Source: Candidatus Latescibacterota bacterium
Lineage (GTDB): Bacteria > Latescibacterota > UBA2968 > UBA8231
Length of the DNA stretch: 64,000 nt
Reading direction: 5' to 3'
Assembly (NCBI GenBank): GCA_965215195.1
Contig: CBDCDC010000002.1
Coordinates: 4,352,001 to 4,416,000 of the forward strand
Below are positions 1 through 64,000 of the stretch, in pieces. Each line of letters starts with the position of its first letter. The first letter of the stretch is position 1. The notes beneath the pieces are model-generated. The model searched no databases and was not told the DNA's origin. It saw only the letters and a list, made by a program, of their open reading frames with translations. The translations under genes and the position numbers were made by a program.

Positions 1-1653
1 GTAGCGGGGCAGGAAATCGCGGCCCTCTTGTTTGAACATGGAATACAGGCCACGGCTGAGTAAGAAGCCAAAGGTGTAAGGGAAGTTGTAGAAGGTCACG
101 CCGGTGATATAGAAATGGAGCTTCGAGGCCCAGAAGTAGGGATCTTCGCCCCCCTGTGCGAGCGCGTCGCCGAAGACGTCGCGCTGGGTTGTGACCATTA
201 GCTCTTTGAGGCGGCTGACGGTGAGTTCGCCGCTGGTGCGCTCCTCGTAGAGCTTTTTCTCGAACTGGTAGCGCACGGGGATGTCGAGCAGGAAGATCGC
301 GCCGTGGCCGATTTCTTGGTCGAGGGCGCTGGCCTTTTGGGCCGGGCTGAAGGAAGAGTCGGCGAGGATGCCCTCGGTGAGGATCATTTCGCCGAAGGTA
401 GAGGCCGATTCGGCCAGAGTCATCGGGTAGAAGTGGGCGTAGGTGCGCGCGTCGCGCATGATGTAGCTGTGGAAGGCGTGGCCGACCTCGTGGGCGAGCG
501 TGAGCACATCGCCGAGGGTGTCGTTGTAGGTCATATAGACGCGGGACTCGCGGGTCAACAGCGAGCCGGTGCAAAAGGCCCCAGGCCGCTTGCTGGGGCG
601 GGGCGCGTGCTCAATCCATTGGCGTTTGCAGACTTGGCCGAGGAATTCGCCTAGGCGTGGATAGGCCGCCGCAAAGGAGCGGGTGACGAGGTCTGTGCCC
701 TCTTCCCAAGAGAGTTGCCCTTGGTCGGGCAGCGGCAGCGGTGCGCCCAGATCGTACCAAGCGACGCCCTCAGTACCCATGAGTTGCGCCTTGAGGGCGA
801 GGATGCGTCGGGGCAGCTCAATTTGCTCGGCAATAGCTGCAAACATCGCGTCGAGGGTCTTGGGCGAAATAGACGCTTGGAAGAGGGCGACATCGAGAAA
901 GTGGTCAATGCCGCGGTGCTGATTGAGGGTCAGTCGCGTCCCCGAGATGGCATTGAGCGCGGCACAGGCGACGTCTTCGAGGCTCTCCCAAGCCCGGTTG
1001 CCGCCGTCGAAGGCAGCTTGGCGAACTCGGCGGTCGGGGTCTTCCATCAGGGCGCGGCGTTGCGATATGGGGCGGTACTCGGTGCGACCGTCGGGAAACG
1101 CCATGTCGAATTCGAGTTTGCCGGAGATCGAGTCGTAGAGACGTCCCCAAGCGTGGAGACCGTCAACGCCGAGGTCGGCAGAGAGCACCTCCTTCTCCGG
1201 GCTCATGGTGCGCTGCGCGTCTTCGCGCTGGCGGCGGAGGAAGTGGCCGCAGTCGGCCAAGGCGGGCCGTTGGGCGAACTTGGCAAAAATTTCGTCCGAG
1301 ACGTCCTTGAGCGCACGCAGGAGCTCGACATCGAGCTTTGCGCTCTCGGCTGCCAGCAGAGCAAAGGCGGCTTCCTCGCGGGCGTAATGTTCATTGCGGG
1401 CGTCGGCCGCAGTCAGGCAGCCGAGGTAGGAGCCCAGATGGGAGAGGCGGTCGGTCAAGCCCTCAGTCAGGAGGAATATGGCTTCCCAAGCGTCGGCATT
1501 GTCCTCGGCAAGCGGTGCTAGGGCGGCGGCTTGCTGACGTGCCGCCGCAAGATCCCTTTGCAGTTCCTCTTTGAATTGCCGCATGGCTGGGCCGTCAAAT
1601 TCAGCGAAATAGCTAGTCAGGTCCCAGTCCATGGCTGTCGGGGTAGTGGTCAT
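1..1653 (-). CDS. pepF: M3 family oligoendopeptidase F-like (3' end runs off the window)
   Basis: Absent from the ORF track because it is open-ended. Manual minus-strand translation from ATG at 1653 gives MTTTPTAMDWDLTSYF..., the zinc motif LTLAHEVGHAFH (~475-505) and the M3B C-terminal motif FYNFPYTFGFL (~61-93). Confidence 0.88.
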   Translation of the reverse strand, partial: MTTTPTAMDWDLTSYFAEFDGPAMRQFKEELQRDLAAARQQAAALAPLAEDNADAWEAIFLLTEGLTDRLSHLGSYLGCLTAADARNEHYAREEAAFALLAAESAKLDVELLRALKDVSDEIFAKFAQRPALADCGHFLRRQREDAQRTMSPEKEVLSADLGVDGLHAWGRLYDSISGKLEFDMAFPDGRTEYRPISQRRALMEDPDRRVRQAAFDGGNRAWESLEDVACAALNAISGTRLTLNQHRGIDHFLDVALFQASISPKTLDAMFAAIAEQIELPRRILALKAQLMGTEGVAWYDLGAPLPLPDQGQLSWEEGTDLVTRSFAAAYPRLGEFLGQVCKRQWIEHAPRPSKRPGAFCTGSLLTRESRVYMTYNDTLGDVLTLAHEVGHAFHSYIMRDARTYAHFYPMTLAESASTFGEMILTEGILADSSFSPAQKASALDQEIGHGAIFLLDIPVRYQFEKKLYEERTSGELTVSRLKELMVTTQRDVFGDALAQGGEDPYFWASKLHFYITGVTFYNFPYTFGFLLSRGLYSMFKQEGRDFLPRY

Positions 1654-1788
1654 AGGGCGTTTTCCTTGCTGTGATGTAAGTGCCGGATAAAAATAACAGT
1701 GCCCTCTGGCACAAAGGCAAATTGGCCACTAGGCGATAGTCTCGGTCCTAAGTACATCTATCCCGTCCGTTTATTGTGGAGGCTCACG

Positions 1789-2433
1789 ATGCTCAAATGC
1801 GCGACTTCTCTGTGGTCGGCCGACTTGGCTAATCTCGCGGCTGATATCCGGCGCGTTGCACCCCATTCGGAGCGCTTCCACTTCGACGTGGCCGATGGCC
1901 ATTACACGCCGACTATGCTGTTCTTCCCAGATCTGGTGGCGGCCCTGCGACCGCATACGGATCGACCTTTTGAAATGCACCTGATGACGTGCGATCCGGC
2001 CGCGTGGATTGATCCCTTTGTTGAGGCGGGTGCCGATGCCATCATCTTCTGCTTTGATTCGGCCGCTGACCCGGGGGCCGTGCTGGAGGCGATCAAGGCA
2101 AGGGGACTTCAGGCCGGGGTCTCGCTCTTGCTGGAAGAGGATCTCGACCTACTCGAGCCCTATTGGACGCTATTGGATGTCTTGACGCTGATGAATACGG
2201 CGGCCGGGATCAAGGGAGCTGATATGGAGCCGCAGGCACCCGACAGGATCCGCCGGGCTAGGGACGAGATCGACCGGCGCGGCTTGGCGACAGTGGTGGA
2301 GGCCGATGGCGGGATTCGCCGCCACACCGTGCCGCAGATCGCACGAGCCGGTGCCGACTATATCGTCCCCGGCTCGCTGATGTTCGGGGATGATCCAAGT
2401 GCGATGCGGACGTGGCTAGCCGGGCTTGGATAG
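1789..2433 (+). CDS. rpe: Ribulose-phosphate 3-epimerase family protein
   Basis: SLWSAD, HFDVADGH, EMHLM and EADGGI motifs. ATG at 1789 after GGAGG is preferred over the track start at 1699. Confidence 0.85.
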   Translation: MLKCATSLWSADLANLAADIRRVAPHSERFHFDVADGHYTPTMLFFPDLVAALRPHTDRPFEMHLMTCDPAAWIDPFVEAGADAIIFCFDSAADPGAVLEAIKARGLQAGVSLLLEEDLDLLEPYWTLLDVLTLMNTAAGIKGADMEPQAPDRIRRARDEIDRRGLATVVEADGGIRRHTVPQIARAGADYIVPGSLMFGDDPSAMRTWLAGLG

Positions 2434-2500
2434 CCACTAGGTCGGGTGTGGCCGCTCGTATTCGAGGGTTGGATAGTTGGAGGAAATCGTCTATGCAACT

Positions 2501-4255
2501 CTATCCAAAAGAGAGTTGCATCTGTTGATCATCTGGTCGAGTGCGAATAGATTGAGAGGAATTTTCAGTCATTCCTTTATCGCCAATGGCACTACACACT
2601 TCTCCCCAGTCGATGAAGTATTCGTCAAAATAGCGAACTGGATATTTACTGAATCTAATAATGTCCTCTCTATCGGGCCTGCGTCCCAGTTTGATAGCAA
2701 TCTCCTTGACTTCGATCTGTAGTGTTTTTTTAGGCACTTCGTACTTCTGTTTTTGTAGTCTTGCAACTCTACTGTTCTTTGCTTTTGGAGTAGTACCATT
2801 TTTTGCAAACGGATCCCTCCCTTTTTGCAGGTCTAAATGTCTCTGTTCGGCAATTGCATGATATTTAGCCGACAGTTCAATTCCAATGAATTTTCTTCCA
2901 AGCATCTCTGATGTTAAAGTCGTTGTACCTGCGCCGTTAAAAGGATCTAAAACGAGATCTCCTTCTTTGGTAAAGGTATGGATAAGTCGCTTCATCAGTG
3001 ATGGAGGTAGTTGACATGGATGATCAACTCTTTTTGAATTGTGCTTTAGCCTATGGATATCCCACCACAAATTTCCAATCGGCTGTCGGTCTGTAATTTT
3101 GTTTATATTTCTTTTTTTGATACAAGAGGTTCTAACGCAATACCATGGTTTGAGGCTCATGAAGTTTTGGGGAGTTCGCCAACTAGCTTTCTTTTCGTGA
3201 TTGGCAATTTCAATTGGCCGACCTTTACTAAAGCAAATTATTCCATAATGTGCCGGCATAATTTTTCTGATGGGTAAGCTCAATCCCTCCCAAACTATCC
3301 AATCTTGGTAATATAAAATGCTTCTCGCGAACGAAAAATGCCTGACGATCCAGAGAGGAATATTTATAATTGCAAGAGTCCGACTGGGTTTCAAAACTCT
3401 AGCTGATTCAGCTATCCATTGATCACACCATGAAAAGTAATTACTAATATCTTGGGCATCATTCCAGTTATCATATTTCTTTTTTATATTATATGGAGGA
3501 TCAGCAAAAATAAAATCTACGGAATTTTCAGGGATAGTTTTGAGGATATCTAAACAATCTCCGTTGAGTAAACGACTCCTGCCGGGGTTATTAATTATTC
3601 CGTTTGAAGAGCGGAATTTTCTCTTTTTGGAGAATGTAAGAAAGTTCCTGACATCGCAGTAAATAAGTTGGCTATAAGGTTCGTGCCCAAAGAGATCCGC
3701 TAGTCTTTCCAGAATAGCTCTTGGTGCTGTATCATTATCATAAGAAATATCGCGCCAAATATCAGACATAAGAGTCCCATAGGGGCTATAAATATGTTTC
3801 TTACCTCCGTAGTCCTTTGTTGTTTTGTTGCAGGCAGGACAGTACGTATATTCTATTTGAGTCTTGTTATGCTTCAAAGAACCCTTGTAACGGGTAAAAA
3901 CTAAGAGAGCAATATGGCCATCTGGCAAGGCCCCCAATCGCAGTATCTCTTGTTTGCGTTTGACAGCAATCCAAAGTTTGAAATAGACGCGGTTCTGAAG
4001 TTTTTCTATTATATAGCAAGCTATGTGAGGATTTGTCAAAAAACAAATTGTACTTTCTGCGGGCAATTTTTCAAGAAAATCATCGAAACCTTGCTTAAGA
4101 AATTCCACAGAAACTTTATCGTCGAGACCAATTTCTGTAGTCAAATGGAAAAGCCATACATCCGGCCGTAGTGACTTTGGCGATAATTTTTGAAAATTTT
4201 CAAATGTCCTTATTGATATATCTAAGGACTTGCAGTTTTCACTCCGGTGAGCCAT
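2501..4255 (-). CDS. Beta-class N6A/N4C DNA methyltransferase with an N-terminal degenerate MTase-like domain and a C-terminal helical repeat
   Basis: GDCLDIL...FADPPYN (motif IV) precedes HPCQLP...VLDPFNGAGTT (motif I), which is beta-class order. About 225 extra aa at the N-terminus. The C-terminal LGRRP...YF..W segment resembles the homing-endonuclease-associated repeat. Confidence 0.9.
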   Translation of the reverse strand: MAHRSENCKSLDISIRTFENFQKLSPKSLRPDVWLFHLTTEIGLDDKVSVEFLKQGFDDFLEKLPAESTICFLTNPHIACYIIEKLQNRVYFKLWIAVKRKQEILRLGALPDGHIALLVFTRYKGSLKHNKTQIEYTYCPACNKTTKDYGGKKHIYSPYGTLMSDIWRDISYDNDTAPRAILERLADLFGHEPYSQLIYCDVRNFLTFSKKRKFRSSNGIINNPGRSRLLNGDCLDILKTIPENSVDFIFADPPYNIKKKYDNWNDAQDISNYFSWCDQWIAESARVLKPSRTLAIINIPLWIVRHFSFARSILYYQDWIVWEGLSLPIRKIMPAHYGIICFSKGRPIEIANHEKKASWRTPQNFMSLKPWYCVRTSCIKKRNINKITDRQPIGNLWWDIHRLKHNSKRVDHPCQLPPSLMKRLIHTFTKEGDLVLDPFNGAGTTTLTSEMLGRKFIGIELSAKYHAIAEQRHLDLQKGRDPFAKNGTTPKAKNSRVARLQKQKYEVPKKTLQIEVKEIAIKLGRRPDREDIIRFSKYPVRYFDEYFIDWGEVCSAIGDKGMTENSSQSIRTRPDDQQMQLSFG

Positions 4256-4256
4256 T

Positions 4257-5291
4257 TTAGTTACCTCCTTCCATAGTTTCTGCTAGACGTCTAATATCGC
4301 CGTCACTAAGATTGATGATACAGTCGCTGTACTTGATTAAGTTCTTCACAAAAGAGCGGCGTTCAAAATTGCCAGCACCATCAACTACATACGCAATTTT
4401 ATGCCCTTTTTCACGAAGAAGCCTTTGTCTATCAGGAGCGGATTGAGCTTTCCTTTCTACTACACTGTTTGTAGTAAATTGAAAACTCACTTCAATACCC
4501 CAATAATTACCATTAGGACTTTTACCGACGATGTCAAATTTTGTATCTGTTCTACCTTCGGTCTGGCTGATGCTTGGAATCGTGGTTTGTGAGAAATCCC
4601 AACTCGGGAGATATTGAGCCAACCGCTCTTTTACATAATTCTGAGCGAGGTAACCCATCCTGTTGGACGTTGCACCTCCAGTAATTCGACTAACTAAGAT
4701 ATATCTTTCTTTAATATATTTTTCCAACCTTGGTTTGTCGCCAATCATTGAACCAATAATACATTTGTCTTCGATTTCCTTTGGTAAAAAATCATTCGTT
4801 GACAAACCACCAAATAAAATCAGGGTACTTACGTCAACAATAGAGTCTGTAAGGTCAAAACGTTGCTGGATTCCCTCTCCGTCAAGCCCTAAGCTGGGAT
4901 TACTCCACCTTCTGCCACAAAAAAGAGATTTCATCTCGTAATCGTAATTTTTGCCACGAAAGGTGAATTTGAAATTCTCGTACTTAAATTTTTCTGGAAG
5001 CTCTGCTGCAAAGCGTTTTAAGTTTTCTCCGCTGATATCGGATAAAATGCAAAGATGTTTTAAAAAAAGATTTGGATAGAGATCTTCAACAAAACCTAAA
5101 ATCTTAGTCCAATCATAAGGAGCTTTATATCCAAGTTGGAGCATACTTATAAAACTATCTTGCGTTTTAAGAAGCAGAGGGATAATACTAGAATTCTTCT
5201 CTTGCTTGGCGATTTCAGATGGCCAATAGATTACAGCATTTTCCTTCAGTTCTTCTACTGTTTCAGGATTAGGCATTACCAGATTCTCCAT
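4257..5291 (-). CDS. Type II restriction endonuclease, BanI/HgiCI-like (PD-(D/E)xK)
   Basis: N-terminus EELKENAVIYWP...SIIPLLLKTQDSFIS...PNLFLKHL closely resembles R.BanI/R.HgiCI as recalled. Catalytic-like KFDIV...IEVSFQ. Lies 1 bp upstream of the MTase. Low GC. Confidence 0.78.
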   Translation of the reverse strand: MENLVMPNPETVEELKENAVIYWPSEIAKQEKNSSIIPLLLKTQDSFISMLQLGYKAPYDWTKILGFVEDLYPNLFLKHLCILSDISGENLKRFAAELPEKFKYENFKFTFRGKNYDYEMKSLFCGRRWSNPSLGLDGEGIQQRFDLTDSIVDVSTLILFGGLSTNDFLPKEIEDKCIIGSMIGDKPRLEKYIKERYILVSRITGGATSNRMGYLAQNYVKERLAQYLPSWDFSQTTIPSISQTEGRTDTKFDIVGKSPNGNYWGIEVSFQFTTNSVVERKAQSAPDRQRLLREKGHKIAYVVDGAGNFERRSFVKNLIKYSDCIINLSDGDIRRLAETMEGGN

Positions 5292-5391
5292 TTTCAGGCA
5301 AAAGTAGGGCCGATAATGACCTGACTACTGGGTAATATAGCCAATATCTAATAGCGTGGAAATATGAATTAGTGCCGCGGCTGAGGGCAAC

Positions 5392-7281
5392 TTACAGCAG
5401 CTTGCACCCGGCTAGTTCCTTGGTACTCAGGCGGATGCCGCCGGCGCGGAGCCCGCGCACGGGATATTGGCCGATGGGGAAGACCTCGTTGAGCTTGCGC
5501 AGGCGCGGCTTGGGCTTGTAGGCGAGGGCGATCTTTTTGTTAGAATCCGTGGTCAGCTTGAGCACTTTGCACTCGGCCGGCACGAGATCGTAGCTACGGC
5601 CTAAGATGAACTTGTCGATTGTGCAGCGCTTGATGTAGGAGGCACCGGCCTTGTCCTTATAGACGATGCTGAAAACTAGGTCCTTGTCGATCAAGCCGCA
5701 GTGGAGCAAGCCCTTGCCGACGAAGAGCTTGTCCGGCGCGTGGACGACCGAGTAGGTGCCGCCCTTGCGGATGGCGAGCACAGGGTCGTAGAGCGATACG
5801 TCGAAGAGGACAGTGCCGTTGATTTGGTGGCCGAGATAGCCGGTCTTTTTGTCGTAGCGGAGCTTGAGGTTGCGGTTGGCAGCCGAGCGCACATCAACTC
5901 TTTTGAGCTCCACGATTTTGGTGCGGCGCGGGAACTGGCTGCGGTAGCGACTGATGAGGTCTTGCAGGAAGGAGATGGTGTAGGGAATGATGCTGTCTAA
6001 ATGGCCCTTGATCTCGCGCAGCCGGCCGCGGATCTGGGTCATTTCCCTTTGGGCGCGGTTGGTGTCGTAGAGCGAGATGCGGCGGATTGGTATGGCGAGC
6101 AAGGCGTCGATGTCGTCGGCAGTAACGGCGCGTTTGATTTGCGCGGCAAAGGGCGCAAGCCCCGCACGCACGGCCGCGGCGATCTGCTTGGGGGAGGCTT
6201 CGCTCTCAATGGCCTCGTACACGCGGTTGGCAATGAAAATTTGCTCCAAGGTGCGGGCGTGGAGCCGGTCGTTGAGCTGGTCGGCTTCGAGGTGCAGCTC
6301 GGCCTTGAGAATATCGACGAGGCGATCGACGTTGTACTGCAAGACTTCGGTCGCGCTCATGACTTGGGGCTTGTCCTGCTGGTTGATCAGCATCAGGTGA
6401 GTCGAAATCGACATCTCGCAGTCCGTGAAGGCGTAGAGCGCATCCACGACCTCCTCGGTGTACGTGCCGCGCGGCAGTTTGATCTCGATCTCAACCTCTT
6501 CGGCTGTGTAGTCGCTGATGGTGCCGATCTTGATTTTGTTTTTGCGCACCGCGTCTTCTATGGAAGCGATAAGCTGTTCGGTGGTGGTGCCGAAGGGAAT
6601 CTCGCGGATGAGGATGCGCTTGGGGTCGGAAGCGTCGAGCTTGGCGCGGACTAAGACCTTGCCGTTGCCGTCGTTGTACGTCGAAAGGTCGGCGAGCCCG
6701 CCGGTGGGAAAATCCGGGCGAATGGCAAAGGGCCGGTCCTGCAGGTAAGCGACTTGGGCCTCTAGAAGCTCGATGAGGTTGTGCGGCAGGATCTTGGTGG
6801 CCATGCCGACGGCAATGCCCTCAGCTCCTTGGGCGAGGAGCACCGGGAGCTTGGCGGGAAAAACCACGGGCTCCTCGTTGCGGCTGTCGTACGAGGGAAC
6901 GCGTGGGGTAAGCGCTTTGTTGAAGAGGGTTTCCTTGGCCAAGGGCGTGAGGCGGCACTCAATATAGCGTGCGGCAGCGGCTTCGTCGCCCGTGTAGATG
7001 TTGCCAAAATTGCCCTGTTTCTCAATGAAAAGGTCCTTGTTGGCGAGGACGACTAAGGCCCCGTAGATCGACTGGTCGCCGTGCGGGTGGTACTGCATGG
7101 TTTGGCCGACCACATTGGCGACCTTGTGGAACTTGCCGTCGTCGATCTGCTGGAGAGCGTAGAGGATGCGCCGCTGGACGGGCTTGAACCCGTCGTCGAG
7201 GTGCGGGATGGCGCGATCCTTGATGTAGTAAGCGGCGTATCTGAGGAAGTAGCTCTCGTATAAGCGGTCTATATAGGCCAT
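5392..7281 (-). CDS. parC: DNA topoisomerase IV subunit A
   Basis: [29 protein letters not shown] and AAARYIE (active-site Tyr). Short CTD with no GyrA box. Confidence 0.9.
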
Positions 7282-9104
7282 TAGACTAGGTGCTCCATGA
7301 TGTAGTCGCGGCGTTGCGGGGTGTTTCTACCCATGTAAAAGGAGAGGGTCTGCGGCACGGTGTCTAGCGAGCGCACAGCGACCTTGACCAAGCGCATGTC
7401 GCCGTTGATAAACTGCCCGAATTCCTTGGGGGAGATTTCGCCCAAACCCTTGAAGCGAGTGACCTCGACGCTGCCCTTGAGCCGGTTCTCGGCGCGCTCG
7501 CGCTCGCGCTGGTCGTAGCAATAGAGGGTCTGGCGCTTGTTGCGCACCCGGAAGAGCGGGGTCTCCAAGATGTAGAGGTGGCCGCTGGTCACGAGCTCCT
7601 CGAAGTACGTGAGGAAGAAGGTCATCAGCAAGGTGCGGATGTGGAAGCCATCTTCGTCGGCATCCGTGGCCAAGATGACGCTGTCGTAGCGCAGATTTTC
7701 CACGTCCTCTTCAATGCCCAGCGCCATCATCATGTTGTACAGCTCTTCGTTTTTGTAGATGGCGGCGCGGGTTTTGCCACAGAGGTTTTGCGGCTTGCCC
7801 TTGAGGGTGAAGATGGCTTGGGTCTCCGGGTCGCGCGAGGAGACGATGGAGCCAGCGGCCGACTGACCCTCGGCGATAAAGATCATGGAATCCTCTCCGC
7901 GCTTCTTGTCGCCTTTGTGGTACTTGCAGTCCTTGAGCTGGGGAATTTTGATCTCAATGCGGCGCGCGGCCTCCTTGGCTTCCTTTTTAACTGCGTTCAG
8001 CTCCTTGCGCAGCTTCTCATTGTGGATGATGCGCGCTTCGAGCTTTTGCGCGGTCTCCCGATTTTTGTGCAGGAAATCGACGATGGCTTCGCGGGTCTCG
8101 TTGACGATCCAGCCGCGGACGTCGGTATTGCCCAGCTTGTTTTTGGTTTGCGACTCGAAAATCGGCTCCTTGACCTTGACGGCGACGACGCCAAAGGCCC
8201 CATCGCGGACATCGACGCCGTTGAAGGTTTTCTTGTAAAATTCGTTGACGCCCTTGAGTACGCCTTCGCGGAACGCGCTCTGGTGGGTGCCGCCGTCGGC
8301 CGTGTACTGGCCGTTGACAAAGGAACGGTAGGACTCGCCGTAGCTATGGACGTGGGTGAGGGCAAATTCGAGGTATTGGCCCTTGTAGTAAGCGGGCGGA
8401 TAGAAAACCGAGTCGCCGGCTTCGCTTTTGAGGAGGTTGAGCAGGCCCTGTTTGGACTCGAATTTTTGGCGGTTGAAGTACAGGCGCAGGCCCTGGTTGA
8501 GGCAGGCGTAGTTCCACATCCGGCGCTCGACGAACTCGTGGTTGAAGGCGAATTCGCCAAAGATGGCCGGATCGGGCAAAAACTCGACGTACGTGCCGTC
8601 GGGCGCGTTGGGCGCTCGGCTCTTCTTTTGCTTTTTCAGCTCGCCGCGCTCAAAGAGCACTTCGGCGCACCGGCCGTCGCGGTAGGAGCGGACAGCGAAG
8701 TGGGCCGAAAGCGCGTTGACGGCCTTGGTGCCGACGCCGTTAAGCCCCACGCTGAACTGGAACACATCGTCGTTGTATTTGGCACCGGTGTTGATGACCG
8801 AGACGCACTCTACTACCTTGCCGAGGGGAATGCCGCGGCCGTAGTCGCGGACCTTGACCCGCCCCTTGTCGATCTCGACGTCGATCTGCTTGCCACAGCC
8901 CATGATGAACTCATCGACGGCGTTATCGACGACCTCTTTGAGCAAGATGTAGATGCCGTCGTCGGAATCGTCCCCCGAGCCGAGGCGGCCGATGTACATG
9001 CCGGTCCGCAGACGGATGTGTTCAAGCGAAGAGAGGGTCTTGATCTTGCTTTCGTCGTACGTGGCCTTGCCGTTGGCGCGGCTGTTGATCAGAGTCTTGG
9101 CCAT
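7281..9104 (-). CDS. parE: DNA topoisomerase IV subunit B
   Basis: EVVDNAVDE, DYGRGIP and GLNGVG (GHKL ATPase); AEGQSA and ATDADEDG (TOPRIM); RFKGLGE. 1-bp overlap with parC. Confidence 0.9.
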   Translation of the reverse strand: MAKTLINSRANGKATYDESKIKTLSSLEHIRLRTGMYIGRLGSGDDSDDGIYILLKEVVDNAVDEFIMGCGKQIDVEIDKGRVKVRDYGRGIPLGKVVECVSVINTGAKYNDDVFQFSVGLNGVGTKAVNALSAHFAVRSYRDGRCAEVLFERGELKKQKKSRAPNAPDGTYVEFLPDPAIFGEFAFNHEFVERRMWNYACLNQGLRLYFNRQKFESKQGLLNLLKSEAGDSVFYPPAYYKGQYLEFALTHVHSYGESYRSFVNGQYTADGGTHQSAFREGVLKGVNEFYKKTFNGVDVRDGAFGVVAVKVKEPIFESQTKNKLGNTDVRGWIVNETREAIVDFLHKNRETAQKLEARIIHNEKLRKELNAVKKEAKEAARRIEIKIPQLKDCKYHKGDKKRGEDSMIFIAEGQSAAGSIVSSRDPETQAIFTLKGKPQNLCGKTRAAIYKNEELYNMMMALGIEEDVENLRYDSVILATDADEDGFHIRTLLMTFFLTYFEELVTSGHLYILETPLFRVRNKRQTLYCYDQRERERAENRLKGSVEVTRFKGLGEISPKEFGQFINGDMRLVKVAVRSLDTVPQTLSFYMGRNTPQRRDYIMEHLV

Positions 9105-9671
9105 TGTTTCTAATAATATAGTAGAATGAGCCGCGCCTCAGTGGGGGAGGGACGCGACTGGCGGACAATGGGAGCGATTAAAATGAAGGAGAAAACAGAA
9201 GCATAGGAGGAGAGCAGAAGGGGTAGCCACTCTCCTTGGTGCAACTGCTAGTTCAAGAAATTCTCCGTTTGCTTAATATAGTGAACATAAATGCAGTTGT
9301 CAATCAAATGCAGGTGTGGGCAGAAGCGGTGATTTAGCGACTTTGCTGTATCTTTTGGGAACGGTAGTGTTACAGAGGTGATACACTTTGGCGTATCGAC
9401 TGGTTGGAGCGGAAGCTGTGGCGACAAAAAATCTGGATTGGCTAACCTACCTAATTTCAAGGAGTTAGCGAATACCAACGACGGCTCAGTCTATCTGGTG
9501 TGCTTCTTGGCACGTTTTTCGCTTTTGTTCCCGCTGAGGCCGAGACCTCAGTCGTGCTTCAAACCATCTTCAACTAGAGGTATATTTCAATTGCTCGCAT
9601 CTATAAGAGAAAGATTGGCATCAAGGTTATTGTGGTGGAGCAGTGGCCTCAGAAGATCCTCGGAAACCAAT

Positions 9672-12059
9672 ATGTTGGACCGTAGCACATTATCTATTCT
9701 AGTCCTATTCCATGGATGTAGCTCCGTTCATACTAGACGAGCTTGTGAGATCGCCCGACAATTACGACACCGAGGCTACGAGGTTCGGCTAGCAGGAGAT
9801 GGGCCTTATGCGGAGCAATTTTCCCAAAAGGGAGAAGAAATATGCAGTGTTGAAACATTGCCTCTAGATATTCACCGAGACCAGACTGAGCTATTGGACT
9901 ATAGGTCGTGCGATACTGAATGGATCGATTCTTGCGTAAAATCCGAACGGTCTTTGATTGAGGAGTACAAGCCCGATCTAATTATACACTCCTTGAAACC
10001 AACGGCTTCAGTTGCAGCATATTTGGAAGGTGTTGACGAAGTTGAAATAATCCAAGGATACGATCAACCAGGCGGTCATCTTCCTCTTCAGACCCTATCT
10101 GTACTACCATCGCGAGATACGTTTGCAGAATACTTAAAAAGCAAAGTCTGCGAAATCAAAAAAAGAAATAAGTACTTCCTAATCGCCGATATACCCGATC
10201 TATATCCTACACTAGAGTTTAGTGCTAGTGGATTCCATTATATAGGACCTCTTTTGCCAGCCATGAGAAAAAAAAGAGACGGACGGAAGGTGATTCGCAA
10301 ACGGGGTACACCATTTCCTACCGTCTATATAAAGGATCCCAAAAATCTCCTAAGAGAAGATATACTTAGACAAGTTGAGTCCGGGACAAAGATGCCTTAT
10401 CGCTTACTAGTAGAATCTACCAGAGGAGTAAAATGGTCTAAAAGCCGTGTAGAGTTTGTCGACGAAAGATATAGAGAGCCACCATGGGAAAGAATACGTA
10501 TAATAGTTGGAGATTTAGATATAGAGACTCTATACAGTGCTTTATCTCATGGAGTTTTGCCTGTCGGTATAGCTACTACTTTAGACCAAGAGCTCCATCT
10601 CGATAGACTCGAAGCAGTTAATCTGGGTTTCAAGATAGATCCAGATATGTTTAGCTATCATATTGTTACACAAGCAGTAGGAAAAATACTAGATACTTGG
10701 GATAAAATGGAGGTTCGATTAGAACACGTTGTTAAGATCTTGGAAAGATGGTATACAAAAGATGTCGTCGCTGACTGGGTAGATAATTATTTTGTGAACC
10801 GGCATACGGTACTCCGTTACGATCCCAGATTTCTAGTAAGCGAAAACGAATTCTTACAGCAACTCGACGGCACTACTCCCTCCACGCTATCAATTGAGTC
10901 ACTACGTAAAATGCTACAGCAAGGTATTCAAAGAGGAATACCTCACTGGCGACAGGGCAATCAGTACTTCTTCGACATAATAGATTCTTGGAACTGGCTT
11001 TACGAAAAGGAAGATCGATTTTTCGAGGCTGAATACAGAGCCTGTGATCAAAGGCGGAGTACCTTCTTCGATATAGATGAAATGGGCAACATACGTTCAA
11101 AATCTCATATTCAACGCTATAAAGTAACCTACTCTTACGACATACACCTCACTGAAAAATCGGATCAACAGTTAAGAGCTTTTATACCATATCCTTTAGA
11201 GACAGAAGAACAAAAGGCAGTTAATCTAATTAGCTGTTTCCCAGAGGATATGAGAGACTATTTACGCGGCAAGTTTGGATTCTTCTACGCGTACCCTTTC
11301 ACTGCAAATTCGGCAAATTTTTCATATACTTGCGAACTTGAAGTCAGTAAGTACAATGCTAAAGGTAGGGGTGAGTACATCCTCCCAGAGTGGGAGAGAT
11401 CGAGATATTTGTACACCGGCGAAGGCTTGGCAAAACTTCCAGAGTTAGATCAAATGCTCTCTGAGATACTCGAAGCATCTGCGTCCTGTGATAAAAAAGA
11501 ACTAGCTTGGGCCTTCTACAGCAAACTAGTCAGAACCAAAAAATTCAGAAAGACTAAACCACCTGCGATGGGTCTAGTTGATAGTTCAGCTACCTTACTA
11601 AATAGTAGCGGTGGTAATTGTATTCACTTTGCCAGAACCTTTATATCTCTGTGTCGAATGGTAGGTATTCCTGCTCGGGAGAGATGTGGAACCTTGTTAG
11701 GATACCCAATTTCTGAAAAGGTGTACGAATACAGCAGTATAAACGAGCCTATAATAGGCCACACATGGGCCGAAATCTACCTAGAAGAAGCAGGCTGGAT
11801 ACCCGTCGAATTCCTCAGTGTGGCTATCGGCGAAGTTTCTATAAACGAATACAATATCAAGGATCCTAAATTAAAAAAATATATAAAGCAAAATAATCGC
11901 TCTTTTGAATCTTATTATTTTGGCCATTTAGATAACCAACGACTCATGTTTTCCAATTCTGTGAAGACACTACCTCTATGCTTAACAAAAGGTGTGGATG
12001 AATGGGAACCTCTTCCAAACATACAATGCCAATATCGTATGAGAGTGGAGTGCATATAA
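9672..12059 (+). CDS. Fusion protein: GT-B (GT1/GT28-like) glycosyltransferase + wHTH-like linker + transglutaminase-like domain
   Basis: HTRRACEIARQLRHRGYEVRLAG, YKPDLII, HYIGPL and ALSHGV...DQELH are GT1/MGT-like. C-terminal GGNCIHFA...LCRMVGIPAR...HTWAEIYLEEAGWIPVE is the TGase core. ATG at 9672 is preferred over the track start at 9378. Confidence 0.75.
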   Translation: MLDRSTLSILVLFHGCSSVHTRRACEIARQLRHRGYEVRLAGDGPYAEQFSQKGEEICSVETLPLDIHRDQTELLDYRSCDTEWIDSCVKSERSLIEEYKPDLIIHSLKPTASVAAYLEGVDEVEIIQGYDQPGGHLPLQTLSVLPSRDTFAEYLKSKVCEIKKRNKYFLIADIPDLYPTLEFSASGFHYIGPLLPAMRKKRDGRKVIRKRGTPFPTVYIKDPKNLLREDILRQVESGTKMPYRLLVESTRGVKWSKSRVEFVDERYREPPWERIRIIVGDLDIETLYSALSHGVLPVGIATTLDQELHLDRLEAVNLGFKIDPDMFSYHIVTQAVGKILDTWDKMEVRLEHVVKILERWYTKDVVADWVDNYFVNRHTVLRYDPRFLVSENEFLQQLDGTTPSTLSIESLRKMLQQGIQRGIPHWRQGNQYFFDIIDSWNWLYEKEDRFFEAEYRACDQRRSTFFDIDEMGNIRSKSHIQRYKVTYSYDIHLTEKSDQQLRAFIPYPLETEEQKAVNLISCFPEDMRDYLRGKFGFFYAYPFTANSANFSYTCELEVSKYNAKGRGEYILPEWERSRYLYTGEGLAKLPELDQMLSEILEASASCDKKELAWAFYSKLVRTKKFRKTKPPAMGLVDSSATLLNSSGGNCIHFARTFISLCRMVGIPARERCGTLLGYPISEKVYEYSSINEPIIGHTWAEIYLEEAGWIPVEFLSVAIGEVSINEYNIKDPKLKKYIKQNNRSFESYYFGHLDNQRLMFSNSVKTLPLCLTKGVDEWEPLPNIQCQYRMRVECI

Positions 12060-14572
12060 TGGACATAAGTGTAATTGTAGCCACATATAATCAGAAAGAA
12101 CGTCTCCGTCTCGTGTTGAGAGGTTTAGAAAGTCAGAGTATTCCAAACGATCACTTTGAAATACTAGTGGTTGACGACGGTTCAACAGACGGTACTGGAG
12201 CAATGCTGAAATCACTGAAGATGCAGAATCTCGAAGTTGAATCTTTTGAAACGAACCAAGGCCGCTGCCGAGCACGGAACAAAGGAATTGAACGGGCACA
12301 TGGTTCGTTAGTCGTTTTTTTAGATGGAGATGCATTACCGGCTCCGAATCTACTCCAGTGCTACTTAGAAGCCTATAAAGAGAATGGTCAGAAATCAGTA
12401 TTTTGTGGGTACCAGTATGTCCTTCCCAATCTAGAGTATTTCCAAGATCCTCAGACAGGTTCTCTCTTGGATATCTCGCTGCCTTATTCACTGCGTCGGC
12501 ACTTGGCTCTACATCGAGATAAGATGATTGTCACAGAGGATATGGTATGCAATGAGTTCGATAGTATTATTGAAAAAGCAGTAGAAGGAGGCTATCCGTT
12601 TGAAGCAGTTCGTACTATGCAGCGAGAATCTCTCGATCTTTACGAAACTGTCGCAGAACCGGCACTAGGCTGGATTGGATTATACCCTCACAATGTGGCC
12701 ATACCGTTAAAGCTACTAGAAAAAGTAGGGAAATTCGATGATACCATACCTTTTTGTGAAGGATGGGAACTTGGCTATCGCCTAAAGGCGGCAGGTGGAC
12801 AATTTATCAGTGTCCAAGCCTCTTCTTACCACCTATACCATCATCATAATTTCTCCGATCCTGAGAAAGCAAAAGCCGAAAGAGTGAAGCGATATGCTGC
12901 GGTTGAGTACATAGCCTGCAAACATAGCGACCCCTTGGTGCGTCTGATCCACTTCTGGTGGGCACATCTGTGGCCTAATCCTTTTCTTCCAGAGGAGTCA
13001 GTTATAGACAGTCTGATTGAATTTGACCATATCTACCGAACTATTTCTGAAACAGATAGAAAAGAATACCAAGAGATCCTAGATGCACTTCCACAGCTTG
13101 ACCTAGATACCGAGCTTCCTGCTCATTGCAAATTTAGCTCTGCTGAAAGTAATGTATCCGAACTAGTTGACCAGCAAGATGGTCCTGAAGAATGGGAAAT
13201 CATTTTAGCCTCTGCTGACGAGCACTGGCAAAACGGTCGTCTAGAATCCGCCTTATCCCAAATCGAACTAGCAAAAGAAGTTAACCGTCTTCGGGGTGGT
13301 ACAACTATAGGATTAGCTAACATACTGATCTCCCAAGGCAAAGTTTACGAGCTGAAAGGCGAATTAGACAAGGCAAATCAATGTTATGATGAGGCCATAT
13401 CAATTTTTTCACAAACTGAGGATGATGAGAGTACAAGGAAGCTAGCTGTAGGATATACCTGCAAAGGGTTTATCACACAGCTACAAGGAAATCTCACTGA
13501 GGCTGCTGATTTTTATATAAAAGCACAGAGCCTTAACAAAAAAATAAATTGTCGAGAAGATTATGCCTTAGTTACTAGCAACTTGGGTACTGTGCATTTA
13601 CTAAAAGGCGACTTGAATTCAGCAGAGAAACTTTACGAGGAATCTATAGCTATTTACAAAGAAATTGGAGACTCCGAAGGAATTGCTAGCCAGTACAATT
13701 CACTTGCAAATTTAAGAAAAATTCAAGGCCGTATTTACGAAGCACGTACTCTACTGGAACAGGCTATTGGTATAGATAAAAAGATGGATAGAAAAGAGGG
13801 ATTGGCATTGCATTATGGATTATTTTCCTCGATACACCTTCTAATGGGAAATATGGAAGAAGCACTAGAGTGCGGCAAAGCTGCTTTAGAAGCTAATCAA
13901 AGCTTGGCGGATGAAAAGGGAAAAGCGTACTCATATAGAATACTAGCGAATGTGCATTTCTATCGTGGGGATTTTCCTCTGGCAGAATCTTATCTGCATC
14001 ATTCTATAAGCCTATTTGAACGTATAGGTATGTCATCCGATGTGATTGAGTGTTATTTATCTCTTGGAAAATTGTACGCTCATAGTAAAAAATTTGATAA
14101 AGCCAAGGAATTCCTATGCAATTACCTACGCCTTGCTCCAGACTCGCCTAACCAGCAAACTATTGCTGCAGCCCGAGCTACTTTAAGTCTCGTATATATC
14201 CAATGCGGACAATATGAAGACGCGTACCAAGAGCAGAAGACTGCACTGGGGATATACGAAGCCGAGGACGATGAAAAGGGCACCGCCTACGGATTTGCTA
14301 GTCTAGGCGAGATACATCAGCTTAGAGGACAATGGATTGAAGCAGAATCTTGTTATAGTAGAGCTCTGTCTATATGCAAGAAGATAGGTGACGAACTCGG
14401 ACAAGGGCTTGCCTATATGGGGATGGGAGATGTGGCTGCCCAAAAAGAGTCAAAAGCAAGAGCTGTCGCTTTGTGGACGATGGCATCAAAAATTTTCGCC
14501 GGAATGAATATGTATAACTACGCTGACCGAGTCGAAGAAAAGATAAAGACTGTTCAAGGATCAGAACTATAG
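12059..14572 (+). CDS. GT2 (GT-A) glycosyltransferase with a long C-terminal TPR array
   Basis: ISVIVATYN, VVDDGSTDGT, ARNKGI, VVFLDGD (DxD), GKFDD and EGWELGYRL, followed by many helical TPR-like repeats. ATG overlaps the upstream stop (TAATG). Confidence 0.88.
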   Translation: MDISVIVATYNQKERLRLVLRGLESQSIPNDHFEILVVDDGSTDGTGAMLKSLKMQNLEVESFETNQGRCRARNKGIERAHGSLVVFLDGDALPAPNLLQCYLEAYKENGQKSVFCGYQYVLPNLEYFQDPQTGSLLDISLPYSLRRHLALHRDKMIVTEDMVCNEFDSIIEKAVEGGYPFEAVRTMQRESLDLYETVAEPALGWIGLYPHNVAIPLKLLEKVGKFDDTIPFCEGWELGYRLKAAGGQFISVQASSYHLYHHHNFSDPEKAKAERVKRYAAVEYIACKHSDPLVRLIHFWWAHLWPNPFLPEESVIDSLIEFDHIYRTISETDRKEYQEILDALPQLDLDTELPAHCKFSSAESNVSELVDQQDGPEEWEIILASADEHWQNGRLESALSQIELAKEVNRLRGGTTIGLANILISQGKVYELKGELDKANQCYDEAISIFSQTEDDESTRKLAVGYTCKGFITQLQGNLTEAADFYIKAQSLNKKINCREDYALVTSNLGTVHLLKGDLNSAEKLYEESIAIYKEIGDSEGIASQYNSLANLRKIQGRIYEARTLLEQAIGIDKKMDRKEGLALHYGLFSSIHLLMGNMEEALECGKAALEANQSLADEKGKAYSYRILANVHFYRGDFPLAESYLHHSISLFERIGMSSDVIECYLSLGKLYAHSKKFDKAKEFLCNYLRLAPDSPNQQTIAAARATLSLVYIQCGQYEDAYQEQKTALGIYEAEDDEKGTAYGFASLGEIHQLRGQWIEAESCYSRALSICKKIGDELGQGLAYMGMGDVAAQKESKARAVALWTMASKIFAGMNMYNYADRVEEKIKTVQGSEL

Positions 14573-14627
14573 TGTAATATCATAAGGCGATACCTTCGCA
14601 AAAGGCGAGTAATAATTCCTATCAAGT

Positions 14628-15173
14628 ATGACACTTTGTAAAAGTAAATTAACAATTGGAGCGGCTATAATATTAGTCATTTTTTTTGCTGCTACCTTGC
14701 AATTAATCGCCGTGTTCGTTACGAATGAAAGCATATACCGTAACGCGATGGCGTGGTTGAAAGGTGCGGAATACGAAGGAACGGAAGGAGTCGTTCTACA
14801 GACACGTAAGATGAATTGTGGTCCTGCATCTCTTAAAATGGTCTTGGATAGCCTAGGTATAGACCAAGAACTTACAGATATTGAAGACATGATTAGATTG
14901 GACGAGACAGGTTCTTCTTTATTCGACTTGATGAAATACGCCGAAAGTCAAGGAGTACATGCTGAAGCTTGGAGGCTAAATATAGATGACCTAGAGAGCA
15001 AACCACTTCCTGTGGTAGTCTTTATTGAGGATGATCACTTTGCTGTGCTGGACCAGATCAACGAACACGGTGAGGTCATCTTGCGAGATCCAGCCATCGG
15101 CAGGCTCAGAATTAGGAAATGGGCATTCAACCGTATATGGAAAGGAGAGACTTTGATATTGACAAAAAAATAA
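14628..15173 (+). CDS. Stand-alone C39 (double-glycine leader) peptidase with an N-terminal membrane anchor
   Basis: QTRKMNCGPASLKMVL (Gln/Cys), DHFAVL (His) and LRDPAIG (Asp). Hydrophobic residues ~8-31. No ABC transporter domains. Confidence 0.85.
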   Translation: MTLCKSKLTIGAAIILVIFFAATLQLIAVFVTNESIYRNAMAWLKGAEYEGTEGVVLQTRKMNCGPASLKMVLDSLGIDQELTDIEDMIRLDETGSSLFDLMKYAESQGVHAEAWRLNIDDLESKPLPVVVFIEDDHFAVLDQINEHGEVILRDPAIGRLRIRKWAFNRIWKGETLILTKK

Positions 15174-15175
15174 AA

Positions 15176-15204
15176 CATTCACCATGTGGAGGTAGGGGTT
15201 GTCA
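15176..15204. repeat. Left arm of an imperfect inverted repeat flanking the precursor gene
   Basis: cattcaccatgtggaggt... is the reverse complement (17/18) of ...acctctacatggtgaatg at 15562-15579. Confidence 0.8.
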
Positions 15205-15231
15205 TCTTCTCTTTTAAGAAAGGAGAACATC

Positions 15232-15504
15232 ATGACCAAACTTATCAACACGAAAGGTGTAACAGCTCTGGCGACAGCCTTGGGCTTATGCGCCTACAGT
15301 ATCGCACCTAGCAACAGTGCCATCATCTCCAAGCCTATTACGCCTTCTGAGGCTCGGGACATCAAGGGTGGCATTCTCCCTTGGGCACTGGTAGGTTGGG
15401 CCATAGCAGCTGACGTCGCACTCACAGTTGGTGCGATGTCCCTTTACGGGAATCTAGAGACTTCAAGGCAACAACGAGAAGGATCTTACGCCCGCAACCC
15501 GTAA
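15232..15504 (+). CDS. Putative RiPP/bacteriocin precursor (90 aa): signal-like N-terminus, double-glycine site, 43-aa core
   Basis: Strong RBS AAGGAG. ...ITPSEARDIKGG|ILPWALVGWAIAAD... matches the LSxxELxxIxGG consensus. Directly downstream of the C39 peptidase gene. Confidence 0.78.
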   Translation: MTKLINTKGVTALATALGLCAYSIAPSNSAIISKPITPSEARDIKGGILPWALVGWAIAADVALTVGAMSLYGNLETSRQQREGSYARNP

Positions 15505-15550
15505 GAAGACTGAAAAACAACAAACAAAACCTGTAAGAAGCTAACCTAGG

Positions 15551-15579
15551 TGAAACCCGCAACCTCTACATGGTGAATG
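15551..15579. repeat. Right arm of the inverted repeat flanking the precursor gene
   Basis: tgaaacccgcaacctctacatggtgaatg pairs with 15176-15204. Confidence 0.8.
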
Positions 15580-15582
15580 GAC

Positions 15583-15616
15583 GAGCTACCAGTCTTTTCA
15601 TCGAGACTGGTAGCTC
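15583..15616 (+). terminator. 13-bp perfect hairpin downstream of the precursor (terminator or 3' stabiliser)
   Basis: gagctaccagtct-tttcatcg-agactggtagctc. No U-tract follows, so it is not a canonical intrinsic terminator. Confidence 0.5.
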
Positions 15617-15857
15617 AAAATCTTCGCTAACTAAGAGAAGGACTCTACGACTTTGAATGCCTTAGTGTTTCTTTTAGGGATGATTCAGCCTATCGCCTAT
15701 AAGGCGAGGGTCGCTTTAGTTGGGCTGAATGGTCTTTTGCATGTTGAGCAATTTTCGGTGTCATGCTATGGACTATGAGGTTTTACCACACTATCTTAAG
15801 GTATTGGTTCGGACTTGAGGGGTGTACTTCAAGCATTTAGAAGAGGCAGGTGTACTC

Positions 15858-16661
15858 ATGAAAAAAATCCGTACAATGGACCAACACATTTATCCCTTAT
15901 TTACCAGAAAGTTTGAAAATATACGATGTAGGACATTTTCTACCTTTCTACTAGCTATTTTTATGTTCTTCTTTTTTCGCTATACTGTCGATACTATACT
16001 TAATCTATTCGCTTTGAGCGACTACCTTCTCATATTATTATGTACTATTCCTTATGTTTTACTTATTTTAATTGTCGTGGCATTCTCTAAGATAGAGAAA
16101 CAGGATCTGACCATCCAAACCTTGGGATTATCCCCTCAAATTCCCAGAAGATCAAAAAGATTCGTTTTGACGTTTATTTTTTTATCGTTAGTATCCGGAG
16201 TAGGTATATTGGTCTTTTTCCTTTACATGAAGCTCCAAGGGATTGATATCCACTTAATACACCCCAACCCTACTCTAATACCTTGGACTGAGGAAGCCGA
16301 CTGGGATGAAAAATTTCGTACTATATTTCTCCTTATTATTCCATATTCAGTTCGTGCTTTATTGATTGCCCCTGTTATAGAGGAGGCATATTTTACAGGC
16401 CTGATTTTCCCTGCTCTAAGGAATCGATTGGGGTTCGTTCTCGGCTTCACTATTACCGCTTTTCTCTTCAGCTATCACCATTACTCTCCGTTTTTAGAAG
16501 GACATCTAAGGGAATTTATCATTATGTTTATGTCACAAAGTCTTTCATTTTTTTTCTATCAGGGTACGCGCTCTCTTTATCCTTCTATAATATACCATTC
16601 TTTACGCAATATGTCAGTTTTGGCTATTGAACTCTCAGCCTTTATCCCAACTCAGTCCTAA
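15858..16661 (+). CDS. CPBP/Abi (CAAX-type) intramembrane metalloprotease
   Basis: APVIEEAYFTG, FSYHH and IIYHSLRN motifs with multiple TM helices. Start could be 15822, 15858 or 15876. Confidence 0.82.
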   Translation: MKKIRTMDQHIYPLFTRKFENIRCRTFSTFLLAIFMFFFFRYTVDTILNLFALSDYLLILLCTIPYVLLILIVVAFSKIEKQDLTIQTLGLSPQIPRRSKRFVLTFIFLSLVSGVGILVFFLYMKLQGIDIHLIHPNPTLIPWTEEADWDEKFRTIFLLIIPYSVRALLIAPVIEEAYFTGLIFPALRNRLGFVLGFTITAFLFSYHHYSPFLEGHLREFIIMFMSQSLSFFFYQGTRSLYPSIIYHSLRNMSVLAIELSAFIPTQS

Positions 16662-16786
16662 TTAGCACAGGAAAAACCTTCGGTGCCGTTTTAAGCTTAT
16701 GGTTAGTCTAGTATATATCAAATACGTTCTTAGTGAATACGATGTTATGAAAATAAATCCATCTCTTTTAATAAGGAGGATAACTC

Positions 16787-17488
16787 GTGGAAGCCGCACT
16801 CCAGACTGAAATCGGCCTCGTCGGCCGCATGATCCGGATCTTCTACGCACCCAGCAAGACCTTTGAATCCTTCGCTCATAAGCACAGCACTGCCGACTGG
16901 CTTATGCCCGCCATTCTGAGCACCGTAGTTGCCACAATTGCTGCCGTGCTCGTCATGCCCGTCACGACTGAGTTCAATCAGGAGGCCATACAACAGCGTA
17001 TTCAGGGTATGTCTGCTCAACAGCGAGAGGCAGTAGAGCAATCCCAAATCGAGGGTATGATACAGGCCATTACGCTGATCTCCACACCTATTGTGCTTTT
17101 CATTTTTCTTTTTCTTTTTGCCGCGTCTTGCCTACTGATGGGCAAATTACTCGGCGGCCTACTCTCCTACGGCCAAGTCCTAACCATCGTAGCCTATGCG
17201 GGGTTGATCGCTATTCCCCAACATATTGTCAAGACATTGCTAATATTGGCCAAAAAGACACCGATGGTGCAAATGGGCTTGGGGGTGTTCCTCTCCGAAG
17301 AGGCCCTACAAAGCTTCAGTGGTCGCTTATTGTCTCTCATTGATCCCTTTGTCGTTTGGAGCGTTGTGATTACTGGTCTCGGTCTGTCCATTGTCGGACA
17401 GTTCGATCGCAGCAAAGCCTACACTGGGATTGGTGTCATAATGATTGTTTGGTTTTCCTTCGCTGCTGCCCTAGGTAGTATCGGCTAG
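16787..17488 (+). CDS. Yip1 family membrane protein
   Basis: RIFYAPSKTFE...WLMP N-terminus, about 5 TM helices and IDPFVVW motif. RBS AAGGAGG before GTG. Confidence 0.78.
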   Translation: MEAALQTEIGLVGRMIRIFYAPSKTFESFAHKHSTADWLMPAILSTVVATIAAVLVMPVTTEFNQEAIQQRIQGMSAQQREAVEQSQIEGMIQAITLISTPIVLFIFLFLFAASCLLMGKLLGGLLSYGQVLTIVAYAGLIAIPQHIVKTLLILAKKTPMVQMGLGVFLSEEALQSFSGRLLSLIDPFVVWSVVITGLGLSIVGQFDRSKAYTGIGVIMIVWFSFAAALGSIG

Positions 17489-17489
17489 T

Positions 17490-17705
17490 CTTTCGGAGCA
17501 TGCCCTTGAACTGTTCGCCAAAGAGGAAATCCGCGATCCCTTCCAACCCTCTTGGGGCTACGACGAAGCCTGCGCTCGATTGGGTCTCATGCGTCAGGAG
17601 GCCGGCGACATCGAGGGAGCGCGGGAAGCCTTTGTCAAAGCCCTCGAAGTGAATCCCAACAACGGCTGGGTAAAAAACCACTTATTACCGGAATTGGAGC
17701 GCTAG
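17490..17705 (+). pseudogene. Start-less 3' remnant of a TPR protein paralogous to 19968..20753
   Basis: Frame from 17499 reads HALELFAKEEIRDPFQPSWGYDEACARLGLMRQEAGDIEGAREAFVKALEVNPNNGWVKNHLLPELER*. This aligns with RAAELFAQEEPTDPIHPAWG...AFAKALEIDPDFGWVKYVLLPELEK. In-frame stop upstream at 17472. Confidence 0.75.
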
Positions 17706-17711
17706 TACGCA

Positions 17712-19946
17712 ATGAATAAAAGATGCACCGCTCGACAGGCCGAGATCGTCCTGTTCTGCGTTTCCTTACTCGCTGGGCAGACCTTTGCCCAGAGCAAGGC
17801 TTTCGTACAGGGGCAGGTCGTCGACGAAACCGGACAGCCGGTCGCCTTTGCCAACGTACAAATCATCGACACTACCGACGGCTCAGTAACAGGCCGCGAC
17901 GGCCGTTTTGTCTTTTCTACCCGGCACCTTGGATCACGCGACCTGCACGCCACCTTCATCGGCTTTGAACCTGCCCGGCAGACCCTACACTTGATCGCGG
18001 GCGACACCACACTGGTGCGCTTGGTGCTGCGGCACTCCCTCATTGAACTCGGTGAAACCGTCGTCACAGTTAGCACCTACACCACCGGGGAGGATGAGAC
18101 CGTCACCCTCTCGCCTTTAGATGTATTGACGACGCCTGGGGCTTCGGCCGATATTTTTCTCGCGGTCAAAACCTTTCCCGGCGTTGCTACCGTACATGAC
18201 GGTGCCGGTCTTTTTGTCCGCGGGGGCGACGTGAGCGAGACCGTCGTTTTGCTCGATCAAGCTACGGTGGTGCATCCCTACAGATACGAATCGCCCACCG
18301 GCGGAGTATTCGGCACGATTCCCTCCTTTATGGTGCAGGGCACGGTTTTTTCCACAGGTGGATTCTCCGCCCGCTATGGCAATGCGCTTTCCGCGGTGCT
18401 GTCCATGGAGAGCCTAAACATGCCCGTGCAACGGAGCTATAGGCTCGGTTTGGGCCTCGCTGCCGGCTCTGTGGGCCTCGACCTGCCTCTTATTGACGAT
18501 AAGCTTGGCCTGCGCTTTACGGGCAATCGCAGCTTTACCGATCTCATGCTTCGCGTCAACGGTCACCGCAGCGAATTCACTACCACTCCACGCGGCCACG
18601 ACGGCAATCTCAACCTAGTGTACAAATACTCACCGACCGGACGCCTCAAACTCTTCAGCTTCAACGCGGGCGACCGAATCGGTGTGCGCGTGGTCGAGCC
18701 TTCGTTTGACGGCCAGTACCGAGACCGTACCGATAACTACTTGCACAATGTTCAGTGGACGGATGTATGGGCCGATTGGTTCATCCAGACCAGTGCCTCG
18801 CTCAACCGGCACACGGCCCGGCGGCAGTTGGGCAGCCTAGACCTGACCCCCCGCGACTGGACCGGCAAAATTCGCACGGACTGGGAACGCGCGCTCGGAG
18901 CTTTCGGGATCATGCGCCTCGGTACCGAACTGGAGCACGCTGACAACAGCTTCGTGGGCAGCATTCCTCAGGACGATGTTCTCGACCCCGAGGCAGAGAC
19001 ATTTGAACTCGACACTTCCTACAGTGCCCGGCGCACTGGTGCCTACTTTGAGGTTGATTTCAAGCCCGGGCGTCGCATCGTCGCCAATGTCGGTATGCGC
19101 GCCGACCACCACAGCTTGAGCGACGATTTTGTCCTAGACCCGCGCCTGTCTGCGCGATACCAGTTTTCCGCGAACACAAACGCTCGGCTCGCTTGGGGCA
19201 TCTATCACCAATTCCCCGCCCCATTTGAATACAACCCCACCAGCGGCAACCCCAATCTAGGGCCCCAACGCGCCCAACACTGGGTAGGCGGCTTGCACCA
19301 CGAACGCGGACAATTCCTAGTACGGCTGGAGGCTTACTACAAACCCTACCGCAATCTCGTCCTGGATCACCCCGACCTAAACCTTGCAAACGCGGGTAAA
19401 GGCCGGGCTTCTGGTGTTGACCTCTTTTGCAAGTACGGCGCTTTTCTCAATACGCGCTTGAGCGGGTGGATAGCCTACAGTCTGCTGCGATCGCGCCGAT
19501 TGCAGGTGCGCCACCTAGGGTTTGAGATGCTCCGCGAAGAAGCTCCTTCTCCGTTTGATATTACGCACAACCTGACCTTGGTCACAAAGGGGCAGATCGT
19601 CTACGCCCTCAGCGGCGGCCTGACTCTGAGATACGCCACCGGACGCCCCATCACCCCAATCGTCGATGCCGTTTCCGTAGCAGATAAAAGCTACTACCTG
19701 CCCGTAGAAGGACCTGTCGGCTCAGAACGGCTGCCGTCCTTTCAACAGATAGATGGGCAATTGAGCTACGTGCATTTCTTTGGCAGCGGTCACCAAGCGG
19801 TCTTCTACTTGGCGGTCAACAACCTGCTCAACCGCGCCAATGTGCTCGACTATGATTACAGCATCGACTATGCTCAGCGCCAGCCACGCACCGCCATCTT
19901 TCGCCGCTCCATTTACTTTGGCACCACCGTCTCTCTGAACTATTGA
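17712..19946 (+). CDS. TonB-dependent receptor
   Basis: Signal peptide, carboxypeptidase-regulatory-like domain (GQVVDETGQPVAFANV), plug (FPGV...VRGG...GGFSARYGNALS), and a barrel ending NNLLN...SLNY. Confidence 0.9.
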   Translation: MNKRCTARQAEIVLFCVSLLAGQTFAQSKAFVQGQVVDETGQPVAFANVQIIDTTDGSVTGRDGRFVFSTRHLGSRDLHATFIGFEPARQTLHLIAGDTTLVRLVLRHSLIELGETVVTVSTYTTGEDETVTLSPLDVLTTPGASADIFLAVKTFPGVATVHDGAGLFVRGGDVSETVVLLDQATVVHPYRYESPTGGVFGTIPSFMVQGTVFSTGGFSARYGNALSAVLSMESLNMPVQRSYRLGLGLAAGSVGLDLPLIDDKLGLRFTGNRSFTDLMLRVNGHRSEFTTTPRGHDGNLNLVYKYSPTGRLKLFSFNAGDRIGVRVVEPSFDGQYRDRTDNYLHNVQWTDVWADWFIQTSASLNRHTARRQLGSLDLTPRDWTGKIRTDWERALGAFGIMRLGTELEHADNSFVGSIPQDDVLDPEAETFELDTSYSARRTGAYFEVDFKPGRRIVANVGMRADHHSLSDDFVLDPRLSARYQFSANTNARLAWGIYHQFPAPFEYNPTSGNPNLGPQRAQHWVGGLHHERGQFLVRLEAYYKPYRNLVLDHPDLNLANAGKGRASGVDLFCKYGAFLNTRLSGWIAYSLLRSRRLQVRHLGFEMLREEAPSPFDITHNLTLVTKGQIVYALSGGLTLRYATGRPITPIVDAVSVADKSYYLPVEGPVGSERLPSFQQIDGQLSYVHFFGSGHQAVFYLAVNNLLNRANVLDYDYSIDYAQRQPRTAIFRRSIYFGTTVSLNY

Positions 19947-19967
19947 CCTTAACCAAAGAGGCCACTT

Positions 19968-20753
19968 ATGCGACGCGTTCTGCTCTCACTAATTTTCATT
20001 TTCTCGCCCGCTTACTCCGCCTTCGCCCAATCGGTTGACAGTCTTCTCGTCAGTGGAAAACAGATGCTGGAAGCCGGTGAAAACGAGCGTTCCCTCGATG
20101 CGATGTATGCGGCGCGGGCGATGTTCGAGCGCACCTTAGCCGATACCAGCTTGGCCGCGTGGGGACACTACTACATCGCCTTGGCCGATTACCGCATCGT
20201 CGACCTCCTATTAGCCGCAGGCAAAAAAAACAAAGACGCGGCTTCTGAGCATCTCAAAGCCGCTGTCGAGCATTTGCAAGAGGCCACCCGGCTCGATCCT
20301 CAAGCCGCCGAAGCTTATGCTCTGCTGTCGAGCGTGTACGGACGACAGATCGGCCTCAACCCGGTCAAGAGCATGGTCTTGGGCTCCAGAGTAGGGAAGG
20401 CCATCAAAAAAGCTATGCAGCTCGCCCCCGACAATCCGCGTGTGGTGCTGAGCGCGGCCATCAGTGATTTCAATACCCCCAAAATGTTCGGTGGAAGCAA
20501 AGAAGAGGGCCTGCAAGGATTCCAGCGTGCGGCCGAACTATTCGCCCAAGAAGAGCCGACCGATCCCATCCACCCCGCATGGGGACACAGCCGCACGTAC
20601 GCTTGGCTCGGCATCGCTTACCAGGACCGCGGCGAACTGGAGCAGGCGCGAGCGGCCTTTGCAAAGGCGCTTGAAATCGATCCAGATTTTGGTTGGGTCA
20701 AGTACGTGCTGCTGCCCGAATTGGAGAAAGCCAATTCACCGGATGCGCCGTGA
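19968..20753 (+). CDS. Exported TPR protein
   Basis: Signal peptide (AFA-Q) and TPR-like repeats (AEAYALL, AYQDRGELEQARAAFAKALEIDP). Confidence 0.82.
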   Translation: MRRVLLSLIFIFSPAYSAFAQSVDSLLVSGKQMLEAGENERSLDAMYAARAMFERTLADTSLAAWGHYYIALADYRIVDLLLAAGKKNKDAASEHLKAAVEHLQEATRLDPQAAEAYALLSSVYGRQIGLNPVKSMVLGSRVGKAIKKAMQLAPDNPRVVLSAAISDFNTPKMFGGSKEEGLQGFQRAAELFAQEEPTDPIHPAWGHSRTYAWLGIAYQDRGELEQARAAFAKALEIDPDFGWVKYVLLPELEKANSPDAP

Positions 20754-20917
20754 GCAAGCGACCGCCAGATTGCTGGGCTGAGAAGCTGTCGAGTTAAACG
20801 CGAATATCGGGAAAACCAAGCGATTCTACGGGGTTTCAGCACCCTGCAAAAATGAAAACCAACCCTTTTCGTGGATTATGCCGAATAACTCAACAACTCC
20901 TGAGTTGCAAGGAGTGC

Positions 20918-22117
20918 CTAACTGGCTTTGGTGGCGGGTCTGCCGCCTCGGGAGCGCCTCCGGCCGCGCCCGCGTCCTCGGCCGCCTCGTTTGGCGCGGA
21001 TGTCGTCCAAGTTGGGCGCAGTGCCTTCCCACTGTGCGTGGATGCGGTTGGCGTTGAGCAGGCGCTTGAGGTCGCGGAGGTCGCGGTCGCCGACCAAGGT
21101 CAGGGCCTTGCCCGCCCGGCCCATGCGCCCGGCCCGACCCGTGCGGTGGGTGTAGATTTCGGCGTTAAAGGGAAAGTCGTAGTTGATGACGTGGGTGACG
21201 TGCGAAAAATCGAGGCCGCGCCCGGCCACGTCCGTGGCGACCATAAAGCGGATCTTCCGCTGGCGGAAGCGGCGGAAGATGGAGGTGCGCCGCTCTTGGT
21301 CCAGCCCGCCGTGGATGATGTCAACCGAGGGGACGCGCCTTTGTAAGCTGCGGAACAAGTCGGATGCTTTGTAGCGCGAGTTGCAGAAGATGATGCCTTG
21401 CTGGATCTCGTGGTCCTCGATGTAATTGACGAGCGCGTCACAACGGTGGCGGGAGACGTGGAGGAAGTGATGGGCGAGCGATTGGGGTGCCCGCTGGTGG
21501 CGGTTGAGATGGACGCGCTCGGGCGACGTGAGGTATTGTTGGGTCAGCCGCTCTATCTCCGAGGGCATGGTAGCGGAAAAAAGCAGGGTTTGGTATTCCT
21601 GCATGATGCAGGACATGATAAAGTCCACGTCTTCGATAAATCCCATCTTGAGCATCTCGTCAGCCTCGTCGAGGACCACGGTTTTGACTTGGGTCAGGTC
21701 GAGGCTGTGATTCCATATAAAGTCGATGAGGCGACCGGGCGTGGCCACGAGCACGTGAACGCCGTGGTTGATCTTGGCCTTTTGGATGTCCATGTCAAAG
21801 CCGCCGTAGATGGCAAACGGCACCACGTCTGAGTACTGGGCGATTTCGTCCACCTCTTGGACGTATTGGAGTGCCAACTCGCGGGTGGGGACCAAGATGA
21901 GGGACTGGATGGCGTTGAGCGATTCGTCTGTGGCTTGGATTAGGGGAATGGCGCAGGCCCCGGTCTTGCCAGAGCCGGTTTCGGCTAGGCCCATGACGTC
22001 TTTGCCGGCGATAATGTGGGGAATGGTTTGTTCTTGGATGGGCGTCATGTCCTCGTAGCCCATCTCGTTGAGTGCTTTGAGGATGTAGGGTGCTAGGTCG
22101 AGCTCGGTAAACTGCAT
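20918..22117 (-). CDS. DEAD-box RNA helicase
   Basis: Q motif, AETGSGKT, PTRELA, TPGRL, DEAD, SAT and HRTGRAGR motifs; RG-rich tail. Confidence 0.95.
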   Translation of the reverse strand: MQFTELDLAPYILKALNEMGYEDMTPIQEQTIPHIIAGKDVMGLAETGSGKTGACAIPLIQATDESLNAIQSLILVPTRELALQYVQEVDEIAQYSDVVPFAIYGGFDMDIQKAKINHGVHVLVATPGRLIDFIWNHSLDLTQVKTVVLDEADEMLKMGFIEDVDFIMSCIMQEYQTLLFSATMPSEIERLTQQYLTSPERVHLNRHQRAPQSLAHHFLHVSRHRCDALVNYIEDHEIQQGIIFCNSRYKASDLFRSLQRRVPSVDIIHGGLDQERRTSIFRRFRQRKIRFMVATDVAGRGLDFSHVTHVINYDFPFNAEIYTHRTGRAGRMGRAGKALTLVGDRDLRDLKRLLNANRIHAQWEGTAPNLDDIRAKRGGRGRGRGRRRSRGGRPATKAS

Positions 22118-22282
22118 AAATCCTGTCTATTGGGTTACAGATGTGTGCCGCGGAATGTCAGCGAATGTGCGTTACTTGTTATAAGTTATAAACTTAGGCA
22201 AAAAAGCCAAATGTGCAATAGGCCGCGCTGCGCGGGAGCGGCGGGGGCTTACTTTGTAACCCAATAGACGAGGAGACAAAAG

Positions 22283-23758
22283 ATGACAGATGTGCGGGTG
22301 CGCATCGCACCTTCGCCGACCGGCCCCATGCACGTGGGGACCGCGTACCAAGCGCTATTCGACTGGGTGTGGGCGCGGCAAAACGAAGGGCAGTTTGTGC
22401 TGCGCATTGAGGACACGGACCAAGCCCGGTCGCACGAGAAGTACGAAGATCAGCTCGTGCAGTCGCTGCGGTGGCTGGGATTGGCGTGGGACGAAGGCCC
22501 GGATGTGGGCGGCCCCTACGGCCCATATCGGCAGAGCGAGCGCTTGCCCATCTACGCGGAGTACGCCGCGAAGTTGGTAGCCAGCGGGCATGCTTATCCC
22601 TGCTTTTGCACGAGCGAGCGGCTGGCCGCGCTGCGGGCGGAGCAGCAGGAGCGCAGGGAGCGTATTGGCTACGATGGACACTGCCGGGGGCTGGCTGCCA
22701 GCGAGGTCGAAGCCAAGATGCGGGCGGGATGTGCGCACGTAATTCGGCTGGAGATGCCGAAGGAGGGAGCATGTGTAGTCGAGGACATGCTCCGGGGGCC
22801 AATTTCCCTGCAGTGGGGGCATATAGACGACCAAGTGCTGATGAAGTCCGATGGCTTTCCGACCTACCACTTGGCCGTGGTCGTAGATGATCACTTGATG
22901 CGGATCAGCCACGTGATTCGGGGGGAGGAATGGATCACCTCCACGCCCAAGCACCTCATGCTCTACGAGGCTTTTGGCTGGGCACCGCCGACGTACATGC
23001 ACCTGCCATTGCTGCTCAATCCCGATGGCTCCAAGATGTCGAAGCGGCGGAATCCGACCTCGGTGGAGTACTATCGCCGCGCCGGCTATGTGCCGCAGGC
23101 CCTGCTCAACTACTTGGCACTCATGGCCCATCCGCCGGTTGGGGAAGAAAAGTTCACCTTGGAGCAATTAACGGAGCATTTCGACCCGGCGAAGCTCAAC
23201 TTGGGCGGCTCCATCTTTGACATAGACAAGCTGAGTTGGCTCAATGGACGCTATTTGCGCGAGGAGCGGACGCCGGAGGCCCTGTTGGCCGAGCTAAAGG
23301 GTTGGCTGCTCAACGACGAGTACTTGGGGCAGATGCTGCCGTTTATGCAGCAGCGGCTAGAGACGCTGGGAGATTTTGTGCCGCGCGTGGCGTTCTTCTT
23401 CGCCCGGCAGGTGGTGCCCAAGGCCGAGGATTTGGTCCCGAAAAAGCGGCAGGCCGCCGAGGTGGCGCGGATGTTGCAAACAGCCGTGTGGGCCCTGGAC
23501 GAGGTGGTGGAGTGGGACAAAGATGGCGTGGCCGAGGCCGTGCGCCGGGTGGCCGCGCATTGGGAGTGGCCGGTCCGCGACGTGACCGTACCGCTCATCG
23601 CCGCGCTGACTGGCGAGCGGGTGGGGCCGCCGCTGTTTGAATCCGCCGCGCTCTTGGGGCCAGAATTGACCCGGATGCGGCTCTTGGACGCGATGAAGGT
23701 GTTGGGTGGGCTGTCTAAGAAACAGGCGAGTCGGCTGGAGAAGAATTGGAGGCGGTAA
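22283..23758 (+). CDS. gltX: Glutamate--tRNA ligase
   Basis: RIAPSPTGPMHVGT (HIGH), LRIEDTD, RGEEW, KMSKR and the anticodon-binding domain. Confidence 0.95.
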   Translation: MTDVRVRIAPSPTGPMHVGTAYQALFDWVWARQNEGQFVLRIEDTDQARSHEKYEDQLVQSLRWLGLAWDEGPDVGGPYGPYRQSERLPIYAEYAAKLVASGHAYPCFCTSERLAALRAEQQERRERIGYDGHCRGLAASEVEAKMRAGCAHVIRLEMPKEGACVVEDMLRGPISLQWGHIDDQVLMKSDGFPTYHLAVVVDDHLMRISHVIRGEEWITSTPKHLMLYEAFGWAPPTYMHLPLLLNPDGSKMSKRRNPTSVEYYRRAGYVPQALLNYLALMAHPPVGEEKFTLEQLTEHFDPAKLNLGGSIFDIDKLSWLNGRYLREERTPEALLAELKGWLLNDEYLGQMLPFMQQRLETLGDFVPRVAFFFARQVVPKAEDLVPKKRQAAEVARMLQTAVWALDEVVEWDKDGVAEAVRRVAAHWEWPVRDVTVPLIAALTGERVGPPLFESAALLGPELTRMRLLDAMKVLGGLSKKQASRLEKNWRR

Positions 23759-23801
23759 CGTCCTCAGCGCAACGAGAGCCCCGCCCAGCATAGACCGCAT
23801 G

Positions 23802-25334
23802 TTACGGCTCACCGCGCAACCTTTTGAAGTGCGCCAGTGCCTGCGCGGTGCGCAGGGAGTCGCCGAGGGCCCGGTAGGCCAAGGCCAAGCCGTAATGGGC
23901 GCGGGCATAGCTCGAGTCGGCCGCTAGGACCGTGCGAAAGTGGCCCACTGCCTCCTCGGCCGCCCCGGCGCGCAACGCCACCCCGCCGAGGCCGTGGTAG
24001 GCGTCTGCGTACCCTGCCCGGTGCTCGAGTGCCGCAGTGAATGCCTTGCGGGCTTGCGCCAGTTCCCCCTTGGCAAAATGGGCGTTGCCGAGGTTGTACC
24101 AAGCAAGGGCGTACCCTTCGTCCAGTGCCAGTGCCTGGCGAAAGGCGGCGATGGCCTCGTCCAAGCGGTTGAGACGAGCGTAGGCATTGCCCAGATTGTG
24201 CCAAGCCGGCGCATGGGTGGGGTTGATCGTCAGGGTGCGCTGGAAGGCCGCGGCCGCTTCGCTTGCTACGCCCAATCTCGCATAGATCCGGCCCAATTCA
24301 AAGAGCGCCATAGCATCGTGCGGATTGCCGTCCAGTACTGTTTTCCAGCGGAGAATGTCCCCAGCGTACGCGTCCATGCGCTTGAAGGCGCGTAGAGCCG
24401 CGGCGCTTTCCTCGGCCTTACCTTGTTTCTGGTAGGTCTGGGATAGGTTGTAATAGGCTTGCGGGGAGAGCATATCCAAGTGAATGGCGCGGCGCAGAGC
24501 TTGGGCCGCCGGCTCGTATTGCCCCAGCTTGGTGCGGGCTACCCCGAGCCAGTTAAATGCCGCTGCGGCCGTCGAATCCGCGGCAATGGCCGCCTCAAAG
24601 CTGGCCGCGGCCTCCTCGTACCGCCCCAGGCGGAGGTGTGCCCGCCCCAAGCCGATCCGGGGGGCGACCGCCGTCGGTTGCAAATTTACGGCCTGCACGA
24701 GGAGTGCGGCCGCCTTTTTGCACTGCCCCAGCTTGAGACAGTACACATCCCCCAACGCAGTGTGCGCCAAGATGTATTTAGAGTCGCTGGCAATGGCCTG
24801 TTCCATGGCCGCGGCCGCCTCTTGGTACGCGCCTTCTTGGGCGAAGGCCGCGCCGATATTGTAGTGCGAGGGGGCATGATCCGGCTCGCTTAAAAGTGCC
24901 TGCTGGTAGGCTTGGCGGGCTTTTGCAAAGTGCCGCTGCCGCAGATAGACGGCCCCCAGCCCCCGGTGCGCGTCCGCACAATCGGCACATCCCTGCGCGG
25001 CCTCTTGGTATGTTTCTGCGGCTCGATCCAATTGGCCTCTCTTAAACAGGATGTTGCCGATCGCCACCTGCGCTCCGGTGTGGGTGGAGTCCAGCGCCCG
25101 GGCTTGGCCAAAGGACTGGAGAGCCTCGGAGTAGCGCATCTGTTCGTGGTACACTTGGCCGAGCGCGTAATGGGTCTCGGCGTCCGTTGGGTCTTCGGCG
25201 ATCTGGCGCTGATAGCGGACCGCCCGCTCGCCTAGGCTTTCCTCGGCGGGGGCACACCCAGCGAGCAGGGCTAGCAGGCAGGCAATGGCCCAGCGGCACA
25301 CTCGAGTCCTTTTCCACTGGTTGCTCATGTTCAA
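23802..25334 (-). CDS. TPR-repeat lipoprotein
   Basis: LLAGC lipobox followed by about a dozen TPR-like repeats. Confidence 0.85.
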   Translation of the reverse strand: MNMSNQWKRTRVCRWAIACLLALLAGCAPAEESLGERAVRYQRQIAEDPTDAETHYALGQVYHEQMRYSEALQSFGQARALDSTHTGAQVAIGNILFKRGQLDRAAETYQEAAQGCADCADAHRGLGAVYLRQRHFAKARQAYQQALLSEPDHAPSHYNIGAAFAQEGAYQEAAAAMEQAIASDSKYILAHTALGDVYCLKLGQCKKAAALLVQAVNLQPTAVAPRIGLGRAHLRLGRYEEAAASFEAAIAADSTAAAAFNWLGVARTKLGQYEPAAQALRRAIHLDMLSPQAYYNLSQTYQKQGKAEESAAALRAFKRMDAYAGDILRWKTVLDGNPHDAMALFELGRIYARLGVASEAAAAFQRTLTINPTHAPAWHNLGNAYARLNRLDEAIAAFRQALALDEGYALAWYNLGNAHFAKGELAQARKAFTAALEHRAGYADAYHGLGGVALRAGAAEEAVGHFRTVLAADSSYARAHYGLALAYRALGDSLRTAQALAHFKRLRGEP

Positions 25335-26974
25335 CCGGAGGAGGGCGGTTCTTCCACTTGGTGAATCTGGTCGATGGGCACTTCTGCGAGCGTCTGCACG
25401 ATCCCGCTGGGCCAGCGGATCTGGACGCGATCCACCCGTTCCCGCTGGCCCAAGCCGAAGTACACCCGCAGATCGTTTTGCGAGAGATAGCTGCTGCCGC
25501 TGCGCACCTCTTCGACTTGCACCAAATCGCCGCTTACCACCCGGATCACCGCCCCGATCCCGTCTCGGTTGCTGACCCGGCCTACGGTCTTAAATGCGAT
25601 CCAGTGGTTGCGCTGGTCGCGGTCGTTGCGCAGCAAAAACGCCCGCTGGTTGTTGTTGGAGACAAAGGCGTCTAGGTCGCCATCGTTGTCGTAGTCGGCA
25701 AAGGCCGCGCCCCGGCCGACTCCGCGCAGGGCCGTAGCCTGCACCAGCGCAAACCGCCCGGCCCCGTCGTTGGCAAAGAGTTGGTCCGGCTGGGGATAGG
25801 ACGCGGCTTGGTCAAACGCCTGCACTTGTGGATGAACGTGACCATTGGCCAGATAGAGGTCTAGGTCGCCGTCGTTGTCGTAGTCGAAAAAATCCGTGCC
25901 AAAAGTCAAGGTCAAAAGCGTAGGCTCGCCCAGCCCCGACGGAAAGCTCAGGTCGGCAAATGCGCCATCGCCTTCGTTGCGATAGAGGCGGCAGCTTTCC
26001 CACTGGAAGTTGCAGACCACGAGATCCAAGTCGCCGTCCCGGTCGCAATCGCCAAAGTCCGTGCCCATGCCGGCCTCGGGGCGAGCGCTCTCGCTGAGCG
26101 CCACCCCGGCGCTCAATCCCACTTCGGCGAACCGCGCTGCGCCGTCGTTGCGGAAGAGGAAATTGGCCTTCATGTCGTTGGCCACATACAGATCCGCGTC
26201 GCCATCGCCGTCGTAGTCGCCAAAGACGACGCCCAACTGGCGGCCGGCTTCGCTGTACACGCCAGCCGCCCGGGTAATATCGGCGAACTTCCCGCTCCGA
26301 TCGTTGCGGAAAAGGACGCCGGATTCTCCTTTGTACTGGGTGGGGGCGCAATAGACCGGGATCGACCCTTGGCGACACCCTTCGTCGTGCGCTAGGTCAA
26401 CCGAGACATTGTTGGCCACATAGAGGTCCAAATCGCCGTCGTTGTCGATGTCGGCAAAGGCCGCGCTGGTGCTCAGGCGGGGGTCGCCGACCCCGGCGTC
26501 GGCGGTCTGATCGGCAAAGGTGCCATCGCCCTGATTGCGATACAGGACGTTGGGGCCGAAGTTGGTCACGTACAGATCCACGTGTCCGTCGTTGTCGATG
26601 TCCCCGACGCAGGTCCCCATGCCATAGCCCGGATGGCCCGTCCGCGTTTGCGCTGTCACATCGGCAAAGGTGCCGTCGCCCCGGTTGCGATAGAGTGCGT
26701 TGGTGGGGACGCCCTCGGCGACAAAACCCGGCAGGGGCGCGCTGTTGACCGCATAGAGGTCTGGATCGCCGTCGCTGTCGTAGTCGAGGAAGGCCGCGCC
26801 CGATCCATAGGTTTCCACGTAGTAGTAGCGCCCGCTCGCCCCATTCTGATGGTGGAATTCAATGCCCACCTCCTGCGCCACCTCTACAAACGCCGGTCTG
26901 GCCTCCGGGTTTTCTGGTCCGCATCCCGCGCTGCCCACGACGAGCAGTGCCCACAAAGACAAAACCGCGGCCAC
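25331..26974 (-). CDS. CRTAC1-like FG-GAP/VCBS repeat protein with an ASPIC-UnbV domain
   Basis: Repeated DYDNDGDLDLYV motifs. C-terminal SNRDGIGA...SYLSQND...FGLG...IRWPSG. Confidence 0.9.
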   Translation of the reverse strand: MAAVLSLWALLVVGSAGCGPENPEARPAFVEVAQEVGIEFHHQNGASGRYYYVETYGSGAAFLDYDSDGDPDLYAVNSAPLPGFVAEGVPTNALYRNRGDGTFADVTAQTRTGHPGYGMGTCVGDIDNDGHVDLYVTNFGPNVLYRNQGDGTFADQTADAGVGDPRLSTSAAFADIDNDGDLDLYVANNVSVDLAHDEGCRQGSIPVYCAPTQYKGESGVLFRNDRSGKFADITRAAGVYSEAGRQLGVVFGDYDGDGDADLYVANDMKANFLFRNDGAARFAEVGLSAGVALSESARPEAGMGTDFGDCDRDGDLDLVVCNFQWESCRLYRNEGDGAFADLSFPSGLGEPTLLTLTFGTDFFDYDNDGDLDLYLANGHVHPQVQAFDQAASYPQPDQLFANDGAGRFALVQATALRGVGRGAAFADYDNDGDLDAFVSNNNQRAFLLRNDRDQRNHWIAFKTVGRVSNRDGIGAVIRVVSGDLVQVEEVRSGSSYLSQNDLRVYFGLGQRERVDRVQIRWPSGIVQTLAEVPIDQIHQVEEPPSSG

Positions 26975-27034
26975 GGACTAATAGACGGAGGAGTTGAGGT
27001 GAGCGTGGGGTGCCCCTACGAGTGATGGCATGGG

Positions 27035-28699
27035 CTAGTGGGGGCTGGCGTCTAAGGCGTCCAACTGCTCTTCAAACACGACAACTCTATCGGCGTACTG
27101 ATCCCTGAGCCGGGCGAACAAGTCGTTGAAGAGGGCCTTTTCTTGCTGCTTCTGCACCCACCACCGCGCCCGCGAAGCCGCCTGCGCAAAGGGCGTGGGA
27201 CGCGGGGGAATGCGTTCCTGCACCGCGAATATTGAATAGCCTTCGTCGAGGGCCACAGGGCCGGTGAGCACTCCCACCGGCGCGGCGACCACCGAATCGT
27301 AGAGGGCACCGAAAACCCGCCGCTCGGAGGGATGATTGTGGATGTGGTATTGCCCGCCCTCGGCATCCGTGCGGATCGTGTGGCGGGCGGCCAGCGCTTC
27401 TAGGCGTTCGCCAGCGCGGATCCGCTGCAAGAGCTGGTCCGCCTCGGCCCGGGTCGCTACCAACACCTCTGCCACCCGAATCTCTTCCAGTTCCATGAAC
27501 ATTTGCGGATGATCGTCGTAGTACTGGCGGGCCATGGTGCTATCGACTTCGGTTCGCTGCACGACGTCCTCTCTGCGAAGGGCTTCGAGCAGCAGCGATT
27601 TTTCCTTTTCCTGCAACCAAGCCGCTATGGTCGAATCTTGGTCCAAGCCTTCCTGCAACGCCGCTTGATAGACGAGGGTCCGCGGCAACAGGTCCCGGTG
27701 GACGAACTCGGCAATTCCGCTGCTGTCGAAGGAGACCGAGCGGATGAACCAATAGGCGTTATAGGTTTCGGCGAAATCCCGCAGCGTCACCTGCCCGCCC
27801 TCGAAGCGGCAGAGGATCACTTCCTGCTCTTCGGGACCCAGCAGCATCCCCCGGCCATCGGATTCGGCCATCCTATCGACCAGCAAGCGGATCGCCTCGC
27901 CGTCCAGCCGGGCGTTTAGTCGGTCTTTGAGCTGGGCGGTCAGCTCATTCCAGCGGGTGCGAAACTCATTCCAGTACTGCTCGCGCAAGAAGGCCGCTCG
28001 GTAGTGAGTAGGGGCCGGGCCTTCGGACAGCACTTTGAAAATCTCGTAGTGTTCCCCCACGAGTAAGGGCTGGCTCAAGTCTCCAACCTGTAGGTCGAAT
28101 ACCTGCTCCCCCACTTCTATGGGCAGGCCCATCTCCTCCAAGTTGCCGCGCCCGTACCAAACATCGAGCACCCCGCCGTGGGCGGCGGTCGGCGCGATAG
28201 AACGCCCGCGGGCCACCGCGGCAAAATCCCGCCCCTGCTCCAAGTCGCGCATGGCCTTTTGGGCTTGGGCCGCGCTAGCAGTGCGAATATGGGCCAAGCG
28301 CAACATCCGATTCCACTTGCTCGTCGCAAAACCCTGCCGCATGTCTTCCACTGCGAGATCTACATCCGCGAGGATGGTCCGCACGGCGTACTCGTCGACC
28401 AGTTTTTTGCGCCGTTCCCGCTCCCATTGGCGCACGAACTCCACGGTCTGATCCAGCCGCCGTTCCCGCGCTTCGAGGAGCATTAGCTTCATGTCGATCA
28501 TCGTCTGCAAGTAGAAACGCCACGCCGCGACCCCCTCTTCGGGGTCGCGGTAGTTGGCGGTGGATTCTTCGCGGAACTGGCGCAATGCTGCCAGCTCGAT
28601 CGCTTCGTCGCCTACCTTGGCGACCACGTCGCCATCCACATCGCATCCACTCCACCACAGTGCCGCGAGTGCGGCGCCCACAACGGCCCGAGCGAGCAT
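27035..28699 (-). CDS. SurA/PrsA-like PpiC-type peptidyl-prolyl isomerase lipoprotein
   Basis: WSGC lipobox, VVAKVGDEAI, and two parvulin-like domains (LAHI...FAAVARGRS...GG; LEALAARHT...GPV). Confidence 0.75.
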   Translation of the reverse strand: MLARAVVGAALAALWWSGCDVDGDVVAKVGDEAIELAALRQFREESTANYRDPEEGVAAWRFYLQTMIDMKLMLLEARERRLDQTVEFVRQWERERRKKLVDEYAVRTILADVDLAVEDMRQGFATSKWNRMLRLAHIRTASAAQAQKAMRDLEQGRDFAAVARGRSIAPTAAHGGVLDVWYGRGNLEEMGLPIEVGEQVFDLQVGDLSQPLLVGEHYEIFKVLSEGPAPTHYRAAFLREQYWNEFRTRWNELTAQLKDRLNARLDGEAIRLLVDRMAESDGRGMLLGPEEQEVILCRFEGGQVTLRDFAETYNAYWFIRSVSFDSSGIAEFVHRDLLPRTLVYQAALQEGLDQDSTIAAWLQEKEKSLLLEALRREDVVQRTEVDSTMARQYYDDHPQMFMELEEIRVAEVLVATRAEADQLLQRIRAGERLEALAARHTIRTDAEGGQYHIHNHPSERRVFGALYDSVVAAPVGVLTGPVALDEGYSIFAVQERIPPRPTPFAQAASRARWWVQKQQEKALFNDLFARLRDQYADRVVVFEEQLDALDASPH

Positions 28700-29491
28700 T
28701 TAGAGTTCCTCGGCGCGGCGGTGCTTGGCCAAGTACACTTCGCGTGTAAATGGGTAGGCGATGTCTATGGTCTCCACCGGCTGATCTCGGTAGTCGAAGC
28801 GCAGTACCATCTCGGCGATCCGCACTTCAAACGCTTCGACATCGTTGGCCAGCGGGGCGAAGGCAACAAAGCCTTCGCGCTCTTGACCGCTGAAGATCAT
28901 CTCGTCTGCTGGATACAAGGTGCGGGTCAGCAGATCGCGCCGTTCGCGGAAGGGGAGGAAGGTATTGCCCGCATAGCCTATGGCATACGGGGCAAAGTAC
29001 TCGTCTAGCGCCAGCCGGGTGAAGGCTTGATAGCGCCGGCCATTGGTGCTGGCGATCTCTATGGCGTAGGGATTGAGCCACACCTTGGGGTACGCGTAGT
29101 TTTTGACCTTGAGCAGAAAAACCGTAAAGCGGGTGGGATGCTCCTCTTCCCACCCCGGTTTCCAGTCGCCATAGGTGTAGGGATTGACCGGCGCGAGATA
29201 GGGGTTGGGCTCGTGAAAGCCCTCTGGCCGCTGCGAGTGGCTGCTTAGCTGCCGGTTGAGCATAGCCACGGTCAGGGGCAACAAACTCACCTCCAAGCGG
29301 TCTTTGACAAAGGTGATGCTGTGGTCGTCGCGGACGACCAAATCCGCGGCTGCCAAATCCGCGGCCGGCAATATGGGTCCGGCAAAGTGGCGATAGCCCA
29401 ATTTGTGTCCGCATCCTCCGGCGAGCAGGGCGGCGCACAGCAATGTGCTCAAGGGCCGTGAGCGGCTTATGATAAAATTGGGTTTAGGCAT
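28700..29491 (-). CDS. Hypothetical lipoprotein
   Basis: LAGGC lipobox. Abuts the PPIase gene in the same operon. Confidence 0.65.
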   Translation of the reverse strand: MPKPNFIISRSRPLSTLLCAALLAGGCGHKLGYRHFAGPILPAADLAAADLVVRDDHSITFVKDRLEVSLLPLTVAMLNRQLSSHSQRPEGFHEPNPYLAPVNPYTYGDWKPGWEEEHPTRFTVFLLKVKNYAYPKVWLNPYAIEIASTNGRRYQAFTRLALDEYFAPYAIGYAGNTFLPFRERRDLLTRTLYPADEMIFSGQEREGFVAFAPLANDVEAFEVRIAEMVLRFDYRDQPVETIDIAYPFTREVYLAKHRRAEEL

Positions 29492-29565
29492 GATTTGGCT
29501 TTCCTTTTAAATTGCTACCAAGTCGCGTTGCTCTTACTCAAGGCTGCTCAGGCACTGGTTGGCAA

Positions 29566-29955
29566 TTACCACGGGGAGTTCACCTCTATGAATGGGGCTT
29601 GCGGATGGTTAGTACCTACTCTGGGTTTCCATTTATAAGCCAAGTACGCTTCCACACCGTTGCGGTACTCCTCGGGAACTGTTGCCCAAGTTACATAGAG
29701 ATCCAGATATTCAAACTCCTGAATCTCCGGATCCTTCCTATGGACATCTATGCGTTCCTTGATATTCCCTTGGCCAACGTATACCACCGCAGGATTTGGC
29801 CCCCCGTGCCAAATTATATAGACACCAGAGACATCCTTATCGAAATACTCATGGTTCAGGTTTACAAAATTAAGCTTGCACCAGACATCACCCCAGCATC
29901 TCATCCATTCCAACTCCGGCGATAGTTCGTGCTCTTGAAGAAGTCTCTCGTTCAT
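29566..29955 (-). CDS. Small GIY-YIG-like protein
   Basis: SGVYIIW...VVYVGQG.IKERI..H...VEAYL...P..N pattern. RBS GGAGG. Confidence 0.6.
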   Translation of the reverse strand: MNERLLQEHELSPELEWMRCWGDVWCKLNFVNLNHEYFDKDVSGVYIIWHGGPNPAVVYVGQGNIKERIDVHRKDPEIQEFEYLDLYVTWATVPEEYRNGVEAYLAYKWKPRVGTNHPQAPFIEVNSPW

Positions 29956-29971
29956 CTTTTACCTCCTAAAG

Positions 29972-30907
29972 TTATTGTGGTTCGTCAGGGTATCGTAGGA
30001 GTTGGTCGGGTTGCGATACTTGTGCGAAGTAACTTGCTAGCACCAGATTGCAAGTAGTCTCAATGTGATGGAATATAGCCTTTGTGTCCGGTTCAGTCGC
30101 TTGATTACGAACCATGTCACATACCTGTTTCTGTGAGTCAATCGCCTCGGAAATCCTATGCCTATTGCGCCCAACAAAAATTTCGGCTTTAGCTTGTGGT
30201 GACAAGCTGGTGAGAAGTTGGCCAAGCAGAAAAAATGTATCATCAACGGCCTCTCCTACCTTCACTATTGAACTTGCTGGAGCAATTTGGAAGTAGTTGC
30301 CTTGCGCCATTTCGTCGGAAAAGTAATCACGCAACTCGATACACTTTAATTGAAGGTCTCTGACAATTCTTTGGAAACGTGCGTTCAATGGTCCCCTGTC
30401 CTCGTCAGTGGACCTCCCACCGGGTGTACCTTGGTATGTATCCGCAAGATCCGGCATAATTCCGTCAAGATCAGATCGAGAGGTATCGAATTTTGCGGCA
30501 ATATCTTCAAGCCGTTTTTGGGCATCGAAACTGAAGAGACGCGAAACATGATATGAAAGGCGTCGAGAAGTTACTTTTGCAATCATGATCCCTACCACTG
30601 CAAGTCCTATGAGGACTTCTATGCAGATGAGAACCTTCGAGAATCCCATCGGGTGCATGTCACCGTACCCCAACGAGGAGATCGTGACGATACTGAAGTA
30701 TATGCCTGTGGGGATGTCTGTGGGAAATGCAATATCAGGAAGCGGCTTAAGATCTCGCCCAATACCATGCCCTATTGGGGTGAGTAGGGTATAAGCAATC
30801 CCAAAGAGGATGACCGTCGCGGCGAAAAATACCATATACCGGAGCAAGCTGACGTCCTCTACCAGAAAGACGAGTACCCTTTTGATACTTCTCTTGATTT
30901 TAGGCAA
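29972..30907 (-). CDS. Two-TM potassium-channel-domain protein with a helical cytoplasmic tail
   Basis: TM - YFSIVTISSLGYGDMHP (GYGD filter) - TM. TTG start with GAGG RBS. Confidence 0.82.
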   Translation of the reverse strand: MPKIKRSIKRVLVFLVEDVSLLRYMVFFAATVILFGIAYTLLTPIGHGIGRDLKPLPDIAFPTDIPTGIYFSIVTISSLGYGDMHPMGFSKVLICIEVLIGLAVVGIMIAKVTSRRLSYHVSRLFSFDAQKRLEDIAAKFDTSRSDLDGIMPDLADTYQGTPGGRSTDEDRGPLNARFQRIVRDLQLKCIELRDYFSDEMAQGNYFQIAPASSIVKVGEAVDDTFFLLGQLLTSLSPQAKAEIFVGRNRHRISEAIDSQKQVCDMVRNQATEPDTKAIFHHIETTCNLVLASYFAQVSQPDQLLRYPDEPQ

Positions 30908-31135
30908 AATAACCTCTCTTCACTTCTTCACTTCCGTTAATTTACGTGCCTCGGCAACTCTGTCTAAATCGTAAGTTGATTGCATGCGGAAGAACACGCA
31001 CAAAATAGACCTAACCGTCGAAAGACATTTGCTTGGCTGCTCAAATACCGGGCCATGCCAGAGACTACGAGGGTCGGGTTGTCTGTGCTATTTTCGCACA
31101 GGGCTAACCCCATGCTGAAAAAGGCTCATTGTGCT

Positions 31136-33235
31136 CTAGTACGCCACGGCCACCGGCTGCAACCGCACCGCTCGCCCCTTATCCGTTTCCACTTCCACAC
31201 GCGCCAAGTACACGCCTATGGGGACCCGTTGCCCAGCCGCGTCCCGGCCATCCCAGAGGACCGCATGGCGTCCTGCGCCCTGCACATTTGGCGGTGCTTG
31301 CCACACGGATCGCCCGTCAAGTCCATACACGCCGACTTGCACTTGGGACGACTCCCGCACCCGAAAGAGGGTGTATTGTATGGACAACAGATCGTTTACG
31401 CCGTCGCCTTGGGGGGTAAATGCGCCGCTACCCGCCTCGATGTCGCCCAGCACTCCGCCCGTGGAGGCGGCAGACGCCACGACGAGCAACTGGTTGGAGC
31501 CTAGTTCCGCGCTGACGTCGCCCCCTTCGATGCGCTGCAACAAGCTCGGCTCGCGGCGGTTGAAGACCTCGCCGCCAAATTCGCCGGCTTCGCCGTACAG
31601 CACGGCTTCAAGGCCGATGCGCAGTCGCTGGTCGCCGCTGGGATGCAAGGGGCGCGGCAAGAATACGACAAAGCCGCTTTCTTCGCGTAGCAGGCTATCC
31701 GGCTCTACCGGGCTAAGTGGATCGCCCATCTCCAGATAGCCAAATGCAGCTTCGGCCGGTGCTGAGATGCGCACGGCGTCGCAGCCGATGCGGTCCGCGC
31801 TGGCAAACTCCACGCCGAGGTCGTACGTGAACGGGGTTTGCTCGCCCGCTGGTACGCGCACTTGCCCGCCTTGGGGGTGGGGTTCTTCGGCGAGGACGAC
31901 TTCGCCCACGACCCGGTCGGCCAGCAGGGGCGCGATCTCGATTTGCAGGGAGTCGAGGCGGGCAAATTCCCACAGCGCATCCGTTGCTAGCCGGACGCGC
32001 AATTGGAAATACCGGCCCCACGGCAGGCGCGGATGCTGGCCCGAGTCCTCCAACGGCAGGGACCAGAAGCTCCAGTTTTGCAGATCTTCGGCCACCGGAC
32101 CGCGAAAGCCGACCGCCACGGTCGCGCCGCGCGTCTCTAGCGGTATCAGTCGATCCCATTGCTTCTTGGTCACCTCTACGTGGGCCCCTAAATCGTCAAA
32201 GCCAAAATAAGCGGTCGGGCTGTCGTCGCGACCCGTGCGGATTTCCACTTGGGCGCGGGTTGGGCCGTCGGACAGCAGGAGTTGCTCCCCGTCCTTGCGC
32301 CATTTGCTCACCGCCAAGCGCACCTGCCCGAAGTTGACCTCCCGCCCCAAGTCTATGATCTGCGACTCATAGGTCGCCTGCGGAGCGAACCCCCGGCCGT
32401 AGATTTCCATCTCGGCAAAGGCCGAGCGCGTGACGATGGGGTCGCCGTACAGGGTAAAGCCGTCGGGGATGGCGATTAGGCGGAAGAAGCGGAGGTTTTG
32501 TGCGGGAAACGCGACTTCGGTCACCGCGTCGGTGTTGCGTTCCTCGTAGGCGAGGGGGATGGCCAGCGGACAGCACGGCCCGTCGCCCCGCCAGACGAAC
32601 CCGCGCTCCAGCTCCTCTTGCAGAATGCCAGTCTCGGCTTTGGCGGCCGTCAGACTATAGGATTTGAGGATGTAATTGGGCCTGAAAGGCTCATCGCTTT
32701 CCGGGCTGACGCCTTCGGGAGGAAAAAAGACGAAGCGCTCTACCGGCACTTGGGTGCCCAAGTCTATGGTATAGAAAATCTGCTCTTGGTCTCGCCGCTC
32801 GATGTACGTGGCCGAGTCCCCATCGACAAAGAGGAAAATTTCCGTGGCTTGGTATAGCGTGTTGTGGTTGATGTCCGTCCAGAAGCGCGGATGGCCGGCG
32901 CGGAATTGCGGATCGGTGGGAAAGCGCCAGCGCTGCCAAGGGCCGAGCTGGGGCAAGATATTTTCGCGCGGATCGAGCTCAAAGGGCTGCAGTGCTTGGG
33001 AAGCGGCTGCGTCGTCTATCATCAGGCTGAAGTCCGCCACTTCTGCCGGCGAGACCCCGCCCTGCCCGCCGAACTGCCACCACTCTTGCGCCGCCCCGGG
33101 GCTGCATATTAGCGCGGCACAAGCCAACATTGCCCATCGCACCCGGCCCCCGTGTCGAGGCGAAAAGGGGTTCCCCGCTTCCGTGTAGGCTAGGGTTTGA
33201 GCGCGTTGTTTCACAGCAGACCTCCTCTTTTGCAA
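31136..33235 (-). CDS. Secreted protein with a FlgD/CHU_C-like C-terminal domain (paralog 1)
   Basis: FTPQGDGVND...WDGRDAAGQRVPIGVY...VAVAY. The true start may lie downstream of the track start. Confidence 0.75.
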   Translation of the reverse strand: MQKRRSAVKQRAQTLAYTEAGNPFSPRHGGRVRWAMLACAALICSPGAAQEWWQFGGQGGVSPAEVADFSLMIDDAAASQALQPFELDPRENILPQLGPWQRWRFPTDPQFRAGHPRFWTDINHNTLYQATEIFLFVDGDSATYIERRDQEQIFYTIDLGTQVPVERFVFFPPEGVSPESDEPFRPNYILKSYSLTAAKAETGILQEELERGFVWRGDGPCCPLAIPLAYEERNTDAVTEVAFPAQNLRFFRLIAIPDGFTLYGDPIVTRSAFAEMEIYGRGFAPQATYESQIIDLGREVNFGQVRLAVSKWRKDGEQLLLSDGPTRAQVEIRTGRDDSPTAYFGFDDLGAHVEVTKKQWDRLIPLETRGATVAVGFRGPVAEDLQNWSFWSLPLEDSGQHPRLPWGRYFQLRVRLATDALWEFARLDSLQIEIAPLLADRVVGEVVLAEEPHPQGGQVRVPAGEQTPFTYDLGVEFASADRIGCDAVRISAPAEAAFGYLEMGDPLSPVEPDSLLREESGFVVFLPRPLHPSGDQRLRIGLEAVLYGEAGEFGGEVFNRREPSLLQRIEGGDVSAELGSNQLLVVASAASTGGVLGDIEAGSGAFTPQGDGVNDLLSIQYTLFRVRESSQVQVGVYGLDGRSVWQAPPNVQGAGRHAVLWDGRDAAGQRVPIGVYLARVEVETDKGRAVRLQPVAVAY

Positions 33236-33502
33236 CGGCCATGCAAGTTCGCCAGAGCGCAGTGTATGTCGTCGGGCGATTGGACATATACCGTCTGCAA
33301 CCCGGCGGCAGCGGCACCAGCGATATTTTCCTTGGTGTCGTCGAAGAACAAGATGTTTGCGTACGCCACGTCAATGTCGGCAGCGACGGCGTCAAAGGCC
33401 CGCCGCTCGGGCTTGCGCCGGCCGAGATCGGAGGAGACGAAGACTTTGTCGATCAATCTCGATCACCACGCCGCCGAGGTCGAATAACAGGGCCTTGACC
33501 AT
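33211..33502 (-). pseudogene. Internally deleted, frameshifted HAD-family phosphatase (YihX-like)
   Basis: ATG at 33502 gives MVKALLFDLGGVVIEID (motif I). It is joined out of frame to IDKVFVSSDLGRRKP...FFDDTKENI (motifs III/IV). The cap and motif II are missing. Confidence 0.8.
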
Positions 33503-33503
33503 C

Positions 33504-34769
33504 TCAGGTTTTGCGCTCCTTTTTCTTGGCCGCCGGGAAGAGCACGTTGTTCAGAATTAGCCGGTAGCCAGGCGAATTGGGGTGCAGGGCGAGGTTGGTC
33601 GGCGGGTCGTGGACGTGGTGCTTGTGGTCTTCCGGGTCGTGGCCGGCGTAGAAGGTGAAGGTGCCCTTGCCGACGCGGCCGTGGATGTACTTGACGCTAT
33701 CGGTGCCCTCTTCTTGGCCGAGGAGGATGACCGAGTCTTTGATCAGGGCTTGGCGGAAGGCCGTAGTCTGACCGAGGAAGCCATCGACGATGTTGGTGTG
33801 GCACTGGGTGAGCATCGTTGGCACCGGGTCGTATTTGGCGGAGAACTCGAACAGCGTGAAATACTCGGCCTCGGCCGTGCGGACCCGGCGCATGTCGTTT
33901 GGCGTGGTGTCGATGTTTGAGAATTCGTACACGAGCGGGTTGGTTTCGAGCACAAAGTTCTCAAAGGCCACGGTGCGGCTGAAGTCGAGCTTGGCTTGGG
34001 CGTTGGGGTCGGCCGCGTCGCCGTCGAAAACCGCGTGGCATATATCCACGTTGAGCGCGGCGAGGGCAATGTCAAAGGTGTCGGTGGCCGAGCACATGGC
34101 GAAGAGGAAGCCCCCCGCCGCCATGTACTCGTAGATTTTGACGATCACGGCCTTCTTTTGCTCGGAGACCTTGGCGTAGCCGAGGCGGTGCGCCATCTGC
34201 TCGTACGCGGCCTGCTGTTCGCGATACCAAACCTGATTGCTGTAGGAGCCATAGAACTTGCCGTACTGGCCGGTGAAGTCCTCGTGGTGCAGGTGCAGCC
34301 AATCGTAGTTGTCGAGCGCGCCTTGGAGCACCTCGTCGTCCCAGATTTTTTCGTAGTCGATTTGGGCGTATTCCAGCGCGAGGGTCACCGCGTCGTCCCA
34401 AGGCTGTTTGTTGGGCGGCGTGTACACGGCGATCTTCGGCACCTTTTCCAAGCGCACGACTTCCATGTTGGATGCGTCGATCTCCGCGTAGATCTGGGCG
34501 GCTTGGGCCTCGGAGATGTGCGCGGTGCTGACGCCGCGGAGGACGGCTTCGCTGGCGATGAGGGCGTGTGCTTCAACGAGGAATGCGCCGCCTCGGTAGT
34601 TGAGCAGCCACTCGACCGGAATGCCGCGCTCCAAGGTCCAGAAAGCGAGGCCATAGGCCCGCAGATGGTCGCGCTGGGAGGTGTCCATGGGCACGAGGAG
34701 CCGCTCGGCGCGGGCCGGGAGGAGGGCGAGGGTGCAAAGGGCTAGGGCAAAGAGGATGGTCATGGTCAA
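33504..34769 (-). CDS. Conserved exported protein (FCB family often mislabelled asparagine synthetase B)
   Basis: Signal peptide; HLRAYG, WLLNYRGG, PWDDAVTLAL, WLHLHHEDFTGQYGKFY, FAMCSATD and GYRLILNN motifs. Confidence 0.75.
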   Translation of the reverse strand: MTMTILFALALCTLALLPARAERLLVPMDTSQRDHLRAYGLAFWTLERGIPVEWLLNYRGGAFLVEAHALIASEAVLRGVSTAHISEAQAAQIYAEIDASNMEVVRLEKVPKIAVYTPPNKQPWDDAVTLALEYAQIDYEKIWDDEVLQGALDNYDWLHLHHEDFTGQYGKFYGSYSNQVWYREQQAAYEQMAHRLGYAKVSEQKKAVIVKIYEYMAAGGFLFAMCSATDTFDIALAALNVDICHAVFDGDAADPNAQAKLDFSRTVAFENFVLETNPLVYEFSNIDTTPNDMRRVRTAEAEYFTLFEFSAKYDPVPTMLTQCHTNIVDGFLGQTTAFRQALIKDSVILLGQEEGTDSVKYIHGRVGKGTFTFYAGHDPEDHKHHVHDPPTNLALHPNSPGYRLILNNVLFPAAKKKERKT

Positions 34770-35596
34770 CCGCTTTCGCGCAGGTGGCGGAGTCGTTCGA
34801 TGCGCAGGCGCGCCTCAGGGGCGCGGGCGTCGTGCGGGTGCTGGAGGAGCGCGGTCTCGCAGGTCTTGAGGGCCTGTGCAATCGCGCCTTGGTGCTCGTA
34901 GATCGCGGCTAGGCCGAGATGGGCGGCGACGACGTGCTCGCCTTGGGGGAAGCGGGCAATTTGGCGCTGATATAGGGCCATAGCCTCGTCAAGACGACCT
35001 TGTTGTACGCGCAGTCCGGCGCAGACGAGCAAGCTCCACTCGACGAGGCCCGGTTCGGCGCGATCTTCGAGGGCGGCCCAGTGCGCGTCGGCCGCTGCGC
35101 TTTGTCCCTGTCGCTCTAGAAGCTGGGCGCGGCTGAGATCGGCGAGTCCCTCAGCCGCTGCGTGTTCTTCGCAGACGGCGAGCAGGGCGAGGACATCGTT
35201 GGCAAGGGCATGGCCCGGATCGGCTGCGCCTAAAGTGGCCAAGGCGGCCGTAGCTGCGGCAAAGTCGCCGCGGAAGTAGAGCAGTTCGGCGCGGTGATAG
35301 CGGGCCGCGTACGCAGCCGGGCCGCCGCGCTTTTCCAAGTCCGCCCAAAAGAGATCGGCGCGGTCCAGCTCGCCGAGGCGCAAGCTGCACTCGGCGATCA
35401 GCATCAGGGCCGACTCGGTCCACGGCCCGCGCTGCCGCGCTTCGACCACCGCTTGCAGAGCGGTATAAGCGCCTAGGGCGTCGCGTTCCAGCAATAGGCG
35501 CGCTTGCTCAACGGCTTGACTGAGCTCCGCCGAAACGTCGGCGGCGGCGGCGGTGCTGCACAGGCCGAGGGCGCAGATGAGGGTGGATATTTTCAT
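34766..35596 (-). CDS. Exported TPR protein
   Basis: ATG at 35596 overlaps the upstream stop (ATGA). Signal peptide and TPR-like helices. Confidence 0.7.
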   Translation of the reverse strand: MKISTLICALGLCSTAAAADVSAELSQAVEQARLLLERDALGAYTALQAVVEARQRGPWTESALMLIAECSLRLGELDRADLFWADLEKRGGPAAYAARYHRAELLYFRGDFAAATAALATLGAADPGHALANDVLALLAVCEEHAAAEGLADLSRAQLLERQGQSAAADAHWAALEDRAEPGLVEWSLLVCAGLRVQQGRLDEAMALYQRQIARFPQGEHVVAAHLGLAAIYEHQGAIAQALKTCETALLQHPHDARAPEARLRIERLRHLRESG

Positions 35597-38500
35597 GGGG
35601 CTTCGTGCGCTTGTAGGTCTTGGTAGATTTGGTCGTAGTAGTGCCGGAGCAAGGCGCGGTACTCCTCGGGATAAGGACCGGCGAGGGCTTGGCGCAGGGC
35701 TTCGCGCCACAGGTCGGGCGTCTGCCCGCGATCTGCGGGCAAGGCGATTGGGCCAGCGTAGGGCTGGTCAGTGGCCGTAATGCTGCGCCGCTTTTCATCA
35801 AAGCCGCGGCTGTGGATGGAGCGGCTGGCGTCGAGCATGCGCTGGTACGTGCGCTCCTGATTTTGCCGCGTGCGCTGGTTGAGCCGCCCCCGCTGCAAGT
35901 CGGCGAGCACGTCCCGCATCTCTTCTTGTATGGCTTGCACCCGCTGTTGCGCCCCGCGGTGACCGCGCAGCGAGCGGGCGATCTCGTCGAGTGCCTGCAT
36001 GAGGCCCTGCTGCTGGGCGCTGAGGCGCGCAATTTGCCGCTGGAGCGCCGGGCCGGGCATCTGGCCCATGGCCTGCTCGGAGGCTTGGTTGAGCTGGCTT
36101 TGCTGCTCGGAGAGGCCGAGTAGCTGCTGCATGGCCTCGGCAAAAGCCGAGGGGGTCTGGGCCTTGGCGAGGTTGTCGAGACTCTCGCGCAAGAGTAGGA
36201 CGGTCTCGTTGAGATAGCGCATGGCCTCCCGCTGAGGATGGCGCGCTCCCTGCGCGTCGCGCTGGCCGAGGCGCAGGGCCGCGTCGTGCATCTCGCGCAG
36301 GGCATAGCCGATGGTTGCGCTCAGATCGGGGGCGAGGGCCAAGGTGCGCCGGCCCACGGCGGCGATGCGCTCCACGACCTGACTGGTGCCCTGCAGGAGC
36401 GCGAATTGGTCTTGGGCGCGGGCATCGGCAAACAGGCTCTCTTGGCGTTGGGATAGCTGGACGAGGTCGCGCATGGCGCGGCGCAGCTCGCGGCTGAGTT
36501 GGTCCTTTTCTGCGGCGAGGTATTCGTCTTGAAGCTGCTGCAAATCCTCGGCTAGCGCGTTGAGGTCTGCGGCTAGGGCCTGCCCGGTCTGCTGGGCCGC
36601 GCCTTGGGATTGGGTCCGCATCTGGCGCACCATCTGGCGCATCCGCTCGGAGAGTGCTTTGCGCTCTATGTCCTCGGCGCGCTGCGCTAGCTGTTCGGCG
36701 AGCGCGGGGTTTTGCGCGGTCGTGGAGGCACTCAGTTCTCGGAGCTGCTCGGCGAGCCGCTCGGTGTCGCGCTGCAAGCTGCCTTCCTGTAGCTGCTGGC
36801 GCAGGCCGCTCTGGCCGGCCGCGAGCTCGCGATTGATTTGGCTCTGGCGGCGGCCTAGCTCTGAGGCTTGCTCGACGACGGCGCGAAGCTGTTGCTCGGT
36901 CCGCACCTGTTCGAGCAGGGCAATGGTGCGGTTGAGCCGTTGCTGGAAGGCTTGCTGGTCTTCGTTAAAGCGCTTGAGGGCGTCGGCAAGGGCTTGGGGG
37001 TCTGGGTTGCTGGCGGCTTTTTGTAGTTCGGCGAGGGCCTGCTGCATTTCGGGGGTGGCGATGTCGCCCATGAGCTCGCGGATGTGGTCGAGCTTGTCGA
37101 GCAGCTCTTCGGTGCCCGTGCCCTCGGCCTTCATGGAGTCGATGGTTTTCTCCAATTCGGCCGCGAGCTCCTCTACGGAGCGGGCGCGCTCGGCTTCGGC
37201 CTCAAGCGTGGCTTCGAGTTCCTTCTTTTGCTCCCAGCTCAGCTCCTCGCTTTTGAGCAGCTCGCGGCGCACCCGTTCGACGTACGCCTGATGAGCCTGT
37301 CCTTCGGCCGCGAGTTCCTCCAAAGAAGATAGTTGTTCACTCTGGGCTTGGTCGGCCTCTGCGTAGAGTTCGTACAGGGAGGGGAAGCGCAGCGCGTACT
37401 GGCGGCTCTGACCCTTTTGCGGGCCGGACACTTGATTGTTGTCGAGGGCCTCTAGGTGGTAGTAGATGCGGTCTTCGGGCAAGAGGTTGGCGGCCGATAG
37501 GTCCCAGATGTGGCTGACGAGCACTTCGCGCTGGGGGCTGATGGGCAAAGCTCGGCGCTGTTCGGGGCCGTTGTTGACTCGATAGACCAAGGCGATTTCC
37601 TCGACGGAAAAGTCGTCGCTGGCCTCGGCCTTGAGCAGCACCTTGAGGGACTCGGGCAGGTCGCTGTCGCGGCCGGGATCGACGATGGCGATGTCCGGCT
37701 TGTGGTCTTTATGCACTTGGATGGCGTAGCGGATGGGGTCGCGGTTTGTCGCGCCCTTGCGGTCTGTGAGGGCGATGTGGTACGCACCCGGGTGCTCAAT
37801 TTGGAAGGCGACGCGGGCGGTTGCGCCATCGAGTTGGGCCGATAGGGTGTCGTCGAGGACCAAGGCGGCCTTGGACAGGGGCTTGCTGGCCGCAATTTCG
37901 AGGGCGACGCGGGTGCCGGGCAGGCCGTGTATGTCGCCGCCTTCCTCTTCGATGCGGTCGGGCAGCCGGCTGTACGCAGGGTACTGGTAGTGCAAGCGCA
38001 AGCGCTGGACGGCCGGAGGGTCGATGACGCGCACTTCGTATTCGGGCGAGCGGTCGTCGCCAGCCGCGATGGCGTAGCGGAAGGAGCGCTGGACTTGGGG
38101 GAAGGTGTAAGCGACGGAGTCGGCGCGATCGACCACGAGTTCTTCGATTTGGTAGGGTGCTTCTGGGCTTGAGCGACGCACGATGCGGGCGCGGCGCGGC
38201 TTGTGGCCGGCAAAATGCACTTGCAGGGTGGCGTCCTCGCCCTTGATGACCTCGAGGTCACCGGGTCGGACCGCGATCAGGGTGCGCGGGGGCCGCTCGT
38301 ATGCGGTGAGGGGATGGGCGCAGCGCAGCGCGGCTTGGGCGAGGTCATTGCCAAACAGTGCGCCACAGAGGAGCGCGACGGCCGCTACGCCAGCGAGCAG
38401 GCGCAGGTAGGTGTGCAGTGGGGTGCGGTCGAGGATTTGGGCCGGGGCGGCGGTGCGCAAGAGCGCGGCGGCCCGCTCACTCGCCGCCGCAAGCAGCGCG

Positions 38501-38859
38501 GGCGAGTGCAGGGCTGGGTCTGCAGCGGACAGCTCTAGTGCGCTAATCAGCCGCTGCTGGAGCGGGGGACAGCGCCTTTCGACGAAGAGGGCGAAGCGGT
38601 GCTGCGAGAGGAGCATGGGCAAGTGCCGCCTGAGGGCAAACGCCAGCACTCCCCCGGTACCCAAAAGTGCCAAGAGGCCCAAGCCCGTGCGCCAAGGCGG
38701 CGAGAGGAAAAACAGGGCTTCGAGCAGCACCCATAGCAGGGCAAACAGCAAGCCTGCGGCTAGGCCCAAGGTTAGGGTGGAGCACAAGGTCAGGCCCAAG
38801 GCGCGGCGGCGCAGTGCCGCTAGGTGTGCGAGAAGGGGTGGGAGTGGGGTGGAGTTCAT
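35593..38859 (-). CDS. DUF4175-like membrane protein with Ig-like domains and a long coiled coil
   Basis: N-terminal TMs, RLISALEL, YQYPAYSRLP, EASDDFSV, a Q/E/L-rich coiled coil and PEEYRALLRHYY at the end. Confidence 0.75.
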   Translation of the reverse strand: MNSTPLPPLLAHLAALRRRALGLTLCSTLTLGLAAGLLFALLWVLLEALFFLSPPWRTGLGLLALLGTGGVLAFALRRHLPMLLSQHRFALFVERRCPPLQQRLISALELSAADPALHSPALLAAASERAAALLRTAAPAQILDRTPLHTYLRLLAGVAAVALLCGALFGNDLAQAALRCAHPLTAYERPPRTLIAVRPGDLEVIKGEDATLQVHFAGHKPRRARIVRRSSPEAPYQIEELVVDRADSVAYTFPQVQRSFRYAIAAGDDRSPEYEVRVIDPPAVQRLRLHYQYPAYSRLPDRIEEEGGDIHGLPGTRVALEIAASKPLSKAALVLDDTLSAQLDGATARVAFQIEHPGAYHIALTDRKGATNRDPIRYAIQVHKDHKPDIAIVDPGRDSDLPESLKVLLKAEASDDFSVEEIALVYRVNNGPEQRRALPISPQREVLVSHIWDLSAANLLPEDRIYYHLEALDNNQVSGPQKGQSRQYALRFPSLYELYAEADQAQSEQLSSLEELAAEGQAHQAYVERVRRELLKSEELSWEQKKELEATLEAEAERARSVEELAAELEKTIDSMKAEGTGTEELLDKLDHIRELMGDIATPEMQQALAELQKAASNPDPQALADALKRFNEDQQAFQQRLNRTIALLEQVRTEQQLRAVVEQASELGRRQSQINRELAAGQSGLRQQLQEGSLQRDTERLAEQLRELSASTTAQNPALAEQLAQRAEDIERKALSERMRQMVRQMRTQSQGAAQQTGQALAADLNALAEDLQQLQDEYLAAEKDQLSRELRRAMRDLVQLSQRQESLFADARAQDQFALLQGTSQVVERIAAVGRRTLALAPDLSATIGYALREMHDAALRLGQRDAQGARHPQREAMRYLNETVLLLRESLDNLAKAQTPSAFAEAMQQLLGLSEQQSQLNQASEQAMGQMPGPALQRQIARLSAQQQGLMQALDEIARSLRGHRGAQQRVQAIQEEMRDVLADLQRGRLNQRTRQNQERTYQRMLDASRSIHSRGFDEKRRSITATDQPYAGPIALPADRGQTPDLWREALRQALAGPYPEEYRALLRHYYDQIYQDLQAHEAP

Positions 38860-39032
38860 AGGGAATGGGCTTGGGATCGCTATATAGATGTTGCGGTGCG
38901 GAGCGTGGTTCCGCGTAGGGAGATAAAGTTAGCGCAGGGGTGCTCCCGCCGCCAGATGGCTCCCGCAGCGCGTAGGTGATAGTATGTTTTTTTATGCCGG
39001 ACATTGTTGGTCTTGTTATATTAACTCCCTTC

Positions 39033-39079
39033 TATAATAGAAGCTGATCCAGACATTATAGAAGCTGATCCAGACATTA
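39033..39079 (+). promoter_or_regulatory. TATAAT -10 box followed by a perfect 21-bp tandem duplication
   Basis: tataat at 39033-39038; atagaagctgatccagacatt at 39037-39057 and 39058-39078. Confidence 0.6.
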
Positions 39080-39097
39080 GCTAGGAGGGCAGCTCGG

Positions 39098-41242
39098 ATG
39101 AATACCTTGCGACGAGTATCGTTGATGGTCTGTGGAGTGCTCGCTTTTGCGGCGACGCTGGCAGAGGGATATAACGTCTATCGGCTCGGGGGCGAGGATG
39201 GGAACCCGTGGTCGGCGGCGATATCATATGAGCCTGGGGAGTACTTGGTCATCGGACCGGATGGCCAAGTCCAAGATCGGGTGCTATTCAGTGCCCCTGA
39301 CTCCCACCCGACGTGGAATGACACTCTGATGGTGACTGTCGATAGCACTGGGGGGCTTTGGATGCGCCCCTTCTGGGTGCCGGACACCTTGAATTTGGCG
39401 CAAGACGAGGTGCGCAACCGGATTCCACGGGGGCTGTACGACAATATCGCCGTGGGCGGGACCAATCATACTACGGGCGTAGTCGAAAGGATCCGGCCGA
39501 TGTTCGACGGCGATCCCCGAACGGCGGCCTTCTTTGCCGCTAGCAATACGGAGGATCCAGAAATTCGGAGCCAATTCGTCGTCCAGAACCTAATCGTCGA
39601 CTTTGGAGCGGACTACCCGATCAATCGGGTGCGGTTCTTCCCTCGCTTGTCCAAAACCGATACCAATATCGATCAAATCATCGCGGAGATGGCCCCGCCC
39701 AAGCTGGACAAGGAGGTCCTTGGCGAAGAGGATTTTTCCGACAATTTCCTGCCGTGGTTTGAAATCGCCGGTGCCAATAGTGTGCAAAACTTCGCCGCTC
39801 ATGCTTCCTTTAAGACCGCCGATAGCCCTTGGTTTAAAGGTATTTCCCCCCGTGAAACAGATTCCGAGAACGATTCGCGCCTGACCATTTTGCGTCGGGA
39901 TACAGAAAACCAAGAAACCATCCTCGATGCCCGTTTCCCATTGCAGTCTCTCCAGTGGATCACGATTCGCCCGCTCTACCCGACCTCCAACTGGGAAATC
40001 GCCGAGTTTCAGGTCTTCGGCAAAGGATACGTGCCTCGCGCCATCTACACCAGCGCGGTACTCGACTTTGGCGAGGAGATGGCTTGGGGCAAGATCCGCT
40101 GGAAGGGCGACTACGATCCGGGCAGCAAAGCCCTGATCCGCACCCGTTCCGGCAGCGATGGCGATCCCAACCTCTACTGGCTGCCGAGCGAGGTGGCCGG
40201 CGAGTTCAAGGCTATAACTCGGCAAGAATACGAGCGTGGCAACATCAAGAAGCGCTTTACTACCTTGGACGAGCGGCACTGGAGCTTCTGGTCAGCACCC
40301 TATCCATGGGAGGCGGGACTGGCCGATCCCACGCAGCCACCCCACGCTTGGGTGGACGGCACTGAGATCCTCTCGCCAGGTCCTTCGCGCTACTTTCAGT
40401 TCCAGCTTTTGGTGCTGTCAACTGTCGACCAGAGCACGAAGCTGCAGGAGCTAGAAATACAGTTTGCGCGGCCAGCGGCGTTGGAGGTTGTGGGCGAAAT
40501 CTGGCCGCTGGACGCGTCGCGGACCGAGAGCACCGCATTCACCTACAGTGTGCTGCCGACACTAGAGGCAAGCCACGGCTTCGACCGCCTGGAGATCTTT
40601 ACGCTGACGCGAGCCAACGCAGTGCGCTCGGTGCGGGTCGACGGCGTCGAGGTCAGCGGTACACATCCGCCCGAAATACTCGATGATCGCATCGTCGTCG
40701 GTTTTCCTAAGCTGGCCGGACAGGACGATACGTTCAAGCTAATCGAAGTGGAATTCGACGCACGGGTGGTGCGCTACGGCACCCAGTTCCAGGGCTGGAT
40801 ATTCGACAGCGAGGCCAACGAGGTCAAACAGCTCGTTTCTCCCGGAGACGCAACCGTTGACTTTCCAGGCAATGCGCTGGGGGTGCGCACGGTAGGGTTG
40901 GGCGACGCGCTCTTAGCGGAGGTGGAGGTCTCGCCCAACCCGTTTACGCCCAACGGGGATGGGATCAACGACTGGGCGCGATTCCAATTCCAGTTGCACG
41001 AGGTCTCAACTCCGCGGATGCTGACGGTCAATATCTATGACCTATCGGGGCGTCAGGTACGACAACTACAAGAGCAAAATGCAGTGCGCGGCCTCTTCGG
41101 GGAAGAGGCTGGCATTCTGGCTTGGGATGGGATGGACGATCAGGGTGGCAAGGTGAGGCCGGGAATCTATTTATACCGGGTTGCCCTCAACGCCGATCGC
41201 GGCGAGGAAGTGCAAGTGGGGACCCTCTCGCTGGCGTACTGA
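39098..41242 (+). CDS. Secreted protein with a FlgD/CHU_C-like C-terminal domain (paralog 2)
   Basis: Signal peptide; SPNPFTPNGDGIND...YDLSGRQV...WDGMDDQG...PGIY...LSLAY. Confidence 0.82.
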   Translation: MNTLRRVSLMVCGVLAFAATLAEGYNVYRLGGEDGNPWSAAISYEPGEYLVIGPDGQVQDRVLFSAPDSHPTWNDTLMVTVDSTGGLWMRPFWVPDTLNLAQDEVRNRIPRGLYDNIAVGGTNHTTGVVERIRPMFDGDPRTAAFFAASNTEDPEIRSQFVVQNLIVDFGADYPINRVRFFPRLSKTDTNIDQIIAEMAPPKLDKEVLGEEDFSDNFLPWFEIAGANSVQNFAAHASFKTADSPWFKGISPRETDSENDSRLTILRRDTENQETILDARFPLQSLQWITIRPLYPTSNWEIAEFQVFGKGYVPRAIYTSAVLDFGEEMAWGKIRWKGDYDPGSKALIRTRSGSDGDPNLYWLPSEVAGEFKAITRQEYERGNIKKRFTTLDERHWSFWSAPYPWEAGLADPTQPPHAWVDGTEILSPGPSRYFQFQLLVLSTVDQSTKLQELEIQFARPAALEVVGEIWPLDASRTESTAFTYSVLPTLEASHGFDRLEIFTLTRANAVRSVRVDGVEVSGTHPPEILDDRIVVGFPKLAGQDDTFKLIEVEFDARVVRYGTQFQGWIFDSEANEVKQLVSPGDATVDFPGNALGVRTVGLGDALLAEVEVSPNPFTPNGDGINDWARFQFQLHEVSTPRMLTVNIYDLSGRQVRQLQEQNAVRGLFGEEAGILAWDGMDDQGGKVRPGIYLYRVALNADRGEEVQVGTLSLAY

Positions 41243-41248
41243 TCTAAG

Positions 41249-43210
41249 CTACCAACTCATTACGGCGTTGCCGCTTTCACCGACCCAGTAGTCTATGGCG
41301 TACCAGATGCCGGCAGTGACGAACTGACCGAGGATCAGGCCCATGAAGAGGGGCCGGGTTTTGAGATAGAACGCCGGACCTCCGTAGCGCAGGACGAGCG
41401 TCTTGCAAAGCCAAGCTAGGAACACGCTAAAAAACATCGTGCCAAAGACAGCGCTGATCGGAAAACCCAACGGGTGGAAGGGCCACCACGATACGTGCTG
41501 GCGGGCGGCCATCAAGAGCACCATGGTGCCGGCACCAATGGCTGTGTAGAGCCAATTCTCCCAATGCGGGCCATCGAGAGCTTGCAGCCGTGCGGCGGCG
41601 TTGTCAAAGGGGTAGCGCGCCGCGCCGCCAAAGAAGAAAGGATCGGTGTTGATTCCACCGTAGCGATAGCCTAGATCGAGGATGGCCCAGATCGAGCTAA
41701 AGAGGGTCACGAGGATGGCCAAGAGGACGCCCCAAAAGACGATGCGGCGTCCTTTTTTTATTGTTTCCTCGGCCAGTTTGAGGCCATTGGCGCAGGAGGC
41801 CATGACAAAGGTGAGAATGTCGCTAGCCCATATGTATGTAAAGGCCAAGGCCATGACGCCGGAAGAGCCGATGGTGCGGGTGCCAAAGCCGGCGGCGACG
41901 AAATCCGAGGCGACCATCGGCGCGAAGATAAAGGCCAAGCCTCCTTCGGCGACGACGCGGGTGATGCCTATGAAGAGAACGAAGGCGAAGAAGAGATAGA
42001 TGGGGGTAATCCAAGCGGGCAGGCCCGACTGCCAGAGCCACGCGCCCATAAAGGTCAGACTGCCCGCCAACATCAAGAGTGCTGCCCGGTAGGAGAGGAT
42101 CTCGCCGGAGTCGTCGATTCCGGGGACACCAGAGACCGCCTTGCGCCAGACTGTGCGCAGGTGGTCTCTGGCGTTCCACAGGCCGAAGAGGACCAGTGCG
42201 ACGACGGCCCCGAATCCTTGGTGGACGATGATCGAACCCGTATAGGTACTGTAGGCACCGAGCACGGGATCAACTTTCTGGACGCCGAGTACGTTGAAGA
42301 TGCCCTGCTGGACGGTGTTGAGCAAAAAGAAAAAGCACAGCCCAAAGGCTATGTCGCGGTTGACGAAGTAGGAAAAGCCCAGCATTTGGAAGCTGAGCCG
42401 CAGCGGAACTTGGATACTGTCGCGGAAGAGCGGGACCGAACTATCGAGGGCGACGCGGGGGAAGTAAGGAAAATAGTGATTGAGGCCATTGACGCTCTGG
42501 ATGAAGGCGGGTATGGCAAAGCCGATCCACATCAGCGGATTTTTGAAAAAGGCGTTGAGGACGCTTGGGCGTTGGTCCTCTTCTTGGAGCATGGCGATGG
42601 GCAGCTGAACCAGCGGGAAAATTAGGCGCTCGTTTTCGATCCACTGCTTGCGCAAGACAACCACAATGGAAATCATCGCCAAGTAGAGTGCCAGCGCGAA
42701 CGGTACCCACAACGCCAGCGGGGGTAGCCACAACGCCCAAGGGATGCCCTGCCCCTGCGGCGCACCTTCGTAGAAGTTTTTGATCTGGTCGAAGTCGTGG
42801 TGGGGGATGATCCAATCGGGGACGAGTGGATGGAGCAGCTCGGCCCAGTTGTTTTCGGGGGTGGCATAGTAGATGACGCTGGTGATATCGGGCAGGAGAA
42901 AGGCGGTAAGCCCCCATTCGGGGATGGAGGTGGCGACGATCCACATGATGTAGATGAGCGCCAGTTCGGCTCGGCTCAGCATCCACGAGCGACGCATAAA
43001 GCCCAGCAGGGTGTTGCCGACAAAGACGAGAAAGAAGAAGAGAATGATGGCGGCGGGGGTATTGAAATAGGAGGCGATCCGAGAGCCGTGGAGCACCATG
43101 TTGCAATACGGGACGCCGACACCAATGGCCCAAGCTCCGGCTGCGCCGACGAGGAGCGCACGGAGGCCGGGCCGCTGTGAAGTTGGTGAAGTCGCGGTCA
43201 AATTCTCCAT
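41249..43210 (-). CDS. Polytopic membrane protein, DUF6785/DUF6784-like (putative peptide transporter)
   Basis: Many TM helices; LRKQWIENERLIFPLVQLP, WWPFHPLGFP and RYGG...PLFMGLILG motifs. Confidence 0.72.
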   Translation of the reverse strand: MENLTATSPTSQRPGLRALLVGAAGAWAIGVGVPYCNMVLHGSRIASYFNTPAAIILFFFLVFVGNTLLGFMRRSWMLSRAELALIYIMWIVATSIPEWGLTAFLLPDITSVIYYATPENNWAELLHPLVPDWIIPHHDFDQIKNFYEGAPQGQGIPWALWLPPLALWVPFALALYLAMISIVVVLRKQWIENERLIFPLVQLPIAMLQEEDQRPSVLNAFFKNPLMWIGFAIPAFIQSVNGLNHYFPYFPRVALDSSVPLFRDSIQVPLRLSFQMLGFSYFVNRDIAFGLCFFFLLNTVQQGIFNVLGVQKVDPVLGAYSTYTGSIIVHQGFGAVVALVLFGLWNARDHLRTVWRKAVSGVPGIDDSGEILSYRAALLMLAGSLTFMGAWLWQSGLPAWITPIYLFFAFVLFIGITRVVAEGGLAFIFAPMVASDFVAAGFGTRTIGSSGVMALAFTYIWASDILTFVMASCANGLKLAEETIKKGRRIVFWGVLLAILVTLFSSIWAILDLGYRYGGINTDPFFFGGAARYPFDNAAARLQALDGPHWENWLYTAIGAGTMVLLMAARQHVSWWPFHPLGFPISAVFGTMFFSVFLAWLCKTLVLRYGGPAFYLKTRPLFMGLILGQFVTAGIWYAIDYWVGESGNAVMSW

Positions 43211-43446
43211 AAAAGACAGGCAGTTATCGGCATCTGCTGAATGAGGATAGAATACCCCCGCCCTAGGAGCCTGTCAATAAATTGGGTCAACGGGCGCGAG
43301 TTCCGACGATTTGGGCAGGGGACTAGTCAAGCCAGCAGATTCGCATCGAAAGCAAAATTATATAAATGTGCCGTCTGATTTTTTTTACATTACAAGACAT
43401 GAGCCACCTCAGCCCACGTGCGCTATGCAAACCGGGTGAACGCTAC

Positions 43447-46422
43447 ATGAACTTTACCACCTCTCTTCGTTCGATCCTGCTCGCAGCATTGGCAGCTACG
43501 CTATATGCCTCTCCGACATCGGCTTTAGATACCCTGCGGGTCGGTATCGGCGGGAACGTCTCTTGGACGGGCGAGACCACTCGCGCCGATCTGGTCCCGA
43601 CCCTACCCGAATACAAGGTGAACCGGCAGTTTACCGCTGTCGGCAATGTGCCGGGCAATCTAATCGACTTGACTAACCTACAGGTTGTAACGCCGCGTGT
43701 ATTAGTCAAGACCGTGGTCGATGTCGAGCCTGCTTTGCTAACGGGACAACTGGCGCTAGTTGAGCAGTTGTTGCTCGACCAGATTGAACTACTGGAGGGA
43801 GTGACGCAGATCGGGACAGCGACGCAGGGATTTTTGTCGGTGATTTTGGTGGATTTCGCTCCAGAGGTGCCACTGGACGCAGCGACAGATCGGGTGGAAG
43901 AAGCGGTTGACGCAATCCGCTCGACGCAGGTGGCCCGCCAAGAGCGAGGAGAAACGGAGGCCGGCGACCCCAATCTGGAGTGCCGCGAAGAGAGCCGCCG
44001 CTTTGATTCGACCGCAGATATAACCGACGATTGGGGTGATTGCGAGACGATTTTCCAAAACGGCATACGGGCCGATTGTTATCAGACGATCTGTCGCAAC
44101 CTGACCACCGGCGACCAGACGAGTAGGCCGGGCAGGCTACAGGGGGGGAGCAAGCTGGTTGCCCAGCGCGAGATCCAACAGGGGCTAAAGCTGCCTACAG
44201 GTACCGACCCCGTGGTCCTGCCGGTGGGACTAAGCCCGGACCACGTGGCTCGAGGCGAGAACGTGGCCCAGCGGGCACTGGGGTGGGGTGGGCGGATCAC
44301 CGCACCGGCGATCAAGGATGTGACAGCAGCCGATTTGGAGGGAACCTTGCTGGAACTGATCGCGCCTGGAGGAGCCGAAGACGCCTTCTCGCGCAAGGGG
44401 ATTTTCGGCGCATTGGGGACCTTTATCGTGCTAGATTTGGGCAGTCCGATCGGGATCAACCGAATCCGCTTTTACCCGCGCAACACCGTGCAGAGCGCAC
44501 CTCAATATCCCTTCCAGAAAGATTTTATCCGCCAGTTTGAGTTGTTGCTCCACGATGGCCAAGACTTAGTGCTGGACGGCACAGGTCGGCTGATCCCGCA
44601 GCTCGAGGACTTCGAAATTCTGCTGCGCAGTACCGAAAACGAAGACCAAGTAGTAGATGTCCAAGTACAACCTGCCCGTCCAGTGCGCTTCGTGCGCCTC
44701 AAATCCACCTCGTCTTTCCCCTATGAGATCGACGAATTAGAAGTTTATGGACAAGGTTTTATCGGCAGCAGCCGCTACATTTCCCACGTTTACGATCTGG
44801 GAGGACCGGCCACTTGGGGCAACATTAGCTGGCAAACGCGTCTTATCGACCTGCGCAGTGGCACAGTTGCCAGCCTCGAGGAAGCAGTGAACCAAGACTG
44901 CACGACTCAACGCGATACCTTTTCCACAGCAGCGGATATTCCGGACGATTGGGGCGAGTGCGATACCGCTTCACTCAACCTCCCCGACCAAGGCTATACC
45001 ACGGTGTGGATCTGCTTCCAGACGGCCTGCCGTGATAATACCACTGGGGACATCACCCGCTTTCCCGGGCAGACAGCCGGCAAGCGGGTAGCGGCCAAGC
45101 CAACGGTCGGCGAGCCATCGCAGATCCTAGTCCGCACCCGCACGGGGAGCGATCCCAACCCATTGCTCTACTACCGCAGAGACGTGCAGCGAATCGGCGA
45201 GGACGAGCGATCCACCTCGCTGATAGATCCAGAAGAACAGCTAGGCCGCGACGAGTACTTGAGCCTAGCCCCTGACTTAGAGGCCTCGCCGCCCCGGGTA
45301 TGGGATAAAGGAGAGATCGGGGAAGACCTAGAAAACTGGAGCCCTTGGTCGGCCCCCTACCTGCGCGGAGGTCAAGAGGGTGGAACCCCGATTATCTCAC
45401 CCGGGCCGCGACGTTATATCCAGTTTTCGATTGACTTTCTCAACGACGATATCGATGTAACCAAAATCGTCGAACAATTATCAATTGAGTATCTGCGACC
45501 CCCCATCGCCGACGATCTGATCGCCGAGATCTACCCGCGCGAAGTGGAGGTCTCCGAATCGGTGAATTTCACCTATGCAGTGCGGGCACTGATGAACATT
45601 GAGGGAGTTAAGGGATTCGACACCTTTGAAGTCCTGACGCCCACGCGGGTATTGGGAATTGACCGGATCGAGATTGCGGAGGGGCCGGATACCATCGTTG
45701 AGCAAGAATTAAACGCCGATGTGATCCTCGACCAACGGGGCGTACCGATGGTGCGAACCGAGGAAGGCCAAGTGCAGGAGTTGCCCTACTCAACGGTATC
45801 GGCAGCGGGGGATTCCTTTGCCATCCAAGCTATAACCGACCGCAACTTCATCGTCCGTTTCCCCCGGATTGAGCCAGCAGAGGGTGGGAGCGAACGCCTT
45901 TTGAAAATTCACTTCCGCGGACAGGTACTGCTCTATAGTACCCTGTTCCGAGGCCAAGCCATCCTCTCCTCTCAGCCCGGAAGCATCCAGCGGATCACGC
46001 CGGGGAACGCCGCGTTTTTGGGCGAGGGAGACCTGCCAACGGCTTCGGGCATCACGGTGCTGAGTCCGGGCATTACCGAGGGTAGCCTTGTCGGGTCACT
46101 GGCCTTGGAACCTAACCCCTTCACGCCCAACGGGGACGGGATCAACGACCGGCTGGGGCTGAGGTATGACATAGTAGCCGTGACGCGTGCGGCCAAGGTG
46201 CAGGTACAAGTATTCGACCTGAGTGGGTACTTGGTGCGTACGCTCTACGAAGGTGCCGACCTGAGCGGACGCTACGACCAGACCTCTCGACCGGGGCTGT
46301 CTTGGGACGGGCGAGACCAAGGAGGTGTAATAGTGCCGCCGGGGATCTATCTAGTTTACATAGAAGTCAAAGGGGATTCAAAGGCCAATCAGCGGTCCGT
46401 GGCGGTAGCGGTGGCCTATTAA
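43447..46422 (+). CDS. Secreted protein with a FlgD/CHU_C-like C-terminal domain and inserted modules (paralog 3)
   Basis: Signal peptide from ATG 43447; PNPFTPNGDGIND...WDGRDQGG...VAVAY. Two Cys4 repeats. Confidence 0.82.
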   Translation: MNFTTSLRSILLAALAATLYASPTSALDTLRVGIGGNVSWTGETTRADLVPTLPEYKVNRQFTAVGNVPGNLIDLTNLQVVTPRVLVKTVVDVEPALLTGQLALVEQLLLDQIELLEGVTQIGTATQGFLSVILVDFAPEVPLDAATDRVEEAVDAIRSTQVARQERGETEAGDPNLECREESRRFDSTADITDDWGDCETIFQNGIRADCYQTICRNLTTGDQTSRPGRLQGGSKLVAQREIQQGLKLPTGTDPVVLPVGLSPDHVARGENVAQRALGWGGRITAPAIKDVTAADLEGTLLELIAPGGAEDAFSRKGIFGALGTFIVLDLGSPIGINRIRFYPRNTVQSAPQYPFQKDFIRQFELLLHDGQDLVLDGTGRLIPQLEDFEILLRSTENEDQVVDVQVQPARPVRFVRLKSTSSFPYEIDELEVYGQGFIGSSRYISHVYDLGGPATWGNISWQTRLIDLRSGTVASLEEAVNQDCTTQRDTFSTAADIPDDWGECDTASLNLPDQGYTTVWICFQTACRDNTTGDITRFPGQTAGKRVAAKPTVGEPSQILVRTRTGSDPNPLLYYRRDVQRIGEDERSTSLIDPEEQLGRDEYLSLAPDLEASPPRVWDKGEIGEDLENWSPWSAPYLRGGQEGGTPIISPGPRRYIQFSIDFLNDDIDVTKIVEQLSIEYLRPPIADDLIAEIYPREVEVSESVNFTYAVRALMNIEGVKGFDTFEVLTPTRVLGIDRIEIAEGPDTIVEQELNADVILDQRGVPMVRTEEGQVQELPYSTVSAAGDSFAIQAITDRNFIVRFPRIEPAEGGSERLLKIHFRGQVLLYSTLFRGQAILSSQPGSIQRITPGNAAFLGEGDLPTASGITVLSPGITEGSLVGSLALEPNPFTPNGDGINDRLGLRYDIVAVTRAAKVQVQVFDLSGYLVRTLYEGADLSGRYDQTSRPGLSWDGRDQGGVIVPPGIYLVYIEVKGDSKANQRSVAVAVAY

Positions 46423-46425
46423 TCG

Positions 46426-48678
46426 TCAAAACATTCCTTCGAGCTGTTGACGCCATTGGTCCTTGACGATCTCGAGGATCGCTTGCTGGCGCTCTTCGGC
46501 GTAGTACTTCTTGAAGCGATCCAAGTTTTTTATTCCTTCCAGCGTATCACCGCGGATGACCTGTAGATGTCCGACTAGCCGGTTGGCCTGCACGTGTTCG
46601 GGTTGTATTTCGAGGATGGCTTGCGCCTGCACTAGGGCCTTGGTGCCCTCGTGCCGGGCCGCGTAGTGAGCGGCCAAAAGCCAGCGGGGGGCTACCAATT
46701 GGGGATGGGTCGCGACCAAGCGTTTGAGCTGGACCTCGGCCGCGGTGGACTCATCAGTAGCCAAGAGCAGGCGGGCTAGGCGGAGACTGGCTTCGGCGTG
46801 GGTGGAGTCGCGTTGCAGGATTTCCGCGTATTCGCGTCGGGCTTGGGTTAGCTGGCCCAAGGCTTCTTTTAACTGTCCCAACTGGTAGCGGAAGCGCAGC
46901 GAGTCGGGTGCTTGGACGACGAGGTCGCGATAGAGAGCGGTAGCCGCGTCAAGCTGGTCTAGTTGGATATAGGCGTAGGCCAGCCGCTCCTGTACCGCTT
47001 TTCGCTCCACTGCCGCATCCGCGTCGAGCAGTTTTTCGTATTGGACGATTGCTTCCGAGTAGCGGCTGGCGTGCAGGAGGGCATTGCCCAAGCCATAGCG
47101 GGCTTCGGGATGGCCCGGATAGCGGACGACAAAATCTTGGTAGGCTGCGATGGCCCGGCCGTAGCGGCCCCGCCGTGCGTACAAGGTCCCGAGATTGAAA
47201 CGGGCCTCGCGGATCTCCGGGTCGAGAGCGAGAGCCTGCTCGTAGGCGGCGATAGCGTTAGCGTGCAGGCCCTTCTGCTGATAGACGAATCCTAGCCGAT
47301 GCAAGGTTTCGGCGTCACCGGCCATGTTCATCGGGCCGACGCGGAAGTTACAGGCCACGCAAAGGGCTGCGAGTACGCCGCCAGTCCAAGCCAGTTGCAC
47401 ACCGGCTCGTAGGCGTCCGAAGCGGTAGAGCGCACCGACAGCATAGGCGGCAAAAAGCAGTAGAGGAGGTACGACCGGCAGGCGGTAGCGCGCGGTCGGA
47501 AAGAATAGGATGACGGAGAGTGCATAGACGACGATGTAGAGGAGTAGAAGGTATATCTCCGCACGGCGTTGCCCTCGATTGCAGCACACTAGCCCCATGC
47601 CTAGCAAGGCCAGCGGTGCCAAGGCCCCAAAGGGAAAGGCAATGGTCTCCTTCCACAATAGCAGCGCTAGCAAGGGAGAGAAGTTGCGAGCGTAGTAGAG
47701 GTCTTGATTGCGGCCTATCTCTTCGCCATGCCAGAAGAGATAGGTCTTGCGAAGCAGGAGCAGAAGCCAAGCTTTTGGCTCCGCGCTGATAAAGCCCCAA
47801 GCCCGGGCAAAGAAATAGGCCGATTGATCCGAGGCCTGGGTAAGCCCGGCTGCGGTTCGGGGTTGGCTGGCCAAGGTGCGCCATGCTGGGCCGGGTGGAA
47901 TGCGAATTGTTTCCTCGTAGTTGGCGTTGTTGCCTAGGTAGAAATTGATCCCCCCGTTGGAGGAGATCAGCACCAAGTCGTCGCCTATCAGGTAATTGCG
48001 CAGAGTGACGGGAGCGATGACTAACGAGGCTCCCAGTAGCAAGGGTAGAGCATTTAGCAAGCGCCGCGGCCATGGCAGCGCACGACGCACGACAATCACC
48101 CAGAGCAAGGCCGCGGGCAGAAAGAGCAAGATGTTGGCCACGGCAAGGGCGGCCAAGCCCAGACAGAAGCCGGGGACTAGGAGCCGGCGCGAACGACCGG
48201 CCATGGCCCAAGGCAGAGTCAGCAGGAGCAGCAGATCAAAGAAAAGGGCTAGGGGAGGCGGCAGGAATTCACCCGCGAAGAAGACCAAAGGGCCGTAGAG
48301 TGCCGCCGCCATAGCCGCGGCAAGCCCGAGGCGGTGCGAGAACAGGCGGCGGCCGAGCAGATAGAGCAGGACACAGTTGAAGGCACTGATGGCGGCTTGG
48401 ACGAGGCGAGGCAGGTAGTAGCCGGGGGTGAAGAGCGCATAGAGGAACCCCAAGAAGTAAGGATAGAGCGGCGGTTGCCAGAAGGGGGCGTCTCCGCCAT
48501 CCCAGTGCCCCTGTCCCCCCATGCGTTCAGCCGCGTCCGTGTAGGTTTTAGCATCGACCAGCGGATAGTCGAAGAAGGGGCTTGTCTGGCTCTGCTCTAT
48601 ATAGAGGAGGCGCACCGCCAACGCCGCGAGCCAGAGCAACCCCCCGACCAGCCAGCCCGATCTCCCCATCGCGCCCAA
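46426..48678 (-). CDS. GT-C (GT39/ArnT-like) glycosyltransferase with C-terminal TPRs
   Basis: VDAKTY...PFWQPPLYPYFL, many TMs, NGGINFYLGNN and ARYRLP, then TPRs. Confidence 0.8.
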   Translation of the reverse strand: MGAMGRSGWLVGGLLWLAALAVRLLYIEQSQTSPFFDYPLVDAKTYTDAAERMGGQGHWDGGDAPFWQPPLYPYFLGFLYALFTPGYYLPRLVQAAISAFNCVLLYLLGRRLFSHRLGLAAAMAAALYGPLVFFAGEFLPPPLALFFDLLLLLTLPWAMAGRSRRLLVPGFCLGLAALAVANILLFLPAALLWVIVVRRALPWPRRLLNALPLLLGASLVIAPVTLRNYLIGDDLVLISSNGGINFYLGNNANYEETIRIPPGPAWRTLASQPRTAAGLTQASDQSAYFFARAWGFISAEPKAWLLLLLRKTYLFWHGEEIGRNQDLYYARNFSPLLALLLWKETIAFPFGALAPLALLGMGLVCCNRGQRRAEIYLLLLYIVVYALSVILFFPTARYRLPVVPPLLLFAAYAVGALYRFGRLRAGVQLAWTGGVLAALCVACNFRVGPMNMAGDAETLHRLGFVYQQKGLHANAIAAYEQALALDPEIREARFNLGTLYARRGRYGRAIAAYQDFVVRYPGHPEARYGLGNALLHASRYSEAIVQYEKLLDADAAVERKAVQERLAYAYIQLDQLDAATALYRDLVVQAPDSLRFRYQLGQLKEALGQLTQARREYAEILQRDSTHAEASLRLARLLLATDESTAAEVQLKRLVATHPQLVAPRWLLAAHYAARHEGTKALVQAQAILEIQPEHVQANRLVGHLQVIRGDTLEGIKNLDRFKKYYAEERQQAILEIVKDQWRQQLEGMF

Positions 48679-51393
48679 TCAGATGCCCAGACCGGCGTAA
48701 ACCGTGATAAAGCCTTCGGTGATGGTCCGAGTTTTCAGCCCGGGGTCTTGGAAGTCGCGCACGTCGAATTTCATGCCCACTTGGGTCGTCAGCACGTATC
48801 CTTGGTACTCAGCCACGTTGGAAATTTGGGTGGCTGAGATAAAGGACTGGAAGTTGTTGATGTCGTCGTCCAAGTCGCGAAAGAGCACGTATTCGACGCC
48901 GCCAGCAAAAGTGGTGCTGCGGAGGAAGGGCACCTCGGCAATGAGGCCGAAAATCTCGGTCAGTTCCTTGCGCTCTGCGCGCGAGAACAGGTCATAAGTC
49001 TGGCGCCGAAATTCGCTCTTCCAGCGCGGCATAAGCCGCAGGGTGCCGATTTCGCGGAGGTACTCGGCCTTGTTGACGAGGCCAAAGAAAAACTCGTTGG
49101 GATCGAGACCAAAGGAATCGCGTGCGGCGCGATCGAGACGCTGATGCCAGAAGTCGTATTTGAGCAAATTCTTGACAGTCAAGTCAGCGATGGGCGTATA
49201 GGTATGGCCGATGAAGAAGCCGTTGTACCAAGTATCGCGCCCAAGCATCGGATCAATAACTTCGACATTGCGGTCGTCGCGCAAGGTATTGCGGTTATTC
49301 CACTGGAGAAGATCGTCGGCAATGTCGTCCTTAATGCTCTTGGCCATTTCCATGACCCGCAGACGGCCCCAGCGGGCGTGGTCGACGTCCAGAGTCATCA
49401 TGGCATAGGAAGTATAGTTGCGCTGGTCGGAGGTGATGAGTTCGTCGCGCAAATGCCCCACCGTAAGGCGCAACTGCGGCGCGAGGTGGGCACCGACATA
49501 GATGTTGAAGCCGCGATGATCGCGCTGGTAGGGGAAGTCAGGGCGGTTGTCGTTTTCAAAGCGATCGATCCAAGTGTTGTTGTTGGCGTCAATGCCGTAG
49601 AGGAACTCCGGCCGTTCGACGTGCTGCCGCAAGAAGGGTTCTTCGTAGTCGGGGATCAGGTTGATCACCCGGCCGTTGTCATTCTGGTTGTAGTCGGGAA
49701 TGAAGTCGTTGTTCTCGTCCCAGCCGGGAAAAACCGCTGGGTCGGTGACCAGCCCGTCGCTGCGGCCCCAATCGGGGACTCGGTCTTGGTCGTCGTTGTC
49801 CTCGACGAAGTCGACTAAGAAGCGCTCAATGTTGCCCGGAGTGCCATTTTCAAAATAGCCAGAGGAATAGTCGATAAACCCGTCCTGTTCGGCGACGTAC
49901 ACGGTGGTAGCGTAGTCCGGATCCATGTAGAAGAACTCGCCAAACAAGAAAAAGGGGTAGGCCATCTTCGACAGGTTAGCCATCCAAGCGGTGGCTGAGG
50001 GCTTGTTAGAGGTACCCGACGAGGTGCTGTGGTCGGTGTTGCCTTGGTCGTTGCTGGGATAGGGGTACTTGCGGTAAACCCGGCTGTTGTCGAATTCGCC
50101 GTAGAAATTGAACCCCTTGATATCGTTGAATTCGGCAGTGAAACCAAAGATCGAGGTGGCGGTCGGTAGGCCGTATTCAAAGGAGACCACTCTGAGGTTG
50201 GTGTTGTCCTTGACGTTGCCCTTGGCCCGGGCCATCAGCAGGAGGACAGGGTCGTCGTTGCGGCCGGTTTGGCGGTTAGAGGTGACCTGCACCTTGTAGT
50301 CGTTGCCCAAGACCAAGTCGAACTGGACCTTGCGGATTTGGGTCTTGTCTTGGGGAGCTGTGAGTAGGTAGTCGCTGCGGTTGAAGTCGTAGCGCAGGCG
50401 GATCTGCTCGTTGCCGTCAGCGGAGATGAAGCCCTCTTGTGGGAAGCCGCCTTCGATGATCGGTGCGAAACCTATTTCCTTGCCGCTCACCTCAGTACCG
50501 TCGAGATAAGTAATAACGATGTCGGAGCCGGCGGGGAAGAAGGCGGCCCCCCCCTCATTGTCGGCGGGTGAGTCGTCGCTGAGCAAAACTTCGATCCAAG
50601 CGATCGCCTCGGCCTTCTGGTCAACGGTCAGTTCTCCGGTGAGAGGATTGCCGCCAAATCCTTCGGTGAGGGTGTTGGACTGGTGGGCGTTGACGAAGGT
50701 AAAGCCCAAGGTGGTAAAGTCGCCGATCTGGACCGCGGTACGCCCCCCCATCAAAGACGTGTTGTTGGTGCGGTTGATGCCCTCGGCAAAGGTCGAGGAA
50801 CCGCCCGACTCGCTCAGCCGCGAATAGAGGGCGGTTAGCATGTACTTATCGGTGGCGATGTCGAATTGGACGCCATCGAAATCCGGTTTGGAGAAGGTCA
50901 TCGGCGTCAGGGTGGTGCGCAGGCCGTTGGCAATGGTCAGGGCATAGTGGTACTGGCCCTTGGCGTCGGAGGCGATCACTACGTTGCTAAACCAACTGCG
51001 GAAGCGGTCGTCTTTGAAGAGTTGATTGCCTTTCTGCAGGGGCTGACGCTGGTCGTTGTTGTATATGAGCCAGCCTCGGCCGACGAAGTTGCCGAAAAAG
51101 TCGTAGAAGTAATCGCCTTCGAGGGCGGTATCGACATAGCGCTGATAGTGCTGGCGGGCGTAGTTGGAGTACTCCCACTGCTGCCACCGGTACTCGTTGT
51201 AGAGTTCCTGCGGGATGTACCAGCGGCGCACCGCCGGGTCCAAAGCGTCGAAGAGCACACCCGCTCCTTGGGGCTCGAAGGTGGTGCGTCCTCCCCTCTG
51301 GACGCCTAGACGACTACCGTAGGTTTGTGCACGGGTCTGATCCGCGATGCCTATTAGGATGCCCAGCGTCAGTAAGACAGCACAGATTCTCAT
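48679..51393 (-). CDS. Large exported protein, probable outer-membrane beta-barrel
   Basis: Signal peptide, alternating aromatic beta-strand patterns, several DxNxD-type acidic loops; ends FITVYAGLGI. Confidence 0.65.
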   Translation of the reverse strand: MRICAVLLTLGILIGIADQTRAQTYGSRLGVQRGGRTTFEPQGAGVLFDALDPAVRRWYIPQELYNEYRWQQWEYSNYARQHYQRYVDTALEGDYFYDFFGNFVGRGWLIYNNDQRQPLQKGNQLFKDDRFRSWFSNVVIASDAKGQYHYALTIANGLRTTLTPMTFSKPDFDGVQFDIATDKYMLTALYSRLSESGGSSTFAEGINRTNNTSLMGGRTAVQIGDFTTLGFTFVNAHQSNTLTEGFGGNPLTGELTVDQKAEAIAWIEVLLSDDSPADNEGGAAFFPAGSDIVITYLDGTEVSGKEIGFAPIIEGGFPQEGFISADGNEQIRLRYDFNRSDYLLTAPQDKTQIRKVQFDLVLGNDYKVQVTSNRQTGRNDDPVLLLMARAKGNVKDNTNLRVVSFEYGLPTATSIFGFTAEFNDIKGFNFYGEFDNSRVYRKYPYPSNDQGNTDHSTSSGTSNKPSATAWMANLSKMAYPFFLFGEFFYMDPDYATTVYVAEQDGFIDYSSGYFENGTPGNIERFLVDFVEDNDDQDRVPDWGRSDGLVTDPAVFPGWDENNDFIPDYNQNDNGRVINLIPDYEEPFLRQHVERPEFLYGIDANNNTWIDRFENDNRPDFPYQRDHRGFNIYVGAHLAPQLRLTVGHLRDELITSDQRNYTSYAMMTLDVDHARWGRLRVMEMAKSIKDDIADDLLQWNNRNTLRDDRNVEVIDPMLGRDTWYNGFFIGHTYTPIADLTVKNLLKYDFWHQRLDRAARDSFGLDPNEFFFGLVNKAEYLREIGTLRLMPRWKSEFRRQTYDLFSRAERKELTEIFGLIAEVPFLRSTTFAGGVEYVLFRDLDDDINNFQSFISATQISNVAEYQGYVLTTQVGMKFDVRDFQDPGLKTRTITEGFITVYAGLGI

Positions 51394-51443
51394 AGCCGGA
51401 TTCCCTCGTGTAGGGTGGTGCGTATCGGAGGAGCGTCCTTAAC

Positions 51444-51479
51444 AAAAAAGGGCGGTGGGCTGGGTAGCCCACCGCCCTT
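51444..51479 (-). terminator. Rho-independent terminator after 51505..52404
   Basis: 14-bp stem aagggcggtgggct/agcccaccgccctt with a T-run following on the minus strand. Confidence 0.85.
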
Positions 51480-51504
51480 AAAAAAACGATGCCGCGTACT
51501 AGTC

Positions 51505-52404
51505 TTACTGCTGGAACTGGGCTTTGATGCGGCCCCAAGTGTCGGACTCAACAGCGCTGGAAACGGGAGCGGCACCCCAGTCGATAGAGTCGTCCAACTC
51601 GCTCATGACCATGTCGTTGTCGGCACGGCAGCATCCGTTGGGCGAGGTGGACCAAAAGCCCTGATACGTGGTGCCCGGTTCGTCGAAATCGCCGAAGGTC
51701 CAACTCATGGCGATGACGTCGCCATCGGAGAGGTCGGTCAGCTCAGCCTCGTCGCGGTTGCCGTCGTCGGGAATGAAGTCGTAGGGCTGAATCCACATCT
51801 CGTAGAAGTAGGTACTTTCGCCGAACTCCTCGCCTTCAAAGGAGTATTCCATGACCCAGTTGTCGCCGTTGAACGGATCCGTGCGCCACTCGAAGTCGGG
51901 CAGGAACTGGCCCCAGCTATCGCCGATGGGCGGAATGCCGAAGTTGAAGGACTGCTTGACGATGCCGCCCTCGCCGGGCGCGTAAGGACCGCCCCCGTCG
52001 GCTTCGGGGTGCGTTGGGGCAATGTAGATTTCCCAAGCGTCGTCGGTCCAGAACTGAGCCGGATCTTCGCGATCTGTGTTGTGGATGTTGTCGAAAACTT
52101 CGGCCATCAAGTAGAGGCGGTTGTTGTTGTCGTTCCAGCCGACGATCTGGCGCACGCTCAGATCGCTGACGTCGATCTCGCCGCGCACCTTGGCGTAAAC
52201 GGCGTCTGAATACATGTCGTTGCCCACTTCGTAGGGCACCTGCGGAATGACGCTCCACTCCGAGATGTCGCCATCGACATTGGGCAAATTCTCGTCGGGA
52301 AACTGCACGGCAAAGAGGAACTCACCCGGAGGGAAATGGCTATGGGTTGGTGTAGCCAGTCCCACTACTAGCAGGGCGGTGAAGAAAATCAAGGCATTGC
52401 GCAT
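51505..52404 (-). CDS. Secreted acidic CBM9/DOMON-like protein with a TWGRIK C-terminal motif
   Basis: ATG at 52404 with GGAGG; signal peptide; PNVDGDISEW, GWNDNNNRLY and DDAWEIYI; ends SAVESDTWGRIKAQFQQ. Confidence 0.72.
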   Translation of the reverse strand: MRNALIFFTALLVVGLATPTHSHFPPGEFLFAVQFPDENLPNVDGDISEWSVIPQVPYEVGNDMYSDAVYAKVRGEIDVSDLSVRQIVGWNDNNNRLYLMAEVFDNIHNTDREDPAQFWTDDAWEIYIAPTHPEADGGGPYAPGEGGIVKQSFNFGIPPIGDSWGQFLPDFEWRTDPFNGDNWVMEYSFEGEEFGESTYFYEMWIQPYDFIPDDGNRDEAELTDLSDGDVIAMSWTFGDFDEPGTTYQGFWSTSPNGCCRADNDMVMSELDDSIDWGAAPVSSAVESDTWGRIKAQFQQ

Positions 52405-52533
52405 GTTGCACCTCCTATAGGTGAGCGCGAAAAAAATGACGAGGTTTGAGGCGAACCAGAGATTTAACCAACTGCTTTCAGCGTTTAAGTGTACAAAATA
52501 CATATATGTAGTTCAACCACAAAATACGTTGAA

Positions 52534-54333
52534 CTACGGATTTTTTTGGAACGTCTGGATAAGCGAGCGGAGTCGCGCGGCCTCGGGGTGATGGGGGACC
52601 AAGCGCAACAAGGTCTGCCAAGCAGCAGTCATCCGACAAAAATCGCCTGTCGTGCGGTAGAGCTCGCCCAAGTGATAATAGGCACTGGTTCTGCTTGGAT
52701 CCAAGGTGAGAGTGGTCTGATAGGCCCTGATAGCTTGGGGGTATTGGCCAAGGTGATGGTAGGCTCGGCCGAGGTTGAAGACAGCTCGTACGTGATCGGG
52801 TGATTGACGCAGCGTTTTTTCGTAGTGGAGAATCGCGGTGGCATGGCGACCCATCTTTTGGTGGGCGAGGCCAGTGTTATAATGTACGCCAGCATGGACG
52901 GGATTGAGTTCCAGCGCGGCTTGGAAAGTTCGGATGGCCGCGTGGTATAGGCCTTCCGCGCTGTAGAGCAGCCCTAGGTTGTAGTAGGGACGGACCCAGT
53001 GCGGATTGATGGCAATGGCCCGTTTGTAGTGCTCAACCGCTCCGTTGACATCGCCTCGCTGGTAGTGCGCATGGGCCAAATTTTCGCGAGCCCTAGCGTT
53101 GTCGGGATAGAGGGCGACGACAGCGGAGAACAGCGCGTAGTCGCTGGCCCAATCGCGATTGCGGTCCATGGTGCGGGCGGCCATAAGCAGGAGGAGGACA
53201 GCGGCTAGGGCATGGCCAGCGAGGCGATAGCGCAGGGCCGTCTGCTTTAGGAATGAGGTCTTAGCGGCTAGCCCTAAGAGGAGCGCCAGCGCGGGCAGGA
53301 CCGGATGCAGATAGCGCTCGGCCATACCACTGGGTGCCAAAACCAAGAGGTTGGAAGCGGGCAGGAAGGCGAGCCAGCCGAAGGCCGCGGCGAAGACCAA
53401 TGGAGGCGAGGAGGAACGCAAGGGCAGGTAGAGGAGCGCACCAGCAGCGAGAAGGCCGGCAATGAAGTAGGGGTTGAGTGGCGTCCGCACCAAGGGGATG
53501 GAGGCGTAGGAGTAGTCCGCTGAGAGGTGAAGCGGAAAGACGATCAGCAGTAGGTAGCGCAGTAGGATCGCCGGGAGGGTCAGCAGTCGCGAAACCGCAT
53601 CGGCGTCGGCGAGGAAGTTGGCAGAGACCAGTTCCGCCGCCTCTGCCGCGTTCCAACGCAGGGCTAGGGCCAAGGCTAGGACTAGGGCATATCCATAGTG
53701 GCGCACGAGCCATGCGCGGGTAAAGGCGAACAAATGTCGGAATGGGCGGACAGGCGCGGCCAAGAGCGCGTCGTAGCAATAGGCGACAGCGGGAAGGACA
53801 AAGCCGCTCTCCTTGGACAAAATGCTGCAACCGTACAGGAACCACGCCAAGACCCGCCCGCGGCGCGTCCGTGCGCGTAGGTGGCAAAGCAGGCCGGCCA
53901 AAAAGAAAAGGCTCATCAGCAAATCGCCGCGGGAGGATATCCAAGAAACCACCTCGGTCTGCAGCGGATGGAGGACGTAAAACAGGGCGGCCAAGAGCGC
54001 GGCAGACTGCCGTGCGAGGATGTGGTTACTTAGCTGAAAGACTAACAGGGCGTTGAGGAGGTGTAAGAGGAGGCTACTCAGGTGGTAGCCTAGCGGCTGA
54101 TCGCCATAGCAGTGGAAGTCACAGGCCAGCGAGAGTAGGGTCAGGGGCCGGTAGAGATCGGGATGAATCCCACTCTGAAAGAAGACGGCCAGTGGGCGGA
54201 ACTGGCGGACTAATGGGCTACTCAGGTAGGCCGAATCATCGAAGACAAAGCCGTTTCCCAAGGCATTGAGGTAGCACAGGACACCTGCCAAGACGATCAG
54301 CAACCAGCATGTAAATGTATGGCTAGCAGGCAT
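52534..54333 (-). CDS. TMTC-like GT-C glycosyltransferase with TPRs
   Basis: FVFDD, YRPLT, HPLQTEVVSWISSR, SKESG, LSADY, AERYL and RNRDW, then TPRs. Start estimated; the track gives 54504. Confidence 0.82.
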   Translation of the reverse strand: MPASHTFTCWLLIVLAGVLCYLNALGNGFVFDDSAYLSSPLVRQFRPLAVFFQSGIHPDLYRPLTLLSLACDFHCYGDQPLGYHLSSLLLHLLNALLVFQLSNHILARQSAALLAALFYVLHPLQTEVVSWISSRGDLLMSLFFLAGLLCHLRARTRRGRVLAWFLYGCSILSKESGFVLPAVAYCYDALLAAPVRPFRHLFAFTRAWLVRHYGYALVLALALALRWNAAEAAELVSANFLADADAVSRLLTLPAILLRYLLLIVFPLHLSADYSYASIPLVRTPLNPYFIAGLLAAGALLYLPLRSSSPPLVFAAAFGWLAFLPASNLLVLAPSGMAERYLHPVLPALALLLGLAAKTSFLKQTALRYRLAGHALAAVLLLLMAARTMDRNRDWASDYALFSAVVALYPDNARARENLAHAHYQRGDVNGAVEHYKRAIAINPHWVRPYYNLGLLYSAEGLYHAAIRTFQAALELNPVHAGVHYNTGLAHQKMGRHATAILHYEKTLRQSPDHVRAVFNLGRAYHHLGQYPQAIRAYQTTLTLDPSRTSAYYHLGELYRTTGDFCRMTAAWQTLLRLVPHHPEAARLRSLIQTFQKNP

Positions 54334-54415
54334 GGACGCGTCTTGAGGATGGGGGCTATTTCGAGTATATATACGTGCGGCTGGCATAGCGACCGGTTTA
54401 GAAGGAAGTATAGGT

Positions 54416-56155
54416 ATGAAGATGAGTAGGGGTAAACAACATGCGGCGTTGCGAGTGGGGGGCCTGTTCCTAGGCTTGCTGGTAGCTCTAGGGGCCTGCG
54501 GCAAGCAGGAAGAGGAAGAAATCGTCGCGGTGGTGGGGCAGAAAGCGATTTACGCCGAGGAGTTGCGGCGATTCGTGCTCAACTTGCTGCCAGGTCTCTA
54601 TACCCACAAGCAGGGTCAAGAGGCGCGGGAAGACTATCTACAGAGCTTGATCGACCAAGAATTACTGCTACTTGAGGCCCGCAACCGAGGTTTGGAGCAG
54701 GACGCGCAACTGGTGGAGAAGTTGAGCAATAAGCAGCGGAAATACATCGTCTCGATTCTGCGCCAGCGCGAGATCGCGCCGCTAGTAGAAGTAACGGAGG
54801 AGGATATCCGCCAGCGCTTTGAAGAACTCGGCTTAGCACGAGAGCGATTTTTGACTGCCCTCGTGGTCGCCAGCCAGCAAGAGGTACGCGAACTTCAGCA
54901 GCGGCTGGCGGCCGGGGAGTCTTGGGCGGATTTGGCCCGGGCGCATTCGCTGGACGCCCAATCGGCTGAACGCGCAGGCGAGGTGGGTTTTCTCAATCGC
55001 TCGTTGGCCGAGCGGATGGGGATACCAGTGGCGATTTTCGATACCCTCGCGGCGGAGAAAGTCTCGCCTCCGCTAGCGCGTGGTCGAGCCTACCAGCTCA
55101 TTCGCTTCATCGGCGAGCGGCAGGCCGAATTGGAAACTCACCAAGCCGCGTTGCGAGCACAGCTAATGAAGCTAGGCCAAAAGGAAGTCGAGGACCGCAA
55201 GGTAGAAATGCTGGCCTACGAACTGGACTGGGCAATGGACGCAGCCGGCCGCCAAGTTCTCGCGGCACTGGCGGAGAATCCGGCGCAGCAAATGCAGCAC
55301 TTGAGCGCGGCCGAGCGCACTGCGGTGCTCTTTAGCTACGAAGGGGGCCAAGTCAGCGTAAACGAGTACCTACACGCGCTAAAGCTGCGTCGGATACACA
55401 CGCGAAAAGCGCTAGCGGACAGTGCGTTTATCACCGCGATTGCTCACCGCTTTATCCTGCCCGAAACCATGCTGGCCCATGCGGCGATCCAAGCGGGCAT
55501 CCCGGACGAGCCGGCCGTTGTCGCTTGGGTGGAGGATGCCAAAAAGGAGCTCTTGTTGACCCGATTGCGCCAGATTGAGGTCGGCGACAAGAGCTCGGTG
55601 GAGGACGAGGCGGCCCGCCGCTATATTGAAGAGCACCCGATGCAGTTTCTGCTGCCGGAGCGAATTTGCTACGAGGAACTCATTGTCCCGACCAAGGAGG
55701 AAGCCGCACAACTCGCAGGAGAGTTGGACGACGCCGTTGATCTTCTGCAGGTGGCCCGGCAGCACGGCTTCAACGTGCGGCCGCGGCAGCCGGATGGCTT
55801 GGTCTGCATGATCGGCCTCAACGAGGTCGTTTATCCCCGACTCTGGCCAGCACTACAGGAGGCACCACTGGGCGCGTTGCGTGGCCCAGTGGAAACTCGG
55901 GACGGGCATATATTCTTTAAGGTAGTGCGGCACCAAGAGCCGCAGCCGGAACCAGCGGACAAGGCACTGCGACGGGCGCGAGCCTCGCTAGTCCAGCGCC
56001 AAGAGCGGGAGCACTTCGACGAACTGCTGGACCAGTTGCGCACCAAGTACCGGAGTCAAGTGACCGCGTTTGCCGATCGCCTGGACGCAGCGTTGCCGGA
56101 CGCACTCTTGGCCGGCCTTACTCGACCGCCGCAAAAACAGATTGAAAACCCCTGA
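54416..56155 (+). CDS. SurA/PrsA-like PpiC-type peptidyl-prolyl isomerase lipoprotein
   Basis: LGAC lipobox, IVAVVG, WADLARAHSLDAQSAERAGEVGF. Paralog of 27035..28699. Confidence 0.78.
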   Translation: MKMSRGKQHAALRVGGLFLGLLVALGACGKQEEEEIVAVVGQKAIYAEELRRFVLNLLPGLYTHKQGQEAREDYLQSLIDQELLLLEARNRGLEQDAQLVEKLSNKQRKYIVSILRQREIAPLVEVTEEDIRQRFEELGLARERFLTALVVASQQEVRELQQRLAAGESWADLARAHSLDAQSAERAGEVGFLNRSLAERMGIPVAIFDTLAAEKVSPPLARGRAYQLIRFIGERQAELETHQAALRAQLMKLGQKEVEDRKVEMLAYELDWAMDAAGRQVLAALAENPAQQMQHLSAAERTAVLFSYEGGQVSVNEYLHALKLRRIHTRKALADSAFITAIAHRFILPETMLAHAAIQAGIPDEPAVVAWVEDAKKELLLTRLRQIEVGDKSSVEDEAARRYIEEHPMQFLLPERICYEELIVPTKEEAAQLAGELDDAVDLLQVARQHGFNVRPRQPDGLVCMIGLNEVVYPRLWPALQEAPLGALRGPVETRDGHIFFKVVRHQEPQPEPADKALRRARASLVQRQEREHFDELLDQLRTKYRSQVTAFADRLDAALPDALLAGLTRPPQKQIENP

Positions 56156-56211
56156 CTCAATGATTAAAATCTAGACTCTACGTCTTCGTTTCTGCCAGAG
56201 GGGAGCCAACC

Positions 56212-59200
56212 ATGTTGAGTGCCAAGAGGTTCCAGTTATTCGCGTGTGGCCTGTACTTGCTCAGTTCTGTCGCGTTGGCCCACGCGCAGACCGCCGCCCA
56301 AGCAGGTTTTAGCCTCTCGGCCAGCGGGATTTCCGTTGACCGGGCCGAGCATTGGGAAGCGTGGACTCGGCCCAAACACGCAGTAGAGATCGATCCACAC
56401 ACTCACGCGGTGCGCCCGCGCACTATCCGCATCGAGACCAATGCCGTGGAGGGAATGGACCAATTTCAGACTCTCATTGGCGATCAGAAGGCCTACGAAA
56501 AACTGCTCAAGGACCTCGGCCGCGCAGACCGTCCCACGCCGTTCAATATCCGCACTGCACCAGCGACCGTGGCTGGCGTCCCCATCGTGCATTTGAAGGC
56601 CAACTCAAAGAAGGGCATTGAGGTGGGCGATCCCGTCATCTGGTACTACTACCACGGAGGCATCAAGTACACGCCCAATAATTCCGAGTCCGCTGCCTTC
56701 ATCCTCGATGGGGATCCCCTGACCTATTGGGAACCCAGCAGCGTGGTGGATCGCACTACCTACCAAGATCTTCCCAAAGACCAACGCGGGCCGATCTACT
56801 ACTTCGCCCGGGAGGAGGTCGGCGAGCGGCGGGTGGATCGCGTAACCTACGAGGCGACCAGCAGGACCGAGCGGCGGATCGAATACCACAGCCGCTCGTT
56901 TGAAAACTGGTACATAGATATCGATTTGGGGCGGCTGGTCGCGGTCTCGCGGATCGTCCTGCGCTTCGTCGATCCAGAAATGGGCGAGCCGTTCCGCCAA
57001 ATCCGCATCCTCGGTACAGCTTCTGACCTGCGCGACGCGCCGCTTTCGCTCATTGAACGCACGATCGTCCCCAACGAAGATCAGACGGTGTTGGAGTTCG
57101 ACCTAGACCCGCTAGACCCGGACGACGAGGGCCTCTTCCAGCAACTGCACATTGTGCGGATCGCCGTCACCGACAGCCGGTTCGACAAATTCCGCACGGT
57201 CTCGGAAGCGGAGTTTATGGCCCTGCCGGTGGGCGACCAAGGCGGGATCGACTACCACATCGTCAACGCAGCCGGCAGCGAGACCAAAGTGGACGAGGAT
57301 ATCTTTTCCCAAGTTGACCCCCAGCGCCAAGGTCAGCTAATCTACTACCAGCGCGAGCGGCCCCGGCTGGCCGACATCGAGGTTTGGAGCCAAGGCGACA
57401 ACATCGCGCTGGGGATCATTGACGGTGGCGGCAGTGTCGACTTGACTGGCACCTTCGCCGGCACCCCCGGCTTTGACGGGCGCTACGAGAGCAACTACTT
57501 GCAGCTAGTCTGGTCGCCAGACCCGCGCTTTGACAACCGAGGCGTACTGACTTTAGACCTAGGGGCCAGATTTTGGCTGAACTACTTCCGCATGGTCGGC
57601 GGCATCAGCGGCGTTGATGAGATGGTACTGCGTGCTTCGGACGGCACGCGGGACTCCAACGGCAACCTCGAGTGGGAGGAGATCCACCGCCAGCAGGGCG
57701 GCACGGTCGAGCAGGGCTTTGACGAATTGCTCCAAGTGCGCTATCTGTCCTCACAGATATTCTCCTCCCAAGCAGGCCGGGCCGGCGGCTACAATACCGG
57801 CGATCGGATCCGCGAATTCCAGCTCTTTGGCCAAGGAGCTCCGTCGGAGGTCATTCTTACTTCACCGATGATTGAGTTGCCAAGCGCGGTCCTCCTAGGT
57901 CGCATAGAGTGGGAAGCTGATATCCCCGATCCCGACCTAGCGCAGGTGGAGATTCGCACTCGCACTGGCGACCGGCTGATCGAGGTAACCGAATACTACG
58001 GCAGTGGTGGCGAGCCTAAGACCGAGTCCGAATACAATAAGCTCCCCAAGGGGTTCCAGGGGCCGGTCGTCTCCCGCGTCAAGCCCGGCGGTGGTTGGAG
58101 CAGTTGGAGTCAGCGCTACGCGCGCTCGGGTGAATTGGTCACCTCGCCTAGCCCCAGACGCTATATGCAAATACAGGCCCGGCTGTTTTCTACAGACCCC
58201 GAGGTGACTGCTTCGCTTCGCTCGGTGCAGGTGCAGTTCATGCCGCCGGTCGCTGGCCGTACGCTGGCCGAGGTCTGGCCCAGCGAGGTGCCGTTCGGCG
58301 AGGAGCGCGACTTCTCACTTTTTGTCAATCCCTCCTTTGTCGAAGACCAGCTTGGGGGCCAGCCGAGCCGCCGCTTTGACGAAATTCTGCTCAATGCTAC
58401 CCCGATCCCCGCACTCGAGATTATCGAGGTACGTCTGGGCGATGAACAAGCGCACCGCTTCGGCGAGCTTGGCTCGCGCCAAGACCCAATAAGCGGGGAA
58501 CACACTTTTTGGTTTGCTGAGCCGGATGGACACCGCTATCAGGCATTTCTGAACGCCGCTGGCGATACTGTCAAGGCGTTCTTTTCTGGAGAAGCTCAGG
58601 TACTCTTGCGACTACCGGAGAAGGTCGCCTTGCAGCCCCAGCGGGATGACTCTAGGACGTACTATCGCGCAATTGTCGAAGAGGGAGATGAAGTGCCCGT
58701 AGATGCCGACGGACGGCTACTCAATGAGCTGACCTACTTAGGGCTACCTTTCGAGGAGCAAGGTCGCATCGTTTACTTCGCGATCACCGGCCAAGATGCG
58801 GCGGTGGGAGCCATTGAGGAAGAGGTTTCGGAGGTGGATTTTCGGGCACTAGAGGACTCGCTCAAGGGGTCAGTCCGCTACTTTCGTCGGCTCCTAGGCA
58901 AAGGCGGGCAGTTCCCGTTCGACCAAGATGGCGAGCCGCTGAGTGAAAGCGCCTACAGTGCTCTGCCCCGGGCCGAGCGCGGGGCCGTGGTGGCAGCAGG
59001 GGAGATGGTGCAGGTGCGCTTCAAGGCGCGGGTCTTGCTCAACGGCAGTACTATCGATGTGTCGATCCGCGACTCCGCGCACCCGGATTCTTGGCAGCAA
59101 GTGGATCCTGGCGATGCTACTGCCGAGACGCCGAGTACCTCGCTGAGCATCTCGGTGCCGTTCTCTTCGCGGGTGATTCAAGACGCGACCATTGCTCCCA

Positions 59201-59493
59201 ACCCCTTCACGCCCAATGCCGACGGGGTCAACGACCAGACCGAAGTCCGCTTTGCCATTGGCAACCTCAATGCCGAGCGGGCACTACAAGTACAAATATT
59301 CGACTTGAGCGGCCGGCTGGTCTGGCAAGAGAAACGCCTTAGTTTCGGCGAGCAGGTGGTTCAATGGGACGGGCGCGACGCACAGGGGACACCGGTGCCT
59401 CCCGGGATCTATCTGTGCCGAATCGAGGTGGATGTAGATGCACAAGGGGCCTCGCACCAAGTCGCCCAGCGGGTGATTGCGGTGGCCTACTAA
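56212..59493 (+). CDS. Secreted protein with a FlgD/CHU_C-like C-terminal domain and internal repeats (paralog 4)
   Basis: Signal peptide (AHA-Q); PNPFTPNADGVND...FDLSGRLV...WDGRDAQG...PGIY...IAVAY. Confidence 0.82.
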   Translation: MLSAKRFQLFACGLYLLSSVALAHAQTAAQAGFSLSASGISVDRAEHWEAWTRPKHAVEIDPHTHAVRPRTIRIETNAVEGMDQFQTLIGDQKAYEKLLKDLGRADRPTPFNIRTAPATVAGVPIVHLKANSKKGIEVGDPVIWYYYHGGIKYTPNNSESAAFILDGDPLTYWEPSSVVDRTTYQDLPKDQRGPIYYFAREEVGERRVDRVTYEATSRTERRIEYHSRSFENWYIDIDLGRLVAVSRIVLRFVDPEMGEPFRQIRILGTASDLRDAPLSLIERTIVPNEDQTVLEFDLDPLDPDDEGLFQQLHIVRIAVTDSRFDKFRTVSEAEFMALPVGDQGGIDYHIVNAAGSETKVDEDIFSQVDPQRQGQLIYYQRERPRLADIEVWSQGDNIALGIIDGGGSVDLTGTFAGTPGFDGRYESNYLQLVWSPDPRFDNRGVLTLDLGARFWLNYFRMVGGISGVDEMVLRASDGTRDSNGNLEWEEIHRQQGGTVEQGFDELLQVRYLSSQIFSSQAGRAGGYNTGDRIREFQLFGQGAPSEVILTSPMIELPSAVLLGRIEWEADIPDPDLAQVEIRTRTGDRLIEVTEYYGSGGEPKTESEYNKLPKGFQGPVVSRVKPGGGWSSWSQRYARSGELVTSPSPRRYMQIQARLFSTDPEVTASLRSVQVQFMPPVAGRTLAEVWPSEVPFGEERDFSLFVNPSFVEDQLGGQPSRRFDEILLNATPIPALEIIEVRLGDEQAHRFGELGSRQDPISGEHTFWFAEPDGHRYQAFLNAAGDTVKAFFSGEAQVLLRLPEKVALQPQRDDSRTYYRAIVEEGDEVPVDADGRLLNELTYLGLPFEEQGRIVYFAITGQDAAVGAIEEEVSEVDFRALEDSLKGSVRYFRRLLGKGGQFPFDQDGEPLSESAYSALPRAERGAVVAAGEMVQVRFKARVLLNGSTIDVSIRDSAHPDSWQQVDPGDATAETPSTSLSISVPFSSRVIQDATIAPNPFTPNADGVNDQTEVRFAIGNLNAERALQVQIFDLSGRLVWQEKRLSFGEQVVQWDGRDAQGTPVPPGIYLCRIEVDVDAQGASHQVAQRVIAVAY

Positions 59494-59514
59494 GGGCCAC
59501 CATCCGGCGGGCAC

Positions 59515-61086
59515 ATGCAGAGGAAAGCGCTGGCCCTAAACCTGCTATCCGCGCTCGCGGGGTTGGGCTTGCTGGCAGGGATCGAAGGCGTTTTGCAACT
59601 TTGCGACCTAGGTCCTTCACCCCGTCTCTTCGCGTTGGCGGAGAACGCCGGCGAAAAAGTCTATACCGCCAATCGGGACGTCTCCTACCGCTTCTTCCAG
59701 CATCCATATCAGCGCTCCTCGCCGCTAGTGCAGAGCTTTGCGGCCGACAAAGCGCCCCAAGTGGTGCGCGTCTTTGCGCTGGGTGCCTCGACCCTCGTTG
59801 GTTTTCCCCATCCGGTTTCAGCCGCCTTTCCTCACTACCTAAAAAAAATGCTTCCCGCTGTTTACCCCGAGCGGCGTTTTGAAGTGATCAACTGTGGGAT
59901 CACCGCGATCAACACCTTCTGTCTAGTAGACTTTATGCGCGAGATCGCCAACTACGATCCCGACTTGGTCATCCTCTATGCGGGCCACAACGAATTCATG
60001 GGCCCCTACGGGGTTACTACGCCCTTTGTCCGCGTGGGCAACCACCGAGTGTTGATCCGCCTTCACATGCTTTTACAGCACTCGCGCATCTACTACTACC
60101 TAGGGGAATTAATCGCACACCTCCAGAGCTGGGCCCAACCCGAGGAGGAGACTCCATCCTTCGGTCTGCATCTAGCCCGCGAGGAAATCGGTCCGCTTGA
60201 CATGGGATACAGCAGGACAGCGGAAAACTTTCGCGCCAACCTCGAGGAAATCGCCCTCATTGCCGCTGAGCGTGGGATTCCGCTGTTGTTGTCGACCCTA
60301 ATTTCTAATCTCAAGGATTTCCATCCGCTGCGCTCGGAGTGCGATGCAGCGATGCCGGCCATAGAGGCGCTGGCCGCCACCGGACAGTGGACAGAGGCCG
60401 AGCGACAGGCTCGGAACGCCCTGCGCGAAAATCCCTACTGCGCCAATCTCCACTTCACACTGGGGCGGCTGCACTATCTGCGCGGCGAATACGGCGAGGC
60501 CAAAGCCGCCTTTGCGCGGGCGCGAGACATGGATCGCTTGCCCTTCCGTGCTCCCACCCTTTTCAATCAGATACTCCGCGAGGTGGCTTCCGGCTCGGAA
60601 GGGGTGCTGCTCTGCGAAGTGGAAGTTGCTTTCTCTACGGCGTCGCCACACGGCATCGTCGGTAGCGAGTTGGTCTCTGAGTACGTACATCCGACAGTCT
60701 TTGGCCACTACCTAATCGCTCGGACGATAGTCGAGACCCTAGCGGCGAGTCCGCTGGCCGGACAGTGGGGTGCATCCTCTGTGCTAGGGGAATACGAGGA
60801 CTATCGGCCCGCCTATCCACCTCTAAAAGAGGTTTGGCGGCGCAACGACCTGATGCTCTTTCTCAAGCGCATGCCCTATAATGTACCCCCGGCGGCACTC
60901 AGCCGACGTCTGTCGGAGCTGATGGCGGCACAAGTGGCTGCGCTTCCGCACCTGCAAGAAGCCGAGCGCCGCCAGTTCATTGAGCAAGGCGGCCTGCGCT
61001 TTCTAAGGAAGATGCTTAAGGAATTGCATCCAAGAGACCGCCCACCTCTACAACGAGCACTAGCAGAGGCGTCCGGTGTGTTCTAG
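59515..61086 (+). CDS. Membrane-anchored SGNH/GDSL hydrolase with a TPR insertion
   Basis: LGASTLVG (block I), VINCG, YAGHNE, EYVHPT (block V variant) and a TPR segment. Confidence 0.75.
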   Translation: MQRKALALNLLSALAGLGLLAGIEGVLQLCDLGPSPRLFALAENAGEKVYTANRDVSYRFFQHPYQRSSPLVQSFAADKAPQVVRVFALGASTLVGFPHPVSAAFPHYLKKMLPAVYPERRFEVINCGITAINTFCLVDFMREIANYDPDLVILYAGHNEFMGPYGVTTPFVRVGNHRVLIRLHMLLQHSRIYYYLGELIAHLQSWAQPEEETPSFGLHLAREEIGPLDMGYSRTAENFRANLEEIALIAAERGIPLLLSTLISNLKDFHPLRSECDAAMPAIEALAATGQWTEAERQARNALRENPYCANLHFTLGRLHYLRGEYGEAKAAFARARDMDRLPFRAPTLFNQILREVASGSEGVLLCEVEVAFSTASPHGIVGSELVSEYVHPTVFGHYLIARTIVETLAASPLAGQWGASSVLGEYEDYRPAYPPLKEVWRRNDLMLFLKRMPYNVPPAALSRRLSELMAAQVAALPHLQEAERRQFIEQGGLRFLRKMLKELHPRDRPPLQRALAEASGVF

Positions 61087-64000
61087 CGCGAGAAAGGGCA
61101 CCGTGCTGGCCGCGCTGCTGAGCCTGTGGGGGTGGGGATGCTCGCCCGAGTCGGTATCGGAGCGGAATGCAGAGAGGCTGGCACCTGTCGTGCGCTTTAC
61201 AGATGCGGCACAAGCGGCAGGGCTGGACTTCGTCCACGTGTCCGGTGGCCCGCAGCAGCGCTACATTCTGGAAGCCATGGGCTCGGGAGTGGCCTTGTTC
61301 GACTTCGACGCGGATGGCTGGCTAGATGTGTTCGCCGTCAATGGTACCCACACCGAGGACGCACCGGAGACGGGCAACCGCCTCTGGCGCAATGTCCCAG
61401 CCACTGACGGCGGCCGAGCATTTGCAGAGGTGACGCAAGCGGCCGGGTTAGGGCAAACGGGCTGGGGCATGGGCTGCGCGGTGGCCGACTACGATAACGA
61501 TGGCGACCTCGACCTTTACGTCACCTACTGGGGGCCGAACGCGCTTTACCGCAACGAGGGAAACGGCACCTTTACCTCCGTAGAGGCGGGCACTGAGGAC
61601 CGGCGCTGGGGCACTAGCGCGGCGTTTGGCGATGTCGATTCAGATGGCTGGCTCGATCTCTATGTGGCCAACTACGTGGACTTCGACCTAAATGACCCTC
61701 CCGGCGATGGCGAACCATGCAGCGGCTGGAAGGGCTTGTCCGTGTTCTGTGGCCCCCACGGATTGGACGGCCAAGCCGACGCGCTCTATCGCAATGAGAG
61801 AAACGGCACCTTTGCCGATGTAAGCGCGGCGACCGGGATTGACCAACGGACCTACCTCGGTCTCGGGGTGCTTTTTACCGACTACGACGGAGATGGAGAC
61901 CAAGATATCTACATCGCCAACGACTCAACCCCCAACCTGCTCTATCGCAACGACGATGCTTGGCGGCTGCGCGAGGTCGGGGCCTTCGCCGGTGTGGCCT
62001 ACAGCGAGGGGGGACGCGCCCAAGCCGGCATGGGGCTCGACAGTGGTGACTACGATAACGACGGCGACTTAGACGTCGTAGTCACCAACTTTTCCGACGA
62101 CGTCAATACTCTGTATCAAAACCTAGGAAACGGTTCGTTTGCCGACGCTACCTACGCAGCGGGTCTGGGCGGTGCGGTGCGGCCTTTTTTGGGATGGAGC
62201 ACAGCCCTAGCCGATTTTGATTTGGACGGTTGGCTCGACCTCTTCGTAGCCAATGGCCATCTCTACCCCCAGCTCGAAGCCCGTCCGTTGGGACTTAGCT
62301 ATCGTCAGCGCAATCTACTGTACTGGAACCGGGACGGCGTTTTCACGCTGGCCGACCCCGCGGGCCTAGAGGATGAACAGGTGAGCCGAGGCACGGCCTT
62401 TGGCGACTACGACAACGACGGCGACTTAGACTTGATCGTCAACAACCTCAACGACCGCCTGAACCTGCTGCGTAACGATGGCGGCAACCACAACCACTGG
62501 CTGGGTTTGGATCTGATCGGTGCCGCGGGGCAGTCCGCTGAAGGGGCTAGCGTACGGCTTTGGGCGGGTGGGCAAGTGCTCGTGCGCCCAGCCAAGCGCG
62601 GCTATGGCTATTTGTCCGCCAACGATGGGCGGGTGCTCTTTGGGTTAGGCGGGATCGCGAAAGTGGAAAAAATCGAGATCCGCTGGCCATCGAGGCGGGT
62701 CCAAGTGGTCGAACAACCGACCATCCGGCGCTATTTGGTCTTGCGCGAGGGCGAGGGAGTGGAAATAGCCCACTACAGCCATCATCAGGTGAAGCCGCCA
62801 TCAGCGCGGGTGTCTGCGCCGCTTACCGAGCGCCCAGACTCTATTGAGGCGGTCGCGTTCAATCCAGATTGGACCGCGGAAAAGTACTACGAGCAGGCCA
62901 CTGCGCTATACGGCGAGGGCCGCTACCGGGAGGCGGTGGCCCTGTTGCAGCCAGCGCTCAGGCACTATCCAGACGCGATTCGCCTGTACTACGCGGCCGG
63001 CGTGGCACTCTACGCTGGCTTGGGGCACTACGAGCAAGCGGCCGAGGTGCTAGAGCAGGCTACGGCACGGGATACTTCGGTCGTCGAGGTGGTCAGGTTG
63101 CTGGGGATCAGTTATCTACATCTCAACCAGCCCGCCCAAGCTGTAGCGGCACTAAAGCGAGCGGCGGTGCTGGCACCTGATGACTGGAAAACTCACTACC
63201 GACTCGGCCTAGCCCACAACCACCTCGGGGCCAGCGAGGCGGCCATTGCCGCCTTTGCCAAAGCGCGGGAGCTGGTGCCCCAAGAGCCGATGCCCTATTT
63301 GCACTTGGCGCGAACCTACCAGCGGTTGGGCCAAGGGCAGGCCGCTCACCAAGCCCTGCGTCGCTTTGAGGTGCTGCAACCTCTCGAGCAGGAGATCGCT
63401 CGCTATCGCCAAGCCGTCCGCGTCCATCCCGAGCATCGAGATGCCTACTCGAAATTGGGGCTGGCACTGGCGCGGGCCGGGCGGCTACTAGAAGCACAGC
63501 AGGCGTTCGAGCGATCGCTGGCGCTGGCACCCGACGCCGATACACAGACCAATCTGGCCAATGTTCTGCTGCGCCAAGACGAGCCCCAAGCGGCGATAGC
63601 CCACTACACCCAAGCGTTGGCACAGGATGCAGAGTTGGCCGAAGCTCACTACGGCTTGGGAATGGCCCACTACGCTCGCGGCGAGGCCGCAGAGGCCCTG
63701 CGAGCACTGCGCCGGGCACTGGCTTTGCGGCCGGATTTTCCCAAGGCGCATATCAATACGGGGGTCTTGCTCGAAGAGCAGGATCGTCTAGCCGAAGCAC
63801 TGGACCACTTTCGCCGGGCGGTCGCCTTAGTCCCCGACGACACGAGGGCACTTAACAACCTAGTCATCGCGCTGGCGCGGGCCGGGCGCGTCGATGAGGC
63901 ACGCAAAGTGCTGGAGCAGGCACAAGCCCAGCAGGTGGATCTACCGCTGGCCCGCAAGACGCTGGTGAGAACACTGGTGGTGCTGGCTCAAGCCCAAGCC
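61076..64000 (+). CDS. CRTAC1-like FG-GAP/ASPIC-UnbV protein fused to a TPR array (partial, runs off the window)
   Basis: Absent from the track because it is open-ended. Manual frame: (M)CSSARKGTVLAALLSLWGWGC..., DYDNDGDLDLYV repeats, FGLG...IRWPS, then in-frame TPRs. Start is GTG 61076 or 61103. Confidence 0.85.
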   Translation, partial: MCSSARKGTVLAALLSLWGWGCSPESVSERNAERLAPVVRFTDAAQAAGLDFVHVSGGPQQRYILEAMGSGVALFDFDADGWLDVFAVNGTHTEDAPETGNRLWRNVPATDGGRAFAEVTQAAGLGQTGWGMGCAVADYDNDGDLDLYVTYWGPNALYRNEGNGTFTSVEAGTEDRRWGTSAAFGDVDSDGWLDLYVANYVDFDLNDPPGDGEPCSGWKGLSVFCGPHGLDGQADALYRNERNGTFADVSAATGIDQRTYLGLGVLFTDYDGDGDQDIYIANDSTPNLLYRNDDAWRLREVGAFAGVAYSEGGRAQAGMGLDSGDYDNDGDLDVVVTNFSDDVNTLYQNLGNGSFADATYAAGLGGAVRPFLGWSTALADFDLDGWLDLFVANGHLYPQLEARPLGLSYRQRNLLYWNRDGVFTLADPAGLEDEQVSRGTAFGDYDNDGDLDLIVNNLNDRLNLLRNDGGNHNHWLGLDLIGAAGQSAEGASVRLWAGGQVLVRPAKRGYGYLSANDGRVLFGLGGIAKVEKIEIRWPSRRVQVVEQPTIRRYLVLREGEGVEIAHYSHHQVKPPSARVSAPLTERPDSIEAVAFNPDWTAEKYYEQATALYGEGRYREAVALLQPALRHYPDAIRLYYAAGVALYAGLGHYEQAAEVLEQATARDTSVVEVVRLLGISYLHLNQPAQAVAALKRAAVLAPDDWKTHYRLGLAHNHLGASEAAIAAFAKARELVPQEPMPYLHLARTYQRLGQGQAAHQALRRFEVLQPLEQEIARYRQAVRVHPEHRDAYSKLGLALARAGRLLEAQQAFERSLALAPDADTQTNLANVLLRQDEPQAAIAHYTQALAQDAELAEAHYGLGMAHYARGEAAEALRALRRALALRPDFPKAHINTGVLLEEQDRLAEALDHFRRAVALVPDDTRALNNLVIALARAGRVDEARKVLEQAQAQQVDLPLARKTLVRTLVVLAQAQA

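Follow-up and report, generated by a model that had tools for sequence, protein, structure and literature searches.

A conserved operon in Latescibacterota joins two glycosyltransferase genes to a candidate double-glycine peptide and a stand-alone C39 peptidase

Here we describe six genes in a 64,000-nt stretch of Latescibacterota DNA (the window) that, judged from sequence comparison, are a real, conserved and undescribed unit. Our tentative reading is that they form a horizontally acquired operon for the production and processing of a single small peptide destined for the membrane, with a glycosyltransferase (GT) pair as recruited tailoring enzymes. The original prediction had called this combination of enzymes undescribed, and indeed we find a conserved unit built around a peptide without a match in any curated family.

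Architecture and conservation of the operon

All six genes lie on the plus strand, and the reading-frame list confirms the gene order given in the original prediction. Pfam agrees with the domain names proposed there (GT-B/transglutaminase, GT2-TPR, C39, CPBP and Yip1), the GT-B half reaching a sub-threshold match only. The features are as follows:

9105..9590, + strand: non-coding leader, presumed operon promoter region (no long plus-strand reading frame; GC content drops)
9591..12059, + strand: gene 1, GT1-like GT-B domain with a two-domain transglutaminase-like unit (Pfam, PDB profile, structural model)
12059..14572, + strand: gene 2, GT2 (GT-A) domain with a long TPR array, soluble (Pfam, invariant motifs, structural model)
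14628..15173, + strand: gene 3, C39 cysteine peptidase standing alone, with a single membrane helix at the N terminus (Pfam, hydropathy)
15232..15504, + strand: gene 4, putative 90-residue precursor peptide (alignments, hydropathy, charge and tail counts)
15583..15616, + strand: stem-loop of 14 bp downstream of the precursor gene, in its 3' untranslated region (folding energy, conservation)
15858..16661, + strand: gene 5, CPBP/Rce1-like intramembrane protease (Pfam; the reading frame opens at GTG 15822)
16787..17488, + strand: gene 6, Yip1/YknW-like multi-pass membrane protein (Pfam; NCBIfam below cut-off)

The most probable start of gene 1 is TTG 9591, giving a product of 822 residues, instead of ATG 9672 as was first assumed, the 27 intervening residues being conserved in homologues down to 37% identity; residue numbers of its product are nevertheless counted here from ATG 9672. 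For gene 2 the most likely start is ATG 12059, which overlaps the stop codon of gene 1 in the sequence TAATG and gives the same first residues in 5/5 orthologues. This arrangement upholds the translational coupling that had been suggested for the two genes, and makes it tighter than the open frame from 12002, with its 58-nt overlap, would. Gaps of 55 nt (to the C39 gene) and then 58 nt (to the peptide gene) follow gene 2, and the precursor gene is preceded by AAGGAG 7 nt upstream of its ATG.

The GC contents of genes 1 to 6 are 0.41, 0.42, 0.42, 0.53, 0.36 and 0.51, compared with 0.58-0.60 for the flanking genes and 0.601 for the genome, the peptide and Yip1 genes deviating least. The low-GC island described earlier is therefore present in genes 1-5 and extends beyond them, as gene 6 also lies below the flanks. 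Homology of the leader is continuous with two other loci (L021 and L022), and shuffled sequence yields promoter-like matches at least as often as the leader does. The stem-loop has a minimum free energy of -34.1 kcal/mol (z -6.6 against 200 shuffles) and is kept in 4/4 close loci, in L020 with one compensatory pair change; it has no U-tract on its 3' side and no match in Rfam.

The same six-gene order is found in L020, L021 and L022 (protein identity 79-88%), and the same five-gene order in L023 and L035 (52-58% identity), whose contigs both stop inside the CPBP gene; two short contigs (L036 and L037) are partial and consistent as far as their sequence extends. Because the cassette from the GT1/transglutaminase gene through the CPBP gene thus recurs in 5 loci besides the window, with the two short contigs in agreement, the gene arrangement is not a matter of chance. 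Whether the GT homologues keep company with a C39 peptidase and a Gly-Gly peptide had been made the refuting test of the original prediction, and they do so in 5/5 readable loci besides the window: each GT1/transglutaminase orthologue of at least 52% identity is followed downstream by GT2-TPR, C39, peptide and CPBP genes. The GT module and the peptide module stay joined, in one direction and with short gaps, across 52% to 96% identity. The operon is seen in few genomes, all of them Latescibacterota.

The peptide, its peptidase and the adjoining membrane proteins

Gene 4 is single-copy in its genome, matches no family in Pfam or NCBIfam, and belongs to a peptide family with 6 representatives among 1.84 billion proteins. 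Its product consists of a Sec-signal-like segment (residues 1-29), a double-glycine recognition stretch (33-47), a hydrophobic helix (48-73) and a polar, Gln-rich tail that ends in Asn-Pro. The Gly-Gly pair lies at residues 46-47, where the original prediction had placed the boundary between leader and core; that part of the split stands, and what it had overlooked is the apparent Sec-type signal and a core consisting of a 25-residue transmembrane helix. Residues 1-29 look like a Sec signal, with an N-terminal region of net charge +2 or +3 in 27/27 family sequences, then 12-19 uncharged residues, and a Ser-Asn-Ser c-region as read by eye. The hydropathy window reaches at least 1.6 only at residues 48-71.

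Conservation in the 27 sequences is highest in the stretch before Gly47, and the helix and tail are variable. Gly46 and Gly47 are invariant in 27/27, as are positions -15, -13, -11, -8, -7, -4, -2 and -1 from the cut, with -12 and -3 nearly so; Ile44 (-4) and Ala41 (-7) are among the invariant residues and Ile36 (-12) among the nearly invariant ones. Double-glycine proteases require hydrophobic residues at -4, -7 and -12, according to excerpts of PMC10885120 and PMC12457901, and the precursor follows the rule both there and at -2/-1, where Gly-Ala and Gly-Ser are allowed besides Gly-Gly. Within the helix, Pro50 and Asp61 are nearly invariant. The cores are neutral to acidic, have no Cys in any of the 27 sequences (0/27) and show no conserved Ser, Thr or Cys in the alignment. 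The tail after the helix is 5-21 residues long and poorly conserved, ending in Asn-Pro in 17/27 and containing Gln in 23/27. In one family member, P0040, the recognition stretch occurs twice in tandem.

The product of gene 3 matches Peptidase_C39 (PF03412; 97 bits, E 7.7e-28) after an N-terminal hydrophobic helix. Gln58, Cys64, His137 and Asp154, which we take to be catalytic from their spacing as in ComA-type peptidases, are invariant in 5/5 orthologues. This 181-residue stand-alone protein is the sole PF03412 match of the genome, and the whole-genome search with this family found no peptidase-ABC transporter. Among plasmid-borne proteins, its closest relatives are peptidase domains belonging to ABC exporters of bacteriocins (28-35% identity). 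By the charge rule, with sequences read by eye, the orientation of the C39 domain is ambiguous. The C39 gene lies immediately upstream of the peptide gene in 11/11 loci examined, and the peptidase probably cleaves the peptide at the Gly-Gly site.

Gene 5 matches the Rce1-like/CPBP family (Pfam, E 7e-12). A CPBP gene lies immediately downstream of the precursor gene in every locus with a continuing contig, and its orthologues occur in the same 8 genomes as the precursor (8/168 in the phylum, 8/76 in the family), so that by gene content the CPBP protein is an obligate partner of the peptide. Kjos et al. 2010 is reportedly the source cited elsewhere for a role of CPBP proteins in self-immunity. 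The product of gene 6 matches Yip1 (Pfam, E 8.8e-16) and scores 65.6 bits against the NCBIfam family YknW_fam, under its cut-off of 110. The Yip1 gene is present in the window and in L020, L021 and L022, and is absent downstream of the peptide loci that have no GT genes.

The glycosyltransferase pair within and outside the operon

The gene 1 product comprises a GT-B part (about residues 1-395) and a transglutaminase-like unit (about 396-795). The N-terminal half has a sub-threshold GT4-like Pfam match, and a profile of gene 1 homologues searched against the PDB matched the GT1 enzymes YjiC and OleD (best E 3.9e-9) and also TgpA. Its GT1-like donor-binding motif, read by eye against the usual GT1 pattern, is degenerate. 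In the C-terminal half, Transglut_core is matched at residues 610-713 (Pfam, E 1.8e-14) and the triad Cys650, His697 and Glu/Asp713 is retained as invariant residues in the homologue alignment. The AlphaFold model of residues 396-795 (pLDDT 88.6) finds as its best Foldseek neighbour 3isr, a putative Cys protease (E 1.5e-11), and then TgpA, and Foldseek on this model reveals no RiPP recognition element in the transglutaminase half.

Gene 2 encodes a Glycos_transf_2 domain (E 3.7e-26) and a TPR array (TPR_12, E 8.5e-46) by Pfam, with invariant DD and DxD motifs (D39, D40, D89 and D91). Foldseek on the model of residues 1-365 (pLDDT 88.8) is led by generic GT-A enzymes (K4CP, AvpGT, WrtF, TarS and GalNAc-T2), the fold being nearest to polysaccharide and teichoic-acid transferases. 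SunS, the sublancin transferase, has solved structures; it is absent among 50 PDB sequence matches of the gene 2 GT2 domain and among the best 50 of its 345 Foldseek matches with E 0.001 or better. Hydropathy indicates no transmembrane segment in the product of either gene 1 or gene 2.

By its genomic distribution, the GT pair is a general module in Latescibacterota, used in many loci. The same genome holds 4 more full paralogues and 1 degraded one, and in the fetched flanks neither a C39 nor a peptide gene adjoins any of these (0/5) or any of the related GT-pair loci of 30-40% identity (0/11). The paralogues adjoin genes for FG-GAP/T9SS-type cargo, DUF4159, MacB/HlyD and ABC-2 transporters instead. 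The fusion of GT2 and TPR is found only in the cassette; the four paralogues examined have a stop codon between the GT2 and TPR parts.

Conversely, three sister genomes carry C39, peptide and CPBP genes without any glycosyltransferase, so that on this genomic evidence the peptide system can do without the GT pair. In genus g16, GT-bearing L023 and GT-less L047 and L048 adjoin the same DUF386 gene. CPBP genes are present in GT-less loci too, in two cases flanking C39 and peptide on both sides, and divergent XRE-type HTH regulators lie upstream of these loci. The 7/7 peptides with a verified upstream GT gene have Ser33, Thr37 and Gly-Gly, whereas the 3 GT-less peptides have at 33, 37 and the Gly-Gly site Ser/Ser/Ala, Ser/Thr/Ala, and Gly-Ala or Gly-Ser, a contrast that is weak in that it amounts essentially to two clades. 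The glycosylated and possibly cross-linked product of the original prediction was drawn solely from adjacency, and is weakened by the GT-less loci, the paralogues away from any peptide, the lack of a conserved hydroxyl or thiol in the core and a GT2 domain with no special resemblance to SunS among the matches listed. A core that is a membrane helix following a Sec-type signal also alters the biology to be expected.

Proposed mechanism, rival readings and known systems

How might these proteins work together? The sequences establish which genes are present, their order and conservation, the intact catalytic residues and a canonical cleavage motif; the steps that follow are proposed. In the reading that we tentatively favour, the core machinery would be the peptide together with two proteases, CPBP and the membrane-anchored C39. 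The Sec pathway would insert the peptide so that the Gly-Gly site faces outward at the surface of the inner membrane, where the C39 peptidase, held by its N-terminal helix, would cut after Gly47 and release a 43-residue single-helix peptide; no ABC transporter would be needed, because the peptide carries its own export signal. That the cut takes place outside the cytoplasm seems to us evenly balanced. The CPBP protein could serve in self-protection, in the manner of Abi proteins, or make a second, intramembrane cut, and the Yip1/YknW-like protein could be an accessory of the same kind. The soluble, cytoplasmic GT1-like/transglutaminase and GT2-TPR proteins would have been recruited to modify a part of the peptide accessible from the cytoplasm, either Ser33 and Thr37 while the peptide is still to be exported or, once it is inserted, the C-terminal tail rich in Gln and Asn, in which Gln may be the target of the transglutaminase-type enzyme. 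It is possible, if somewhat doubtful, that the glycosyltransferases modify the peptide at all, and rather doubtful that the product is an antagonistic, bacteriocin-like peptide. The neutral-to-acidic core, which is unlike most bacteriocins, counts against the operon being one for a bacteriocin. We consider it unlikely that the operon represents a new class of ribosomal peptide, with its own Sec signal, a C39 peptidase cutting in the fashion of a sortase on the outer face ahead of a transmembrane helix, decoration by glycosyltransferases and a transglutaminase (a sugar on Ser33/Thr37, or else a sugar or amine attached to the cytoplasmic tail with its many Gln) and no ABC exporter.

The two modules could also share an operon and have different substrates, the GT pair building or modifying another glycoconjugate (for instance a secreted protein, a glycolipid or a glycan of the envelope), as its paralogues elsewhere in the genome presumably do. 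Co-expression would then be maintained since the GT product shields the producer's envelope from the peptide, or would reflect mere joint transfer. We regard this as rather unlikely, even though peptide loci exist without the GT pair, the paralogues of the pair (0/11 related, 0/5 in the same genome) neighbour exporters and secreted cargo and not a peptide, the GT2 fold resembles polysaccharide and teichoic-acid transferases and the core offers no conserved acceptor residue; the modules nevertheless remain intact side by side from 52% to 96% identity, closely spaced and in a single direction, the GT2-TPR fusion is peculiar to the cassette when set against four paralogues, and features of the peptide covary with the presence of the GT pair. 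Sortase substrates are built of a signal, a short segment, a cleavage motif, a hydrophobic helix and a tail. This layout matches that of the precursor, and the product could instead be a pheromone of ~18-24 residues, from the signal-peptidase site to Gly47, with helix and tail a mere anchor until an outward-facing C39 peptidase cuts, and with Ser33/Thr37 glycosylated in the GT-bearing form. The greater conservation before Gly47 than in helix and tail, the XRE-type regulators of GT-less loci and the tandem recognition stretches of P0040 would fit such a pheromone. However, recognition by the protease could by itself explain the conserved positions -12, -8, -7, -4, -2 and -1, pheromones usually diverge between lineages, a plain anchor has no use for a nearly invariant Pro50 and Asp61, and the window cassette contains no regulator gene, all of which make this reading improbable.

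Still less probable is a regulated two-step proteolysis, in which the C39 peptidase would cut at the membrane surface and the CPBP protease then within the helix, yielding fragments that regulate, possibly acting on the transferases. The strict co-occurrence of both proteases with the peptide and the helix-destabilising nature of the conserved Pro50 and Asp61 are in line with it, as is a weak similarity of gene 5 to the sorting-type CPBP proteases MrtS and MrtJ, far under the cut-offs of NCBIfam. Yet the cytoplasmic tail to be freed has just 5-21 poorly conserved residues, the cassette has no DNA-binding or sigma-factor partner, and a CPBP protein encoded next to a bacteriocin is in most cases interpreted as conferring immunity (PMC8692603, in excerpt).

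A true glycocin cluster of the sublancin/glycocin F family is very improbable, and we rejected it for three missing defining features: a core Cys, a thiol-disulfide oxidoreductase and a peptidase/ABC transporter. The resemblance lies in the neighbourhood of a double-glycine peptide, a C39 peptidase and a GT2 enzyme that carries helical repeats. Glycocins, among them sublancin (SunA/SunS/SunT/BdbAB), glycocin F and enterocin F4-9, likewise combine a double-glycine-type leader, a GT2 transferase and C39 peptidase activity in one cluster (parts as listed in an excerpt of PMC12457901). Their core is defined by Cys residues in nested disulfides and by an S- or O-linked sugar. The original prediction rightly set the operon apart from them: the core lacks Cys in 27/27, Pfam and NCBIfam find no thioredoxin-like family among the six products, and the genome has no peptidase-ABC transporter. 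In contrast to glycocins, moreover, the C39 peptidase of the operon is a separate membrane-anchored protein and not a domain within an ABC exporter, the peptide itself bears a Sec-like signal and a transmembrane-helix core, the operon has a further transferase joined to a transglutaminase-like domain, and nothing among the matches listed ties its GT2 specifically to SunS.

Other known systems share single traits with the operon. With class II bacteriocins, and with other double-glycine peptides that depend on peptidase-containing ABC transporters (PCATs) for their processing, it has in common the motif pattern at -12, -8, -7, -4, -2 and -1, the Gln/Cys/His/Asp set of a C39 domain whose nearest relatives are PCAT peptidase domains, and, as in class II bacteriocin loci, a CPBP/Abi-type gene adjoining the peptide gene. 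Unlike those systems, it has no peptidase-ABC transporter in its whole genome, a 47-residue leader that opens with a signal-peptide-like segment, and a fully hydrophobic core that is neutral to acidic. FapD of the Pseudomonas amyloid system and FilB of a pilus system also have an unfused C39 domain, and gene 3 matches both in NCBIfam (E 3.6e-11 and 8e-9), although its scores stay far under the thresholds (42.8 bits for a FapD cut-off of 330, 35.3 bits for a FilB cut-off of 475); neither amyloid nor pilus genes lie nearby, and the best match of gene 3 is a PCAT peptidase domain. The Pfam families of Abi/CPBP immunity proteins and of YknW (Bacillus subtilis YknWXYZ) likewise adjoin the peptide gene; YknW has been linked to resistance against a peptide toxin. 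For CPBP proteins, an excerpt of PMC8692603 proposes a role in self-immunity. Lasso-peptide B proteins (C96) bring a transglutaminase-fold Cys-His-Asp domain into a peptide cluster (PMC10885120, in excerpt), whereas gene 1 has this domain fused to a GT-B part and has 3isr and TgpA, not the lasso protease, as structural neighbours; the operon lacks a lasso cyclase, with no Asn-synthetase-like cyclase gene in the cassette by Pfam, and a recognition element.

What would the operon mean for Latescibacterota? Its practical value is limited, the peptide family being tiny, confined to one bacterial family and dependent on heterologous expression; we know of no cultured member of that bacterial family, and Latescibacterota are uncultured. 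Sister species that carry either a GT-bearing or a GT-less form at one and the same chromosomal position would offer a natural comparison with and without the pair, unusually clean for the effect of a tailoring enzyme. If our reading is true, double-glycine processing would be uncoupled from ABC export, with a Sec-type signal ahead of a classic C39 recognition stretch. The operon would, if so, give a first assigned role to the GT1-transglutaminase/GT2/TPR trio, which is multiplied in Latescibacterota to about five per genome, and a first handle on its substrate.

The cassette as a conserved unit

Six genes, all on the + strand and together spanning window positions 9591-17488, form a unit.

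Genes of the cassette (window coordinates, strand, product)
9591-12059, +, gene 1: GT1-like GT-B domain and transglutaminase-like unit (Transglut_core E 1.8e-14; homologue profile against YjiC and OleD, best E 3.9e-9)
12059-14572, +, gene 2: GT2 transferase with TPR array (Glycos_transf_2 E 3.7e-26; TPR_12 E 8.5e-46)
14628-15173, +, gene 3: C39 peptidase after a single N-terminal hydrophobic helix (PF03412 E 7.7e-28)
15232-15504, +, gene 4: 90-aa peptide, without a Pfam or NCBIfam family
15858-16661, +, gene 5: CPBP/Rce1-like protease (E 7e-12)
16787-17488, +, gene 6: Yip1 membrane protein (E 8.8e-16; YknW family match under its cut-off)

The original prediction started gene 1 at ATG 9672, yet TTG 9591 is the most likely start, as homologues with as little as 37% identity still conserve the intervening 27 residues at the protein level. 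The ATG of gene 2 at 12059 overlaps the stop codon of gene 1 in TAATG, with the same initial residues in all five orthologues, and AAGGAG lies 7 nt 5' of the peptide-gene ATG. GC content is 0.41, 0.42, 0.42, 0.53, 0.36 and 0.51 for genes 1 to 6, 0.58-0.60 for the flanking topoisomerase and TonB-receptor genes and 0.601 for the genome. Promoter and terminator scans gave counts not above those in shuffled sequence, and a tRNA search across window 1-30000, on which the look for an island boundary and a mobility mechanism relied, found none. The stretch or part of it occurs in 15 sequencing runs from 10 studies, with no RNA run among them.

Loci with the same gene order came from scans of species-representative genomes and metagenome contigs. 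All six genes are present in this order in L020, L021 and L022 (79-88% protein identity), and five in L023 and L035 (52-58% identity), whose contigs each stop within the CPBP gene; on the short contigs L036 and L037 the order agrees over their extent. The metagenome scan by peptide profile returned only 3 loci. At E 0.001 or better, 14 relatives of the GT1/transglutaminase protein were found in an index of 5.8 billion proteins, scoring being confined to the 8000 candidates with the most shared words. The flanking genes of the window recur in L020, L021 and L022 at 88-91% DNA identity, which marks them as one insertion in close kin, whereas the flanks of L023 and L035 differ from those of the window, so that these two loci are positionally independent. 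To the right of the cassette, a TonB-dependent receptor and the next TPR-like gene (window 17712-20753) are missing in L021 and present in L022, a second presence/absence difference at this site.

The cassette-bearing genomes are labelled Latescibacterota, except for one Poribacteria (L020) and one Planctomycetota (L023) contig. These labels are probably binning or naming noise and not the result of cross-phylum transfer, because L020 has the window flank (91% identity) and the L023 genome is placed in the window's family.

The peptide, its protease and the CPBP gene

A profile search found 25 relatives of the peptide and a full HMMER pass 6; with 6 matches among 1.84 billion cluster representatives the family is tiny. 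Across the 27-sequence alignment Ser33, Pro35, Thr37, Glu40, Ala41, Ile44, Gly46 and Gly47 are invariant, and Ile36 and Lys45 nearly so. Relative to a cut after Gly47 the conserved positions are -15, -13, -12, -11, -8, -7, -4, -3, -2 and -1. Double-glycine proteases are described as requiring hydrophobic residues at -4, -7 and -12 (PMC10885120, PMC12457901), and the conserved set of the peptide covers these.

The C39 peptidase retains Gln58, Cys64, His137 and Asp154 in all five orthologues, with the spacing of ComA-type peptidases. Among plasmid records it is closest, at 28-35% identity, to peptidase domains of bacteriocin ABC exporters. The 6.1-Mb genome has no other C39 and therefore lacks a peptidase-ABC exporter. 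The peptide gene is likewise single-copy there, and the C39 gene lies immediately 5' of it in 11 of 11 loci examined. That the peptide is the substrate of this C39 is thus a well-supported prediction from sequence. A 121-aa relative from the representative library, P0040, carries the recognition stretch ending in Gly-Gly in two tandem copies, each followed by a hydrophobic segment, and is a two-cassette precursor.

The double-glycine site of the original prediction stands, but the Sec-like residues 1-29 and the helical core had been overlooked. Residues 1-29 resemble a Sec signal: the n-region carries a net charge of +2 or +3 in 27 of 27 sequences, 12-19 uncharged residues come next, and a Ser-Asn-Ser c-region can be made out by eye. 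The 43-residue core is mainly a single strongly hydrophobic helix (residues 48-73), with Pro50 and Asp61 nearly invariant; the tail is polar and on average uncharged, with Gln in 23/27 and an Asn-Pro end in 17/27. No core in the alignment contains Cys (0/27), and none of the core Ser or Thr positions is conserved. An export signal of the peptide's own would account for the absent transporter. Such a signal also suggests that the anchored C39 may cut the Gly-Gly site on the outward-facing side of the membrane; here we infer the side, since the charge rule, applied by eye, leaves the orientation of C39 ambiguous.

Downstream of the peptide gene lies a 14-bp stem-loop (15583-15616; minimum free energy -34.1 kcal/mol, z -6.6), which lacks a U-tract. 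The three closest loci keep this stem, L020 showing one compensatory pair change, and Rfam gave zero matches at E 1 or better across window 9000-18000, the stem-loop included. The 3' UTR of the peptide gene as a whole (window 15505-15640) is as conserved among the window, L020, L021 and L022 as coding DNA (89% mean column identity), and in the distant L023 and L036 a portion of it seems, by eye, to reappear past the stop codon. It could be an RNA element extending past the stem-loop.

CPBP proteins encoded next to bacteriocin genes are commonly proposed to be immunity factors (PMC8692603). Of the 76 family genomes, 8 have a CPBP orthologue, and these are precisely the 8 with the peptide. We rejected an orphan immunity gene spread through the family, as orthologues occur only alongside the peptide and the two extra copies are TGA-interrupted.

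Second CPBP copies
G000, the window's own genome, C2:4142554-4144130 (L019 about 12555-14131): Yip1 fragment also present
G008, a related genome, C1:3001045-3002107 (L050): beside a leaderless remnant of the peptide core

The identities are 67% for one copy and 76% for the other, with a single in-frame TGA in either, and we read both as decayed cassettes. In the window's genus the cassette comes with Yip1, which is missing from the loci without transferases.

The glycosyltransferase pair as add-on and module

The peptide occurs in 8 of the 168 phylum genomes scanned, within a single family and two genera. In 3 of these 8, all from genus g16, C39, peptide and CPBP stand without transferase genes. 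Two of these three loci have an extra CPBP upstream, XRE-type regulators lie divergently near them, and the cleavage motif of their peptides is Gly-Ala or Gly-Ser. Within g16 the same DUF386 gene adjoins both the transferase-bearing L023 and the transferase-less L047 and L048, so that the GT pair was gained or lost in place. On this comparison the glycosyltransferases are an add-on to the peptide system. Ser33, Thr37 and Gly-Gly are present in 7/7 peptides whose upstream GT gene is verified, whereas the three transferase-less peptides vary there; this contrast is a weak one, essentially between two clades.

The pair of GT1/transglutaminase and GT2, with the TPR array fused or as an adjoining gene, also has matches in 19 of 41 related genomes (G000 counted), often several per genome, and is a general module. 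G000 holds four further full copies and one degraded copy, and the trio has multiplied to several copies per genome in relatives of G000 too. Near GT-pair copies no match to C39, peptide, CPBP or Yip1 was found, either at the 11 related paralogue loci (0/11) or at the 5 loci in the own genome (0/5). The genes beside these copies encode FG-GAP proteins whose C-terminal domain is of the FlgD_ig type, DUF4159, and MacB/HlyD/ABC and ABC-2 transporters.

Trio copies in G000 (loci L012-L017), features near trio paralogues, and repeated DNA
C1:797343-802209; C2:2173047-2177657; C2:2271518-2276203; C2:2376144-2379603: full trio copies
C2:94867-96978: degraded trio copy
L012:6006-6212; L014:10261-10623; L017:2994-3320: ORFs with signal-like start and Cys-rich C-terminus
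L014:14480-14779, 16310-16609; L019 about 5835-6005, 15687-15977: repeated DNA that reads as a spurious ORF (56-99 aa, Arg/Ser-rich), at multiple unrelated loci

Three features of these loci were set aside. Where a paralogue has an in-frame stop separating GT2 from TPR, the two are ordinary adjoining genes. The small Cys-rich ORFs were considered as glycocin-like substrates, but their longer relatives have a C-terminal sorting-type domain, so that they look like secreted cargo or its fragments. A family of 99-aa ORFs, found close to the paralogues and to the second CPBP/Yip1 copy, we read as repeated DNA and not as genes. An IS-type DDE transposase (DDE_Tnp_1 and DUF772) lies within one paralogue locus (L014:11034-11936), and a relative of it at C2:4141354-4142097 adjoins the decayed CPBP/Yip1 copy.

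Proposed maturation of the peptide and competing readings

What might the transferases do in this operon? The transglutaminase half (model pLDDT 88.6) retains Cys650, His697 and Glu/Asp713; the structure closest to it is 3isr, a putative cysteine protease from bacteria (E 1.5e-11), with TgpA next, and no RRE-type peptide-recognition domain was seen in its structural matches. The GT2 domain (pLDDT 88.8) retains D39, D40 and the D89-x-D91 motif and matches generic GT-A structures best (chondroitin polymerase, AvpGT, WrtF, TarS, GalNAc-T2); SunS is absent among the best 50 of 345 structural matches and among 50 PDB sequence matches. Neither transferase has membrane segments, which places both, by prediction, in the cytoplasm. 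A complex prediction of GT2-TPR with the peptide scored 0.00 against a mark of 0.32, speaking neither for nor against binding.

Our preferred reading, held tentatively and at a little less than an even chance, is a peptide-maturation operon in which the cytoplasmic transferases would tailor the peptide, with Ser33, Thr37 or the Gln/Asn-rich tail as candidate sites, and C39 would cut the Sec-inserted peptide after Gly47. So far the glycosylated product of the original prediction lacks support, given the transferase-less loci and a core that keeps no Ser or Thr. The main competing explanation, unlikely but substantial, is that the transferases act on another substrate and are merely co-expressed with the peptide system; the module copies that stand apart from any peptide gene would suit it, and the conserved gene order of the cassette would suit tailoring of the peptide. 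A sortase-like release of a short conserved N-terminal piece, serving as a signal, would fit the invariant residues preceding the cut, but less readily the near-invariant Pro50 and Asp61 beyond it, and we consider it improbable. Two-step intramembrane proteolysis seems more improbable still, although the hydrophobic helix and a CPBP protease would be compatible with it.

A core rich in Cys, disulfide enzymes and a SunT-type exporter are described as the defining features of glycocins (PMC12457901). In contrast, the window peptide has no Cys in its core, the cassette no disulfide enzymes and the genome no SunT-type exporter; a glycocin is ruled out by the absence of all three. The original prediction had named the lack of core Cys, of a thiol-disulfide oxidoreductase and of a peptidase-ABC transporter as differences from glycocins, and was right in this. 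The peptide and gene 1 are covered by no curated family in Pfam or NCBIfam, and our literature searches found no description of this gene combination.

In conclusion, the ancestral unit may have been C39, peptide and CPBP. One lineage would have fused its resident GT module upstream of this unit; that version, now low in GC, would then have passed into the window's genus. The cassette is a variation on the double-glycine peptide theme and not a new type of system.

What the first reader, a model, noticed from the sequence alone, without database searches (positions are those of the whole stretch)
15232..15504. Precursor with a two-stage leader: Sec-like signal peptide plus double-glycine site
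Seen: MTKLINTK (basic) - GVTALATALGLCAYSIA (hydrophobic) - PSNSA|, then IISKPITPSEARDIKGG|, then a 43-aa core. The core has a hydrophobic N-half (ILPWALVGWAIAADVALTVGAMSLYG) and a polar tail (NLETSRQQREGSYARNP) carrying Ser/Thr/Asn/Tyr acceptors and a Gln-Gln pair. Known: GG leaders are normally cytoplasmic and exported by PCAT transporters, and Sec-dependent bacteriocins lack GG leaders. Inference: Sec export comes first, then C39 cleavage outside the cytoplasm, and the tail is the modification site.
Basis: partly seen in the sequence, partly recalled or inferred. Interest (0 to 1): 0.85.

Follow-up and report, generated by a model that had tools for sequence, protein, structure and literature searches.

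The report
Sec-exported double-glycine peptide precursor
A small bacterial peptide carries an ordinary export signal followed by a bacteriocin-style "double-glycine" cutting tag and sits beside a membrane-anchored protease of the matching type, which suggests that a cut thought to happen inside the cell at an ABC exporter can also happen outside the inner membrane.

Summary
The 90-aa ORF (15232-15504) is real, has a conserved ribosome-binding site, and evolves under purifying selection. It belongs to a family of 37 sequence clusters. All 37 keep G-[G/A/S] at the cut site, together with I(-12), E(-8) and A/V(-7); I(-4) is kept in 33 of 37. This motif follows a short, basic-then-hydrophobic, signal-like N-terminus.

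The gene lies 58 nt downstream of the genome's only C39 peptidase. That protein is a stand-alone 181-aa enzyme with an intact Gln/Cys/His/Asp set and one N-terminal membrane anchor. Its flanking charges predict that the catalytic domain faces the periplasm.

More distant relatives of this peptidase occur in Bacteroidota and Ignavibacteria. In 25 of 30 loci they are followed by peptides with signal-like N-termini (clear on reading) plus a GG site, and in the three loci scanned they are preceded by membrane-anchored thioredoxins.

"Sec export first, C39 cleavage outside" is therefore the best-supported reading, but it is inferred, not shown. The claim that the tail is the modification site is not supported, because the tail is hypervariable. 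An antimicrobial function is plausible (CPBP and Yip1/YknW-like neighbours, a locus that swaps with a TOMM cluster) but weakened by a neutral-to-acidic core.

The scan has noted the same general architecture on other DNA. This Cys-free, CPBP-linked and glycosyltransferase-linked version is a new variant.

The parts
9591..12059 (+). Large soluble protein with a glycosyltransferase-B-like N-terminal part and a transglutaminase-core C-terminal part. The ORF is listed from 9378. The true start is probably TTG 9591 or ATG 9672.
   Evidence: Pfam Transglut_core E 2.1e-14 and weak Glyco_trans_4_4. PDB protein-glutamine gamma-glutamyltransferase 6g49, E 2.9e-4. No TM-like window. Flank homology with congeners runs to window ~9568. 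A 56%-identical ortholog sits in the same position in L097.
12059..14572 (+). Soluble family-2 glycosyltransferase fused to a long TPR array. Its ATG overlaps the upstream stop by one base.
   Evidence: Pfam Glycos_transf_2 E 3.7e-26 and TPR_12 E 8.5e-46. No TM-like window. A 57%-identical ortholog sits in the same position in L097.
14628..15173 (+). Stand-alone C39 (double-glycine type) cysteine peptidase of 181 aa, with a basic N-tail and one transmembrane anchor. The catalytic domain is predicted to face the periplasm.
   Evidence: Pfam Peptidase_C39 E 7.7e-28. Q58, C64, H137 and D154 are invariant in 19 sequences and align with LahT150 6mpz. It is the only C39 domain in the 6.1-Mb genome. 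The net charge of the N-tail exceeds that of the C-flank in 25 of 28 homologs.
15220..15225 (+). Shine-Dalgarno sequence AAGGAG, 6 nt before the ATG.
   Evidence: conserved in 5 of 5 loci.
15232..15321 (+). Residues 1-30: Sec-signal-like segment with a basic n-region, an Ala/Leu-rich h-region of about 12-16 residues and a Pro-containing c-region.
   Evidence: AF2 predicts a helix at 3-24 with low confidence. Synonymous:non-synonymous changes are 6:2 against L009.
15322..15372 (+). Residues 31-47: double-glycine-type propeptide ending in IKGG. The predicted C39 cut is after G47.
   Evidence: P35, I36, E40 and G46 are invariant. The site is GG in 32, GA in 4 and GS in 1 of 37. The motif is rare in the window. 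AF2 predicts a short helix at 38-45.
15373..15504 (+). Residues 48-90 plus the stop codon: a 43-aa Cys-free product, with a hydrophobic helix carrying near-invariant Pro50 and Asp61, followed by a variable polar tail.
   Evidence: AF2 predicts a helix at 49-88, with pLDDT 73-81 over residues 51-80.
15583..15616 (+). Strong conserved stem-loop in the conserved 3' untranslated region of the peptide gene. It is probably a terminator, attenuator or stabiliser.
   Evidence: Free energy -30.4 kcal/mol, z -7.5, 0 of 200 shuffles as stable. Conserved in L009-L011, with paired changes in L011. No Rfam match.
15822..16661 (+). CPBP (Rce1-like) intramembrane protease, acting either as an immunity-type protein or as a second processing enzyme.
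   Evidence: Pfam Rce1-like E 7e-12. A CPBP follows the peptide gene in all 7 genomes of the phylum that have the stand-alone C39, and two CPBPs flank the pair in the two of L094-L096 that were scanned.
16787..17488 (+). Yip1-domain / YknW-like polytopic membrane protein.
   Evidence: Pfam Yip1 E 8.8e-16. NCBIfam YknW family E 4.3e-18, below the cut-off. A Yip1 protein also lies next to a distant cassette in L019.

Best explanation
The ORF encodes the precursor of a small exported peptide with a two-part leader. The first ~30 residues act as a Sec-type signal, either cleaved or serving as a signal anchor, and bring the following segment to the periplasmic face of the inner membrane. There the 17-residue double-glycine-type propeptide is recognised by the neighbouring membrane-anchored C39 peptidase. 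The precursor is cut after G47, releasing a 43-residue Cys-free hydrophobic helix with a polar tail. The downstream CPBP protease and Yip1/YknW-like membrane protein are most likely self-protection or further-processing factors of a bacteriocin-like system. The two upstream soluble enzymes (GT-B/transglutaminase-like and GT2-TPR) are optional accessories of unknown target. What is shown: the gene is real and conserved, the motif is invariant, the peptidase is intact and is the genome's sole C39, and the same gene order recurs across lineages. What is inferred: Sec export, the outward orientation of the peptidase, the cut itself, and the biological activity.
For: The family has 37 clusters. All keep G-[G/A/S] at the site plus I(-12), E(-8) and A/V(-7); I(-4) is kept in 33 of 37. 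In the 30 rows printed, the N-terminal charge is +2 or +3 in 30 of 30. The best 19-residue hydrophobic window falls below the usual TM threshold in 22 of 30, meaning a short h-region. By contrast the peptidase anchor scores 1.45-2.81 over 19 residues. In the C39, Q/C/H/D are invariant. Its best structural relatives are the double-glycine proteases LahT150, PCAT1 and ComA. The N-tail is more positive than the C-flank in 25 of 28 homologs, which are not independent. The genome has no other C39 domain and hence no PCAT, whereas other families of the phylum have ~340-1250-aa open frames with a C39 match. The C39-peptide-CPBP order is conserved in two genera at 45-88% C39 identity. Among distant C39 homologs (29-52% identity), 25 of 30 loci have a same-strand ORF starting within 800 bp downstream with a signal-like N-terminus plus an h-x-G[GAS] site. 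The density is 1.29 per kb against 0.040 per kb elsewhere in those loci. In three such loci the upstream gene is a membrane-anchored AhpC-TSA/Redoxin thioredoxin, a type known to act outside the cytoplasm (recalled), and the peptide cores there are Cys-rich. A periplasmic, catalytically active C39 has a published precedent in FapD (PMC5557850, passages read). The complex prediction of the C39 domain with peptide residues 27-90 gave weak support. The score was 0.60 and the best of 3 controls was 0.00. The mark was reached by 58 of 80 solved complexes and 2 of 110 mismatches, but only 7 of those 80 scored 0.60 or under, as did both mismatches that passed. The runs agreed in at least 67% of contacts and the partner pLDDT was at least 56. 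Like complexes are solved, so this pass may reflect likeness only. For the bacteriocin-like context: CPBP genes are known neighbours of bacteriocin genes (10.1101/2023.06.07.544157, passages; PMC8692603, passages). In 28 of 31 genomes of the genus our island is missing between the same flanks; in the three congeners read, the site holds another low-GC insert, and the one scanned is a YcaO/nitroreductase/ThiF-type cluster with its own CPBP and ABC genes.
Against: No signal-peptide or topology predictor could be run, so both orientations rest on charge and hydrophobicity heuristics. In this subfamily the -3/-1 signal-peptidase site is not obvious, and Pro follows the best S-I-A site. The core's best 19-residue window (1.79-2.57) is itself TM-like, so the product may stay in the membrane rather than be secreted. 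The core is neutral to acidic (net charge 0 or below in 29 of 30 rows), which is unusual for pore-forming bacteriocins. No route across the outer membrane is evident: the adjacent TonB-dependent receptor has host-like GC and is missing next to the island in L010. The peptide reaches no curated bacteriocin family (best hit TIGR03949, 13 bits against a cut-off of 21.5). No expression data exist. The support from the complex prediction is weak.
Confidence: 0.6

Rival explanations
1. The product is a membrane-resident small protein, not a secreted toxin. The precursor inserts as a helical hairpin, with the N-terminal helix and the 'core' helix both in the membrane and the tail in the cytoplasm. 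The C39 cuts the short periplasmic loop and leaves a single-pass acidic helix. Its cytoplasmic tail could then be reached by the soluble GT/transglutaminase-like enzymes and its helix by the CPBP intramembrane protease. The function would be regulatory or structural.
For: The core's best 19-residue hydrophobicity is 1.79-2.57, with an Asp kept in 36 of 37 clusters (Glu in 1) in the middle of the helix. The core charge is 0 or negative in 29 of 30 rows. Both large enzymes lack any TM or signal-like segment, so a cytoplasmic tail would explain how they could act on a Sec substrate. The tail ends in NP in all 5 precursors whose loci carry these enzymes (window, L009-L011, L097) and in 0 of 3 without them. 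CPBP enzymes cleave next to TM helices in C-terminal sorting signals (10.1101/2023.06.07.544157, passages).
Against: The NP correlation rests on only two lineages against one. Hydrophobic bacteriocin cores are also exported by Sec (recalled). The locus context is that of interchangeable peptide-toxin/RiPP cassettes. No known family of such membrane peptides matched.
Confidence: 0.2
2. Classical cytoplasmic processing. The N-terminal hydrophobic stretch is not an export signal, the C39 domain faces the cytoplasm, and the cut peptide leaves by an unidentified transporter.
For: All characterised double-glycine leaders are cut at the cytoplasmic face of peptidase-ABC exporters (PMC10885120 and PMC5557850, passages). 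The orientation was not measured here.
Against: The positive-inside pattern holds in 25 of 28 peptidases. There is no ABC gene in the island and no second C39 domain in the genome. The N-terminal segment is conserved with synonymous changes. Distant relatives, on reading, carry clear signal-like N-termini, Cys-rich cores and membrane-anchored thioredoxins.
Confidence: 0.1
3. The functional product is the conserved ~17-residue stretch between the signal and the GG site, for example a signalling peptide. The hydrophobic C-terminal part would be a disposable membrane anchor, analogous to GlyGly-CTERM-type sorting signals.
For: The propeptide is the most conserved segment. A GG motif, then a hydrophobic helix, then a polar/basic tail mimics the tripartite sorting-signal layout (10.1101/2023.06.07.544157, passages).
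Against: The conserved positions are exactly the recognition positions of C39 leaders (-12, -8, -7, -4, -2, -1). A conserved leader with a variable core is the normal pattern for bacteriocin and RiPP precursors. Pro50 (36 of 37) and Asp61 (36 of 37) in the core are also constrained.
Confidence: 0.06

Closest known systems
Peptidase-containing ABC transporters (PCAT/AMS: LahT, PCAT1, ComA) and their double-glycine leader peptides
   Same: Same peptidase fold and catalytic Gln/Cys/His/Asp. Same leader logic: hydrophobic -12/-7/-4, Glu -8 and G-G/A/S at the cut.
   Different: There is no ABC transporter. The peptidase is a 181-aa stand-alone protein with one N-terminal anchor and is predicted to face outward. 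The leader is not at the N-terminus but follows a ~30-residue signal-like segment.
FapD, the periplasmic C39 peptidase of the Pseudomonas Fap amyloid system (PMC5557850, passages read)
   Same: FapD is a C39 peptidase with a Sec signal that has been shown to work in the periplasm. The window's enzyme hits the NCBIfam FapD model weakly (E 3.6e-11, far below the cut-off).
   Different: FapD belongs to an amyloid export operon with an outer-membrane channel, and its substrate is still undefined. Here the partner is a 90-aa peptide with a canonical GG site, and no channel gene is present.
Bacteroidetocins of Bacteroidales (PMC6671954, passages read)
   Same: These are Gram-negative GG-leader peptide toxins encoded with a thiol oxidoreductase and a 5-TM protein, much like the Cys-rich cassettes beside the distant C39 homologs.
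   Different: [quoted passage not shown]
Sec-dependent class II bacteriocins (e.g. enterocin P; recalled, no call) and bufferins, which are RiPP precursors with Sec signals (PMC12452194, passages read)
   Same: They use the general Sec pathway instead of a dedicated exporter. The bufferin paper calls this highly unusual for RiPP precursors.
   Different: Those have a signal peptide only, with no second double-glycine propeptide and no C39 peptidase.
CPBP/Abi-linked bacteriocin loci and CPBP sorting enzymes (Kjos et al. 2010 as cited in PMC8692603; 10.1101/2023.06.07.544157, passages read)
   Same: A CPBP gene lies directly downstream of the structural peptide gene, and there are two CPBP genes in the glycosyltransferase-less loci that were scanned.
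   Different: The role here (immunity versus processing) is untested. No prenyl- or Cys-based sorting motif is present.
Glycocins (sublancin-type: GT2 enzyme, GG leader, disulfide enzymes; recalled, no call)
   Same: A family-2 glycosyltransferase with a helical repeat domain is encoded next to a GG-leader peptide.
   Different: The core has no Cys pairs (0 Cys in 29 of 30 rows). No SunS-type entry was seen among the 50 PDB hits of the GT2-TPR protein. The enzyme is absent from 3 related loci.

Membership tests
Peptidase C39 (double-glycine protease), for the neighbour at 14628-15173 | Match to the family profile above the curated cut-off | tested here: met
   PF03412, 97.4 bits against a cut-off of 22.
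Peptidase C39 (double-glycine protease) | Catalytic Cys and His, plus the Gln oxyanion residue and Asp | tested here: met
   Q58, C64, H137 and D154 are invariant in 19 sequences and align with LahT150. The residue roles are recalled from the C39 literature.
PCAT / AMS transporter | C39 domain fused to ABC transmembrane and ATPase domains | tested here: not met
   The protein is a 181-aa ORF. The 18 homologs found were 168-194 aa, although that search covered only lengths 99-317. There is no ABC gene in the island, and it is the sole C39 match in the genome.
Double-glycine leader peptide | G-G/A/S cut site with hydrophobic -4, -7 and -12 and Glu -8, conserved in homologs | tested here: met
   The site is GG in 32, GA in 4 and GS in 1 of 37. 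I(-12) is present in 37/37, E(-8) in 37/37, A/V(-7) in 37/37 and I(-4) in 33/37.
Double-glycine leader peptide | The leader starts at the N-terminus of the precursor (typically 15-30 residues) | tested here: not met
   About 30 signal-like residues precede the 17-residue GG segment. The cut is after residue 47.
Double-glycine leader peptide | Cleavage by the cognate C39 peptidase | not testable with these tools
   Only adjacency is available (58-nt gap), plus a weak complex prediction (score 0.60, best control 0.00).
Sec (type I) signal peptide | Basic n-region and a hydrophobic h-region shorter than a TM helix | tested here: met
   The N-terminal charge is +2 or +3 in 30 of 30 rows. The best 12-residue window is at least 1.76 in 30 of 30, and the 19-residue window is below 1.6 in 22 of 30.
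Sec (type I) signal peptide | c-region with small residues at -3 and -1, and a positive call by a trained predictor | tested here: inconclusive
   S-N-S before A30 fits. S-I-A is followed by Pro, which is disfavoured (rule recalled). No SignalP was available. Distant relatives show A-x-A-type sites on reading.
Class IIb bacteriocin, lactobin A/cerein 7B family (TIGR03949) | Score above the curated cut-off | tested here: not met
   13.0 bits against a cut-off of 21.5, E 0.067, residues 43-65 only.
Glycocin | Helical hairpin core stapled by two disulfides, with a SunS-type glycosyltransferase | tested here: not met
   The core has 0 Cys in 29 of 30 rows. No SunS-type entry was seen among the 50 PDB hits of the GT2-TPR protein.

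The most novel reading that the evidence does not exclude
Double-glycine leader proteolysis has been uncoupled from ABC export and moved to the outer face of the inner membrane. This would be a general 'Sec then C39' maturation route used by several Gram-negative phyla. In this Latescibacterota variant the cut would free a membrane-embedded acidic helix. Its cytoplasmic tail would be decorated by soluble glycosyltransferase/transglutaminase-like enzymes and trimmed by a CPBP protease. That would make it a new kind of post-translationally built small membrane peptide rather than a classical secreted bacteriocin.
Probability: 0.15. Interest if true: 0.85.

Novelty: new variant of a known kind. 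Interest (0 to 1): 0.62.

Why it matters
Textbook double-glycine processing is tied to the cytoplasmic face of peptidase-ABC exporters, and genome-mining tools for bacteriocins and RiPPs rely on that link. A family in which the same leader follows a Sec signal and is paired with an outward-facing stand-alone C39 would mean three things. Such tools miss a whole class of precursors. Periplasmic C39 peptidases, known so far from FapD with no defined substrate, have clear peptide substrates with a predicted cut site. A very simple two-gene export-and-maturation module also exists that could be tested directly in E. coli. Six literature searches found no description of this arrangement. Supplements were not available and subscription journals are not covered.

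Tried and rejected
- **ESM Atlas look-up of the peptide:** the best score was 0.87, with no named family. Uninformative.
- **Sequencing runs:** no RNA holder is listed.
- **Rfam on 15100-15900:** no match.
- **Earlier findings of this scan:** searches by place and by sequence returned nothing.
- **Search for the peptide in relatives' genomes:** no credible match in 40 relatives (best E 0.011, with stops inside).
- **Long hits of the representative search:** three hits (P0022, P0024, P0025) were dropped. P0025 was read and is a repeat protein matching only around a 'GG-V/L-P' stretch. P0022 and P0024 were not read.
- **TonB-dependent receptor at 17712-19946 as the outer-membrane exit:** rejected as part of the island. 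It has host-like GC, it is absent beside the island in L010, and it is present in congeners without the island.
- **Lipoprotein reading of L-G-L-C:** rejected. The residue before Cys is L or F, and the Cys is missing in some members. The lipobox rule is recalled.
- **Alternative TTG start at codon 17, which would remove the signal:** rejected. There is no ribosome-binding site there, and the first 16 codons are conserved with synonymous changes.
- **SunS/glycocin kinship of the GT2-TPR protein:** no support.
- **Paper on Acinetobacter Tol 5 fibres (PMC11784438):** passages were read for FilA/FilB processing, and nothing relevant was found.
- **Script:** it stopped at a truncated row after printing 30 of 37 per-sequence lines. 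The column counts for all 37 were printed before that.

Full report
**Observation.** The window holds an ORF at 15199-15504 on the + strand. It has a basic start, a 17-residue hydrophobic stretch, a short Pro/Ser/Asn segment, 17 residues ending in IKGG, and then 43 residues made of a hydrophobic half and a polar tail. AAGGAG sits 6 nt upstream of the ATG and is kept in all 5 related loci examined. Between the window and L009, codon changes are mostly synonymous in residues 1-30 (6 synonymous, 2 not) and 31-47 (8:2), but not in the core (6:9). The N-terminal segment is therefore translated and constrained, and the pattern of a conserved leader with a variable core is the usual one for peptide precursors. 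The full double-glycine leader pattern occurs 3 times in 127,996 six-frame residues of the window.

**Surroundings.** The gene lies in a low-GC block (about 0.36-0.50, against about 0.55-0.68 outside it). The block spans roughly 9569-17494, judged from where homology to congeners stops. It encodes six products:
- a soluble glycosyltransferase-B-like / transglutaminase-core protein;
- a soluble family-2 glycosyltransferase fused to TPR repeats;
- a 181-aa C39 peptidase (Pfam E 7.7e-28);
- the peptide;
- a CPBP (Rce1-like) intramembrane protease;
- a Yip1-domain protein resembling the YknW family.

Neither large enzyme has a TM-like segment. A very stable stem-loop (-30.4 kcal/mol, z -7.5) lies 78 nt after the peptide stop. 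It sits in an untranslated stretch that is highly conserved in three relatives, with paired changes in L011.

**The peptidase.** The catalytic Gln58, Cys64, His137 and Asp154 are invariant in 19 aligned homologs and align with the double-glycine protease LahT150. The profile's best solved relatives are LahT150, PCAT1 and ComA. Unlike these, the protein stands alone and begins with a short basic tail and one hydrophobic helix. In 25 of 28 homologs (not independent) the N-tail carries more net positive charge than the 15 residues after the helix. By the positive-inside rule (recalled) this places the catalytic domain outside the cytoplasm. It is the only C39 domain in the 6.1-Mb genome, which is 95% complete. 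The genome therefore has no peptidase-ABC exporter, although other families of the same phylum have open frames of about 340-1250 aa (mostly about 1000) with a C39 match (these were not individually inspected).

**The peptide family.** An exhaustive single-sequence search gave 8 hits, of which 5 are true relatives. A profile search raised this to 36 clusters at 90% identity. In the 37-row alignment, P35, I36, E40 and G46 are invariant. M1, A12, S23, P26, S33, A41, P50 and D61 are nearly invariant. The cut site is GG in 32, GA in 4 and GS in 1, which is exactly the set that C39 enzymes accept (PMC10885120, passages).

In the 30 rows printed:
- the N-terminal charge is +2 or +3 in all 30;
- the hydrophobic stretch is short (19-residue window below 1.6 in 22 of 30);
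- the core lacks Cys in 29 of 30;
- the core's net charge is 0 or negative in 29 of 30.

The tail falls into at least six unrelated types, and the Gln-Gln pair is not conserved. AlphaFold2 (mean pLDDT 63, low) predicts helices at 3-24, 38-45 and 49-88.

**Gene order elsewhere.** The six-gene block recurs at the same chromosomal site in three close relatives (L009-L011; ParE/GyrB-like flank 91-95% identical). Within the genus it is present in 3 of 31 genomes. In the phylum sample of 168 genomes, full-length stand-alone C39 genes occur only in this genus (3 of 31) and one sister genus (4 of 8). In the sister genus, L097 keeps both large enzymes, the C39, the peptide and the CPBP at 46-58% identity. 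L094-L096 have C39, peptide and CPBP without the large enzymes and at native GC, and in the two of them that were scanned (L094, L095) a further CPBP gene precedes the C39. The constant module is thus C39 + peptide + CPBP. The glycosyltransferase pair is optional. The precursor tail ends in NP in all 5 loci that carry the pair and in none of the 3 that lack it. That comparison covers only two lineages against one.

**Distant relatives.** C39 homologs of 29-52% identity occur in Bacteroidota and Ignavibacteria contigs and metagenomes. In 25 of 30 loci with a homolog at E 1e-20 or better, a same-strand ORF starts within 800 bp downstream that passes a filter for a basic/hydrophobic N-terminus plus a hydrophobic-x-G-[GAS] site. 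The density is 1.29 per kb there, against 0.040 per kb elsewhere in the same loci. Two pairs of these loci are the same sequence from two collections.

The five misses have these explanations:
- L015 has GE at the site;
- in L021 the signal and the core lie in different frames;
- in L023 the peptide is present on reading but was missed by the filter;
- L045 and L048 are contigs that end shortly after the gene.

On reading, these peptides have A-x-A-type signal ends and Cys/Gly-rich cores. In three loci the gene upstream of the peptidase is a membrane-anchored AhpC-TSA/Redoxin thioredoxin, and a Yip1 protein follows in L019. A disulfide enzyme of this type, Cys-rich cores and signal peptides all point to maturation outside the cytoplasm.

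**Mechanism.** The best-supported model has three steps. The first ~30 residues engage Sec. The double-glycine segment then lies at the outer face of the inner membrane. The anchored C39 cuts after G47. Whether signal peptidase I also cuts does not affect the final product. A complex prediction of the C39 domain with precursor residues 27-90 gave weak support: score 0.60, best of 3 controls 0.00. The mark was reached by 58 of 80 solved complexes and 2 of 110 mismatches, but only 7 of those 80 scored 0.60 or under, as did both mismatches that passed. The runs agreed in at least 67% of contacts and the partner pLDDT was at least 56. Like complexes are solved, so this shows likeness at most. FapD of Pseudomonas is a published periplasmic, catalytically active C39 whose substrate is still unknown (PMC5557850, passages). 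Sec signals on RiPP precursors are described as highly unusual (PMC12452194, passages).

**Function.** A bacteriocin-like role fits the CPBP and YknW-like neighbours. It also fits the locus itself. In 28 of 31 genomes of the genus our island is missing between the same flanks. In the three congeners read, the site holds a different low-GC insert, and the one scanned encodes ThiF-like, nitroreductase, YcaO, CPBP and ABC proteins, which is a TOMM-type peptide cluster. Three points count against a classical secreted toxin. The core is neutral to acidic. Its helix is hydrophobic enough to remain in the membrane. No outer-membrane route is evident. I therefore keep a membrane-resident product as the main rival.

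**Comparison with what is known.** The system works like a double-glycine leader/C39 pair, but it fails two defining features of the PCAT family: there is no ABC fusion, and the leader is not N-terminal. Six searches found no paper describing a Sec signal followed by a double-glycine leader on a bacteriocin-like peptide. Supplements and subscription journals were not covered.

**Earlier notes of this scan.** Earlier notes describe the same general architecture on other genomes, in the thioredoxin type and in Fap/Fil-type systems. I reached the reading before seeing them, and I checked the thioredoxin type independently. I did not test their Fap/Fil claims. One of those notes is marked as having partly fallen.

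**Verdict.** The export-then-cut interpretation is supported by comparative evidence but remains unproven, and the tail-modification idea is unsupported. This is a new variant of a known kind.

Noticed in passing
L071 (G018:C1:2766000-2780000), L072, L073; corresponds to window ~9569-17494: In 28 of 31 genomes of the genus our island is missing between the same flanks (the ParE/GyrB-like gene and the TonB-dependent receptor). In the three congeners read, the site holds a different ~8-kb low-GC insert. The one scanned (L071) encodes ThiF-like, nitroreductase, ABC-2 permease, YcaO, CPBP and ABC ATPase proteins, which is a TOMM-type peptide cluster. The locus looks like a swap site for peptide cassettes.
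   Followed up: partly
window 15505-15630: The untranslated stretch after the peptide gene is highly conserved among four relatives. It contains a 14-bp stem-loop (-30.4 kcal/mol, z -7.5) with paired changes in L011. There is no Rfam match.
   Followed up: partly
window 17580-17705: A 41-codon ORF at the right edge of the island is 56% identical to the C-terminal 41 residues of the TPR protein at 19968-20753. It is a relic copy that may mark the insertion junction. L009 has the same relic.
   Followed up: partly
protein P0020 (metagenomic, 121 aa): One family member carries the propeptide-plus-core unit twice in tandem behind a single signal-like N-terminus, giving two GG sites. It may be a two-core precursor or an assembly artefact.
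   Followed up: no
L070 (G000:C2:4133000-4147000, outside the window): The same genome has a second Yip1 gene directly followed by an HlyD-family adaptor gene, which is a YknW/YknX-like pair. A low-GC CPBP paralog (77% DNA identity to the window's) lies about 7 kb further on.
   Followed up: partly
L019 (Ignavibacterium MAG contig), 627-6637: Two complete C39 + signal/GG peptide cassettes lie on one contig, separated by a Yip1 gene and an 803-aa ORF whose N-terminus resembles the window's TonB-dependent receptor (not scanned). The peptide cores show a four-Cys pattern that suggests a disulfide-stapled helical hairpin.
   Followed up: partly
window 12057-12061: The stop codon of the transglutaminase-like gene and the likely ATG of the GT2-TPR gene overlap by one base, which suggests translational coupling of the two large enzymes.
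   Followed up: no
L011 record title: The contig carrying the island in L011 is labelled as a Poribacteria MAG. Its ParE/GyrB-like flank is 91% identical to the window's, and the other relatives (L009, L010) are labelled Latescibacterota. The label or the binning may be wrong.
   Followed up: no
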